Assembly (NCBI GenBank): GCA_965644295.1 | Contig: CBFFRP010000182.1 | Location: forward strand, 62,001-126,000 | DNA from: Paraphysomonas bandaiensis | Lineage: Eukaryota > Protista > Chrysophyceae | Length of the DNA stretch: 64,000 nt | Direction: 5' to 3' | In this document: positions 1-64,000 of the stretch, one piece after another | Layout: each line of letters opens with the position of its first letter | Position numbering within the stretch: the first letter of the stretch is position 1 | Made by a program: the position numbers and the translations under genes | Notes under the pieces: model-generated | Told to the model about the DNA's origin: nothing | Database searches by the model: none | The model's input: only the letters and a program-made list of their open reading frames with translations

Positions 1-1187
1 CATTCTTTAAGTAAAGAATACAAAAAGACGCTGCTTTTTCTATTTGCAGCGTGTTTTAAAACTACATTTGATTTTTAAACTTTGATACTCATAGCTTCAA
101 ACTTTTTCACTTTTATTTCAAATTTCCCAACGATAGCAGATAAGTGTAGGTGCTGAAAACCCCTACAAGATTATTGAGCTATTGAATAACTTTGCAACTT
201 GAGTCAGGATAATTGTGGACAAAGATGCAAAAAACGAGTTACACTAAAAACTCACCCGCTGGAGACAGAATATTCACAATCACTTCGCAGTTTAGGCATG
301 GGCACACAACGTAAGAGTTCCACTTTACAAGTTTCACTGTCAGATCTTCAAGGCTGCCTGGAGGTACTGTGCAAGTTTGCCGAGGTATTATCAACTTGAC
401 ACAGTGCCAAAATTACATGCGGTGGTTGTCAACAAGTGCAATGGAATAGTTGAGAACGTCTTTGAGACAGGCGCAATGAAGGAGACTCATTTGCAATGTC
501 AGCACAGTATGGAACACGGTGTGTCATGCATTGCATAGCTGGTCTAAGACTGACTATCTTTACTCTTTCTCAATCCTTTTTAATGTCGTGTTGAAAAAGG
601 GAAGATATATTTCATCATTGTGAATCCATCCATTGCAGTGTTATGCATGTGTGTTGTGTCCAATTCACAGTACATGTATGTACAGTACATACCTGCCTGG
701 CCACTGGTATGTTCATAAACCCCTGAAAAATCCGAAATATGTGGGTTATTTATGGTGAAGGGAATTAGGATTTGACAAAAAAAACGCCATTATTATAAAC
801 CTTTAAAAATCCACGACTATCGTCTGTATGTCCAGACATCGTACGACCATATCGTAGTGTACAAAAAAAATATTCTTAAACAGAATTTCATGTAAAATAC
901 TGTACAGTATACCAGTATACAAGTGGTTTTCAGCGTAAAAAACAGGCCTTTTTAATATTTATTCACTCAAATATGCCTAATATTAGCTTGAATCTGGTAT
1001 ACCCAGATGTTAATTACTGTATAAACTGCAGTGAATATATATATATATATATAACCACTCCAGTTCTAAAGTGGCCTTCTTCCTTCTTCGAATATTTACT
1101 GAGACAGTGTCGAATGTTAGTATAGCAACATATACAACATACATACATACATTAACTAACTTATATAAGACAAAGAATAAAATAATA

Positions 1188-2141
1188 ATGATCCCATTCG
1201 TTCATTCGTTTGGTCCATTAAATGGAAGTCGTGGACCTCAACAATTTCTAGAGAAATATCGTTGTAATTCAATGGCATTTTCAGGTCGTGAATTAGAAGA
1301 TGGTGATAAAATACTATTACCTCAATCTGCTTTAATGAAATTAGCGGATATGAATGTGGACTATCCGATGCTCTTTCAGTTAACTAACCCTGCAATGGAT
1401 AAGAAAACACACTGTGGAGTGTATGAGTTTAGTGCTCAAGAGGGTCAGTGTTACATTCCATTTTGGATGATGCAAAATTTAATGCTAGGAGAGGGTGCTT
1501 TGATATCAGTTAAAAATGTATCACTACCGAAGGCTAAATACGTGAAATTTCGTCCTCAATCTGTAGATTTTTTGGATATTTCTAATCCAAGAGCTGTTCT
1601 TGAGAAAACTTTGAGAAATTATACTTGTGTGACGACAGGGGATCAAATTTGCATCCGTTACCTTGACAAGAATTTATACTTAGAAGTAGTTGAAGTAAAG
1701 CCTAATGGTGCGGCTTCTATTGTGGAGACCGATTGTGAAGTGGACTTTGCAGAACCGGTTGGGTATGTCCCTCCTCCTAAACCATCTTCAACTTCGTCAT
1801 CCCCCTCGGTGGAAAGTATGGGTTCTTCAGGAAGTGTAATATCTGCTCCACGTACGGTACAGCGAGCACGTGCGCATGATGAGCAAGCCAAAGCGGAGGA
1901 GAACTCAAAAAAATTTAAACCCTTTTCGGGGAAGGCCGTTCGAGTAGATGGCAAGCCAGGAAACTCTCCTGTTGATGGTGTGGAGTCGAAGAACGACGGG
2001 ACTCCACCCCTCCCACCTTCTGCACCTTCCTCCGCTGCTGGGGCAGCTGCCATGGCTAGACAGTCACTAGTTGGAAATAAATACTCGAAAAAGAAAGTTG
2101 CAGTTAGTGCATTTACGGGAAAAGCACACACTTTAAAATGA
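1188..2141 (+). CDS. UFD1: Ubiquitin fusion degradation protein 1 (Cdc48 cofactor)
   Basis: Motifs GDKILLPQSAL, YPMLFQL, THCGVYEFSA, FLDISNPRAVLE, SIVETDCEVDF and C-terminal SHP-like FSGKA/FTGKA. First ATG in frame is at 1188. Intronless. Confidence 0.95.
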   Translation: MIPFVHSFGPLNGSRGPQQFLEKYRCNSMAFSGRELEDGDKILLPQSALMKLADMNVDYPMLFQLTNPAMDKKTHCGVYEFSAQEGQCYIPFWMMQNLMLGEGALISVKNVSLPKAKYVKFRPQSVDFLDISNPRAVLEKTLRNYTCVTTGDQICIRYLDKNLYLEVVEVKPNGAASIVETDCEVDFAEPVGYVPPPKPSSTSSSPSVESMGSSGSVISAPRTVQRARAHDEQAKAEENSKKFKPFSGKAVRVDGKPGNSPVDGVESKNDGTPPLPPSAPSSAAGAAAMARQSLVGNKYSKKKVAVSAFTGKAHTLK

Positions 2142-2622
2142 AAAGTTGACTTGTTGTACACGTAACGTTAAAGCTAATATGGACATCTCATGAATCAGTA
2201 GTAATATTTTCATGGCGGTTGGTTTATAAATGTCGTAATTTAATAAGCCATAGCAATGTAATTTGTAGGCTTCGTTTTAGTTTTATGAGTAGTTGATATT
2301 CCTCACTCCACACAAACGTTATTCGGTGGGCCTTAAAGTTGGTACCTGTGGGTAGTGGGTAGGTCGGTAGCATTTTTATACCTACTATATTTTCCATTAG
2401 TTCCTACTAAACTAGAAAGTGCCATTTATTCCAACTATCTTTCGCAGATGTTTCTACGTTTCTACTAGACTAAAAATGACAGTTGAGCCGTAATGAAATG
2501 AAGAATAATCGAATAAAATTCCTACCTTGATAGGGACACACGTAGAACGTAGGGACTCCCACTAAATATAGAAGGAGCAAATGACACTTCTTAGGTTAGT
2601 AGGAAATTTAGAAGAGACAAAT

Positions 2623-3011
2623 TGTTGTAAGGCAATAACAAGCCACAAGTTGATAGTAATGATAGTGTTATTAACTTGTTTTATCAGAGGTTATCTGTGA
2701 TAATAATGACTAGCATTCTAATCTATCTTTTATCACGGACTACACCTACAGCTCACACCTTGGGCATATATATGCCCTTACTCTATTATACCAATCCACT
2801 GTATATATTGGACTGTACATATCCTACATGTCATCATACACCGTATAACGGTATACCGTTACCCTACGGTATACTGTAGCTGGCTGTCTTCACTACAATG
2901 TATATATCCTGTATACTATGCACCCACTGTATAGTGCAGTATACAGCTGTATACTACCAAGCCAAGCTCACAATCCAACGACAGTCAATGTCCTATACGG
3001 GGATGACAACA
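2623..3011. mobile_element. Solo LTR, family A
   Basis: Starts TGTTG and ends CAACA, flanked by 5-bp TSD CAAAT (2618-2622 and 3012-3016). A reverse-complement homolog lies at 58672-59051. Confidence 0.9.
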
Positions 3012-3805
3012 CAAATATATTACCGGTAGGTAGGTACGTAGTACGTATGTACCTATTAGCATGGTAGGTATATTATCGGGCCTATAGTTACCTAATTTAG
3101 CCCACAGCTTACTCTAGACTCTGGAACTGTGGTATAGTTATATTTCACGATTAGTCGTAAGAAAGATTTGCAGGACTACGTAACAATTAATTGTCAATTA
3201 ATTGGCGCAAGTTGTAGAGTATTATAATCGCAATTATTTGCTCTCCCAATTTATTAATTAATACATTATACATTAATACTAAACAATAAACAACGTACGT
3301 ATATAGCTATACATCAACTGCCAACATAGCTTATTCAACTGTTTTCTAGGCAATATAATTCCGCAGTTAAACTTTGCTGCTACCAAGGATAAATTGCAGC
3401 ATATTATTTGGTGGTGCCAAGTTCATTAATCTTTAAATAGAAAATTTGTTGAAGTTGGTGAGCTGTCGAAATGTGGTTTTAATGTTTGTATAGTCTATAG
3501 TCTACAGTGTGAAAATGTAAAAGACTGAAGCATTTAGCAAACTATCGGTGCCAGCTTATTCAGTTTCTTTAGTATGCGTATTACGCTTTCGAATTAATCA
3601 GGCTACTCCTATCATATATCGATGACAAAGAGTCACACATGAGGACACACAAAAAAATTGTTGCATTGTACCGAAAAATCAGTGACAATTCAATATATAC
3701 TACTACTTGAATACGATGTTAAATGTACAACGTATTATGTACTTGATATCACTGAAACTATCTTTCTCAACAATGAGATGTTAATATCACTCCCATTTCA
3801 TGAAA

Positions 3806-4777
3806 TCAATCAGAGAATTGATTGGATTTACGAAGTGAGTTCATCACATATTCACTGTTTTGAGTCGATTCGGGTGAAATGTTACTTTCAGAAGCTGAAA
3901 AGGAAGAAGAAAAGAGCATTGATGATGCTATTCCCCAACCCGATTCCCTTCCTGTTGTCCAAAGGTATAGTACATCCAAGTCGGGGAAAGTACGCTGGTG
4001 TCTGAAGTAATGAGCACCCACCGCAGTGCCACTGGATGATATGCATATCGCCGACAAAGCCCAAAGCACAGGTCCTTTTTTACCTGTTATAATCTCATCT
4101 GCAATTGCAATAACGCGAGGCAGCCAAGCGATGGCAAATATTAGCGGGTACACTTTAAGTTTTTTCACAACAAGGAAGAGTTGCCCCTCATCAGAACGAC
4201 TTCTAGGATCACCCTCGCATCCAATTTCTAGAGCTTTCCGATAGGTCAACACATAGATAACAATATCTACCAAAACACAAGAATACAGTGGTACCAAAAA
4301 TGCAAAAATATAAGCATACAGGGCATTCTGATTATTGTCACTTTTAAAAATATCACTCTCACAATACAACTCTGCAGCTCTAAAGGACACCAAGATTGTG
4401 ATGGCAGCCAATGCACATACTAGGGCCAGGCAGCTTAGCTTTAGAATTTGGGTTGTTGTGGGTGGTTGAAAAGTGTACAAAATATGCATGGAGACACCGC
4501 ATATGACAACTGTCAGGAATGCCTTGCATAAACTTCCGGCTTCAAGCATATACTCTTGCCTGGAGCATATATAAAATGAACTCGAGTATTTCGGACCCAA
4601 AAACCATGAACTGGATTGCAGTATATCAAATAATGCCAATCCAAATATAAGTTGTTGAAAGAATTGTCCCCATAATTTCGGTACTAATGCAACATTGAGG
4701 ACCACTAGAAGAGATACGAGACATGATACTGACGAGCTTACTAACCATATGATGTAATAACCCCGAGCATCATTCAT
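3806..4777 (-). CDS. 7TM GPCR, cAMP-receptor (CAR/Crl)-like
   Basis: Seven hydrophobic segments; LIFGLALFDIL in TM2, C..QEY at TM3, KKLKVYPLIFAIAWLP in TM6. Likely ATG at 4777. Confidence 0.75.
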   Translation of the reverse strand: MNDARGYYIIWLVSSSVSCLVSLLVVLNVALVPKLWGQFFQQLIFGLALFDILQSSSWFLGPKYSSSFYICSRQEYMLEAGSLCKAFLTVVICGVSMHILYTFQPPTTTQILKLSCLALVCALAAITILVSFRAAELYCESDIFKSDNNQNALYAYIFAFLVPLYSCVLVDIVIYVLTYRKALEIGCEGDPRSRSDEGQLFLVVKKLKVYPLIFAIAWLPRVIAIADEIITGKKGPVLWALSAICISSSGTAVGAHYFRHQRTFPDLDVLYLWTTGRESGWGIASSMLFSSSFSASESNISPESTQNSEYVMNSLRKSNQFSD

Positions 4778-5236
4778 GTGAAATGCAAGATTAATTTGTT
4801 GGTTACTTATAAGTTTATTGTTATGTAAACTATATGAAGAGTTACAGTTACAGATATGGCGATGCGATAGACTTGACTGCCTGCAGATACGTAGGAGTAC
4901 CACAACCCGCATCAGATACATGGATACAGCAGAAATATAGTACCTTTTTTGTATATAAAAATACAAATAAAGAGATGATAGATCTCAGAAAACCCACTCT
5001 TTTTTGAGCGAAAAAAGGCATTCTGCGTAAAATATGGGCTTTTTTTTATTGAAAGGCCATTTTCATAGAAATTCTAGGAATTCCTGGACCAATACATACA
5101 CTTCTACACACACAACAGGCAGTGCGTGTATCACCTGCATGCATGCATACAGCAGTGGCACATCTTTCTATTCTGTTGAAGGCATGTGACTATATATTCA
5201 CAGTATATTAACAATCATACATCTGATAGAAGAGTT

Positions 5237-7116
5237 ATGTCAAAGACTTTCTCACATAAAGAGTTAATGAAACTCTATCGTTCTGGCTCATCTGCTTCAT
5301 CCAATGGATCTCAAGTGAGCAGTGAGCTCATCTCAGGGGACACTGTACTCAAACGCCTTCAACAAATAAGTTATCTGAACAGTCGAAGGTAACGATTGAT
5401 CTCATATAATGAGTGTATTAATAATAAACTAATAGAGCCGTTGCACCCAAACAGTCATTAGATTCAACTGAAAATACGATTGCGATATGTCTGGTTATAG
5501 TGGATGAACTTCGACATGAGAGTATATGGAGGGAATGGATTGAACAAGGCAGTAATGGGCCATACAAGGCTGAACTTTTCATTCATGCTAAATACCCAGA
5601 TAAAATTAGATCTAACTGGGTTCGAATGCGAACTTTAGACCATTCTTATCTTCCGGAGTGGAATTCTCCAGAGGTTATTCGTGCAATGCTAGCGGTTCTA
5701 AAACAAGCAGTATCCAACCCCTCTTGTGGTAGATTTGTATTTGGGACAGGTGATATTCGGTGTGTTGCGGAGTGCGAATAGTAATGACTCTTATCTATGA
5801 CATGCAAAACGCCATTGTGTGATAACTTTTTTACAGAGTCGTGTATTCCGATATACCCCTTGCAAGAAGCTGGAACAATTCTGTTCGCTTCGGATAGAAG
5901 TTGGCTTGATGCCTACCACATGCCTAAGGTATGTCCATGTTCTCATTAATGAGCTGTCCCGTGACATAATTGAATGCGTGACTGGGATGCAGATCTATCA
6001 TATATACAAAGTAGAATTACATGAAACTTGCAGCGCATGCATATCGTGTATCTATTGCATCGTGTTGTTTTTCTTGCGACATATATATATGGCATTGATT
6101 CTTACTTCTGCCATATTCCATGTGTAAGTTTAATTTCATTCCGTGCAGGACACATACGAGGAACACTATTGCTTTCGTGCTGTTGACCCAAGCATCATAC
6201 CTCCCAAGGTACATTCCATTTGGTTATAGGCTTCTGATTTTACGCAGTTAGTGCACTGACATCTCATTCTGTTTAATTTAAGACTTTCTATAAAATATCT
6301 TGTGAAACTTGGAAGTCGCTTTCTGTTCACATGATTTATACGATGTGTAGGACGTTTGGAAAGCCTTGCCTGGATGGATAATGCTTACACGTCGCCATGC
6401 TGTAGACGTCTTATCGCTGCCGGATAGAGCACGTACGGATGACCTTGTGGTGGCATGGAACACTGTACATGCTCCTGAAGAGGTGAGTTTTATGTAGTGG
6501 GTAGCAATGACTGGAACAAGGTTTCCTGGACCAGTATATCTTTATTTGCCAGTAGCGGGTATATGGTTTTGGTGTAAAGTCTATAAAGCGTATCAGCAGT
6601 AGCACCGAAACATAATATTTTCATTCGCGCTGATATTCCGGAACACAATGATTATACCTTTATTACAAATTACTTCAGGTTTATTTCCCTACGATGCTGG
6701 CTCTTCTTGGGTATTTGCGGGATGAAGTGCCTGGTAGGGAGCAATGGGACGAGGTTGTTAGACGGAGTGTGACACATGCGGAATGGAAACGCAGAGGAGA
6801 TGCGAATCCGATCACGTACGACTTATTATCGGATTGCTTGCTCAGACGACTCCGTAATACTGGTGCTGTTTTTGCCCGGAAGTTTACATGTGCTGGTGCA
6901 CCAGTTGACGTGTGGAGGGATTTAGTTTGTACTTCTGCTCCTGATATAGTACCTGCACAAACAGCATCATTGGACGTGAGAAAGCTGGATGAGTACAGTG
7001 CAGCAACTGAAGCCAGTGTTATACGAATCGAGAAAAGGGATGCCTCTTTGCTAGATAGCAACATTGAAACGACCGGATCATTCTTAAGGGAAGATAAGAA
7101 AATGAGAATTAGGTAA
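5237..7116 (+). CDS. Core-2/I-branching (GT14/Branch family) glycosyltransferase-like protein, multi-exon
   Basis: Spliced motifs IWREW..ELFIHAK, RFVFGTESCIPIY, KALPGWIMLTRRHA, APEEVYFPTML, VTHAEW, AVFARKF. Exon boundaries approximate. Confidence 0.75.
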
Positions 7117-7579
7117 CTGTGGCATATATGTAAAAATGTTAGTTCTCTGTGTGATCGTCTCCATTGACTTTATATATTCGGTTCGATATTAAATGTCGCA
7201 ATACTATGTTATGACTTCAGATATAACATACTGCACATTAACGATAAATATGGAAAATGGAAAGTACTAAAGTTCAACTGTATTTGTACATGTATTGCAA
7301 GCTCTTACGTATGTACCTAAATCGACATACGATATACAAACTTAGAGCAAGGGGACACTACGTTTCTGTTGACGCTAGTCTAGAGTCCATAAACTACAAC
7401 TCATATCTTTGATGTTCATTTAATTGTACATTGTCATCATGCTTCCCTATGACAGTTAATCAAAAATCAATACCCGAACAGATACAGGATACAGTTCCTG
7501 GAAATTCAATTTCTATGCACAATAACAGACTGTGTTATTGCTAACTTCGTAAACACACCACCACTAGGAAATATTAAAT

Positions 7580-8999
7580 TCATTCAAAATCTTCATCAAA
7601 ATCTGAGACACTATATCGCCATCCAATAGGGTTATCACTCGTTTCCATTCTAGTGTCTGAACTGTTTTTGTGACTGTCTTGTCCCGAATTGTTCTCGTTT
7701 TCATTCCTACTCCAGGTACTGAAAGCTCCTCCAGAAAATACAGTCATCGCTATACCAAAAAAACTACCACTTCGAGCTCCTGAGCTCGATGATTCTCTCA
7801 GGAGAGGGTCAGACGAACAGAAACATTTATTTAAGAGACCTTTCCAGTGTTTGATCACATTCGGATTAACGCCATAAGCCACTGCATCCAGAAACCCCTG
7901 ATGAAAAGCAAAGTGAATACTCAGATCTGAAGTAAACAATGAAATATAGTGTAAGTCGAAGCTCTATTCATGTATCAAGGTAAAGAGTATGGGGTTGCAT
8001 ACGCATGACAATGCTCTAAGTCACCTGTAACCTCAACGACACTTCTGCCAATAGTACAAGGGTACGGTAGTGGTGATTGAAGACCTGCAATATTCTACAA
8101 CGGCAATACTGTGATATCGTGGCACGGACACATACATCAATTTATGCGACACATAGACAATTCAAATGACAATTACATTCATAAGGATACCTTCTAGTAA
8201 AGGGCAATATATATACGGCAACCAATATTATAGGGTACCAGTAGAGACGACTAACTACCCTCTGCGCCTTCTTCCGAGAAGTCCCAACGGAATCGTTCTG
8301 ACACAATGATTTTGTTTTATTTCAAACGTATATATGTATAAGAGCTGATACACAAGCTACAACATGGAAACGTACTTTCCAGCCATTAATATGGCCAATA
8401 ACACGACTGTAGACAACAGATATGTAGCCTACTCCAAGCACAAGAGGCGCATAAAATGTTACCACTTCCCACATATACCCTATATGATTCCGAACTTCGT
8501 TTCCTTCCTCAAAGTCAGTTTTGATCCAGCAGTATATATCACCATCATTTCTGCCATAGCTGTCAGTTGTTAATGGAAGAGCTGCGAGAACTAGTGGCGT
8601 TCCCCACACAAAGGCGTAGTGCCACGTTTCAATTTGAAACTGAATATGTCTCTGATCAAACAAGTCTCTTCTATAACCATCAAATATCCTGCGAATTGAA
8701 GTGGAGACAACAATAGCGGTACAAATGGTTATTAGAGAGAAGTAAGATACAGTGACAGCTGATGTAATACAGAGATGGCCATAGAAGCTACTCCCAATAA
8801 CTCCTAGTGCACCAATAGCAAGCCACACAGCAAAAACCTAATCAGTTTACTGACATCAACTCATCATGAAGGATCATATGGTGCCTACCTGTGAAGTGGT
8901 TCGAGATTCAGGGAATATAAAATATGTGGATATAGTGAACAATGAGCCTGATATAGTCAACGCTATAGCAACGTATAGTGCTACATAAGGCAGCCACAT
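7580..8999 (-). CDS. Second cAMP-receptor-like 7TM GPCR, multi-exon
   Basis: Exon 1 encodes TM1 (MWLPYVALYVAIALTISGSLFTISTYFIF) followed by a GT donor. Later HYAFVWGTPLVLAALPLTTDSYG..YCWIK, FYAPL, RLLRYPII and QGFLDAVAYG, typical of the CAR-like family. Confidence 0.75.
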
Positions 9000-10787
9000 A
9001 ATAGCCCGTGTGTGGGATATAGTTCAGTTCAGCACAGAGGGCATATCGATTTAAGGGTCCTTGTAATGCAAGGGAGTGTGCTGTACATAGTGAGCACATG
9101 CATGTACATAACTGAAGCATCCAGCAATCGTAGTGCTGTAGTACACTGCTGTAAACTGTACTACCGTTTCTTACATCTAAGTGGTATTCCAATGTATACA
9201 TAATACTACAAGTACTGGACTACAGTGTACATGCATTGCTGTCGCTCCTGTCTGTTGGATATCTAGATATGCATATCTACTGCACATATATATACAATAC
9301 CTCTATCACGATAGATACACACCACCAGTCCTCATACCTCAGCTACGAGCATATCTTATGCAATTTAAATAGTACCACAATACTCTTGATGTGGATCAGA
9401 TATCAGTAATCGAAACAGCGTCTACTAAAACAAGAAATGTATTAAATCCTTATCACATCAATGCTGCTTTTCCAATGAATGGATTTGCAATCTAATACAA
9501 GTTATTTATTAAGTAAGTGATAGCATTTTAACGATTTTTTATTGGTTCGCGATATGCAACAATATACATGAAAATTTCCCCTTAAATCTCCCATGAAATG
9601 CTGATTATTCTTTAATATCTGTGTTAGTTATGGGTATGATAATTTTTTGCTTCATGTAATACTGATTGTATATTAGACTCCTGAAGTATTTCGAATTTTT
9701 AACTGAGTATTCATAAAAGAACCAGCAGGGCATTTGTATATTGCTATATTTTAACTAGTTCTTTTTATTCGTATTACACCCCGAATCGCGACAAGTACAT
9801 TAAAAATTGCACAGAGATTTATTACCAATGTAGTTTTATTTACTTCTAAGCTCTGTACTCCTATACCTGGATATGACAGCTAGAGAGAGTTAATGCGTCA
9901 AAGTATTCCTTTTAATAACGTTGAACAGTGCAGATATCTCAGTTCAAATACATTAACCATTAGTATGTTGTATGTTCGTATGTAATATGTTCATCTCTTG
10001 CATTATTTTGTTGCCGGGATAGTATTTGTTACAGTCATCACCAGTGTATTAAGAGCAATGCATAGTGAACCCTAACTAACCACGATATTCTTATACAGGT
10101 AAAAGAGATAGTGAGCTAATAATACAGCGTGCATGGTATCTCATACTCCATATTCTATATAGATTATAGTCTGCTATCTGCTATAGTATCATTGTTTGTA
10201 TGTTTGTATGATTATACTTTATCCTCTATGAGCTAATAATTCTCAATATGAAGCGAATTTACTTGACTATAATTCAGAAATTATGAAGTATAAGTATGTG
10301 AAAGGGTGTGAGGTGTGTAGAGATGTGTAAATTGCGTAGTGAAGCGTCAGATTTACAAACAACATAATATAGTGGTTGAGTTTACGCATGAGTAAAGGAT
10401 ACACCTCTTCAATGTATCTTTTAAATATTTAATACCGTCACAGGCAACAGTGGTATCAATTAATTATGCAATTAAAGATCATTCCACCTCTCTTGTCTTG
10501 AATTAGTAGTAGTCGACTTGCGAACACGAAGCGTACAGCTTGTATCGGAGCAGTTCAATACGTATTACATATCACTAAGCGAAACTCATATCTAAAGAGT
10601 CAATACGTAGTATTTAGTAATCTACTTTATTGTACTTTCTCGTCCTGTATTTAGTGGAACTAATATTAACTACAGTAGCCTGTCAACCATGACTCTTATA
10701 TTCAGAATCAACACTGGAAAGCGAAAAGAAACCGCATTGCTATTGCATTAGAAGATGCTTATTAAAGAAATGACTTCAGCTGAAAGC

Positions 10788-11257
10788 TTAAGCCTGCTGA
10801 GACTTGACGTACTTAAGCACGACATTAACGGCGGGGGTCTCCTCACCAAAGTCGGTGATGACAGCGCAGGAAGTGCGAACAACCTTGCGGGGAGTACCAT
10901 CCTCGTTAAGCTTAGCAAGACCGCACCATTCTCCGATGTCCTTGCCAGAATCAACCATGATGAGGTGGACACCACTCTCCTCGCAAAGAGCTTGGATAAG
11001 GCGTACATACTCCTCGTGGTCGCAGTCCTTGGCGAGGCAGCACAGACGGGCAGCACGACGGTCAAGAGCCTTGGCACACCTATAACAACACAGTTAGGTA
11101 CAAATAACATATATCACAATGCACATTACTCGTGAATGCCACGACGAAGACCGTCATAGACAGCAGCCTTCTTAAAGACCTCCTTGAGGGCCTGCAAGAC
11201 ATCCATGTCTCCCTCTTCCTGAACCTCCATCACTTCTTGCTCAGCATCGTTTGACAT
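10788..11257 (-). CDS. RPS12: 40S ribosomal protein S12 (eS12), 2 exons
   Basis: MDVLQALKEVFKKAAVYDGLRRGIHE|CAKALDRRAARLCCLAKDCD...GEWCGLAK..G.PRKVVRTSCAVITDFGEE. Stop at 10788. Confidence 0.95.
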
Positions 11258-11834
11258 TATTACTTCCTCGCCTTTGGGCTCAGCTAATAATTAATTATTC
11301 AATTAATATATTATGAGGCTACCACAGTCCTTTATTTTCATGCTAAATACCGAACCATCAAGACAATATAATCTTGAAGAGACGTCCCTTCAGTGAATTC
11401 TATAAACTGAAAATTGATTTGGTGGTGTTCAGAGTACAGTCGAGTACAAGTGTATATATGTAAACAGAGTATACAGAGTATACAGTATCTGTATATATAA
11501 ACTGCAACTTGTAACTGCCCATTACGGCCAAGTTACGTACTTGAGATACACATACTCAACTGCACTGTATATACCATACATACAGAGACATACATAGAAA
11601 CATATGTACGATGATACACGTGCATATGATGCATGTACGATACTGTACAATGATATGAATGTACAGTATGTTAAATAGCGATCGAGAGAACCATCTTCTA
11701 TATTCATTAATATGATATACTGATACTTGTATATCAATGAATTGAGTTCAGATATATCTGGAGCTCCTTGTAGTAAAGTAGAGATGCTTCATACCTGTAT
11801 GACTATATAGTTAAACAGTAAATAAGAGTGTAAT

Positions 11835-14800
11835 ATGAGTAGTATTGATGCCAAGCTGTGAGTATCTTCAGTCTTATAGAGTTATTATTCATATATCTGT
11901 TACAGTGAGTCTCTGAAGTATGAGAAGGAGTTAGCTGAGACTCGTCGGCAAGAAACACTCAAGACTTCACCTCTACTTAATCTGAAAGAGTCGTACAAAC
12001 GGATAATTGAAAGATCAGAAAAGTATCGTGTGTCTGTTTTACGCAATGTAGCAACATTTGGTAGGCTTTGTAGTCACTATATAGGTGTACTTATTTAACG
12101 AATATCGCAGCGAAATTAACTGATCAGTACATGCTATCAGCCGCTCAAAATATGGAGGAATTGGTATTGCCGTATGGAAGTGTTCTTATACAGCAGGATG
12201 ATGTTGGCGATTCGGTATGAATCTTGCTTTTATTATGCTATTACATGACATAATGATGTATTTGTATAGTTTTATGTAATTCAAGAAGGCCTTGTAAGTG
12301 TAACGGTAAGTTTCTGCTCTTGTACAATGTCGACTCTAACCATCAGCAGCGCAAGGTAAATCCAAGTGATCCCACGGAAACACCTAAAGAGCTTGCGAAG
12401 CTTGGGCCTAATGCGTATATTGGGGAAATTGCCTTGCTTACACAGGAGCCGAGAACGGCTACTGTTACTGTGATCAGTCCTATGGCAAAGATCCTTGTAA
12501 TGACGAAGGCAAAGTTCGACCTTGTAATGCAACAGTGCAGTGCACACCTTTTCAGCGACAAAAAAGAAATTGGTAGGGAGGTTGTCAATAAAGTCCCTCT
12601 TTTCGCCGGACTTTCTGGGTCCAAGAAAAAAAGCATTGTTGACTCAATGCGACCAATGAACTTTCTTCCCAACACCTATATTTGCAGACAGGGGTCCAAT
12701 GGAAACACCTTCTATATAATAGCAGAGGGACATTGTAAGGTTACTGTGAATACGGGGAAAGATGGCGAGAAGGATGTGACCAAGCTCAGACCGGGTGATT
12801 TCTTTGGTGGGTAATGTTTATGTCTATATGCCTGTGTGCAAATGCACGTTGTTGTTAGCATTGCTGACACTCTGTGCAGGAGAAGTAGCCCTAATCGAGC
12901 CATCCAACAAACGTACAGCGAACGTAATTTCAGTAACAACAGTGAGCTGTATGACACTCAGTCGCCACGATTTTACCCAGTTGCTGTCTAATGTGCGCAA
13001 CACTCTTATTGAGAACTCGGCAGTAAGGACACAGGTTTTGCGGAAGGTAAAAAAGGATTCCAGGGGAAGAGGCCAAGTTGGTAAACGACGAGTCACAGGA
13101 TTTGACGAAAATAATCAAAAAGCTTTCGTATTGGTGTCTGGACTACTAAGGCGGATGGCGAGGTCAATGACTGAGTCTCTATGGCTATCTCTCTACTCCC
13201 GCTTTTATAGAGAAGTAACACTTAAGCCGGATGCTATTGAGCAGTACGGGGAGGTCGCCAAGGCAGTCATAGTCATGCACAGCAATAGAGAAAACACTGT
13301 GGCAGCAATAATGCATCAAGTACACGTGATTGGACGCTCTGACCCTAATGACCGAACAGCTGCAGAAAACCAGTTCATGTATGGCGTTATGATGCAGAAA
13401 AACCGTCTTCGGTATGTGTGATGAGTGCCTCTTTCTGTAACTGCGTTAACATTTCTGTATAGTGAGAAGATATGCAAAGGGTGGCCACTATATCAGTACC
13501 GTCTTCTGTGTAGACAGATACGTATTATAAGAGTCAAACCTCTCTCAAAGGTAATGTCTTATGTGCCTGCTTTTTTTCTACATATTGATAGGTGTAATTC
13601 AGGTTGTCGAGGCTGGTACCAATGGGACCTCTGCATATGTGATCCTTCGCGGTTGTGTTCGTGTTTTTTCATCACATGCTGTTGAAGGTATATTTGTTCT
13701 GGTTCACTTGTCATGAATTTATATTTAATTTTGATATTCTTGGGTGCCCTTCTACATTTGATATTTTTAATAGGAGGTACGAAAACTTTCCTCAAGTATG
13801 AGGAAGATCTTTATCCAGGCGACATATTTGCTGAGGCTGCGCTGGATGGAATTCGGTCACGATTGACTACTGTACAAGCAGTAACGAACTGCGATCTTGC
13901 AGTTATCGAATATCAAGACTACACCACCGCAACAATAGAACACAGTCAAAAGGAGTCAGTTGATGATAGATTTCAATTCTTATCCCGAACTACTCTATTG
14001 CGACACTGGGATGGCATTGAGCTCTATCGAATAGCCAGTGTTATGGTGAGAGAGGAGCTTACCAAAGGATCTGTCATTATAAGAAAAGGGGATGTCTCGA
14101 AGAAATTGTGTTTCCTTATGGATGGTAAGATAGACGTTGTAGTTGGCCTTGGTCCTCAGCAGCTTCAACACGTTGTTACGACCATCAAGCAAAACGAATG
14201 TTTTAATGAATCTGGTATACTTACTTACATGGCCCACCAGCAGTCAGGACCTGGACTGTTCGACAGATCCGAGAGTTTTGCTGAGACATGCTATGCTGTT
14301 GCCGGTTCCCACGTAACCGTGCTATGCCTTCAAGAGGCAAGCTATAATTTAATCGATCAAGGTACTGTAGAGAGAATCTTGCACGCATTCAGGGAAAAAA
14401 ATATATGGCGTGTTGCACGTATGAACACGCTACGCGCTGAAAGCAAAAATATTAACAAGTGGAAGAAAAAAATTCAGTTTGAGAGGCAGCTTCAGGATGC
14501 TAAATGGCAACCTCCACCCCGCATCAAACAAATCAAGAAAGACGTTGTAATCAATTCTCTTGATGATATTCCACAACTTTTGGATTCAACGATTGACCCT
14601 ATGTTAGCAATATCAACATGTCGTAACATGAAAGAAATCAAAATGGTTCAGGAATCTATTCGTGAAGCACACAGACCTAAGAGCGCACGAGTGGCAAGTA
14701 CACGAAAGTATTTGTCTTGCGCATCGACTTCGTTGAAACCTCTCGGGCCGAAGCGCATGTCTTATAGCAGGTCGATGGTAGACGATCCCACAGTGGAGGG

Positions 14801-15029
14801 CAAATGTGAATCATCTACTCTGCCCTTTCGTGGATCTGCAACTCTTCCGGCAGTATCTGTTCGACGATCACTAGATATTGGGAGTGATGTATCGGAGGGG
14901 TCTCTGCAATTACCTTCGCGACATTTGATGGGATCAGCTCATATACCATCTGCAAAATCTTTTTGCGATGCATTGAATGCTCAAGAAAGTAGGTTTAAAC
15001 CATGGGGACTTGCTTCGCCTGAGAAATAA
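11835..15029 (+). CDS. Protein with about 4 cyclic-nucleotide-binding domains (PKG/PKA regulatory-like, no kinase domain seen), multi-exon
   Basis: Phosphate-binding cassettes GEIALLTQEPRTATV and GEVALIEPSNKRTANV, plus degenerate ones (AEAALDGIRSRLTTV; FNESGIL). Start is approximate. Confidence 0.8.
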
Positions 15030-15642
15030 GCGCTTTGTATTTGTCTTGTTATTTGATGAATTATGTATACTTTAGTATCAGACATTGTGTTCATTTTGAG
15101 CACTATTACTGTGTCGTTGATATTATCGACTACGAGTTCTGGAATAACATCGTGCATGTCAATATCAGTAGTAGGCAGTTAATATGTTCATGATTACATT
15201 GTGAGATAACGTTATCTTTGTATATTGTAGCCAGTGGTCGACACAATGCAAATAATTAAATAATTATATGCTATGAGGTTATTTTATATTCTCGTCTCTC
15301 AATTGTATATGCTTATGTTTGTACATATTATATGTGTGAAATCATATAATTATTATTGTACTTGAGCCTATGTACCAAGATCTACAGCATATTATAACAA
15401 AGATAAGATGAGCTTGCCACTGATATATAACTTGAATTGAACAGAAAAACAAGAAGGAGACAACAGAACGATAATGAAGACAATTATTAACGATTTTTAC
15501 GGAACATTATAATAACAGGAGGATTCCGGGTTAGATATTCGTTACTGATAAATGTGCATTGCCCTTAAGATTTTTATTTTGAGTATACCATGTCGACGTC
15601 TACCTAGTGCACATGTTCACATATACATACATACTTTTTGCA

Positions 15643-16625
15643 CATACAGACTCACTCAAACACATGTGTCTAGACTGCACAAATGACAACATTACTCAGA
15701 TACGGGCGACTGCCTTTCAAAGCCACAAAAACGCGCTTCAAGAGGAACTGAAAGATCAGGATTTACCCCACTGGACCGCCAATGCGCTACAGCGGTTCTC
15801 CAGCAGGGCCTGGAGCCCATCCTTCCCCACTGCACAACTCAAGATGGTTTTTGGAGATCTCATCCATGCGTCCCTGACACCTCAAGGTCTACGCAACCTT
15901 GAAGCAGCGGTCATCAGTCTGCTTCTCCCGATTTTCGCTGCAGCAAAGCTCATGATCCTAGATCGAAGTCGACGGTATATTCCCTACACAAAGGACCCCC
16001 TTGGCCACTCCCGCGACCGCGTCAAAAACGTAGACAGCAATGGAAACGCCCAAGGGTGCTACGATTACTTGGAGTCCGCAGGCGACCGAGACTGGACCAC
16101 CGCCCACCGTACACACGAACCCCACCACTCATACGCACAGGAACATATCACCGTCCCGCATGAAACCTTCAGGCTCTCGACAACGACGCCATCTCCGGCA
16201 ACTCTACCTATGCCTGAGGCCCAAACGGTGCACTGAGACAACGCCACATTCCACCTCACCACCCACATCTCAGCACACACATCTAGCACTCGGTACACTC
16301 AGGACCTTAATACAGAACCTTGTACCTCAGAGCCTGGTGGAATCTCATCCCAAGGGGAGACCCCCTGATAACACGCGCCAGTAAGTCCTGGGACACACGA
16401 TCATGGAGAACCTCGCAATCAACATTAAGAACGGAAGTGGTCGCACCTTGGTGTTTGCAACGACACACAAGCAGCTTTTGTAGCGCTAAATAGTAAGATA
16501 ATAGAATTTGTACTGATTAGTTACGGGTAGAGGTCTAAATAGTATGTCTAGCATTCAACTAGCCACTACATTGGTGCAGGTGTTTAACGCCTACTGCTAA
16601 ATAATAAGACTTTCAATATTTCAAT
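15643..16625 (+). mobile_element. 5'-truncated non-LTR retrotransposon (LINE): ORF2 C-terminus plus 3' UTR
   Basis: DSLKHMCLDC resembles the end of the L1-type CCHC knuckle. The 3' end ...CTAAATAATAAGACTTTCAATAT is shared with the copies at 19831 and 37184. Near-TSD ATACATACTTT(TT)GCA. Confidence 0.75.
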
Positions 16626-16703
16626 ATACATACTTTGCATCAACTACAAAATTTAGAATGAAGGTCATTTCTTTGGCTAGGGAATCGTAGGTAGCACACA
16701 AAA

Positions 16704-16990
16704 TAAAGAATTGATATTAGTAATAGTAAGAGGTTGTGATTATTAGAGCGTAAGGTGATGAGCACAACAATGTAGAAAAGTGAATAATAATAATGCAGAA
16801 CAATGTAGAAAAGTGAATACTAATGCAGAACATAACAATGTCAAATTCGTCGAGTAAAGAGGATCTTACTAGTGATACAGCCCGCGAGGAACAAGTAGAG
16901 GGCAGTAGGTACTGAATGAGCCAGGACTAAATACCCCACTATCACAGATAGCGCTAAATGGTCAGTACTTTTTCGTGTACAACGCTGATG
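16704..16990 (-). mobile_element. Degenerate LTR related to family B (LTR of the Copia at 59449)
   Basis: TAAAGAATTGATATTAGTAATAGTAAGAGGTTGTGATTATTAGAGCGTAAG matches 58455-58508. The right boundary is uncertain. Confidence 0.55.
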
Positions 16991-17039
16991 AGATACACAC
17001 ATCTGGTGTGTTTTGTTGGCAGTTACATGTTAAAATACA

Positions 17040-17250
17040 TTTAATCATTTAAACGCCTGTTTAGAGTAGCCAACCTTACTTCTCGGTGTTGCATTAAGTG
17101 TGCATACTACTACACTTAATATGATGCTTTTTCTGAATCGACATCTGTGGCCGGATGCTTGCATATTTCAATTAATTTTGAATGAATTTGGTGATGATGA
17201 CGTAGCCGATGATGGCTCAGAGAATGAGTATGAGGAAAATAAGCAGTAGG
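17040..17250 (+). pseudogene. Degenerate hAT transposase C-terminal (dimerization) fragment
   Basis: Frameshifted KRLFRVANL...TLNMMLFLNRHLW resembles the hAT ERLFS...LFL.N..LW motif, followed by an acidic tail. Confidence 0.4.
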
Positions 17251-17836
17251 TAGTCTTTGCTTGGCAGCATAATGGGTTTGGTGATCATGTGACCTTAATG
17301 ACTAGTATCTACTTACGTATTTAATTACTGGTTAACAATACTAATATATTGTAATAGTATTGCCTGGTCGGTTTGAAAACTCCATCAATATTGTTGATGG
17401 GACGCTATCTAACAATAGCATTACAATATATTGTACCCTAGAGCTGCTATACCGTACCAAATACACTACAAGTTCGCTATAGAATTATAGTTATGAGAAG
17501 AAAACATCCAGAGGCGCATGAAGATATGGGCATATGGACGGTCACTGTTGTCATACAGTGAGTATAGTGCGCATAATCATATCCTGCTGACTGCTATACA
17601 CAGATATATCAGCAGTATAGTCACAACTCTATTGAGTGCAGTGGGTTCGGGTAGAGAATCTATTTATGATGCAGTGGGATATACATGCCCCATCCGTACT
17701 TTCTCCCTCTACTCTGCACTGTGAAGTACTTAGACAGGAACACTCAAGTAACAGTTTATTTCCATTCTTTCTGTGGGAACCATCAGGCTAAAAATCACCC
17801 TTTTTGTGGTATATTTTAATAAACTGGAAATTTTTG

Positions 17837-17940
17837 ACATACATACATACATACATACATACATACATACATACATACATACATACATACATACATACAT
17901 ACATACATACATACATACATACATACATACATACAAGTAC

Positions 17941-17971
<31 letters not shown>

Positions 17972-18017
17972 CATACATACATACATACATACATACATAC
18001 ATACATACATACATACA
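17837..18017. repeat. (TACA)n microsatellite upstream of Derlin
   Basis: About 180 bp of nearly pure TACA with one AGTACT interruption. Confidence 0.95.
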
Positions 18018-18151
18018 GAAGTCTGATATTTCTACACGAACACTGGAGTAGTTCCACGTAGCCCTCCTCCCACTTCATCTTCCAGTATCTCGCTCCTTCA
18101 CTTCTCTTTCTACTCATACTATCATACTCATATCTTACAGTGAGTATTCCT

Positions 18152-19281
18152 ATGGCCGCACAAGACCCCTTAGGGTGGTACTATGAAATCCCTATAGTTT
18201 CACGTATATATCTCACTGCATCAGTGGCTGTAACCACAGCATGTTTCCTTGACATCATATCCCCACTAACCCTCTACTATAACTATGATTTGATCTTCCA
18301 GAAGGGTCAGTGGTGGAGACTGGTGTCATCTTACGTCTTCTTTGGTACTTTTAGTTTGGATTTTCTCTTTCATATGTATTTTGTTGTAAGTATTTATGTA
18401 TATGTATATGTGTATATAGCTGTGTATGTATGTCTGTGTATATATCTGTGTGTGTATATGTATGTGTATGTATATATATGTGTATGTATACTATCATTAC
18501 TATCATTCCATGTATAATAATTGTTAATGTGTAGATAAGATACTGTCGACTATTAGAAGAGGGAATATTTCGAGGAAGAACAGCTGATTTAGTGTTTATG
18601 TTAATATTCGGCGCAGCACTGGTGAGAGTGTCCTTTCTATATGTATGCATATATGTGTCTTACACTACAGTAGATGTCTACTCTTGCGTCTACAATCGAT
18701 AGCTTTGCACGGATAAAGTTTCTTGGTCATCCATTAGCATTCATGATGGTGTATATATGGGGTCGTAGTCCAGAGAATGCAAATGTAAGAATGGGTTTGT
18801 TGGGTCTCTTCCCTTTCAGTGCACCCTACCTTCCGTGGGTACTGCTTATATTCTCCATGATGATTGGCAATCCAGTCGAAACTGATCTGTTGGGTATTAT
18901 TGTCGGTCATGTCTACTACTTTCTAGAGTTTGTGTATCCATATGTGGCTGATATTCGGGGGTGGAGGTGGAGGCGCATATTATGTACCCCTGCGATTTTG
19001 TATCACGTGTTTGGGGACGAACATATTCACGGTTATGGCAACATGTTTGCTCCCAGAGTCGCACCAATACGGGTATGTTGTTAATTGTGCGACTTTAGTA
19101 TATGGTCTGCGGATATTATTTGTATTTTACATCCCACATGTAATTAACACGAAATAACATGTTGTTGACGTAGGTGGTTGATGCAGCTAACCCTGCTGCC
19201 AATGACGCTGTGCATAACGATGTTCCTGGTGCTGGTGAGCCGGTTAATGCAGGTGCTCAAGAACATCCCCATCAAGACTGA
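18152..19281 (+). CDS. Derlin (Der1-like, Derlin-2 type), multi-exon
   Basis: [67 protein letters not shown]. Confidence 0.92.
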
Positions 19282-19830
19282 TACAGATTTATGAAATTAT
19301 ACATAGCTAGCTGAAAGTGTTGTTGCTTTGCAATTGTGCGAACGCATATATGTAATCATATCATCATAATCAATCTTAGTGCATTTTGAAAACTACTTGG
19401 ATTGGCTTCGAATTACACGCATGTACCATACAATGCCCAATAAAAATACATACACTGGAGCTGTAAGGAATTAAAGCACGTGACCTACGTGTTGAATCAA
19501 GAAACGTAGTGTATATCTACCAATGTTTCCATTTTATACAAGATATGGAAATAGGTGGTAGGCTAAAGTCTATGGAGTGAATGATAATAAACGAAAGTGA
19601 TATGTTTATATTTGTGCGTATTAGTGTATTAGTAGTGTGTAGTGTGCATGATGATGGCAGATGGCGAAAGAGTTTATAATGGTTAGAATGGCTCACCGCT
19701 AAAACTTAGGATGACTTCAAAACAATGAACTATTCAAACTAGTTACGTTTGTATTTAACACAATTTTTAGTTCAAAACCTTATCATAAATTGTGCACGCA
19801 TGTAGCTACGCATTATTAATAATATTATAT

Positions 19831-19889
19831 ATATATTGAAAGTCTTATTATTTAGCAATAGGCGTAAAAACCTGCACCAAGCAGTGTAG
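19831..19889 (-). mobile_element. Extremely 5'-truncated LINE copy (about 58 bp)
   Basis: Matches the 3' end of the 15643 LINE. 13-bp TSD AATAATATTATAT at 19818-19830 and 19890-19902. Confidence 0.8.
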
Positions 19890-20399
19890 AATAATATTAT
19901 ATCAAAAAGGTCAAACCAATGCAATTATTAATTATAGCTCAGGTGGCATTTAGGAATTAAGAGAAGAAAGTCACGACCGAGGTGAAGTTCGAAGACCATA
20001 TAAACAGCGATAAAGTTTCAAGCAATGTCCTGGTGGCAACTGAAAATCTGGAGGAGGGTCCATGTACACCTTCGATGTTTACACATCGAGTTGATGGATT
20101 AGCATTGAACATAAACGCCAGCGCCATGATCAACTTCACCACAGGAGCAAATGTATTTGCAACATCTATACCTGACCGTTGACCGAATCCCAGTACAACA
20201 AGACGAGCTTTATGTTTCTTTATTGAACCATCCTTATTGGTAAGACCAGTGGTAAGCGTACTCGAACCCGAAGGGTGTTGACTAATGTGTCCACCCTAGG
20301 TGAGGTAACTCTTCTCCATGATGATGAGATTGTTAACTTTTGTGTGATGAGAGTGATTATCGTGCGCTTATGACTAACTCATCTAATTATAGAGAGCCT

Positions 20400-20720
20400 G
20401 AGATATACCGTATGAAGAGTCTATGTCTTATCCTGAAGCTTCGAATTGGAAGGAGGCAAGAAGGTTAAAACGGAATGCTTTATTCAAGCGGGAAATGTCG
20501 TAGAGACTCCGCCTGGTGTTCAACCCCTAACGTCCAGATAATTGTTTATGGTTCAATAAAGAAACATAAAGCTCGTCTTGTTGCACTGGGATACGGTCAA
20601 CGGTCAAGTATAGATGTTGAAAATACATTTGCTCTGTGGTGAAGTTGATTACCGTTCGGTTTAACATTGCGCTGATGTTTATATTCAATATGCATATCCA
20701 TCAATTCGATGTGTCCAATA
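20400..20720 (+). pseudogene. Degenerate Copia reverse transcriptase fragment
   Basis: Disrupted YEESM..PEASNWKEA, KHKARLVALGYGQ, IDVENTFA, MHIHQFDVSN. Confidence 0.7.
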
Positions 20721-20802
20721 CAGAGCAGGATCCAGTCAACACTGTGAGAACTGGAAGCAGTGGAGATTAGACGGACGTAAAGATCTGCCTGGATCAATAA
20801 AG

Positions 20803-20893
20803 AGTATCTGCGCAGGAGGTACTACTTCGGTAGGTATGTTCAGTAGTTGCAAACTGTATAATGGGAACGAAGAATACCTCCTGCGCAGATACT
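20803..20893. repeat. Inverted repeat with 19-bp perfect arms
   Basis: AGTATCTGCGCAGGAGGTA (20803-20821) pairs with TACCTCCTGCGCAGATACT (20875-20893). Confidence 0.85.
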
Positions 20894-21303
20894 ATTTCTG
20901 AACCACAACTATCTCTTCATATGAGGTTCATACATGTGAGGTGTGTAACATCTCTTCAGAGACACATGAACGTATAGGCAATCAGCATCTTATTTTTTCG
21001 GGAGTAAATTGAAGCAAATATTTTCTTTATTACGGCAATATAACTACGTATGGAATACAGGTAATTGTTATCTCAATATTAGAGGCATTTTTGAACAAAA
21101 ATATACAGAGGATGCCAATACGCTCCTCTTTCTGCAAAAAATGATTCCAATCAGTCCGTTTTCTGGCCTTTTTGGCATGTTTTCTCCTCAAAATAGGCGT
21201 TTTTATCTCCTTAAAGTGCACATATCTCATACTTGTGCACGTAATTTACACTTATACACACAGTGTCGTGGGTGCCCACCTCTCTGTAGAGTAGAGGTTA
21301 TAT

Positions 21304-22045
21304 TTACCTCTCTGCAGTACCTTCCTTTGAGACACCTTTTGCTGAATAATATCTCCTGCAAAAGGTTATCATTTCATTGAATGATATGTCACCTTGTAAA
21401 TAAAGACTGGTATATAGTTGCTCTAATTCGTTTCGGGTCTCGAGCGCTGTCTGTAGCTTCATTTTTTTAGCAATGTCGGTAAGTGGTTCTCCCAACGCGG
21501 ACATTTCGCGAAAAATGCCGTTTAGCCGGTCGATAGCTACTCACACAAGTTCCCCCCGTAAAATTTTGAATCCTGCAAACTAACTAACTCACTCATATTG
21601 AATTTCCCCTCGAAACGGAGTAGCTAACCTAGGCACAAGCTCACTCAGGATGATCTTTTGGGAGCATATCTTTTTCCCGAAAGTACTGATATCAACAACC
21701 TCAAGAGCTTCAGCGACTGATTGAACTGCTTCGAATATCGAGCTGATGCATGTGTGCATCCGCTCCAGCCACTTGTCCTGATCCTCTTTGTACTTTTTTC
21801 GAGCAGCTACTGGCACATTGGCTGCTGGTCTCACTGGGCGCTCCTATAGACCCAGATCGTTCCTGTTTTTCCTAATGAGCCATATACTCTCAGTTGTTTT
21901 GACCAGTTGACTACACCGAATTGATCGAATTTGGGGAGTTGCGTCCAATCCGAACCTTCATCTGCTACCATGTTAAAAAACGACAATTTAGTAGTTGTAC
22001 TTAGTAAGAGAGTTTAGATAAAGACTTGAATCTGAAAAATATAAA
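21304..22045 (-). mobile_element. Copia 5' remnant: LTR end, tRNA-iMet PBS and disrupted gag
   Basis: On the minus strand, ...TTTAACA|TGGTAGCAGATG (PBS 21959-21970). Gag-like LPKFDQFGVVNWSKQLRVWL, similar to MPKFDAKNFSRWQKKCRAWF of the 59734 ORF, with stops. Confidence 0.7.
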
Positions 22046-22047
22046 TT

Positions 22048-22411
22048 ATATGAGATATCATTCATTGCAGGGCCTGATAACCATTAATGGCCCATTAAAG
22101 GTTGTCCAGTTCCCGGCAATTATAATGGCATTATTGGAAATGTCCCGGCAATTATAATGGCCATTAATACCTATTAACTTAAAGTAGATAGCACCACTCA
22201 TATAATAGATAGTGTTGTGCTCCCTTAATTGCTAATTTTTAGTTAAATAGCAGACTACAAATTTTAACTACTTCTCGCTCTCTACTGGCACATCAGGATC
22301 TTCTTGCAGGGCTTTATGGAGGGTATAAACATCCCACAACATGTAATTGGCTCGTAGGAATAGCAACGATTCTAGACGATATGGATTCATGTTTCTACGC
22401 TCAGGTGTCAT
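22048..22411 (-). mobile_element. hAT DNA transposon 3' end
   Basis: MTPERRNMNPYRLESLLFLRANYMLWD (hAT dimerization tail), duplicated subterminal motif CCCGGCAATTATAATGGC, and TIR-like CAGGGCCTGATAA at 22048. Confidence 0.65.
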
Positions 22412-22954
22412 TCACCAACTAAATTTATCTCTACTATACCAACCATTTCTAGTACGATCTTACATCTTCACTATCTTGTACAGTCAATAAATTTCAGTTT
22501 CAGAACTACAATTTTTATTATATCATTGGTTCTCATAATACGATTAGCTACTACTGTATTTTTTGAGTAACGGTTATAACAAATATATTAGAAACTACAG
22601 CTTTTAATTGCTCACAAAACAGCAAAATTCAACAACAATTATCACTGCATAACACGTCAATACTTAGTATTTTGTACGCCATCATCCACCATCACGCATA
22701 ATATGTATCGCAATACTTGTGAAGTATTAGGCATGTGCGGAAGCTACAGTTTGTATTTCAATTATGTGACGTCACGAAGTGTCGCAGTAATTCCAAGTGT
22801 ATGAAACCAGCAAATTAGATAATAATCTGTACTACTGAAATACATCATATATATGTTTTCAATAGTGATAGCTGTACTAATCTAAGCTTCTACACTGCTT
22901 TTGGCTACACTAAAAGCATCTACTCCAGAAAAAGCGATATATACAGCATGCATA

Positions 22955-25900
22955 TCATCCGTCAGTAAACTCCTCGTTCATCAACATTGGTGTAAGTGCC
23001 AACGTGCCTCGGCACTCTGTATTCAGGACGCAAGCTTCAAAAGTTTTCTCAAACCTACGATTCGATGACACTGCAAGTTCTGAGAGAGAGATTTCCATGA
23101 ACCCAACAAACCGAGGAGAATCCGATCCAGCCACAGCGCGAGCCACTTGAATTTTCACTGTCTTCCACGCAGCGGTTTCGGAGGAATAGCAATTTTCAAC
23201 GAGTATTTCAATCGGATCAAATAAAACCAGTGAAGTTTTATCTTGGTACATGCAGTTCGTTGACTCAATTTCAAGAGCACCACATGGTGACCACACACGA
23301 AGCAATATTGAATCAAGTACACGGGATGAAAACGTAAGACCACGAATTTCAGTTAGTTCTATAACCAGCTTCATACTATTTGGATCACGTGGCTTTCCCA
23401 CAAATTCAGTCATTCCAGCATTACTTGATCTCCGAAAGAAAGGCGAGTTCACATCATAACTTGCTTTAAGAGGACTAGTTGTGGAATTCACCTTCACTAT
23501 TTCCAGAGCAGGAGTTTTCGTTAAACTCTTTTCCGGAGAGATTTGTATCGAATCATCCACTAGAAGCACGTTTCTTACTTTTTCAATAGCTTGGTAGACA
23601 TCATTTTGAACATCAGCCAGCGTGTGAATAAAGTTGGTCTGCATTTTCTCGACATCATTATGAAATAGGGCTTTCGTTATATCGTCAGCACTTTCATCTG
23701 CAACGGTGAGGCACATTGCTTTGTTAGTCGGCAGCCAAGAAATATCAGAAGACTCGATACATCTTCGAACATACTGTTCCAGTCCATCATCATCATCCTT
23801 ATCTTGTTCCCAAATATATATGATGAAATATAGATAGTTCCACATATTATGTTCTGTAGTGATATGAGTCGCGAAACCTTCGGACGCCTTATCACGGTCA
23901 AAGATTTGCTTGTCAATACCACATATGAAACACGTTTCGAGAGTATCTCTCAGACGATCCATTTTAGCTAGGCGGAGCTCAGAAAATGTATCAACTGTGA
24001 TACCTCTGATCACATTGAGCAAGACAAACCGAATCGCAATGTCGAATGCAAAATAAAAATACCATTGGTTGTTGATTCGCTGAGTCATATCTTCGTTAAA
24101 GTCACCACTCCGACCATAACCTACGCAAAATTTGAAGCACGAATACAAGGATTTGCAGTCATCGGGATATGGCAGAGCTCCAGCCGAATTGAACTCCAGG
24201 AACTGTAATACAAGAATGATCAGAGAAATTTTTCTTACGAAGTCAACAACCTACCAAAATCATGGAAAAAATATACATCACAACTACACACAGCAAACAG
24301 GCCATCATAAGCTGCTTGATGGGAGTAAACACGGCGATGATAACATCACGTGCGTATGAATTTTTAACAGCTATATCCAAGAGCAGAAGTGTCAGAATAT
24401 AATCTAATCTTAAACTGGCAACTGCAAGTATAACGTATACAAAGTAGTACATAGTCAAGGGGTCAAGAGCGGTATAGATTACAGACATGACCACACCAAC
24501 ACCAGTGGCATAGTGAGTTATGTAATGTACAGGTGCCCTTACAACAAGGAAGAGGACAAGTGTGAATGATGAAAAGGTGATTTGCAGAGCGTTCAAAGTA
24601 TTTACAGCAGATCTGGCATAGGATGGAATGTCTGGATCTCCGCATGAAACTTCTGTTCCTTCACCCTCATCATCTTCTGGAGGCACATAATCTTTAAAGC
24701 ATTCGCTGCCATCATAAAAGACAAGTAATATCATGTTGATAGCACAGCATAAAGAAAACGTAATCCATGTGGCTCGATTCTGATTACGCTGCGTAAAAAC
24801 CTTGCTCACATATATTTCTTTCAAAAATTTCTGGTGTTTAAGTTCGGTGTAAATAACGGATGCTCTGCGATACATATCCAGCAGCTTCTTCTCCTGAGAC
24901 GACCTGTCAACATACTCGACAAAGTTAGCCTTTGAGGAGTCATTGAGGTCCCGGCATATAAACGGAACATTGAAAAATCGCCGTTGCAGCTCGCCACGCC
25001 ATACAATCTCAACGCTGGCTACATTTCCTCTAAGTTTTCGTTCTCCTTTTCTATTAAATATCTCCAGTTCATTGCGCAGTCCCGGCTTGAAATCACACAA
25101 CATTTGCAAAAGCACGAGACTTTCTGTCTGTAAAGACAATTCTATTTCTAACAGTTCCTCATCTTTGTTTTCATCTCCAGGATCAGGCTGTTGTGGATTA
25201 CATAAAACTTCAATAACATCAAGATGAATCACGCTCAGTATGCGTTCATAAACCGCAGTCTTTTGGCCTTGACCTTCTAGTAGTCCTTGAAATATGTCAA
25301 TCGCATTCTTTTTCAACTCTAACTCCGAGATAATATCGTCAGCTTTGTGCGATTGTGCACGAAGTTGATGATTTAAAATTTCCACAAGAGACGTATTCAA
25401 AGCGAAATGGTCCTGGTTTCCAGCACAAGGTCCCTGAATAACTTCTAGTACAGTTGCTCCAATAGCTAATCCAGCTTCATTAGAGGTTTGGCATGGGAGG
25501 CGATTCAGACATGCCATATAGGCAACCATATCATCTAGTAAATTTATCGAAGAAAATTTGCCTGCTTGTTCTCGCATTATATCCTGATTTGGAGTGTAGT
25601 GACCTTCGCACATTAGCTGCATAAACCTCACAGCAATAATATCACCAGGTATCTCAAGGTCGTCGTTTACATCAGGGTTAGACATTCCGTGCCAATCATG
25701 CCAGGATATTAGGTCTTGAATGATCTTACGCAACTCCAAAAAGAAAAACTCCGAGTCAACACTACAGAGATGTTTATACATCGTCTGCTGAACTTTGAGT
25801 GCACCGCCTTCTTTAAAAAGCATTGCAACTCCCAGTCTAATGCTCTCAAGTACCAACTCGTGGTCAATACCGGGAGAGATCAAGTCCAAACAAAGTGTCG

Positions 25901-28900
25901 TTACCCCGCAAGCATTCAGTGTTTTAACAATACTCTCACAAGCAATATCTTGCTCTTCTCCACCTTCATCGTCGCGCTGGTATATAGTCATTCCCCATAC
26001 ATCCTCAATCATAGTTCGAAATAATTTTATAATCCAAACAGCTGTTCTAGTATATCTCCCCGATAGACGTTTTTCTCTACCCGAGCTGTGTGTAACAATC
26101 TCTGAACCGCTTCTAATGTGATCCACTAGTTTCTTAATAAGTGGTTCATATCTCACTGTACTGGTTGACGTCCTGTCCGAAGTTGACGGTAGAGCGTTCA
26201 ATTTAGCCAAAAATAAACCAGTTTCACGCTTTATTTCTTCCTGAACAATAGGGCTCGAATTAATGTACTCCAGAAATTGAGCTATGGTTGACTTGACTCT
26301 GTCCTCATCTAACTCGTTTCTGATACAGATCCTATCTGTCGGAAGCATGCGGGGAGAAACGATGTCATCCTGCAGTGGTTGTCCTTTCGCCTTCGACAAT
26401 GCCTCCAGAGCCCCATAAAAATAGGTCTTATGTTTTGTACTCAGAAGTGGAGAGTTCATTTCATAAACTGTTTTAATATATGAGAAGAGATCATTTATGA
26501 TACCATCAATTTGAGAAAGCGTAAAACTGAATGTGCTCTTCTTCCCACCTAAAGTCAATGAATATTCTCGTCTAAAGGAAACGGGTTCAAAATACATCTT
26601 AAAGAAGCCACATGTTAGCATCGCACAGACCACGATAAATTCTAATCTTTGACGTGAGCTTGTTGGAGCATCCCAACCGTTAGCTTGAACTTGAGCGAGT
26701 TCACGTCTTGCTGTGGAAAGAACTTCCTTGCAGTATGCCATTAGCTTCCACACTTGATCATATTGTGCTAGCCCGGGAATACGCATTTCAACATCCAGTA
26801 CACCGTTATATAGAAACAACCCCGTTCGAATTTTTATTAGTAGTATACACTGAGGGTCTAATATAGCATCAATGACATCAACAAATGGAAACATAGCCTG
26901 AACTTTTGTCTCAATCGTGGTTACATTATAAACACCTATAGTACATCCATCAAGAGTTCGAAGAAGTTCGATGTGATATGCCAATTCGGCGGCAATGTCA
27001 TCGCAAGACACATCGTGTTTGTGTAAGTACGGCTGCATCAGCTTTACCTTCTTCGAATATTCAAAATGCGTTACTGGGCAAAAATATACTAGTATCTTTT
27101 TTTGACGGAGTGGAGACGATATTTGCTTGACGATTTCGTATTGGTTCTCCAGTATATTTTTTCCACCCGCAGATGTTATCGAGCTCAAAAGCGATAAATA
27201 CTGAGGAAAACGTCCTAACTTTGAGATATTCTCGGCAAAATCAGCAATATAGAAGGCCGGCACTCGTCGCATTAAGGATTCATTTTCCATGAAAATAGAT
27301 TTAACAACTTTGTGACTACTTATACCCTTATCAACAGAGCTGAGAAAAAAATCCAGCTGCTCGAACAGTTGTTCCTGATTTACAGGGTTCTTGAATGCAT
27401 ACCAGAACAGCAAATCGTTACATGCAGCCATAATAGCTACGGTATTGCGGTTGGATGAAGACATTGAGTTATCATTCAAAGCCATTGATAGCTTACTTAA
27501 CAGTTTCCAGCAAACATCCCAGCACCCGAAGTTGCGCAACAAACACTGCATCTCCAAGTCTTCTTCGTAATCATAATCAAATTCCAAAACGTCACGTCGC
27601 ACTCGGCAATTAGTTTTCAACGTGTCCAATATCGAGCAACATTTAGAGGATATTTCCTTGTCTTTGTCCTGGGTCCCATTACCCCACAACGCGAATGTTT
27701 CTATGAAGCGATCCAACTGTAAAATAATCGAATTTACTAATCTATACTGCGACTCTCTAGATGGAGAGCACAGCAATTGGACACTGGAACAATTAGACAA
27801 CATTATCGAAGTTCTCGTATGGTGTGCCATAAGCAGATCTAACACACTCTGCACAAGACTAGGATTTACATACATGAGAAGATCGAGTAAATAGTTATCA
27901 TATTCATTGTTGCTGACACTCAATTCATTTGCTTGTGCCAACACGGTAGAAAACACATCGATTGCCTTCTTTTCACATCCAGGAGTGATGGTAAAGGCGG
28001 CGTTTCCTCCACACCACTGATAAAATCCACGCAGAAGTAAAGTTAAATTCCGATTGTCCACTAGTCTCTGTACAGAGAATAAGGTATCAACCATCTCAAC
28101 CATAGTACTCAGCTCATGCGCAGGCGCTGTTCGGTACCTGGCAGGAAGACGCCATTTCTCTTTTTCATCAATATCATCAGGTTCTTTAGGCTTCAATGCC
28201 CTCGCCGCACGAATTATGCGAAGAAGACGCAGCATTCGCAAAACACGTAAACTTGACGAGAAATCACCAAAAGAACCCAACACATCCTGACTCGAAAGTA
28301 GAGCAATATCCAACACAACGACAAATATGTCCAACTGAACATATGGGTCATAAAAGAACTTTGACCAATTCTTGCGTACGAAATTGTGACAATACCCTCT
28401 TAGAGTGACTTCCGCAAGAAATATAAACCCAACTACAATATTAGTGATTAAAAATTCTATACCTTCAAGATTATATGCGATCTGGACAAGAGTAATAATT
28501 GCAGAAATAATGACCAGTAGAAGTATCAATACAAGCTCTGTTGTAGACTCCAGGAACAAAAGCACTGTCTTCTGCCAATATGGGACGACATTTCTTAAAT
28601 TTTCTAAACGTCCAAGTGCTGACTTCTGACGCGACAACTCAGCTGCACTCATGAACTCCTTCCTATCGATATCATGATTCTTCCTATTAAGTGCCGTCAT
28701 AATCGGAACAATGACATCATTCAGCATCTCTATCGATCCATAGAAGTGCAAGTCAACCAGTTTGTGAAGAATTGAAACGATGCTGAGTGAATGAGCCTCC
28801 CACGGCCCACCATCCGTCTTGATATGCTTCAAATGATTAGACAAGAACTGCTGCAAAATTGCAAATCGATAAAGTCTTTCACCATCAACAGAGGCTACAA

Positions 28901-31736
28901 TGTTTGCTTCATTTAAACATGAAAATACTCTTGACAAGTACGGTAATCTCTGCGTCGACTCAGATTCTCGGTCTACATAGAGTGATTGAATCAAGTTTGA
29001 AACCGCACGTATCAGATTAGAAGTACCGGCAGTTTTATTACCCATAGATACATTGAGCAATATTGCAATTAAATAATCGTATGGGTATAGCTTTTCCATT
29101 TCTGAAATTCCCATATAATTTCTATCCAAACATATTTCAGCAGCTAAAAAAATTTGGCCAGTAAAATAGTCGAGTACGGCTTCCTTATTGGCCACTGTAA
29201 CATTTACATCATTCAACTTTGTCGACTCCTTAAATGACGACTGATTCAGCACCGACCGCTTCCTCAATTTCGACGAATCTAGAAACGAAGCTGATCGACT
29301 GCGTTTAATAACGGGACCAGTTGGCTTTGTAATATTAGTTGTGATTGAGCTTAACGAGCCAGATACTGCAGCGAAATTGCGTTTTGCCCGGTTAGATCTT
29401 GCAAACTCGGAGAGGGGCACATACTCCTTTCCAAACAACCTCTGAGGAGTTAAATCGCTGTTTTCGGTCCTCCAGGTAATAGTGAGCTCTGGTATTCCTT
29501 CAGTAAGAATTTCGACACCAAGCATGATGACATCATCATACTTCGAGGGAATGTAAATGGATGGGAAAAAGAATTCTCTGTCATAATCTAAACGTGTTCT
29601 TTTGGAGCAATTCACTTTCATAAAGATCTTGTCCAAAACAGGAAATATGGAGTCCATCACATAACCCTGATTTCTGCTTATCGCATGGCCAGAGCAAGAG
29701 CAGAACGACTTTAACATTGTGAAGTACATGCTCTTCATGTTCGACTTTGGGTTACAAATTTGGTCCGTAAAAATGGTCACTTCATCCGCACCGATATGCT
29801 CAGTCTGGAGCTCCAAGTTGTCACTTAGCATTTCCTTCACAACTTCAGCAGCAATGTGCTCTACACCCACCCATCCTAATACAACATGCATGTGTCCGGC
29901 AACATAAATTTGATTCAAAGTGTGCCTTTTCACACACTGCAGCAAAAGCCGCAACAGCATCGACGACACTTGGGATGCCATTTTCAGAAGATTTCTACGG
30001 CATTCATCGAAGTCCAAATCAAAATCATGTTCATCATCACTGTTATCACGTTTATCTTCATCTGAATTACTATTGTCCGGCTTGACAAGGGGTAGCAGTG
30101 AATTCAGTAGTAACAAGATAATTCCTATTGTTCCTTGCTCGCGAAACATGTTTTGTCTCCGCTCAATGACAACATCATCACGGACACACTCTCCAAACTC
30201 ATTCACAACGTCGTCACTGTCGGCATCAACGTCCACATCTTCGACGATGTCAGAAATTGCGTATCCCTTGAGATATTCAATGCATTGTCCGATAACCTTG
30301 TAAAACTCTTTGTCTTTTGCTACATTTAATGAAGGCCATAGCCTCTCCGTGTCCATTTCAGTCGGGTCCATATCGTGGAAGTCCTCCATCGCATTCAAGT
30401 ATTCTTTCAGAAAGTTTCGAATGGTACAGCCGACGTACACATCAAGTGGAAGATTTGCTTGTGTTCCTGTCTTGTTACGTTCCACCTTTTCTGCGTCGTA
30501 CCGAGATATGAACAAATATATCGCATTAGACTTCTGATAAGTGCATTGGCATTGGTAGTGGGATATGTTGGCCACTTCTCGCAGTTCTCCTCTCTCAAGA
30601 TACACATGACTATGACTTATTTGAACCGCTTTCTTATCCTCAAGAAAAGCTTTGGTGCTATGAAGTACATGGAATGAGAGCAAAGTGCCTTTATTCGAGG
30701 GTTTGGTGGCCACAGTGAACTTGTGCTTCCCGTCGTCATCGATCTCCACGCACATATACTTCCCAGTGTTGACATGCTTAAGTCTCACAACATCAGCTTT
30801 CCATTGAACTAGTCCACCACTTATTATCGCTTTGGTTTCTATAACCCACAAAGAATTGCTGCTGACCTCCTTCTCAATGGGCTCCAATACAATTTCACCC
30901 TCCTCCGACAACTCCATTATACTATCGTCTTCACTGACTATATCCGGCATGTCAGAGCCATGGGGACATATGATTGGTGGACGCTGGAACACACTAAGCA
31001 CAGAGAGGGTTTCTGGGTCGGACATGTATACCAACTCAGACGCGTGGATAGCACTCGAATCAGTTGTATCGAGAGCACTCTGAAAGATATTCAACAGCCA
31101 GCAGGTCGCTTCCATGGATGAATTAACCTCCCTCAAGGAACTGGAGTACCCTGACTCTGCACAATGTAAATATTCACTCGGGTTACGTTCGGACACCCGG
31201 AACTTGATCTCTGAGTTGGAATGGACTTGGTCGCCCTGTTGGTTAATTTTGAATTGTGGCTCAATCACCATCCAAGAGTCCAAGCTTCCGGTCGGGTGCA
31301 AGTTTACTTTTATATTCGCTCGTTCCTGCTCGGCAATCTCGGTCCCAATAACCGTAATATATTTTTTAGACTTCAAGTGGAGAAGCTGCACGGCATCACC
31401 GAAGTGTATTGCGGATCCAAATTTCAGGCGCATATACTGCTCATTCAACACGTCTTCATTAGCTAGACCTCGCCTAAGTGCTTCAAGGTGTCTTGTCGAA
31501 CTACTATCATTGATTTCTCCTTCACTTGTATTCATCTCAAGTTCAGTTAAGAATTCATCAAGTTCAAGTGCAGCAGAGTATTGTCGTGGTAAGCATATCT
31601 GAAATAAATTATCCTCAAATGATTCCATCTTTCCAACAACAAGATCATCTCCTAATATCCCCTCTGCACATATATAACTCTTTAGTTTAACATTCTTAAG
31701 GGTTACAATATCTCCAAATCTGAGTGTATTAGACAT
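22955..31736 (-). CDS. IP3 receptor/RyR-superfamily Ca2+ release channel with an inserted voltage-sensor domain and a C-terminal C2-like domain (about 2900 aa, intron 24203-24254)
   Basis: N-terminal LRFGDIV, MIR repeats (VQLLHLKSKKY, VRLKHVNTGKY), RIH (RQNMFREQG), RIH-assoc (FMQLMCEGH..NQDIMREQ; EVIQGPC.GNQ), six-TM pore, DTFSELR, CFICG...HNMWNYLYF. Confidence 0.92.
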
Positions 31737-33314
31737 TTTAAAAGATCGAATATAATTAAATATTCGTTAATATAAGAGTTAACTAAGATAAGAGTGATAT
31801 CATTGACAAGGAGCCCAATGAACACCAATAAAAGGCTAATGAAATATCAAATCATATCACTTATGATCCATTACTTGCTAATAACATCAATGATGATGTT
31901 TATATAGTCTCTGCCCTCTACGTTTCCTGGACACTGTCATAAGGTGAATGATATAAGGGCTCATTGTACTGGTCGTATGGTATATATGTATATATATATG
32001 TACATGCTTATGTATATAGATATACGCAAATACACGTACCGTAATGTATGAAATGTAACGAAACGAAGTCCCGAAATGGTGAAGTATTTTGGACAATACT
32101 GGTCCGATATACGGATCCCATATGTGGGATTAGATGAAATCTGCTGTTTCTGGGAATACTGCTCGTAAAAACCACCCTTTTCATATATTTATGAAATATG
32201 TTGAATATCAAAAAACATAATATACCTAAAAACCATGGATTTCTATATTCCACACAGATACGTCAATGGACATGCCATATCTATGTGGACTTGTGACTCA
32301 ACGGCTTGCTGTATGTTTTCTTTAGATAGGACGAGTTCTTGGCGCTCTGATGTGATGCTCATGTATTCGTTACATGAAAATGCTTTGATGCCATTGTAAT
32401 CATTTCGGGGTGCAGTGAGAATGGAATCCTGCTCCACACTCCATGACTTATATATGTTCTACATGCAACATATATGGATTGGGACTGTTATATTTGTGTG
32501 TAAGTTCTGTCATACGAACCATTGTATCATGCTGTAATATTTGAGGCACTAATATATTTGCTCAATGTGGTGCCGTTTCAATGGTCAGATGTGCTCAAAT
32601 AAGTCTTATATGTTGGACTCGGGCGACTAAACACCAGCATCCACGACACATGATTTAAGGTCGTATATGTATTTGAAAAATGATACAATATACAATTTAT
32701 GTAGTCGCAGTCGGTTGTTGTAACATGATTACTTTGTAATTTCTATATATGAGTGTCATTTTATTCACTGCAATCTTACTAGCAAAGAGCTTATTGCTAC
32801 TCAATACTGATCAATGATCAATAAGGTATATATGTATATGAAATCATTTTCTATTTTCACTGAGTAATACTAGGAGAGCCTGGGGACTGGAAGCCAATAA
32901 CCTCACCATTTGAGTGGCTCTTTAGGTTTCTACTTCCTACCTTTCCTTTGGCCATTTACTAAGTAGTTAGGTGTACCTCAAGCAAACTATTATTAATATC
33001 TGTAACCAATCATTAGTTCGTATGATGTTATTAAACACTACTGCATTCTTCAATTAAAGGTAATAATTCAAATACCTTAGAACCTTAGGAATACAGCTTT
33101 TAACTGCTTAAGAACTACGAAACAGCAAAACTCAACTTAAATATTAAATACTACGACAATTATGACTATCGTGCTACCTTCACAAAAACTGGCGGCGAAT
33201 AAATAGCTTCGATAATATTAGTTCATGCACTCATTAATATCTTAGTTAAAGAAGAAAACGAGTTCAATTTTTCTCTAAGTCATACAGTAAACGGAATTTA
33301 CACACCAACTCAAT

Positions 33315-34267
33315 TTAAGCGTTGAGCTCAACAGCCTTGGCAATGCAAGCATCGCAGTCCATATCCTCCAGAGAGTCAAATAGAGACTTTCCCTTAACCT
33401 GGGGATCAACGCTCCATTCCTTGATGGTCTCAGCAGTAATTCCAGCTGCAAGGAGCTTGGCTCCGAAGGAGTCATTCTCAAGGTCGCCCTTGAGCCAGTT
33501 CATGCGCTCGGCGAGGGCTTCGAAAGGAGAGGCGCTAGCATGGACACCATTGTCACCAGTGTTAGGGACCTCAGAAAGGCCGAGAGACTGCCAGTTAGCG
33601 AGAATCTTGCCACGGATGGACTCGGCAGGAGCGTCAGCGGGGTCGGTAGGGCCAAGAACCTTTCCACGGAAGTCAGCCCAGGAGAGGTTGGAGGAGTTCC
33701 ATTCAACAACGTAGTAGTGGATAGAAGTGCCAGGGGCGACGAACTTGGAGCGCATGCTCATGAAAAAGCCGTTGAACACATAAATAGCGTCCTTGCCCTC
33801 AATGGTATCGATGAGGCCGCAGTAGAACCCGCCACCAAACTTGATGAGCTTGTCGGCCTTCTTGGCCTTGGCCCAAGCAGCGTCAAGGGCATCAGCATCA
33901 ATCTCCAAGTATGCGCATGCATCAAGAGCATTGTAGACCTTGTTCTGGGCAAGGGCATCTCCCCAGCTCACTCCAAATTTGGCCTCGAACTTATCAGCAG
34001 GGATAGGAAGCTGAACAGGTTTCAAGAGGGTGGCTGTTGAAAAAAGAATAAGTGACACACTTTGACATAACACCAAAAAACCTTACCCTTGGAGGCAATG
34101 GCGTAGTAATGCTGATCAATAAGCATGCCGTCATTGATCTGCTGACCAGTGAGCTCACCCTCGCTGAGGATGGTGATACCTCTGGAGTTGAGCTCCTCGG
34201 TGACAAGGGCCTGAGTAGCCGGGGTATTGGCGTGGGGCTTGATGAAAACAAAAGCACTGTTATCCAT
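33315..34267 (-). CDS. Divergent nucleoside-diphosphate-kinase-like protein, 2 exons
   Basis: NSAFVFIKPHA, IDQHYYAIASKA, WADFRGKVLGPTDP..A..SIRG, NGVHASAS (catalytic His). Strong codon bias suggests high expression. Confidence 0.8.
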
Positions 34268-34858
34268 TTGTTGTATTGTACTTGTGACGACGAGAGGGTT
34301 GTAAAGATGCAGCTAGAGCCTCTCTAAACACACGTAACTATCACCCACACAGTACCACTCCAGTAAAAAATATGTGTGGCTGCCAAAAGAAATCAGAAAT
34401 ACAGGGAATACCTTTCGACTACATGGAAGGTCTTACATAAAAAACCAAAAATGTATAAAATTATCCCCCAAAACCATATAAAAATTACAATTTCTGCTGA
34501 AAAACAATAAAATAAATCATACACTACAACAAAAGTACTAGTGTACCTACATATCTACAATTTTTTTTTGTATTTTGTATTTTTTACAAAAATTCCAGAA
34601 GGATAAAAAAGCGATAAAAATACGTGGAAAGACACATCCAGAATAACAATTTTGAAGATATTTGAGCGAAAAAGTCTTATAACCACAAGTTTAAGTTCCA
34701 TCATATATATATATATATATATATATTGCACTATAGTTTCCATAGAGTTCAATATATCCATAATGATATCTATACTAATGGTGTATGGTTATCATGAGAA
34801 TAGATGAACCAATACGCTATAGGAATCGTATTGGTATTGTAATGTAAAGGGGTTTGGT

Positions 34859-36493
34859 ATGTACTTTACCTCTGATCATGTTGATACAAAAGATAATAGA
34901 AATCATATCACTATAATTGATGAATATGTTAATGCTATAGTTCATCACATATGTGATGTATCTTTTGGTCCACTTGTTCATGATAATCCCACTATCATAT
35001 CTGCCTTACGAGCTGCTATCCCTCTATATAATAAAATGTTAGATTCGACACCACCAAAAGGCAGAAAGATGAAATATGCTCTAGAGGCTGCGAGATCATT
35101 AGGTGTTGACACCCCGAGTATGGAAAAGGCTGATGAAAGGAGATTGTGTTTTGAGGCAGCATTGGTTATGGTACTGTCATATAGACCCGAAGCTGCCGAG
35201 ATAAAATATAGTAGTGTATCAGAGCTTTGTGAGTCTTACCCTGAATTCCTGGATGTGGATCATATCGAGCAAGTAAAGCTATTGAATTTCCGCAACTTTA
35301 TGGCGATTTCACTTTTACTTCTTCCTCCTAATCACAACCGTTCCCATCTAATGGACGTTGTGACAAGAATAACAGAAGGTCGGAATGTGAAATATGTCAC
35401 TGGCTCAGGAGCGGCAGTGACGACAAGAAGACGGGTTCTCATCTATCAGAGAGAAGGTGGAGTAGTTCCTACTGTTCGGCCGCCGAGGAAATCTCAAGCT
35501 ACATCAATTGCGCAACCTGAGAGCAGTACATCTGAGAGAAAAGAAGATCATGACAACCAGCTGAATTATACATCATCTGAATTGCGTCAGGAGTTCCGTT
35601 CAACTGGAGATCGGCCTAAAGTCGGCGTATCTGGTGTTTCACGCTTAGTTCCCACGCCTCTTGTGCATATGCCGGTTCTTGCCGTTCAACCTCCTCTTCA
35701 AAATTACCCCGTGCCTGGTCCCCTGTTTTCTCCTTTTCCGCATATAATACCTTTTGACTCCTCTCGAGAGAACGAATTCTACGCGTGGCTAAGTGTTGTG
35801 TGGGAGGTGGGTGTGTCTGCGGAGTCGTACGGTTGGGGTGGCACCTTTTTAACTGCCCCTTGCGTAAAGCCAGAGACAGACTACGCTAATAGGGCTGCTA
35901 TGGCTTTTGCCAAGGCACTCGAGTTGTACTTTCATATCATAGTTCTGGCGGGCTATGACCCAGGCGAGGGTAGGGATGGTGTCGGTATGGGACAGTCCAG
36001 CTCGTCTGCACCGATTTCAGCCACTACATATTACCCTACTGTCCCTCTGACTGAGGGTAGACGACTGTACGATCTCTTTATGTGCACAACGACTGTCGTA
36101 GACAGCGCGATACACAGAGAGCACCTTTTAGCGATGGGGCTGTACTTCGGAGTGCGGCGGTGTATGAGTCTAGACCAGATCCAATATTTCGGAGATGTAT
36201 CTGCTAGTATAAGTGGTAACGTGTGCGTGGAGTACGCACAGGCAGTCGAAGTGTATTTTTCCCTTGTCTCTAAACCTAGCCCACGAGCAGATTCGGCTCT
36301 ACTCTTGAGGGCACAGAGTTGTATGATGGAGATCTTTTTTCGCCTCAGCTCTGCACTGCAGCTAGGTGTCGTCCGCTTCGTTGACACAAGTTGGGGTTCT
36401 CTCAGAGACCAGCTTTTCACCGATTTCGTTGTCATGTCCAGCTTTCGAGGTATGTACATGACAAATCCAGACGAAGCACTGGGTGAAGATTAA
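34859..36493 (+). CDS. Hypothetical protein, 544 aa
   Basis: Long intronless ORF with a globular basic segment (TEGRNVKYVTGSG..TRRRVLIYQREG), a Pro-rich linker and a helical C-terminal half. No family recognised. Confidence 0.7.
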   Translation: MYFTSDHVDTKDNRNHITIIDEYVNAIVHHICDVSFGPLVHDNPTIISALRAAIPLYNKMLDSTPPKGRKMKYALEAARSLGVDTPSMEKADERRLCFEAALVMVLSYRPEAAEIKYSSVSELCESYPEFLDVDHIEQVKLLNFRNFMAISLLLLPPNHNRSHLMDVVTRITEGRNVKYVTGSGAAVTTRRRVLIYQREGGVVPTVRPPRKSQATSIAQPESSTSERKEDHDNQLNYTSSELRQEFRSTGDRPKVGVSGVSRLVPTPLVHMPVLAVQPPLQNYPVPGPLFSPFPHIIPFDSSRENEFYAWLSVVWEVGVSAESYGWGGTFLTAPCVKPETDYANRAAMAFAKALELYFHIIVLAGYDPGEGRDGVGMGQSSSSAPISATTYYPTVPLTEGRRLYDLFMCTTTVVDSAIHREHLLAMGLYFGVRRCMSLDQIQYFGDVSASISGNVCVEYAQAVEVYFSLVSKPSPRADSALLLRAQSCMMEIFFRLSSALQLGVVRFVDTSWGSLRDQLFTDFVVMSSFRGMYMTNPDEALGED

Positions 36494-37183
36494 TATTTGC
36501 AGATGTTTAATGTGTGTGTCATTCTGTTTTGTATTTTAATGTATTGATGATCGGCCCGACATTTTCTTGTACCGAATTCTTTTGCCTGCATCTTCTCAGA
36601 ATCTTATTGGCAATTACATTTTCCTGAATTCTTGCCGTACTTCATATAGTTTCTATTCTGTAAGCGCTGATTGGCATGGCAAACATCAGATTTCCCGTGG
36701 GTCTAGATGGATATGATTTGCCGATATTATTATATGCTATGCTGCTTATGTTTTGTATACCTCATCGAATTATTACTGTACAATACATGACTATTCGCAG
36801 TTTACGTTGTAGTAGCTGATTTCTATGTACGAGATTTCTAGAACCATGTCATGTGTTGAATATTTTTATAATAAAGTGCATCGTTTTGTATAAGTAGAAT
36901 GGCGTATTACACAACCCATGCCTAACAGCCTCGACTATATTCAAGAACTAGCCAGTGATGTAGTATTCTTAGTGGATATATAAAAAAGTGAGATATTAGC
37001 GATTATTATCCCACAACAAAGTCGGACTCCCACCTGTTCGTGGTGTTCTGGAAGATAAGTACCAGAGATATTTTTCTCCGGGAAACTAACGTGAGCCACA
37101 AACATAGACAGCAGATAATTTTCTGCCCACTCACAGCCATATGCTACATTATCTTTCAACAGTCAGTTCTATATATAGTAGTA

Positions 37184-37562
37184 TATTATATTGAAAGTCT
37201 TTTTATTTAGCAATAGGCGTTAAAAACTCATTCCGATACAGTGGCTAGTTGAATGCTAGATCTACTAGTTAGACCTCTACCCATAACTAATTAGCACAAA
37301 TTCTATTATCCTACTATTTAGCGCTACAGAAGCTGCTTGTGCGTCGCCGCAAGCACCAAGGTGCAACCACTTCCGTTCTTGATGTTGTGTGTGAGTTCGC
37401 CCTGCTCGTGTGTCTGAGGACTCACTGGCGCGTGTTGTTCGGAGGTCTCCCCTTGGGATAAGGTTCCGCCTGGCTCTGAGGTACAGGGTTCTGTATTAAG
37501 GTCCTGAGCGTACCAAGCGCTAGATGTGTGTACTGAGAGGTTGATGGTGTGGTCATTAATGG
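37184..37562 (-). mobile_element. 5'-truncated LINE copy (3' UTR only)
   Basis: Reverse-complement homolog of 16260-16620. 10-bp TSD TATAGTAGTA at 37174-37183 and 37563-37572. Confidence 0.85.
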
Positions 37563-38474
37563 TATAGTAGTACTGGTCACTAATGGGATGCACGTTGTAT
37601 TAATTAATTGTGGTAGTAATACAGCGCGAGTAGATGAGCTCCTGTCTAATGGTAGAGGATTGTTTAGATAGAGAGGGAGAGACTTTGGAGGAGTTAAATC
37701 CTTTTGAATTATATCATGAGAGTATGATTTGATGGATGTTATGATCTTATCCATATCTTATATATGGATGAGTGAATATAGAATCCATGTATATATTATG
37801 CTTACATGTCATAGCAGCCATTATCACCCCTCTTTCCAGCCATCGTGAAGGATGGTGTGCAGCGAGAGGTTGCTCCACTCATAACCTTAGAACACCTTAC
37901 CTGCAGCCATGTCTCTAACGGAGTATCTCTATTGTTTTTCATTCTCCAAAAGCACTCAAACTGTGACTTCTGGTACCAGGTTATTGCTCATATTGCTGAT
38001 CAGTTTTTGGAAATTTTATGTGAGATAAATCCAATAGATTATATCATTATATTGCTTTATCGTAAAAATTGGATTTTTAAACACTAATGCTGTTTTGTAT
38101 CAACTTGCCAGTGTCGAATTGGTGGTATTTTTTTTTTCAATATATATATTGCAATTAATTGACAAATTATTGAAACTAACTGGAGTCAATAATAATCATT
38201 GCAATTATGATTTGCTGTCCAATTAATTGAATTGTAATAATTGATCTAGTTCACATCTCAGTATGAACCTTAATCATTTCTAGAATCCAATTCATTATCA
38301 AGACATGGTTACTATTTCTAAGTGACATAGCTATTCAAGTTTCTTTTAATGTCTACACTTGTATTTCTTGTATTAGTTAACATATAAACATAGATATTCG
38401 CCTGATGCATAAAAATACCTCTTTTTTGTTTGGATACAAATTTTAGTTCCTAAAAATCCGTAAAACTGTGTGAC

Positions 38475-39565
38475 TTATAACTCCGAATTTGTCCCACTGC
38501 CTACATTTCCGCATTCTCTGTGATTCCACTCAAATATAGAAGGGATATTTGAAAAATTTGGAAGGGACATATTATTCACATACTCTTCAAAACTCGAGAT
38601 CCGCTCATGTATTCTTGGCGGTCTGATTACGTTGCGTATTTCTCGCTCAGCTGCTGCGGCATCACACATACTCCATCCCAAAAATAATATTAAACTGTTC
38701 ACTAAAGATCTTACTTTGCCTGTATCAATAATATCCTCATAGTGTGCTAAAGAACAACGCCAAGATCCAATACCCTACCAAATATATATAACTTTGCATA
38801 AAGTACATGCATCTAATTCTGACATCATATGATGGCATAGTGCGAGTAAGCAACACAGCAACAAAGGAGGAAATTAAGAATAGCTAAGAAACCTGTATAT
38901 GGCTTAAGACATCATACTCCGATTTCATGTAGTGCATATGCGTGCCCATCACTTCCGCATGCTGGAAGTATCCCTGATCCCAGTTACCATGGCTCGCCAC
39001 GAGATCGTAAAACTCTCTACTCGAGTTTGTAGCTTATCACAACAAAGTTCTAGATAAGCACATAAATATATACCTTGTTAGAAATATAATTCGAGGGTGT
39101 GTATTCAGCTCCTCAAAGGTCAAGATGAGCTCTTCCAAATTGTCTAAACCTATAAAACTATTAAGAAATCATATCTATCGTATCCAACTAACCTGTAGCA
39201 GCAAGTTTTACTTTCGATAAGTTCTTCTCATATCTCACCCCTTTCCCTAAAGGTAAAGACATGTCCTCAATGAATATCTTGTCATTTCTTAATGCATTTT
39301 CTATAAAATTTTTAATTTCTAGTTTTCTTTTTTGAATATAATGACGTAAATGATAATCGTTAAGTACAACATCATATCTACAACTTCTTGCAACAGCCAT
39401 GACTACAGGAGCTAAAGCATGATGTCCTGAGCCTTCTACCCCTACAATTCTAATAAATCGTGCTGGTTTATCTCTTGATAATGAATGAGATACATGAGAT
39501 GCTAATGAACAGGTATATAACAATACACATATCAGTGAAATGCATTTATATTATAATATAGACAT
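38475..39565 (-). CDS. Sulfotransferase-like type II membrane protein, multi-exon
   Basis: Hydrophobic N-terminus, IRIVGVEGSGHH (5'-PSB-like), LYLTR..DLVASH (3'-PB-like), HYEDII. Confidence 0.5.
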
Positions 39566-39701
39566 GATACTATATATATATGTATATATATGATCGTTTG
39601 TCTGAGGATTTGAGATATCTCCATATAGATATCACACAGAGATGCACTGGTATATAGGAATTCCTACTGGTGGGGGTGGTTGTGCATGTCGATTTTATCG
39701 A

Positions 39702-39812
39702 TTATTTCATTGAAAAGTCATCGTTTTTTCATTGAAAAGTCATCGTTTTCTCAGTGAAAAGTGAAAAAAAGTGACTTTTCAATGAGAAAACGATGACTTT
39801 TCAATGAAATAA
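39702..39812. repeat. Foldback element: tandem plus inverted TCATTGAAAAGTCATCGTTTT units
   Basis: About 41-bp near-perfect inverted arms built from about 21-bp tandem units. Confidence 0.85.
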
Positions 39813-40219
39813 ATGATGAACAAATTGATAAAATCCTGTATGTGCTCTTCACTCCATACTGTATTTGTACATATATATTGTATGAAAAGTGCAGATAGTA
39901 CGAATAATGAGATATTGGTATATCGGAAATTAGGTATTTTCCACAAAATAGAGCTATTTTATAGAAATAACTCATTTTTACATGTATGTCGTGATAGAAC
40001 TATCATCACACATGCATGCACGCTACTGTACTATGCATATGTAGTTAAGGTGGTATGTGCAGCATTTCAGCATACATCAGAGGGCAGATAACTCCATAAT
40101 CGCACCTCATTCATGTTAGTTTCTGCATAACGTCTACCTACAATTGAGAGAATACATACAATTTTTCAGTTGCCTGAGACGTGTTATTATTTGATATTTG
40201 ATTAACTAGACCACTAATT

Positions 40220-42298
40220 ATGACCGGCTATCGCGGCCAGAGTGGTCAGGGTGGTAATCAAAGCCGAGGTAGTCAGGGTGGGTATCGAGGCTCTGGGGGC
40301 CGGGGTGGTAATCAAAGCAGGGGTAGTCAGGGTGGCTATCAGGGCTCAGGTGGTCAGAGTGGGTATCGAGGCTCCGGTGGTCAGAGTGGGTATCGAGGCT
40401 CTGGAGGTCAAGGTGGTAATCAAAGCCGGGGTGGCCAGAGTGGGTATCGAGGCTCTGGAAGTCAAGGTGGTAGTCAGGGCTCAGGTGGTCAGAGTGGGTA
40501 TCGAGGCTCTGGAGGTCAGGGTGGTTATCAGGGCTCAGGTGGTCAGAGTGGGTATCGAGGCTATGGAGGTCAAGGTGGTAATCAAAGCCGGGGTGGTCAG
40601 AGTGGGTATCGAGGCTCTGGAGGTCAAGGTGGTAGTCAGGGCTCAGGTGGTCAGAGTGGGTATCGAGGCTCTGGAGGTCAAGGTGGTTATCAGGGCTCTG
40701 GTGGTCAGAGTGGGTATCGAGGCTCTGGAGGTCAAGGTGGTAGTCAGGGCTCAGGTGGTCAGAGTGGGTATCGAGGCTCTGGAGGTCAAGGTGGTTATCA
40801 GGGCTCTGGTGGTCAGAGTGGGTATCGAGGCTCTGGAGGTCAAGGTGGTAGTCAGGGCTCAGGTGGTCAGAGTGGGTATCGAGGCTCTGGAGGTCAAGGT
40901 GGTTATCAGGGCTCAGGTGGTCAGAGTGGGTATCGAGGCTCTGGAGGTCAAGGTGGTTATCAGGGCTCAGGTGGTCAGAGTGGGTATCGAGGCTCTGGAG
41001 GGCAGGGAGGCTTCCAAGGCTCAGGTGGTCAGAGTGTATTCCAAAGCTCTGGAGGGCAGGGAGGCTTCCAAGGCTCAGGTGGTCAGAGTGTATTCCAAAG
41101 CTCTGGAGGGAAGGGAGGCTTCGAAGGCTCAGGTGGTCAGAGTGTATTCCAAGGCTCTGGAGGGCAGGGAGGCTTCCAAGGCTCAGGTGGTCAGAGTGTA
41201 TTCCAAGGCTCTGGAGGGCAGGGAGGCTTCCAAGGCTCAGGTGGTCAGAGTGTATTCCAAGGCTCTGGAGGGCAGGGAGGCTTCCAAGGCTCAGGTGGTG
41301 GTCAGAGTGTATTCCAAGGCTCTGGAGGGCAGGGAGGCTTCCAAGGCTCAGGTGGTCAGAGTGTATTCCAAAGCTCTGGAGGGCAGGGAGGCTTCCAAGG
41401 CTCAGGTGGTCAGAGTGTATTCCAAAGCTCTGGAGGGAAGGGAGGCTTCGAAGGCTCAGGTGGTCAGAGTGTATTCCAAGGCTCTGGAGGGCAGGGAGGC
41501 TTCCAAGGCTCAGGTGGTCAGAGTGTATTCCAAGGCTCTGGAGGGCAGGGAGGCTTCCAAGGCTCAGGTGGTGGTCAGAGTGTATTCCAAGGCTCTGGAG
41601 GGCAGGGAGGCTTCCAAGGCTCAGGTGGTCAGAGTGTATTCCAAAGCTCTGGAGGGCAGGGAGGCTTCCAAGGCTCAGGTGGTCAGAGTGTATTCCAAGG
41701 CTCTGGAGGGAAGGGAGGCTTCCAAGGCTCAGGTGGTCAGAGTGTATTCCAAAGCTCTGGAGGGCAGGGAGGCTTCCAAGGCTCAGGTGGTCAGAGTGTA
41801 TTCCAAGGCTCTGGAGGGAAGGGAGGCTTCCAAGGCGCAGGAGGAAATGATGGTTTTCGTGGTTTTGGTGGCAACCAGGGAAATGGTCAATCGGGTGGTA
41901 GTCAACAGGGCGACAATGGGGATTTCATGTCGGCAGGGAAGAATCCTTTTGCTAGAGGTGGATTTGGCTCAGGCCAAGGTGTGGCACCCTCTGCCAAGAA
42001 CTGGGGAGATGCGGTCGGAAATAGTGGTAGTGTCTCGTCAGTTCCGCTTAAAAGTACTGAAGGCATTGCTAAAGACATTGGAATTACTTTATCGAATAAG
42101 CTTTCCGAGGAAGAAACACAAGATGATGTCAATACTGGTGCCGACAGAAGCGATACCAGTCACAACCAGCAAGCCGATGGTGTTGATGACTATGGGTCGT
42201 TTTCAAAGTATCTGACGCCCCCGGAGTATAGTGATTACAGCCCAGCTGACATTGAATATTTAGAACAGATTCCGTTGTATATGCCAAGAGTTAGATAA
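40220..42298 (+). CDS. Gly/Ser/Gln-rich tandem-repeat protein
   Basis: About 54-bp repeats encoding GGQSGYRGSGGQGGYQGS, then GGQSVFQGSGGQGGFQGS, followed by a unique acidic C-terminus in the same frame. An upstream exon is possible. Confidence 0.75.
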   Translation: MTGYRGQSGQGGNQSRGSQGGYRGSGGRGGNQSRGSQGGYQGSGGQSGYRGSGGQSGYRGSGGQGGNQSRGGQSGYRGSGSQGGSQGSGGQSGYRGSGGQGGYQGSGGQSGYRGYGGQGGNQSRGGQSGYRGSGGQGGSQGSGGQSGYRGSGGQGGYQGSGGQSGYRGSGGQGGSQGSGGQSGYRGSGGQGGYQGSGGQSGYRGSGGQGGSQGSGGQSGYRGSGGQGGYQGSGGQSGYRGSGGQGGYQGSGGQSGYRGSGGQGGFQGSGGQSVFQSSGGQGGFQGSGGQSVFQSSGGKGGFEGSGGQSVFQGSGGQGGFQGSGGQSVFQGSGGQGGFQGSGGQSVFQGSGGQGGFQGSGGGQSVFQGSGGQGGFQGSGGQSVFQSSGGQGGFQGSGGQSVFQSSGGKGGFEGSGGQSVFQGSGGQGGFQGSGGQSVFQGSGGQGGFQGSGGGQSVFQGSGGQGGFQGSGGQSVFQSSGGQGGFQGSGGQSVFQGSGGKGGFQGSGGQSVFQSSGGQGGFQGSGGQSVFQGSGGKGGFQGAGGNDGFRGFGGNQGNGQSGGSQQGDNGDFMSAGKNPFARGGFGSGQGVAPSAKNWGDAVGNSGSVSSVPLKSTEGIAKDIGITLSNKLSEEETQDDVNTGADRSDTSHNQQADGVDDYGSFSKYLTPPEYSDYSPADIEYLEQIPLYMPRVR

Positions 42299-42561
42299 AT
42301 AGCCTTAGTTCACGTTAATAATAGTATTGCCAATGGAAATCAAATTCGTTTACCAGTCACTCCTATATATCTTGCATAGTGCATAGCCACATATCAGATA
42401 TCAGTAACTGAATTTACTTCCTTTGTTACTATATTTTCACATTACACTTATGAGATGATTTCACTTATTGCACACTATTATATCACTTCAATTGCACAAT
42501 ATATATCGCATCATACTGCAGAACTCAACAATGGGAATAGAAAGTTGATTGTAAGGGTCGC

Positions 42562-42674
42562 CAGTCTTGCGTAACAAGTAATTGGCACTTAATTGGTGAC
42601 AGATGTCCAACAATAACACAATAACAATTGCAATTATTAATCAAGCATCCAGTTATTGGCAATCAGGCATCCTG
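42562..42674. mobile_element. Putative MITE
   Basis: CAG...CTG ends flanked by direct repeat GGTCGC. Its 5' end resembles 3171-3206 (CAG..CGTAACAA.TAATTG.CA.TTAATTGG). Confidence 0.4.
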
Positions 42675-42812
42675 GGTCGCTATGATGTTTATCGATAATA
42701 CAATTAAAAATATACTGCATATTTTCGAATATATCATGCTATATATTAAGTCTTATAATTATAACACCAATTCGCTAAACAAGATCTAGTTCTGAAAGTA
42801 ACATCCTATAAA

Positions 42813-43955
42813 TCACCATCCATACTTGGCCTGTGTCTCATACTTCGATTTCAACTGTCGACCCCGTGCTTCCAACAGCTCCAATTCCGACTCAGCAGCA
42901 TTAAACGCCAACGAATTGATCTGATGCCTCTTATTTTGAAGTTTTGTAGGTTGTGCAAGCATCTTGTCACCTCCTTTTTGAGAGAAATTGAATATGCTGT
43001 TAAGCTCATTCTGTCTCGACTGTTGTTCCTCGTATCGTGTTCGATCCCACTCCGTGGGTCGTACATCAACGACACTCGCACCTAATTCTACTGCTGATAC
43101 ATCACCTCGTAGAAGACTTTGTTGTATTTCCCGCTCTCTGCGACGATTGTTCGCCCCAGAGACGGACCGGGGGGCGGACTGTGTTTGTTGAACCGAATTA
43201 GAGGGCACGGCAGCATATGAATGGAGGCCAGAGGGGACCGTACTCACTTTAGAAGCGGAAGAAGCAGAAGAATAAATGGACGTATCACTTGAAGTTGTAT
43301 CTGAAGCAATAGAAAACTGAGGGAGAGAAGATGGGCCATCTGCGGTACGTGGAGGTACCGGGGGAGCAGAAGACACAACAGGTAGTCGAGGAGCCGGAAC
43401 AGCTGTGCTAGTCACCTCTGGGGCCGAATTTACTCTGTTACTAACCGTTGAAGCTGAATAAACTTTAGATGTCCCTTTTGGGTCCGAATCCACTTTGTCA
43501 GGTGGGGAACTTGATACGCTGTCATCGAATTGCGTTTCAGTGTCACCAAGATGATGCAATTGATTTGCTTCACCATTATTTGATCTCTCTCCTACATCAC
43601 TTCCTATTCTAGTACCTCTTTCAACAGTGACATTCTTTGGTTTAGGTAAGAGAGATATTAATGCTGGAGCAGTAGGGTCATGACAGGGGGTCTTGCCCAT
43701 CACTGAACGACTTTCATTATCTGAATCACTATCATTCGCTGTATCCCCTCTTGATAATGCAACTTGAATATTCTCTGGTAAAAATGATATATCTAATTTC
43801 TTTCTTTTCTTTCTATGTTTAGTTTTTGTATTCTCATTATTAGATGAGACTGTTCTTTTCTTGTCTGATGTGGCTGTTGATACTGACACTGATGGCTTAA
43901 TCTCCTCCTCTTTCTCATCACTAGATCCATCACTGTATACTCCTAATAAATCCAT
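42813..43955 (-). CDS. PRCC: PRCC-like proline-rich splicing/mitotic checkpoint factor
   Basis: N-terminal MDLLGVYSD, internal LISLLPKPK, and C-terminal KRHQINSLA..A..ELEL...KYETQAKYGW. Confidence 0.85.
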   Translation of the reverse strand: MDLLGVYSDGSSDEKEEEIKPSVSVSTATSDKKRTVSSNNENTKTKHRKKRKKLDISFLPENIQVALSRGDTANDSDSDNESRSVMGKTPCHDPTAPALISLLPKPKNVTVERGTRIGSDVGERSNNGEANQLHHLGDTETQFDDSVSSSPPDKVDSDPKGTSKVYSASTVSNRVNSAPEVTSTAVPAPRLPVVSSAPPVPPRTADGPSSLPQFSIASDTTSSDTSIYSSASSASKVSTVPSGLHSYAAVPSNSVQQTQSAPRSVSGANNRRREREIQQSLLRGDVSAVELGASVVDVRPTEWDRTRYEEQQSRQNELNSIFNFSQKGGDKMLAQPTKLQNKRHQINSLAFNAAESELELLEARGRQLKSKYETQAKYGW

Positions 43956-44456
43956 TGTTTGTATGAATTGATTGTAATGATGTTTAATTAATAGAGCAGA
44001 GAAGTGGGTTATATACTGAGAATATATATACGGAAGAGAACAGTGCAGATCTCCATGCAGCTCTCTGCACTATATGCGTACCTCTATATATGTACCAGAC
44101 ACATCTTGACACACAGCAGTATGTGACGAAGTACAATTCTACATACAATACACAATACTACGTATCGTATCAACACAGACTGCTGTGCATACAGCAGTAC
44201 AGAGCAGTATTTGAATTGTAATTCATAAAAAGTACAGTTTTAATTCCACTACACATAAAAAAAGCTACCAAAAGCTCTTAAAATAATGAAATATGGTATT
44301 TTTTATCATATACTAGTACTGTGTTGTGTAATATACTGCAGATACTGTAGATAGTGGTATCATACATCCTCACAACTGTTGCCCAATCAATCTATTTAAG
44401 AACTCACTATCATCTACAGCAACACAGCATTCTATATATGCATATTACTGTAGAAC

Positions 44457-45005
44457 ATGTCAGATAATAAACGTAAAGCCAGTGAGTCAGCAGCAGGTAA
44501 CATACAAACACTTATATCTATTTCTTTGAGTGTTATCGATAGATGATTCACGTAATCGTATATTGAATTCAATATCTGGAGATGCACTATCACATGCAAG
44601 TGGTCAGTTTATTTGATTTGCCTTTTTGACAATGCATAATTATGATTAACAACAGGAGATGTTGAAGCAGATCGTTCCACTAAAATTATAGATGTATATG
44701 AGGAAGATGATGGACCTCCTATTTCACCAGCTCATGATTACCGAAGACGCCGCGGTATAAAAGAATGCTTGCAGGATGCTTCGCGAACCGAAGGCGGCCA
44801 TTATCCCATACAATATCTCCGAAAGGACAATGGGAAAGATTTTCGACGAAAGTGTCGCTGGTGCAACGACTTTAAGAGTTCAGTATATTGTATGCATTGT
44901 GGTGTTGCTCTGTGTATTAGGAATGTTAAAGGCACTAATTGTTGGAAAGAGTTTCATGAGGCGCCGTTATCAGTCGAGGAGGGCAGAGATATGTATCGTA
45001 TCTAG
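44457..45005 (+). CDS. Small 3-exon protein with a piggyBac-type cysteine-rich zinc finger
   Basis: Exons 44457-44496, 44543-44602 and 44656-45005 join in phase. C-terminal H...RRKCRWC..KSSVYCMHCGVALC...CWKEFH. Confidence 0.65.
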
Positions 45006-45390
45006 TCAGTGTGCTGCTGTATGGGTTATATTTTTGTATTGTATCCCTTTAATATTTATTTTATCATATTACTTTTGATGTAATTTGATTATGGTAGTGC
45101 TATGCCAAGTTGCTATTGCATTTTGGTACATCATTTTGACGACGTTCTAATTGCAGTTTAAGAAACTGACTGCATATATGCGTTACGTAATACTAAAAAC
45201 ACTTTCAGTATATCTAAATTATGTCTTGCTACTTGCTACACCAGCCCGTTTTCTAGCTTTTTCAGCGCTGGAATGTAGAATTCACTATTTGAGTCTACAA
45301 TTGCTGTACTAAAATATATAAATATATTATATTATTGCGAAATATCATGTATAGATAATGTAAAAATTTAATACTGAAAATAGGTCACCA

Positions 45391-45680
45391 GCTGTTAATT
45401 AGGAGTGAGCTAAATACAAGATTGCAAGATTGTATAGGTGAGTTATAGTGTTCAATGAAATATACCATGAACTGAATTAGAGAGAGTATCTGTTGAAGAG
45501 ACAAGATCGTCATCATAACGTCGTCATTATCAGTTACACTTCTAACTATTCCGTTGTGCATGTCAGTTATGTGCTATATTTTATATCGTTATTCATAATT
45601 TTCACTCTATTGTGTTAGACATTTTCTATTCTCATTTCTCATCACTCCATCTTATCGACCTGGTTTCATTAATAGCAACA
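45391..45680 (+). mobile_element. Diverged LTR, family B
   Basis: 45430-45612 aligns with 59485-59660 (TGTTCAATGAAATATACCATGAACTGAATTAGAGAGAGTATCTG...). The 3' part differs and no clear TSD is visible. Confidence 0.7.
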
Positions 45681-45945
45681 TTAACTGAATGTTGGGTACA
45701 TACGACAGCCCAACTATTTCTCTAGGATATATAAAGTATAAAAGAACATAAAAGGTATGACCAAGAATCAAGAATTACAATTCACTATAATTATGATATT
45801 AATTTTGATTATAACGTATCCCTTTGACTTTCTAGGATAAATCCAATAAGAGGACAATGTAAAGTCCATTTCCTATTATCGGCAGATAAAAACTAGGAGA
45901 GAAAGAGGGGCGAGCCCCTTTCAGGTAATAACATGAATATGACAT

Positions 45946-47223
45946 TCACCAGGACCACCACCCCATCAACGAACCACCTCCACCTACAACCTCTATTACT
46001 ACTTCTATCACAATTAACCATATTACAATCCATTCTAGTTTGGATGCATGGGCATTCTGCATCTGTTGCTGAATCATATCCAATAGTTCTTTGAGCATAT
46101 CAAGCCTCGTGTTAAGCACTTCTACACGGCTCTCCATTTCTAGATATTTTGCAACTACTAAATAATCTGGCTCATATGTGTCCTCCTCCCAGAAGAAGTC
46201 AGGAGTATCCAATACATCGGAGTGGAGGTTGAGATCATGTCGAATTACAAATATATCTCCAATCATCATTCCGACCCGCCTTATCGATAAGTCAATCTTT
46301 CCCACACGGGCAAGTGTCTCGGGTATAAACTTGTACTCTTCAACCTTGCGCTCTATTCTATCCTCGAATATCGATATTACCGACGATTGGGCAATGGCCA
46401 CACTCACTGACAATCGCTGCTTGGCATTGGTCGTCTCAGGGAGAGTAATAACATCGTTAGCGATAGCGATGCGAGGGTGAGACTCGTAGTCATCAGATGT
46501 GATGAAAGCCATATCGTCCTCACCAGAAGCGAACTCATCGTCATTTACCTTTCCTTGCTTCACGAAGTCACGAACAATATCAAGCATAAACACTTCTTCG
46601 CCTTTGGCAAAACCCCAGAAAACGACTGCACCAAACTCAAAAACGTAAATTTCCTGATTACCAGGATCTGATATTTTCATGGCGAGGTCGCTGTTCGTAG
46701 GTGGGGGCTGAGAATTCACCCAAGTTGTATCTTCCTCGATATCCCCTCCTGTTTTTCGGGATGGGATGCGAGATATACACAAAGCATCTCCGTAACGTTT
46801 GGTTTTCCATGTCGATTTTGAATTCACAATTGCAATCGAAATATGCTCATATAGATCTTGTAAATGTATTTCAGTTGCCACACAGCAGAAGTAAATGCGT
46901 CTCTTCTTGCGCTGGGCCTCGAACTCACCGCCTTTGGTACGAGCTGTTTGCTTTTTCCGTTGACGACCAGTTCGAGATAACTTATCATTATACCGATCAA
47001 TATACACTCCTTCGTCTGTTACGTTCCCATCATCAACATCGTATGTATCACGTTCAGTGGGTAGTGAAATTTGTTTCCTATATTTTGCACTCTTATTACT
47101 TTTGCTCTCATAATAGTCACTTGGTGCAAGCGACATCGACCCATACTTTGAGTCCTCATAATCAGTGCTATCAGCCCGACCTGAACGAAGAAAAGATCGT
47201 TTATTAAGTCGACTAGTTTCCAT
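45946..47223 (-). CDS. RMD1/RMND1 (DUF155) family protein
   Basis: IYVFEFGAVVFWG, SVAIAQSS, NLHSDVLDTPDFFWE, YLEMESRVEVLNTRL, LEWIVIWLIVIEV. Confidence 0.9.
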   Translation of the reverse strand: METSRLNKRSFLRSGRADSTDYEDSKYGSMSLAPSDYYESKSNKSAKYRKQISLPTERDTYDVDDGNVTDEGVYIDRYNDKLSRTGRQRKKQTARTKGGEFEAQRKKRRIYFCCVATEIHLQDLYEHISIAIVNSKSTWKTKRYGDALCISRIPSRKTGGDIEEDTTWVNSQPPPTNSDLAMKISDPGNQEIYVFEFGAVVFWGFAKGEEVFMLDIVRDFVKQGKVNDDEFASGEDDMAFITSDDYESHPRIAIANDVITLPETTNAKQRLSVSVAIAQSSVISIFEDRIERKVEEYKFIPETLARVGKIDLSIRRVGMMIGDIFVIRHDLNLHSDVLDTPDFFWEEDTYEPDYLVVAKYLEMESRVEVLNTRLDMLKELLDMIQQQMQNAHASKLEWIVIWLIVIEVVIEVVGGGGSLMGWWSW

Positions 47224-47828
47224 TACAATGCTATGATATCAATCAGTTCTTTGTATTACAATAATGAGAGATAAGATCTATGTGTGATGAAATCATAGAG
47301 TCATTAGATCAAATGAATAGGATTGATATATATACATATATACCATTCGACTAGCATGAGGTGACCATCGCTTTCACACCAGTACTGTGTACGTAGTGTA
47401 CTATACTGGTATATGTATGTAATCATGCATGTACAAGCAGAAAATGGAAAGAATCTTGCTTGTGCCAAAAATAGGTGTAAAAATTAGGACTTGAAAACAT
47501 ATTAATCCCCATTTTTGAACCATATTCAGCATAAAAACTCATTTCTTGATATATTCTCCAATTTTTCATTCAAAGAACCTGAAAAATGTAGTATTTTGGA
47601 CTAAAGATGAGTTTGTTTTTATTGGTCAAGTGGTTGAAATCTTGTGGAGTTTTCATCCAAATCTCGTACATGTGATGGACTTTACGGTCATTCATATCAC
47701 TAGAGTGTCATATTTCTACATATATGTATATTAAAGCATCATAGCTTCTATAAAACACATCTTGTGTGTTCATATCAATGCGTAGAGTTATTACTAGTAT
47801 ACAAGGAACGTATATAAGTGATAATAAC

Positions 47829-50827
47829 ATGAGAAGTTCAGAGGAATATGGAGCTGTTGGAGTGGAATCTGGTAATGGATATATCGGAGAAAAGGTGCCC
47901 TTATAATGCTATCTGATGCATCAAATTAACTCATTAATTCATTTTTTAGTATAAACAAGTTAGTGTAACACATTTTAAGAAATGGTTATGGTTACTGGTC
48001 GTCCTGTCGATCTTTTTTCTAACACTATTGAGGGGTGAACTCTTCTATATCGCTGTGTTTGTACTGTTTGCATGTTGTTTTGGAGCATATTTTTCATACT
48101 ATTTGGCAAGGTATATATTCATTGGTGTAATGTGTATTGTTTTCTAATATATTGGCTATAGCTATGTGTTCAGTAAAGATAATGGGACACCAGAGATGCG
48201 TGCTGTTTCGGATCCTATTAAAGAGGGTGCTGAGGGCTTTCTGAAAGTTCAGTATGGGGCAATTTTTAAAATAGCTAGCGTTCTTGCGATTATTATTTTC
48301 TTTTCATACGCCTTTCGACCTTCAGGAAATACCGAGACATCTGGTGTGGAGAGTATAGGTTCAATTATGCTCGGCTTACTTGCTAGTTTTTCCTTCGTCG
48401 TTGGAGCAGGGTGCTCTGCTTTGGCCGGATATGTGAGTATGTGGGTTTCCGCTTCTACTAACATTCGTGTCTGCTCCGCTGCTCGGCGGTCTTATCATGA
48501 GTGTCTTGAGATCTGCTTTCGCGGTGGGGCATTTTCTGCTGTACTAGCCATCACTCTATGCGTTTTCGGGGTCGCTATGCTGTATTTCATCCTCTCCATT
48601 CTATTTGTTAGCTCGGGCATGTTAAAACCATCCGGTACGATATTGATTGCTTCATATAGTACTGTTATTCATTGCATGTGACTCCGCTTGCAGAGGTCCC
48701 CGTTCTGATGGTTGGATATGGGTTCGGAGCATCATTTGTGGCGCTTTTCATGCAACTTGGTGGTGGGATATACACCAAAGCAGCCGATGTGGGTGCTGAC
48801 ATGGTTGGAAAGATTGAGGTATATTACACTTTGGTTTAATGGGCTTGCCGTGTCGCTATGTCTTGTGCCCTTCGTGCGTGTATATTCAAGTCATATGATT
48901 TGTCAGATTGGAATCCCTGAAGACGACCCACGCAATCCTGCCGTAATTGCTGATCTCGTTGGTGATATGGTGGGTGATTGTGTAGGCTCTTCTGCTGACG
49001 TCTTCGAGTCAGTTGCAGCAGAAATCATTGGCGCCATGATTTTAGGGTCCACACTAGCAGAGGAGCACGGCCTAAAGGGCAATGTATCGTTTATGCTCTT
49101 TCCCCTTGCCGTGCATGCTATGGATATTCTTGTGTCTTCAGTAGGAATTATGGCTCTGCGCTCAGGATCTTCTTCAGAGAACCCCATGGCGGCTCTCAAT
49201 AGGAGCTATCGCATCACCGCAGTTCTTGCTATCATTGGGTTCTTGTGTTGTGTAAGGACACTGCTGTACGTGGATGACGCCCCCAATGCTTGGTTGCACT
49301 TCTCAGCGTGTGGAGGTGTCGGAATCGTGAACGGTTACATATTTATTCAGTCCACTCAATACTACACTGACTATGAGTATAAGTAAGGAGTCAAGTTATA
49401 TTGCTAGATTACACAATGCTCACTGCTTGTCAGACCTGTTCGAGATATTGCGTCATCCTCGGCCACAGGTCACGGTACAAACATTATTACCGGAGTTGCC
49501 GTGGGCATGAAGTCTACTGTGATTCCCGTTGTAACTGTCAGTTTTGCTGTTCTGGCGTGTTATCATCTAGGCGCAACATCGGGAGTCGGTACTCCTCGCA
49601 GTGCAGGTAACGCTCGTCTTGAAACTTGTTAAATATTCATAGTGTTGTTGGTAGGTCTATTTGGCACTGCTGTGGCTACGATGGGTATGCTGTCTTCGGC
49701 TGTGTATGTCCTCTCGATGAACAATTTCGGTCCGATAGCTGATAACGCAGGAGGTATGTGCTGCATGATGAAGCGTACGTATATAATAAACACAACGTAA
49801 ATAGGTATTGCTGAAATGTCTCAGCAGCCGGAGGAGGTTCGCACATGTACGGATAAGTTAGATGCTGCTGGTAATGTTACAAAGGCGATAACAAAGGTAT
49901 TTAGTATACTCTGTCTAACACATTGTGAAAAATCTTAAAACGTCAGGGATATTCCATTGGTTCTGCAGCTCTTGCTTGCTTTCTCCTCTTTGGAGCTTTC
50001 ATGGATGAGTTTTCGCAATACGCTGGTGTTCCGTTCCGCCATGTGGACATCGCTGTTCCCGAGATTCTTATTGGTGGACTCATGGGCACAATGATGGTGT
50101 TCTACTTCACAGGACTGGCCGTTGCCGCCGTGGCCTCAGCAGCCCAGGAGGTAATCCTCTTGATAATATGACAGACCTTTTACATATTGTGTAGGTTGTT
50201 CTGGAGGTTCGCCGACAGCTGGCTGAGAACCCTGACATCATGACTTTCAAAAGCAAACCCGATTACCGCTCGTGTGTTGCTCTAGTCACACAAGCTGCTC
50301 TCAAGGAGATGCAGTTTCCAGGTTTGCTATTTCGAATGTCTTTGATGAAATATACTGACAGTGTCTTATAGGTATTCTCGCTGTCGGTATGCCTGTCACT
50401 GTGGGATTGTTTTTTCGCGTAGTTGGTTATTATACAAACCGGTAAGTTAACTTTCAGTTGACTAGTGTGTGATGAGATCTCGTTTTAGAAACCTTCTTGG
50501 TGCAGAAGTTCTGGCAGGCTATCTTATGTTTGCCACAACCACTGGTAATATTATAGTGTGTTATCAGTGTATCGTTGTGATATCTACGCAGGAATACTGA
50601 TGGCCTTATTCCTGGATAACGTCGGCGGCGCATGGGACAATGCCAAGAAGTATATAGAGCTAGGCAATCATGGTGGGAAGGGGAGTGATGCACACAAGGC
50701 GTCTGTTACGGGAGACACAGTGGGAGACCCTTTCAAGGACACGGCCGGTCCTTCTCTTCATGTGCTTATCAAGCTTCTTTCAACTACTGTTCTTGTGCTT
50801 GGCCCACTGTTTCTGAATAGTAATTAG
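47829..50827 (+). CDS. H+-translocating inorganic pyrophosphatase, K+-independent (AVP2-like), multi-exon
   Basis: [55 protein letters not shown] (Lys determinant), [26 protein letters not shown]. Confidence 0.95.
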
Positions 50828-52706
50828 AACGAGTCCCAGTTTCATGCACCTTATTTGTACTGACAAATAAGTGGTGTTAAACATGGTATGCTCTATAAGA
50901 GCTGTAGCAACGTAAATATGATGCGTGGCGAATATACTGCATACGACAGTCGTAGAATTACTTCATGGTTGTGATGATTACGCATTACTTTTTACTTTTT
51001 GGGTTTTATCACAACTTAAAGCTGGAGTAAGAACCATACAACAAATGGCAGTAATTAATATTATACAGTAGAAATATGATGAGAGATACTTTTCCATAGT
51101 TCATACCGGGAACCTCTTCATCTCTGAGAGTGCATATTCTTAGTGGTAGACACTTGACAAGAGCAGCTTATGATTGGTAATAGTACTACTTCTTCTTGAC
51201 GAATGTTGTAATTAGTATTATACTTTAACGACACTTGCTTACTACTGTTTTCCACTATCCAGAACATACACGTCACGAATTATAAGAAAAATTACACCGA
51301 TAATACTAGTATATTTTTGACATTCATTTGATGCTTCAGGTGGAAAGTTTAGGCGTGTTAATTGTTAATCCAACCCTATAGCTATTATCTAGGGGTATAT
51401 GAGAAGTAAATGAATAGAAGCCAATCATAATGCGAAATCCCGCAACATATGTTTAATTCAAGAAAAGTGTGTTTGAGAGTGCTTGCTTATGATTTTAAAA
51501 GACTGTTGTTAACTATTAACCAATTTGATGAGTCCATACTGTATCATCTGATGTGTGCTGTATAGTTGACTGAGGTTTACACGTATAAATTATCAAAATG
51601 AAAGTGCTGTGTAGCTGTGTAGGTAAGAGATGAATCTAAGTATATCGTATATCACAGACAGCATAATGTTATAACTTATTCACTTATACACAACATTTGG
51701 CTGGTTGAAAACTCTTGTGACTGTAATGTAGCAAAGTTAGTTATGACTAATATGGGTGATGTAGAAGGAAACAATAACCTCCCAGCTAGCAATGCCTATG
51801 GCTTTATGAAGAAAAAAAGAATGATGAGTCTACAGTCCTACTCATGTCAATGTCGATATATATACTCTATTCTCTACTGAATACCTTACCTGAGCAATGC
51901 TGCATTGGTTTGACCTCGCTATAGTGTGCAGCTATAGGAGAGCATAATTGATGAATAAGTTATTAACTAAAAGTTGACCAGGTGTAACCATTTATTACTT
52001 TGACGAAGCCAAGTTTATTTCAATCTTGTTGACTGGGTTGAATAAGTAATATCTGAACTATATATATTACTTTTCTTAATGTCCTATATCTGGAGCATAA
52101 TAATCTTTTTTCGTTCAACTTCTGATATTGTTACTAGAATCGCCCTTCAAATTCGAAATGCTTTACTAATTGGAGTGTATGTCTTCGTAGATATGTTTCC
52201 AGGAAGTTGCCCATGTAATATAATCGTATTTCCATGTTGAGATTTGAGTGTTTTCACCTATCTTTAAGAGTATTTTTACCTGCGAAGCAATGGCTAAACA
52301 GGGTGGTGTGCCAGTGGGCAGGAGCAGTACATGCATCTCTAGTTCTATCAATCGATCTTAGGTAAACACTCGTGAATATGTGATAAGGGGATGATTACCA
52401 GTCAGCGTATGTCTGATCGTGACCCCTCATATGCATATGGTTTCTATGCGTATGAGTTCCATGCATACGATGCAGTAGAGAGACTGCACTCTTAGCCTGT
52501 GTGTAGCCTAGATTATCCAGAGAAGGTTTCTATGACTTCTCCCTCTTCATTTAAAGGGTGATTCAAACCATTTTGGAGTGTCTGTGTGTGGATGTGTGTC
52601 GTTATAATGAAACTCATAGCAGTGCTCAGTGTGATCTTGCAGAAGATACATACACACACATTTCGTATAGGAAAATGCCAGTTTTATGCAAAGTTTTTAA
52701 TGAGGG

Positions 52707-52802
52707 TACACATACAGAGTACAGCAGTACATACATACATACATACATACATACATACATACATACATACATACATACATACATACATACAGAGTACAGC
52801 AG

Positions 52803-52834
<32 letters not shown>

Positions 52835-52920
52835 CATGCATACATACATACATACATACATACATACGTACATACATACATACATACATACATACATACA
52901 TACATACATACATACATACA

Positions 52921-52952
<32 letters not shown>

Positions 52953-53629
52953 CATGCATACATACATACATACATACGTACATACATACATACATACATA
53001 CATACATACATACATACATACATACATACATACATACATACATACATACATACATACATACATACATACGTACATACATACATACATATATACATACATA
53101 CATACATACATACATACATACATACATACATACATACATACATACATACATACATACATACATACATACATACATACATACATACATACATACATACATA
53201 CATACATACATACATACATACATACATACATACATACATACATACATACATACATACATACATACATACATACATACATACATACATACATACATACATA
53301 CATACATACATACATACATACATACATACATACATACATACATACATCCATACATACATACATACATACATACATACATACATACATACATACATACATA
53401 CATACATACATACATACATACATACATACATACATACATACATACGTACATACATACATACATACATACATACATACATACATACATACATACGTACATA
53501 CATACATACATACATACATACATACATACATACAGAGTACAGCAGTACATACATACATACATACATACATACATACATACATACATACATACATACATAC
53601 ATACATACATACATACATACATACATACA

Positions 53630-53661
<32 letters not shown>

Positions 53662-53960
53662 CATGCATACATACATACATACATACGTACATACATACAT
53701 ACATACATACATACATACATACATACATACATACATACATACATACATACATACATACATACATACATACATACATACATACATACAGAGTACAGCAGTA
53801 CATACATACATACATACAGAGTACAGCAGTACATACATACATACATACATACATACATACATACATACATACATACATACATACATACATACATACATAC
53901 ATACATACATACATACATACATACATACATACATACATACATACAGAGTACAGCAGTACA
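52707..53960. repeat. About 1.25-kb (TACA)n array with interspersed GAGTACAGCAG units
   Basis: Directly visible. Six ACAGAGTACAGCAGTACA interruptions plus recurring TATACATGCA and TACG variants. Confidence 0.95.
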
Positions 53961-54107
53961 TATGTACTTATACAGGCTGTACTCTCCAGTGTTATCCAAA
54001 GAAAGGATCCTCCGCAGTATGATGTGCAGAAAGTTAAGTGGACACTTTCATACATAAATCTTTACATCTCACTCCTTCTAACATACATACATACAACCAC
54101 ATCAAAT

Positions 54108-57100
54108 ATGACATCAAACATTATAACATCAAATGGAAATGATATATCTGAACTCTTTAATTTATTACGAACAGAATCAGGTGTAAATGATCTTCGTAAT
54201 GGTGGAATGTATGTAGGAATTCATATCAAAACGGATTCATATGATAACATGATAAATTTTGGTCATCGTATGCATTCTGATATGAATATTGAGAATCCTG
54301 CACCTATAGGTGAACTATTTCATGGATATGTGTATGTATATATGTATATATATGCTGTGTGGAACTATGCATATGATCGTCTAGTGGATCATCACACTGC
54401 TGTATATGTATATGTATATATATACCGTCCATTTACATTTGTGTATGTGTTATAATGAGTGGTATGTATACAGGGTATGAAGAATGTAACGACACCGTCT
54501 ATTACATATCGAAAATGATCACCGTTGAAATAGATTCTGAAAGTTGGTCTCCTCCTTATTTTAAATTACTTTCTTCTACAGTGTTACCGGAGCCTCGACA
54601 GAGCACGTTTAAATTAGAGTTAATAAATAGCAGTGGTGATGATGCTGTTGGATGTTGCATCGATTCGGGGTCTACTATCAACTTTTATGTTAAGTTATCT
54701 GTTAAGAAAAACTATGAGGGTAATATCAATTCGTGGATGATATTTTCATTTGAGGGCACGAAGCACCATAGTAAGGCATGTGTGACGACATCCAAGTGTA
54801 TGATATCGTTGCGGATTTATGGGAGTGTCTTTGGCTCGGCCTCTTCTGGACTACAAATGCCGTCGAGTCTCTCAGCTGATGCCAAGCCTTTCTTTTCAGA
54901 GAGCAACATTTCTTACTTTAACACGAAGGTCCGTAAATTTAACATAGGTTTCTATGATTTACGGTGATAGTCAGTGTTTACAAACAACTTATTGTGATGG
55001 CTTCATAGAGACATCCCCACCTGGTTTTAAAACATTGCTCGATTTTGTAGAGTACTATACATTCAAGGTACATTCTGCTATCAACGATACTCTTGCTACT
55101 ATTATAATTGAAAATTTTCCACTACAGATACCTGATGACGTGAGAAAAATGTATGATGAGACTTGCAAATCTGGCAACTGGCAACACGCCATGAAATATC
55201 TCCAAATAATTAATGTTTCACCTCAACCTCATGATACGCCATATAGAGAAATACCAGCGCATATTCAGTATACAAGTAATATTAGTGAGTATTCCTAGCT
55301 TGTACGAAAACTCTGTCAATACCGTTGCAGGCAAATTGACATGGTCGGAGCAGCTACAGCAGGAAAGAGATGTATGTTTGCACGACATGCGAAATGTTCC
55401 CCTGCATTTTGAATTCCATCAAGAGGGGTATTTATCATTTGAAATTGTTGTACATGGATCTAGTGAGAATAGACCCCGAATACAAGTAGGAGATATTCTC
55501 AGGTTTTTCGATTAGTTGCTGCTGACCCATTCCTAACGTTATATCAGACTACGACCCACAGCCCAGAGTTTGATTATTTCCGCGCGAGACCTGCCTTTTG
55601 CACATGGTGCCGCGAAGAAAGCTTCTGTTCGCTTTGGTATTTTCGAGTTGGAGGCTGTCGTTTATCACTATGACCTTCGCAACGAGAAGGTGTGTCATTT
55701 TTTTTTCGAGTTAAATTAATTTCTATCAGGTTCGGTGTTATTGTATGCCCCCGTCCAGAGAAATAATAGTTCCAATTATTGGATCTATGAAACATCAATA
55801 CAATGAAAATGTGCATAAATTTTTGGGTGAAATTCACCAAGGTTTTCATACGGAGAACATGATGATTGTGCTACGCAAGCTAAAGTTTCACATCCGATTC
55901 CAACTTGAAGAACATTCATATATTTTCGCTCATAAGGTGACTGAGAAATATAGCTATTCTATTGTAATATATACTCAACCAGGCTCTCTGTTCTTTATTA
56001 AATTCGGAGATATTTCAGAAGGTGAATTACCCACTGCAATTGTACCACCATTGATTTTATACAGAGACTATACCCTAGTAATAAGTACCGTTTCCCCCCT
56101 GAAACCTTACCTGTGCTACGCGGACATTGCATCCTTAATAGGTAACTCTATTGTTAATAATGCTCATTGTTGCAGTGCTCATACATGTGATAGAGAACAA
56201 CAGGAAGCTGCTCTTGCTGTATCACGTCTTTGTGCTAAAGTCAAAGGGTCTCATAATATTCCGCTTCCTGTGCCACCCTATATAATATACGGTGCTTATA
56301 TATGGAATAACTGAAGTTTATTATTAATTGTACTCACTTTGTAGGACCACCTGGTACAGGGAAAACAACGACGCTGATAGCGGTTATAAATGAAGTGTGC
56401 CAGAGGTCTCCGGGTACCCGTATACTGGCATGTGCACCCTCAGATGCTGCTTGCGATGTCATAGCACGGCGTCTGAGTGAGAGATATTCCCCGACGCAGA
56501 TGTTGCGCCTTAATTGGTGGAAACGCATGCTTGCATCTGTTCCGCCGATGCTGTTAAAGTACTGCTGTCTATACCGAGATACAACATTTGATATACCGGA
56601 CATATATACGCTTTTAAATTACGAAATAATTGTGTGTACAGTGAGCGTGGCTGGGGCACTTCAATATATTATGGATTCAATATCTTTTGATCTTGTTATT
56701 ATCGATGAAGTCACCCAAGCACCAGAGGCTAACTGTCTTATACCACTGTCGTTTCTTTGCCCCACTGGAGTATGTGTTCTTGCTGGTGATCCAGAACAGA
56801 TGGGTCCCAATCTTCGATCACCGCTTTATCATATGACAGGTTCCACTTACCCTGTTGCGATTAATGTCTCATATTTCGGCTAGACTGTAGGAAGTCCTTA
56901 CTCGAGCGATTGCTGCAGTTTGATACATATAAAGATGTACACCCGAAGAGAATAAGCGAGACCCAATCTGACGGTGCAATCGCAATAAAAAAACTTGGTG
57001 TATTTCTCGCTCGTAACTACCGGTCACAATGTAGTATATTCAAGCTATCTTCGGAATTATTTTACAACGGTTCTTTGATTGAAAGCGGGGATATAGAAGA

Positions 57101-57803
57101 TTTGGACAGCCTAAAGCAGTGGGAGGAATTGCGTGGGTCGAAAGTCGTTGAGACCGCGGTGGATAACATTCCCCGACCTTGCGTTGTCCTTTTTCGTGCT
57201 GTGACCGGCACTCACTGGCACAATATTGATTCCCCATCTTTCTATAATACCGCAGAGGTTGAAGCCGTGGTTGGTATTTGCCAGTCGTTATTGAACTCAT
57301 CTTCAATAGATGTATCAACAAAAGATATCGGTGTGATTGGTGCATTCCGCAGTCAGGTTCTAAAGTTGAGAATTGCACTGCGAAAAGCTCATATGAGCGG
57401 TATTAATGTTGGTGGTGTGGAAGACTTTCAGGGGCAGGAATGTCGTGTTGTAGTGATATCTACTGTTCTTAGTCAGAGAATTCCTTCTTTAGAGGTCAAT
57501 GGTGGTCTGGGATTGATTGGAGATCATCGTCGATTTAATGTTGCTGTGACAAGAGGCAGGCATCTCGTAGTTGTTGTTGGTCACCCCTACTGTCTTCACA
57601 CAGATGCCAATTGGCAGTCCTTAATGAACTATTGCTACAGGTGTGGGACTTTTACCGGATGCAAATTTCCATTGCTTGACTCTTCTCAGAGAGACGTGAA
57701 TCAAGAGCTCCTTAATGAGGCAGCTATGACGTCCCTTATGTACCATAGTTCTGAAAATTATGGTGATTTTTCTAACATCCTTGATTGGAGAGGTTTGTTA
57801 TGA
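54108..57803 (+). CDS. MOV10/SDE3/Armitage-like UPF1-family SF1 RNA helicase, multi-exon
   Basis: ENRPRIQVGD, PYIIYGPPGTGKT, ILACAPSD.ACD, IDEVTQA, LAGDPEQMGP, SLLERL, RNYRS, SFYNTAE, VEDFQGQE, RRFNVAVTRG. Confidence 0.85.
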
Positions 57804-58386
57804 ATCATGTTCGGTTGTGCTATGTATTGTGAAAAAGGGCATAGAGTTATCGTGAATTCTGATATATATTTCGAATCAGATTCGGATTGTAGACATTACC
57901 AGAACAATACGGTATTGTCATCTGTGTGGGGTTTTTCGCTGGTCTCATCTTTGTTTAGTTTATGCTATAAGCCCTATTAGGTAATAAACATCTCTAAATC
58001 ATTTGTACATTGTTATCACTCTTGAATAGCTTCCCAATTGAGTTTACCAATAATCTCTGACTGCTACATAATTGTTTAGATCATTTTCATAATAACCTTG
58101 CACCTCTAACAACGTTAGAAATTGAACGGGGAGAAATTCTCAGATTGAGCCCAAGTTAAGTGTTTCCATACCTTCACCATTTTATTATATAGCTATCTCA
58201 CAAAATATTATCTTGCTGTTACTTTCCTTACGTTTCGAATTAAATATATTATACCTATCAATATTAGACATTTGGATGGGTAAAACTTACATAACGGAAC
58301 GTTGAACTCACACAATAATCAAGTAGTAAATTAACACGACATCATTTATAATAAAGAATCGATCTTTATAATAGCAAAACAATGTT

Positions 58387-58426
<40 letters not shown>

Positions 58427-58452
58427 TAGATCGCAACTACCATCCGCTACCA
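58387..58452 (+). pseudogene. Retrocopied initiator tRNA-Met (nt 10-76, with encoded CCA)
   Basis: GCGC D-stem, GGG-CCCATAA-CCC anticodon arm (CAT at 58410-58412), initiator-type T-loop ATCG, and 3' ATCCGCTACCA. The 5' acceptor strand is missing. Confidence 0.9.
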
Positions 58453-58671
58453 AATAAAGAATCGATCTTTATAATAGTAAAACAATGTTGTGATTATTAG
58501 AGTGTAAGTAATGAACACGACAGAGTGAAAATTATAAATAACAATATAGAACATAACTATCATGCACAACGGAATAGTTAGAAGTATAACTGATAATGAC
58601 GACGTTATGATGATTTAATTCAGTTCATGATATATTTCATTGAACATTATAACTCACAGATACAATCTTGT

Positions 58672-59051
58672 TGTTGTCATCCCCGTATAGGAGGTTGGCT
58701 GTCATTGGAGTGAAAGCTTGGTTTGATAGTATACTGCTGTATATTGCACTATACTGCGGATGTATAGTATACAGGATATATACAGTGTAGACAGCCAGCT
58801 ACAGTAGGGTAACGGTATACCATTATACGGTGTATGATGACAATACTATGTAGGATATGTACAGTCCAATATGTACAGTGGATTGGTATAGAGTAAGGGC
58901 ATATATATGCCCAAGCAGTGAGCTGTAGGTGTAGTCTGTGATAGAAGATAGATTGGAATGCTATTTATTATTATCACAGATAACTTCTGATAAAACAAGT
59001 TAATAACACTATCGTTACTATCAACTTGTGGCTTGTTATTGCCTTACAACA
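58672..59051. mobile_element. Solo LTR, family A, nested in the family B LTR
   Basis: TGTTG...CAACA with 5-bp TSD CTTGT (58667-58671 and 59052-59056). Homolog of 2623-3011. Confidence 0.9.
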
Positions 59052-59448
59052 CTTGTATTAAGCTGAATCCTAATACTTATTCACTTATCATATATTGACA
59101 ATCGCTACATCGTTTACATACTCTCAATTACCAATAATTATTACTAGATTTTAGATAAATACGATCTTTTACAGTCAAAGTATTTCAGTTTATATATAAC
59201 ATAATTTATACCATGTCATTAAGTGATGTACTACAGTTTTCAACTGCTGCATTCTTAAATCGAATTCATTACACTGGATTTTAATTGCTTACAAACAGCA
59301 AAAAATAATTGAAAATCAATGAATTGATACACAGCCCTGAAAGTTATACCATTTGAGTACATTTCAAATTGATAACAAACATTCATAGTACCAGTTACCG
59401 CGTTTTCTGCCGTCACACCTAATGATCATCATGAGCAAATAGTATTCG

Positions 59449-62400
59449 TATTGCTGCTTATTAGGATTCAGCTTAACACATGATTGTATCTGTGAGTTAT
59501 AATGTTCAATGAAATATACCATGAACTGAATTAGAGAGAGTATCTGTCGAAGATACGTGATCGTCATCATAACGTCGTCATTATCAGTTACACTTCTAAC
59601 TATTCCGTTGTGCATGATAGTACGTTCTATATTGTTATTCATAATTTTCACTCTATCGTGTTCATTACTTACACTCTAATAATCACAACATTGTTTTACT
59701 ATTATAAAGATCAATTCTTTATTTGGTAGCGAGATGTCAGTTAAAGTTACAAGTTACGACTCAACCGACTCGGATTCGACAACCGACAAGCGAAAGGACT
59801 CAATGCCAAAATTCGATGCGAAGAACTTCTCCAGGTGGCAGAAGAAGTGCCGTGCATGGTTTTACAGAAAGCCCAAGATCGTTTATACTCTACAGAACGA
59901 TCACCCAATTGAGCCTGAAGCAGGAGAAAACTCAGATGACGAGGACTACCAGTATCGACTCGAACAGTATCAGGATGCGAAACGATATTATGATGAAGGT
60001 AATAACTACCTATGGTCAGTCATTGCAAGCTCTATCATTGGTCAGAATGAAGAGGCTGAAGGGATTTTGGAGAACGTCCCCGATGGAGACGGTAAAACCG
60101 CCTGGACGGACTTGCTCAACCACTTCAAAGAAAAAACGACTAACGATGTAATCACCGATCTGATTGGCCAGTTTCAGAGCATAAAAATCAAAAAAGGTCA
60201 GTCGATAATCAACTTTCTTGACGCTGTCGAAAAGCTCCGAAACAAGCTGATTAATTATGGTCATCGGATAAGTGACCAAGATCTCATATCACGCATTCGA
60301 CAAGGCCTGGTATCCAAAGAAAATATGACGTATCGTGAACTGGCGATCAACCTGCAGATGCACCCTATCGATGACTACAAAACACTCATACGCAGACTGC
60401 GCGGATTAGGAAGCTCGTCTGTCGGAATGCTCTTGTCAAGCAACGAAGAAACAAAAACCGACAGTATTCAGCTTGCAGCCTCAAAACCCCCATTTTCCCG
60501 AAATAAAGTGAATTCCAAGCGCAAAAAGGGGACATCTTTCAGAAACCGTTCCAATAAACCGAAACATGACAAGAGAGCTGACAAGGACATTAAGTGTTTC
60601 CGATGCGATGGAAAAGGACACATCGCTTCAGAATGCAAACACTCATGGGAAAGAATCCAACAGATGAAGAATTCCTCTGGAAACAAATCAACCAGTAGGA
60701 AATTCAAAAAAGTTAGATTCCAGACCCACCAGAGCACTGAAAACGACGACTCCGACCAGTTTGCAGATTATGAAGACAGTGGTCCATTACAACAGAAAGG
60801 ACGAGACTTCGGAGGAGTCGGATATCCAACAAACGACGAAACGAACTTCGTTTTTGATCAAGAAGCCGGAATGGGGACCCTTGATTCTGGCTGCACAGTC
60901 TCCATCACACCTGAAGCCGGATACATCACCAATTATGAGGAATGCCTCACCGACATTCAAACAGCTAAGTCAGGATCAACTATGACCTCTTCAGGACATG
61001 GAAGACTTGGTATTATCCCCAAGTGCAAGCACGTGGACCATGCTTCAAGGACACTCGTGTCCATCAGCCAATTAGATGACCTAGGGTATAAAATCTTGTT
61101 CGGAAACCAATCAGTTGAGATATATAAAGATGAAATACTGCTATCAAAGGGTAAGAGAGTTGGAGGCCTATATGAAATTCCGTTAACAGACCTCGGTACT
61201 CCTATTGACGAATCCCACCTTGCTTCAACTGCTTCAGGCCCACTCGCAACCCTAGCACATAAGAGATTGGCACATTCTTCAATTGGACTCATACAGAAAG
61301 CTGTACAGTCAAAATTAGTAACGGGTATTAAGTTAACGAAGTCGGAGATGAATGCTACTTCTTTACCAGGTGGCCTATGTGATGGTTGTGCTAGTGGTAA
61401 ATCTCATCGCCGAAAACATAGACACGCTATCAGACAAATGCTGCTCAAGCGTGTAAGAAGAGCGAATGAGCTGGGGGAGCTAGTAGTAGCCGATTTTTCT
61501 GGACCTCATGCACCAGAGGCAATCATTACTGGCAACCGTTACATACTCGGGATGACTGATGTAGCTTCCAGACACCAATGGGACTCCTACGGACCAACGA
61601 GAGATGAAGATTTTGTCATCCAATCCATCCAGAAAGTTGTTATGTATCTACATAGTAAAGGCAAACGCCTACAACATTATCATGCGGATGGCGGGAAGGA
61701 ACTGGTATCAAAAAAAGTTCTAGAGTATCTTCAATCAATAGGGGCTACATGGACTTTCAACTCCCCGTATACCCCTGAGGATAACCCATTCCAAGAGCGA
61801 TCATGGCGGACAACTAAAGAACGAGCACTCAGCAGCCTTATCGACTCTGGACTCCCACCGAATTTCTGGGAACAAGCCTCAAGGGCGACAATACACATCA
61901 AGAACAGGTTACCGTGTCAAACAGCTAAAGGATTTATGTCCCCACTCCAATTCATCGAAAACGAAATACCAGACTTGAGTTATGCCAGAATATGGGGATG
62001 TAAATGCTTTGTGAATATCGATTCCAGTCTCCGAAAGAACAACTGGGACAGACATAGCTGGCCTGGGTATTTTATGGGCTATCGAGAGGATGGTCCTGGA
62101 TATATAGCCTTTGTTCCCGCATTAAGAGATTTTGTTATATCAGGACATGTATTTTTCAACGAATGTGTTCCACCAGCGGATAAGAGATATTTTAAGGAGA
62201 TAAATGAGATCTTCAGGGAGAATGAGACCACCAGGACAGTAGAAAGTTTCAAATATCTCATAGGTCTAGCTCATGTAGATCCAGACGATGGATTAACATA
62301 TGTAACGACTCAAATAAAGCTCAGAAAAGGATTAATCGCAGCGTATCGTGGTCTAGTGGACGACAGCGGTGACACTACACGACTAATCCAGCTCGACGAC

Positions 62401-64000
62401 CCCATTCATGCTGCAGACGTCGAAAAGTACACTGAAGAATACATAGAACTCAAAGCAGTTGGTCTCAAATGTATTACGTCTCGATCGAAAACCCCAATAC
62501 ATAAATCCAGCAAATCAGATCAAAACCCCGATACAGTTATTGGATCTCCAGCGCCAGCCGCTACTTCCAGGGGGAGTGGCGAGAATCTCAGACATCATGA
62601 TGCCGCGCAGGAGAGAATCAGCAGCCATCGGTGTGAACCTACCCACTCCGATGCAAAGATAGCGAAGACTCGCCCTCCGAAACAATTCAATGGGAATCTA
62701 GTGCCGAATCCGGCACCACACGGTCAAGTGGATCGTGTGCACCAGCGTATGGCCAAACGCGGTAACAAGTCTGCTGATTCATCGGGAGATTGGGAAAATC
62801 AGGGTACACCTGAAGGGCCAAGTAAGGTCCGTGCTACAGCAAAACAACAATTTTTAGCTGGTAAAAAGAGTGTTCTCCGAAGCAGGAGAATGGCCAGGAA
62901 ACGGGTAATTGTAAATATACATAAACTTGGTGATGGTGTATATACATGTGATGTAAATGCTAAACATGTAGCTAATCATATGGCACATGACACACAATGT
63001 ATATCAAAATTACATACAAACAATATTGATATTGTTATGCATGCTATCAGTAATTGCGATGACATTGACGAGCTAACCGATACACCAAAGAGTGTTCAAG
63101 ATGCTATTTCAGGTAAATATAAACAGCAGTGGATCGATGCTATCAATAGAGAAATATCCACTCTTCAGAGGAAAGGGTGCTGGAGATACACTGCGTTACC
63201 ACCTGGAGCAAGAGCCATAAAGGGGAAACTCATATTCAAAATAAAAAGAAAACAGAATGATATCAAATTCAAGGCTCGACTAGTCGCACAGGGTTTTACT
63301 CAAATCCAAGGCATCGATTACAATGATACATACAGCCCCGTCGCGAAGGCTACATCACTACGTACAATTATTGCCCTTTCGACTATTATGAAACTCAAAT
63401 TGCACCAAATCGATTTCACAACTGCGTACATCAATGCTGACCTCGAAGAGGACATATACATGCATCCCCCTCCTGGCATGGACGTCCCTGACGGAAAAGT
63501 CCTCAAACTGATGAAAAGCATCTACGGTCTAAAGCAAGCAGGTCTTAACTGGTATAAGTGCTGTACAAATTTTATGCTAGATATGGGTTTCACCAGACTA
63601 ATATCTGACCCGTGTATATTCAAAAAGCAGATTAATGGCAGGATTATGCTAATAGCCATGTATGTGGATGATATTATTATAGCATCTACATCCGACACTG
63701 ATATCCAACAATTCAAAGACCATTTATCCAAAAAGTTCGAAATTACGGATCTCGGACTCCTAGACTATTACTTGGGCATCTCCATTCATCAAGATTTTGA
63801 CAAAAATATCACAACTCTCAGTCAGGAGCAATATGTCAGAAAACTACTTGACAAATTCAACATGTCCGACAGTAAACCCATGTCAACACCTATGTTACTG
63901 TCTTTCAACTATGATTTACATGAATACAATCATCTTTCAGAGTCAAATCAAAGTTATGTTCAGAATTTCCCTTACAAGGAGCTCATAGGTTCCCTGATGT
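59449..64000 (+). mobile_element. Ty1/Copia LTR retrotransposon (5' LTR about 59449-59721, PBS 59724-59736), runs beyond the window
   Basis: LTR has homologs elsewhere in the window. PBS TGGTAGCGAGATG is complementary, with a 1-nt bulge, to the 3' end of the tRNA-iMet at 58441-58452. Domain order is gag-PR-IN-RT. Confidence 0.95.
59734..64000 (+). CDS. Copia gag-pol polyprotein (uninterrupted, 3'-partial)
   Basis: A single frame holds CFRCDGKGHIASEC, LDSGCT, HKRLAH..CDGC, DFSGP/ADGGKE/QER, KARLVAQG and YVDD (63661). No in-frame stop, which is why it is absent from the ORF track. Confidence 0.93.
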   Translation, partial: MSVKVTSYDSTDSDSTTDKRKDSMPKFDAKNFSRWQKKCRAWFYRKPKIVYTLQNDHPIEPEAGENSDDEDYQYRLEQYQDAKRYYDEGNNYLWSVIASSIIGQNEEAEGILENVPDGDGKTAWTDLLNHFKEKTTNDVITDLIGQFQSIKIKKGQSIINFLDAVEKLRNKLINYGHRISDQDLISRIRQGLVSKENMTYRELAINLQMHPIDDYKTLIRRLRGLGSSSVGMLLSSNEETKTDSIQLAASKPPFSRNKVNSKRKKGTSFRNRSNKPKHDKRADKDIKCFRCDGKGHIASECKHSWERIQQMKNSSGNKSTSRKFKKVRFQTHQSTENDDSDQFADYEDSGPLQQKGRDFGGVGYPTNDETNFVFDQEAGMGTLDSGCTVSITPEAGYITNYEECLTDIQTAKSGSTMTSSGHGRLGIIPKCKHVDHASRTLVSISQLDDLGYKILFGNQSVEIYKDEILLSKGKRVGGLYEIPLTDLGTPIDESHLASTASGPLATLAHKRLAHSSIGLIQKAVQSKLVTGIKLTKSEMNATSLPGGLCDGCASGKSHRRKHRHAIRQMLLKRVRRANELGELVVADFSGPHAPEAIITGNRYILGMTDVASRHQWDSYGPTRDEDFVIQSIQKVVMYLHSKGKRLQHYHADGGKELVSKKVLEYLQSIGATWTFNSPYTPEDNPFQERSWRTTKERALSSLIDSGLPPNFWEQASRATIHIKNRLPCQTAKGFMSPLQFIENEIPDLSYARIWGCKCFVNIDSSLRKNNWDRHSWPGYFMGYREDGPGYIAFVPALRDFVISGHVFFNECVPPADKRYFKEINEIFRENETTRTVESFKYLIGLAHVDPDDGLTYVTTQIKLRKGLIAAYRGLVDDSGDTTRLIQLDDPIHAADVEKYTEEYIELKAVGLKCITSRSKTPIHKSSKSDQNPDTVIGSPAPAATSRGSGENLRHHDAAQERISSHRCEPTHSDAKIAKTRPPKQFNGNLVPNPAPHGQVDRVHQRMAKRGNKSADSSGDWENQGTPEGPSKVRATAKQQFLAGKKSVLRSRRMARKRVIVNIHKLGDGVYTCDVNAKHVANHMAHDTQCISKLHTNNIDIVMHAISNCDDIDELTDTPKSVQDAISGKYKQQWIDAINREISTLQRKGCWRYTALPPGARAIKGKLIFKIKRKQNDIKFKARLVAQGFTQIQGIDYNDTYSPVAKATSLRTIIALSTIMKLKLHQIDFTTAYINADLEEDIYMHPPPGMDVPDGKVLKLMKSIYGLKQAGLNWYKCCTNFMLDMGFTRLISDPCIFKKQINGRIMLIAMYVDDIIIASTSDTDIQQFKDHLSKKFEITDLGLLDYYLGISIHQDFDKNITTLSQEQYVRKLLDKFNMSDSKPMSTPMLLSFNYDLHEYNHLSESNQSYVQNFPYKELIGSLM

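What the first reader, a model, noticed from the sequence alone, without database searches (positions are those of the whole stretch)
28185..28565. Complete voltage-sensor domain (S1-S4) inserted into the cytosolic region of an IP3R-like channel
Seen: inside one uninterrupted exon (about aa 1060-1185) there are four TM helices. S1 is LVLILLLVIISAIITLVQI, S2 is IVVGFIFLAEVTLR (F-x-x-E charge-transfer centre), S3 is FFYDPYVQLDIFVVVLD (conserved D), and S4 is SLRVLRMLRLLRIIRAARALK with six Arg plus a Lys at every third position. Established: this is the voltage-sensor signature of Kv/Nav/Cav/VSP/Hv1, and canonical IP3R/RyR have no TM segments here. From recalled IP3R1 sequence, the flanks LVDLHFYGSIEMLNDV and ELSTMVEMVDTL correspond to LIYFGFYNFSDLLRL and VMDTKLKIIEIL, so the insert sits in the variable ARM1 loop near the SIII splice site, about 1100 aa before the channel's own six-TM pore. 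Inference: a Ca2+-release channel gated by membrane voltage. The sensor could sit in the same membrane, or in an apposed one (plasma membrane or vacuole) at a contact site, acting as a single-chain analogue of DHPR-RyR excitation-release coupling. I am not aware of this architecture being described.
Basis: partly seen in the sequence, partly recalled or inferred. Interest (0 to 1): 0.95.

Follow-up and report, generated by a model that had tools for sequence, protein, structure and literature searches.

The report
Calcium-release channel with built-in voltage sensor
A marine single-celled stramenopile expresses an IP3-receptor/ryanodine-receptor-type channel with a complete, well-conserved voltage sensor spliced into its cytosolic scaffold, a design I could not find described and which may let membrane voltage steer a calcium-release channel directly.

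Summary
The gene is on the minus strand: exon 1 is 31736-24255, a 52-nt GT..AG intron follows, and exon 2 is 24202-22955, giving 2909 codons.

- **Domains.** Pfam finds Ins145_P3_rec, MIR, RIH and RIH_assoc, plus an internal Ion_trans match covering only S1-S4 at aa 1069-1181.
- **Expression.** A spliced 9.3-kb transcript contig carries the insert in frame with no differences.
- **Fold.** AlphaFold2 gives a four-helix sensor matching Nav, Cav and KCNQ sensors. It sits in a scaffold that superposes on human IP3R3 residues 723-1215.
- **Conservation.** 124 of 144 long homologues carry the sensor at the same site. All 83 aligned sensors keep the charge-transfer centre, and 73 keep all six S4 charges.
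- **Copy number.** This genome has eight such genes among ten RIH_assoc loci.
- **Literature.** Eight full-text searches and two voltage-sensor reviews describe nothing like it.

Voltage control of gating, and the membrane holding the sensor, remain inference. This scan already noted the architecture on paralogous DNA of this genome. Two of those notes were followed up with the same conclusion.

The parts
22589..31914 (-). Inferred extent of the mRNA (about 9.3 kb, one intron)
   Evidence: Spliced contig of run X1 is 9274 nt. Record positions 2615-8363 lie on 29300-23500, skipping 52 nt. Extending colinearly gives 31914..22589 (9326 - 52 = 9274).
24255..31736 (-). Coding exon 1 (2494 codons, ATG at 31736)
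24203..24254 (-). 52-nt GT..AG intron between pore helices S5 and the pore loop
   Evidence: joint in X1 and in polyA metatranscriptome X5, absent from genomic contig X7; sequence.
22955..24202 (-). Coding exon 2 (415 codons plus stop): pore loop, S6, CxxC...HxxxxH zinc-finger linker and a C-terminal tail
   Evidence: in frame with exon 1; weak Ion_trans S6 match.
31074..31733 (-). Ins145_P3_rec domain (aa 2-221)
   Evidence: E 2.2e-24
30618..30914 (-). MIR domain (aa 275-373)
   Evidence: E 1.1e-11
29619..30176 (-). RIH domain (aa 521-706)
   Evidence: E 5.8e-27
28719..29183 (-). Scaffold helices before the insert (aa 852-1006), homologous to human IP3R3 723-883
   Evidence: HMMER. Z 24.7, rmsd 2.8 A over 355 residues for the whole scaffold piece.
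28191..28580 (-). Inserted voltage-sensor module (aa 1053-1182: S0 plus S1-S4)
28548..28580 (-). Pre-S1 amphipathic helix S0 (aa 1053-1063) with conserved W-Q...L-x-F-L-E-S
   Evidence: helix 14-24. W 69, Q 63, E 64, S 71 of 83.
28473..28544 (-). S1 (aa 1065-1088)
28374..28460 (-). S2 (aa 1093-1121) with F1106, E1109, R1113
   Evidence: F 82/83, E/D 83/83, R 76/83.
28281..28367 (-). S3 (aa 1124-1152) with D1136 and D1143
   Evidence: D1136 83/83, D1143 77/83.
28197..28262 (-). S4 (aa 1159-1180), with six Arg at every third position; K1182 follows
   Evidence: 73 of 83 homologues have a basic residue at all six positions.
28140..28190 (-). Short post-S4 tether (aa 1183-1199) leading into the scaffold's own conserved P-x-R-Y motif
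   Evidence: pLDDT 53-80; the R-Y...P...E-L motif is also present in sensor-less homologues, so it belongs to the scaffold.
25371..25631 (-). RIH_assoc domain (aa 2036-2122)
   Evidence: E 4.8e-16
24255..24776 (-). The channel's own membrane domain, helices S1-S5 (aa 2321-2494)
   Evidence: hydropathy

Best explanation
This is an expressed gene for a roughly 2909-residue channel of the IP3-receptor/ryanodine-receptor superfamily. A complete Cav/Nav-type voltage-sensor domain (S0-S4) has been inserted into its helical scaffold. The site corresponds to human IP3R3 between residues 883 and 1058, in the central-linker region just before ARM2. The domain name comes from the IP3R literature and my recollection of its boundaries.

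The sensor has four membrane helices, so the chain leaves the cytosol and returns to it. The rest of the scaffold keeps its topology.

**Shown**
- The architecture is real.
- It is present in mature mRNA.
- The sensor folds as predicted.
- The gating charges and charge-transfer centre are conserved across a family of more than 120 sequence clusters, and in eight paralogues of this genome.

**Inferred**
- The sensor responds to the potential of the membrane that holds the channel. Both membrane parts would be inserted co-translationally at the ER, so this is most simply the same membrane.
- S4 movement would be passed through an 18-residue tether to the scaffold near the ARM2 hinge. Rigid-body movement of ARM2 primes IP3R opening.
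- Voltage would therefore act on the cytosolic gating machinery, much as a voltage-sensing phosphatase couples S4 to a cytosolic effector. It would not act through an S4-S5 linker on the pore.

**My odds**
- Architecture real and under selection: 0.97.
- The sensor senses voltage: about 0.75.
- Voltage modulates channel gating as described: about 0.55.
For: - **Domains.** Pfam order is Ins145_P3_rec, MIR, RIH, Ion_trans (S1-S4 only), RIH_assoc. The same order is precomputed for homologue P0017 on an independent ENA assembly.
- **Transcript.** Spliced contig X1 runs unbroken and without differences across 24255-29300. The same splice joint appears in a polyA marine metatranscriptome, and a metatranscriptome contig lies on S1-S2.
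- **Sequence kinship.** A profile of 83 inserts matches Cav1 at E 2e-33. The best single stretch is domain III.
- **Fold.** AF2 of the insert gives pLDDT 84.6 and pTM 0.74 with S0-S4 helices. The top 50 Foldseek hits are all voltage sensors. In a 569-residue model (pLDDT 87.5) the flanks superpose on IP3R3 723-1215 at Z 24.7. The insert superposes on Nav1.7, Cav3.2, CatSper and KCNQ5 sensors at Z about 14-15, rmsd about 2 A over about 120 residues.
- **Conservation.** 124 of 144 long homologues carry the sensor between the same flanks. All 83 aligned keep the aromatic and acidic residues of S2 and the acidic residue of S3. 73 of 83 keep all six S4 basic residues. The insert is as conserved as the whole protein: 56% against 54% identity to P0001.
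- **Own genome.** Eight sensor-bearing loci among ten long-frame RIH_assoc loci.
- **Tether.** S4 ends 18 residues before a scaffold motif that sensor-less homologues also have.
- **ARM2 movement as the priming step.** PMC13433952.
Against: - No functional data exist.
- In solved IP3Rs this part of the scaffold sits well above the membrane (recalled from published structures, not measured here). The tethers are short: about 12 and 19 low-confidence residues. How the sensor reaches the bilayer holding the pore is therefore unexplained.
- ER membranes are usually thought to carry little potential, so the relevant membrane may not be the ER.
- A fold-together test of the sensor with the channel's own membrane helices gave no verdict.
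- The sensor has been lost at least three times within the family, so the channel can work without it.
- Whether the N-terminal domain still binds IP3 was not resolved.
Confidence: 0.6

Rival explanations
1. The sensor works across a contact site. It sits in an apposed membrane (plasma membrane, vacuole or plastid-ER) while the pore sits in the store membrane. This would be a single-chain analogue of DHPR-RyR coupling.
For: - The insertion point lies in the scaffold, far in sequence from the pore (about 1140 residues).
- By recollection it also lies away from the store membrane in solved IP3Rs.
- The short tethers make reaching back to the pore's own membrane awkward.
- The plasma membrane has a real, changing potential.
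Against: - One polypeptide whose two hydrophobic parts are both inserted co-translationally at the ER translocon would be expected to end up in one bilayer. No single-chain protein spanning two membranes in this way is known to me.
- There are no data on localisation.
- The tethers are equally short for reaching an opposite membrane.
Confidence: 0.12
2. The four helices are kept as a structural membrane anchor, tether, or sorting or oligomerisation module, and voltage plays no role in gating.
For: - Sensor-like domains without voltage function exist, for example S1-S4 of TRP channels and of IP3R/RyR themselves (established knowledge).
- The module has been lost several times without loss of the channel.
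Against: - A mere anchor would not need six regularly spaced basic residues, which 73 of 83 homologues keep.
- Nor would it need an invariant aromatic/acidic/acidic charge-transfer centre, kept in 83 of 83, across proteins only 20-56% identical in this stretch.
Confidence: 0.15
3. The sensor itself conducts (Hv1-like proton path or omega current), or reads lipid or pH rather than voltage. This would add a second permeation or sensing route to the channel.
For: Isolated or charge-depleted sensors can conduct (review PMC10651576).
Against: - S4 is fully charged in most members, which normally seals the gating pore.
- S1 has no mid-helix acidic residue of the Hv1 type.
- The closest sequence and fold relatives are Cav, Nav and KCNQ sensors, not Hv1.
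Confidence: 0.04
4. Artefact: an assembly chimera, a retained intron or transposon fragment, or a pseudogene.
For: None found.
Against: - The same DNA occurs in independent genomic contigs, and a spliced transcript matches with no differences.
- Base composition is uniform.
- The open frame is intact over 2494 codons.
- The insert is conserved at the same site in 124 homologues from many assemblies.
Confidence: 0.01

Closest known systems
Animal IP3 receptors (human IP3R3, rat IP3R1) and ryanodine receptors
   Same: - N-terminal Ins145_P3_rec and MIR domains, RIH repeats and RIH_assoc.
- A C-terminal six-helix pore with a CxxC...HxxxxH linker.
- The scaffold around the insert superposes on IP3R3 723-1215 at Z 24.7.
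   Different: - They have no membrane segment in the scaffold.
- They are gated by IP3/Ca2+, or by Ca2+/DHPR contact.
- Here a 130-residue voltage sensor sits between the equivalents of IP3R3 883 and 1058.
- The N-terminal profile matches RyR2 slightly better than IP3R1, and IP3 binding is unresolved.
Voltage-sensor domains of four-domain Cav/Nav channels
   Same: - S1-S4 fold.
- F-x-x-E-x-x-x-R in S2, N-x-x-D in S3, and basic residues every third position in S4.
- Best profile match is Cav1 domain III.
- Best structural matches are Nav1.7 and Cav3.2 domain IV.
   Different: - It is not followed by S5-S6. It is followed by about 1140 cytosolic residues before an unrelated pore.
- There is no S4-S5 linker.
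Voltage-sensing phosphatase (Ci-VSP/TPTE) and the voltage-gated Na+/H+ exchanger SLC9C1
   Same: A canonical sensor is coupled to something other than its own pore. In VSP, S4 drives a cytosolic effector through a short linker. TPTE2 also appears among the profile hits. This is the closest analogue for how it may work.
   Different: - Those sensors are terminal or appended modules. Here the sensor is inserted inside the effector's scaffold, with both ends tied to it.
- The effector here is a tetrameric ion channel of another superfamily.
- SLC9C1 has been called the only known transporter regulated by a sensor (PMC10620092 abstract).
DHPR (Cav1.1)-RyR1 excitation-contraction coupling
   Same: The functional outcome may be the same: voltage-sensor movement opens an IP3R/RyR-type release channel without need for Ca2+ entry (PMC13095418).
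   Different: That system uses two proteins in two membranes with accessory proteins. Here there is one polypeptide, and probably one membrane.

Membership tests
S4-type voltage-sensor domain (Pfam Ion_trans, S1-S4 part) | Significant match to the family profile over S1-S4 | tested here: met
   36.9 bits against cut-off 25, profile positions 6-112 of 241; family profile against Cav1, E 2e-33.
S4-type voltage-sensor domain (Pfam Ion_trans, S1-S4 part) | Four-helix membrane bundle | tested here: met
   (AF2, pLDDT 84.6 and 87.5); all best matches are solved voltage sensors, Z about 14-15, rmsd about 2 A; hydropathy.
S4-type voltage-sensor domain (Pfam Ion_trans, S1-S4 part) | S4 with basic residues at every third position (four or more) | tested here: met
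   six Arg plus one Lys; 73 of 83 homologues have six of six, and none has fewer than three.
S4-type voltage-sensor domain (Pfam Ion_trans, S1-S4 part) | Charge-transfer centre: aromatic and acidic residue in S2, acidic residue in S3 | tested here: met
   F1106, E1109 and D1136; present in 83 of 83.
S4-type voltage-sensor domain (Pfam Ion_trans, S1-S4 part) | Voltage-dependent charge movement | not testable with these tools
   Needs gating-current or voltage-clamp fluorometry measurements.
IP3R/RyR superfamily of Ca2+-release channels | N-terminal Ins145_P3_rec and MIR, RIH repeats, RIH_assoc | tested here: met
   all above the curated cut-offs.
IP3R/RyR superfamily of Ca2+-release channels | C-terminal six-helix pore domain followed by a zinc-finger linker | tested here: met
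   five hydrophobic helices at aa 2321-2494; exon 2 has S6 and CxxC...HxxxxH. The exons were examined separately and the joined protein was not built.
IP3R/RyR superfamily of Ca2+-release channels | Scaffold fold equivalent to solved receptors | tested here: met
   Z 24.7, rmsd 2.8 A, 355 residues against IP3R3 723-1215.
IP3 receptor proper (IP3-gated) | Basic IP3-coordinating residues in beta-TF2/ARM1 | tested here: inconclusive
   no single-sequence match for aa 220-620; the profile aligns only short pieces and matches RyR2 at least as well as IP3R1, so the residues could not be placed.
Canonical voltage-gated cation channel (6TM, sensor contiguous with pore) | S4 joined to S5-S6 of the same repeat by an S4-S5 linker | tested here: not met
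   the sensor ends at aa 1182. The next membrane helix is at aa 2321 and belongs to the IP3R-type pore.

The most novel reading that the evidence does not exclude
This family is a new class of excitable-membrane protein: an IP3R/RyR-type Ca2+-release channel gated directly by membrane voltage through its own sensor. It would give marine stramenopiles one-protein excitation-release coupling. It would also reveal a new way to couple S4 movement to a pore, through the cytosolic ARM/CLD gating ring.
Probability: 0.45. Interest if true: 0.95.

Novelty: new variant of a known kind. Interest (0 to 1): 0.86.

Why it matters
Voltage sensors are known to drive only a few effectors: their own pores, a phosphatase, a proton path and one transporter. 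Release channels of the IP3R/RyR superfamily are thought to sense voltage only indirectly, through a separate plasma-membrane channel.

A conserved, expressed family with the sensor wired into the release channel's own gating scaffold would add a new effector class for S4 sensors. It would also offer a natural experiment on how the IP3R cytosolic ring transmits force to the gate.

It bears on two further questions:
- Which internal membranes of protists carry signalling potentials.
- How abundant marine stramenopiles produce fast Ca2+ signals.

The isolated domain and the full channel can be tested directly by standard electrophysiology.

Tried and rejected
- **Word-indexed search with the insert region alone.** It returned nothing. 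This was a sensitivity limit, because the whole-length search and the exhaustive search found the family.
- **Fold-together test of the sensor with the channel's own membrane helices, as three separate chains by reference.** No verdict (score 0.00, controls not run). This is no evidence either way.
- **Foldseek on the isolated sensor.** It gave only weak E-values (about 1e-2), although every hit was a voltage sensor. The VIA-align second look on the larger model was clearer.
- **IP3-binding residues.** They could not be placed.
- **ESM Atlas look-up.** It gave only low-score leads, such as a haptophyte-labelled cluster with RIH_assoc plus Ion_trans.
- **Naming relatives through cluster members and contigs.** It gave almost no organism names.
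- **Rejected explanations.** These were chimera or artefact, retained intron, Hv1-like proton channel, and a one-off lineage oddity.
- **The 'diatom' label.** Other notes of this scan use it for this genome, but my one test did not bear it out. A silicon transporter of this genome is closest, among named sequences, to a chrysophyte's: Ochromonas triangulata at 66%.
- **Spliced protein.** The joined two-exon protein was deliberately not built or searched. The exons were handled separately by reference.
Full report
**Observation.** On the + strand the flagged stretch translates to noise. On the minus strand it lies inside one open frame of 2497 codons, 24243-31736. S1 starts at aa 1067. S2 holds F1106-x-x-E1109-x-x-x-R1113. 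S3 holds D1136 and D1143. S4 has Arg at 1164, 1167, 1170, 1173, 1176 and 1179, and Lys at 1182. Pfam gives, in order:
- Ins145_P3_rec (aa 2-221)
- MIR (275-373)
- RIH (521-706, two stretches)
- Ion_trans (1069-1181), matching only profile positions 6-112 of 241, which is S1-S4, at E 3e-9 and above the curated cut-off
- RIH_assoc (2036-2122)

Hydropathy places the channel's own membrane helices at aa 2321-2494. Base composition is even across the gene.

**Gene model and expression.** Laying public runs on 23500-29300 gave three kinds of evidence.
- A 9274-nt contig of run X1 skips exactly 24203-24254. This is a 52-nt GT..AG intron on the minus strand. Otherwise the contig runs without any difference or gap from 23500 to beyond 29300, straight through the insert.
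- Genomic contig X7 keeps the intron, so X1 is spliced RNA.
- The same joint occurs in a polyA marine metatranscriptome (X5). Another metatranscriptome (X4) has a contig on 28411-28569, which covers S1-S2.

No alternative joint that would remove the insert was seen. Exon 1 (31736-24255) holds 2494 whole codons. Exon 2 (24202-22955) continues in frame with the pore loop, S6, a CxxC...HxxxxH linker and a tail, for 2909 codons in all. The contig length fits a transcript from about 31914 to 22589 with this single intron. I did not build or search the joined protein. The exons were handled separately by reference.

**Is the insert a voltage sensor?**
- A profile of 83 homologous inserts (A1) hits Cav1 channels in the PDB at E 2e-33. 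The best stretch is on domain III. Nav, Kv2, bacterial Nav and TPTE2 sensors follow.
- AlphaFold2 on that alignment gives pLDDT 84.6 and pTM 0.74, with a pre-S1 helix and four long helices. All 50 best Foldseek matches are solved voltage sensors, though with weak E-values.
- A larger model of aa 852-1420 (pLDDT 87.5) separates cleanly into two parts. The scaffold superposes on human IP3R3 723-1215 (Z 24.7, rmsd 2.8 A, 355 residues). Residues 1053-1185 superpose on sensors of Nav1.7, Cav3.2, CatSper and KCNQ5 (Z about 14-15, rmsd about 2 A, about 120 residues).
- HMMER aligns query 852-1006 with IP3R3 723-883, and query 1282-1354 with IP3R3 1058-1130.

It places the insert in what the IP3R literature calls the central-linker region before ARM2. 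That domain naming comes from PMC13433952, and the boundaries are from my recollection.

**Conservation.** A whole-length search found 156 homologues, the best only 54% identical. An exhaustive search with the insert alone found 163 proteins. The strongest are all long IP3R-like proteins or fragments of them, and ordinary four-domain channels appear only around E 1e-5.
- Of 144 long homologues that align on both flanks, 124 carry the sensor between them. Twenty have only 81-174 residues there.
- In the 83-row alignment, the S2 aromatic, the S2 acidic and the S3 acidic residues are present in every row. 73 rows have a basic residue at all six S4 positions.
- The insert is as conserved as the rest of the protein (56% against 54% to P0001).
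- On a FastTree of the region after the insert, the sensor-less proteins fall in at least three well-supported places, six by parsimony. One pair, P0011 and P0012, sits next to this gene's own clade. This suggests repeated loss, though the tree is unrooted.
- Sensor-less proteins keep the R-Y...P...E-L motif that follows the insert. That motif therefore belongs to the scaffold, and S4 ends only 18 residues before it.
- Named members include Ochromonadaceae sp. CCMP2298 and a chrysophyte 'H1'.
- More distant members reach 3700-4100 residues. One has two sensors and a DEP domain.
- Homologue P0017 has the same Pfam order precomputed on an independent assembly.

**This genome.** The profile finds six full sensor-bearing paralogues with open frames of 2224-2507 codons. 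Two more have an interrupted sensor. They are true paralogues, the closest being roughly half identical. RIH_assoc marks ten long-frame loci, and eight coincide with the sensor loci. Earlier notes of this scan describe the same architecture on those other pieces. Two were followed up with the same conclusion, so this is a repeat find on paralogous DNA.

**Organism.** Several scan notes call the organism a diatom. The genome has about seven silicon-transporter loci. The closest named transporter is from the chrysophyte Ochromonas triangulata at 66%. No diatom name appears among the close hits. I therefore describe it only as a silica-using marine stramenopile, possibly chrysophyte-like. A 2024 survey reports that diatoms lack IP3Rs (PMC11085791). 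That would conflict with this gene only if the genome were a diatom's.

**Mechanism.** Several things are shown: an intact, expressed, selected sensor tied at both ends to the gating scaffold. The N-side linker is about 12 low-confidence residues and the C-side linker about 19. The rest is inferred.
- Four helices return the chain to the cytosol, so topology is preserved.
- Both hydrophobic parts should be inserted co-translationally, so they most simply share one bilayer.
- S4 movement would pull on the scaffold next to ARM2. ARM2's 60-degree rigid-body swing primes IP3R opening (PMC13433952). Voltage would thus bias the same cytosolic ring that ligands act on.
- This resembles how a voltage-sensing phosphatase works more than how a Kv channel works.

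The main difficulty is geometric. In solved IP3Rs this region is not next to the membrane (recollection, not measured), and the tethers are short. A fold-together test of the sensor with the pore helices gave no verdict. Whether IP3 still binds is unresolved.

**Novelty.** Eight full-text searches combined IP3R/RyR/RIH terms with voltage-sensor terms and protist names. They found no description. None of the following mention it:
- two reviews that list the protein families with sensors (PMC10651576; PMC13095418)
- a 623-species voltage-gated-channel survey
- an oomycete IP3R review
- a comparative study of the ER Ca2+ system

Automatic domain databases probably already display the architecture, and I could not query them.

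**Verdict.** This is a real and conserved new architecture within two well-known families. Its function is untested but directly testable.

Noticed in passing
window 24203-24254: A 52-nt GT..AG intron splits the pore domain between S5 and the pore loop. It is the only intron in the roughly 9.3-kb transcript, judged from the contig length.
   Followed up: yes
window 22955-23700 (exon 2, last ~250 codons): A long C-terminal tail follows the zinc-finger linker. Another note of this scan calls it C2-like. Pfam found no family there at E up to 0.1.
   Followed up: partly
P0011:925-1007, P0012:968-1049: The closest sensor-less relatives have a clean gap of about 81 residues where the sensor would be, and keep the scaffold motif after it. 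This looks like a precise secondary loss.
   Followed up: partly
P0208 (4133 aa): A distant homologue carries two sensor modules (aa 1123-1255 and 1883-2027) and a DEP domain (1763-1814) in one IP3R/RyR-like protein.
   Followed up: partly
L007/L010 (G000:C426:43345-43879) and L008/L028 (G000:C409:8768-9361): Two paralogues of this genome have the sensor split between S3 and S4, with a stop or a frame change. This could be an intron inside the sensor or a decaying copy.
   Followed up: no
G000:C395:128689-129099 and G000:C144:125455-125757: Two further RIH_assoc loci of this genome gave no sensor match. They may be the genome's ordinary, sensor-less IP3R/RyR-like genes.
   Followed up: no
L033 (G000:C348:104000-106600): A silicon transporter of this genome is closest, among named proteins, to the chrysophyte Ochromonas triangulata (66%). 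A 77% partial hit labelled Symbiodinium microadriaticum is probably a contaminant label. The 'diatom' label in other scan notes may be wrong.
   Followed up: partly
window 13713-15029 (+): An open frame of 438 codons has a cyclic-nucleotide-binding domain. The other large frames near the channel gene (34859-36493, 40220-42298, 33315-34076) match no Pfam family.
   Followed up: no
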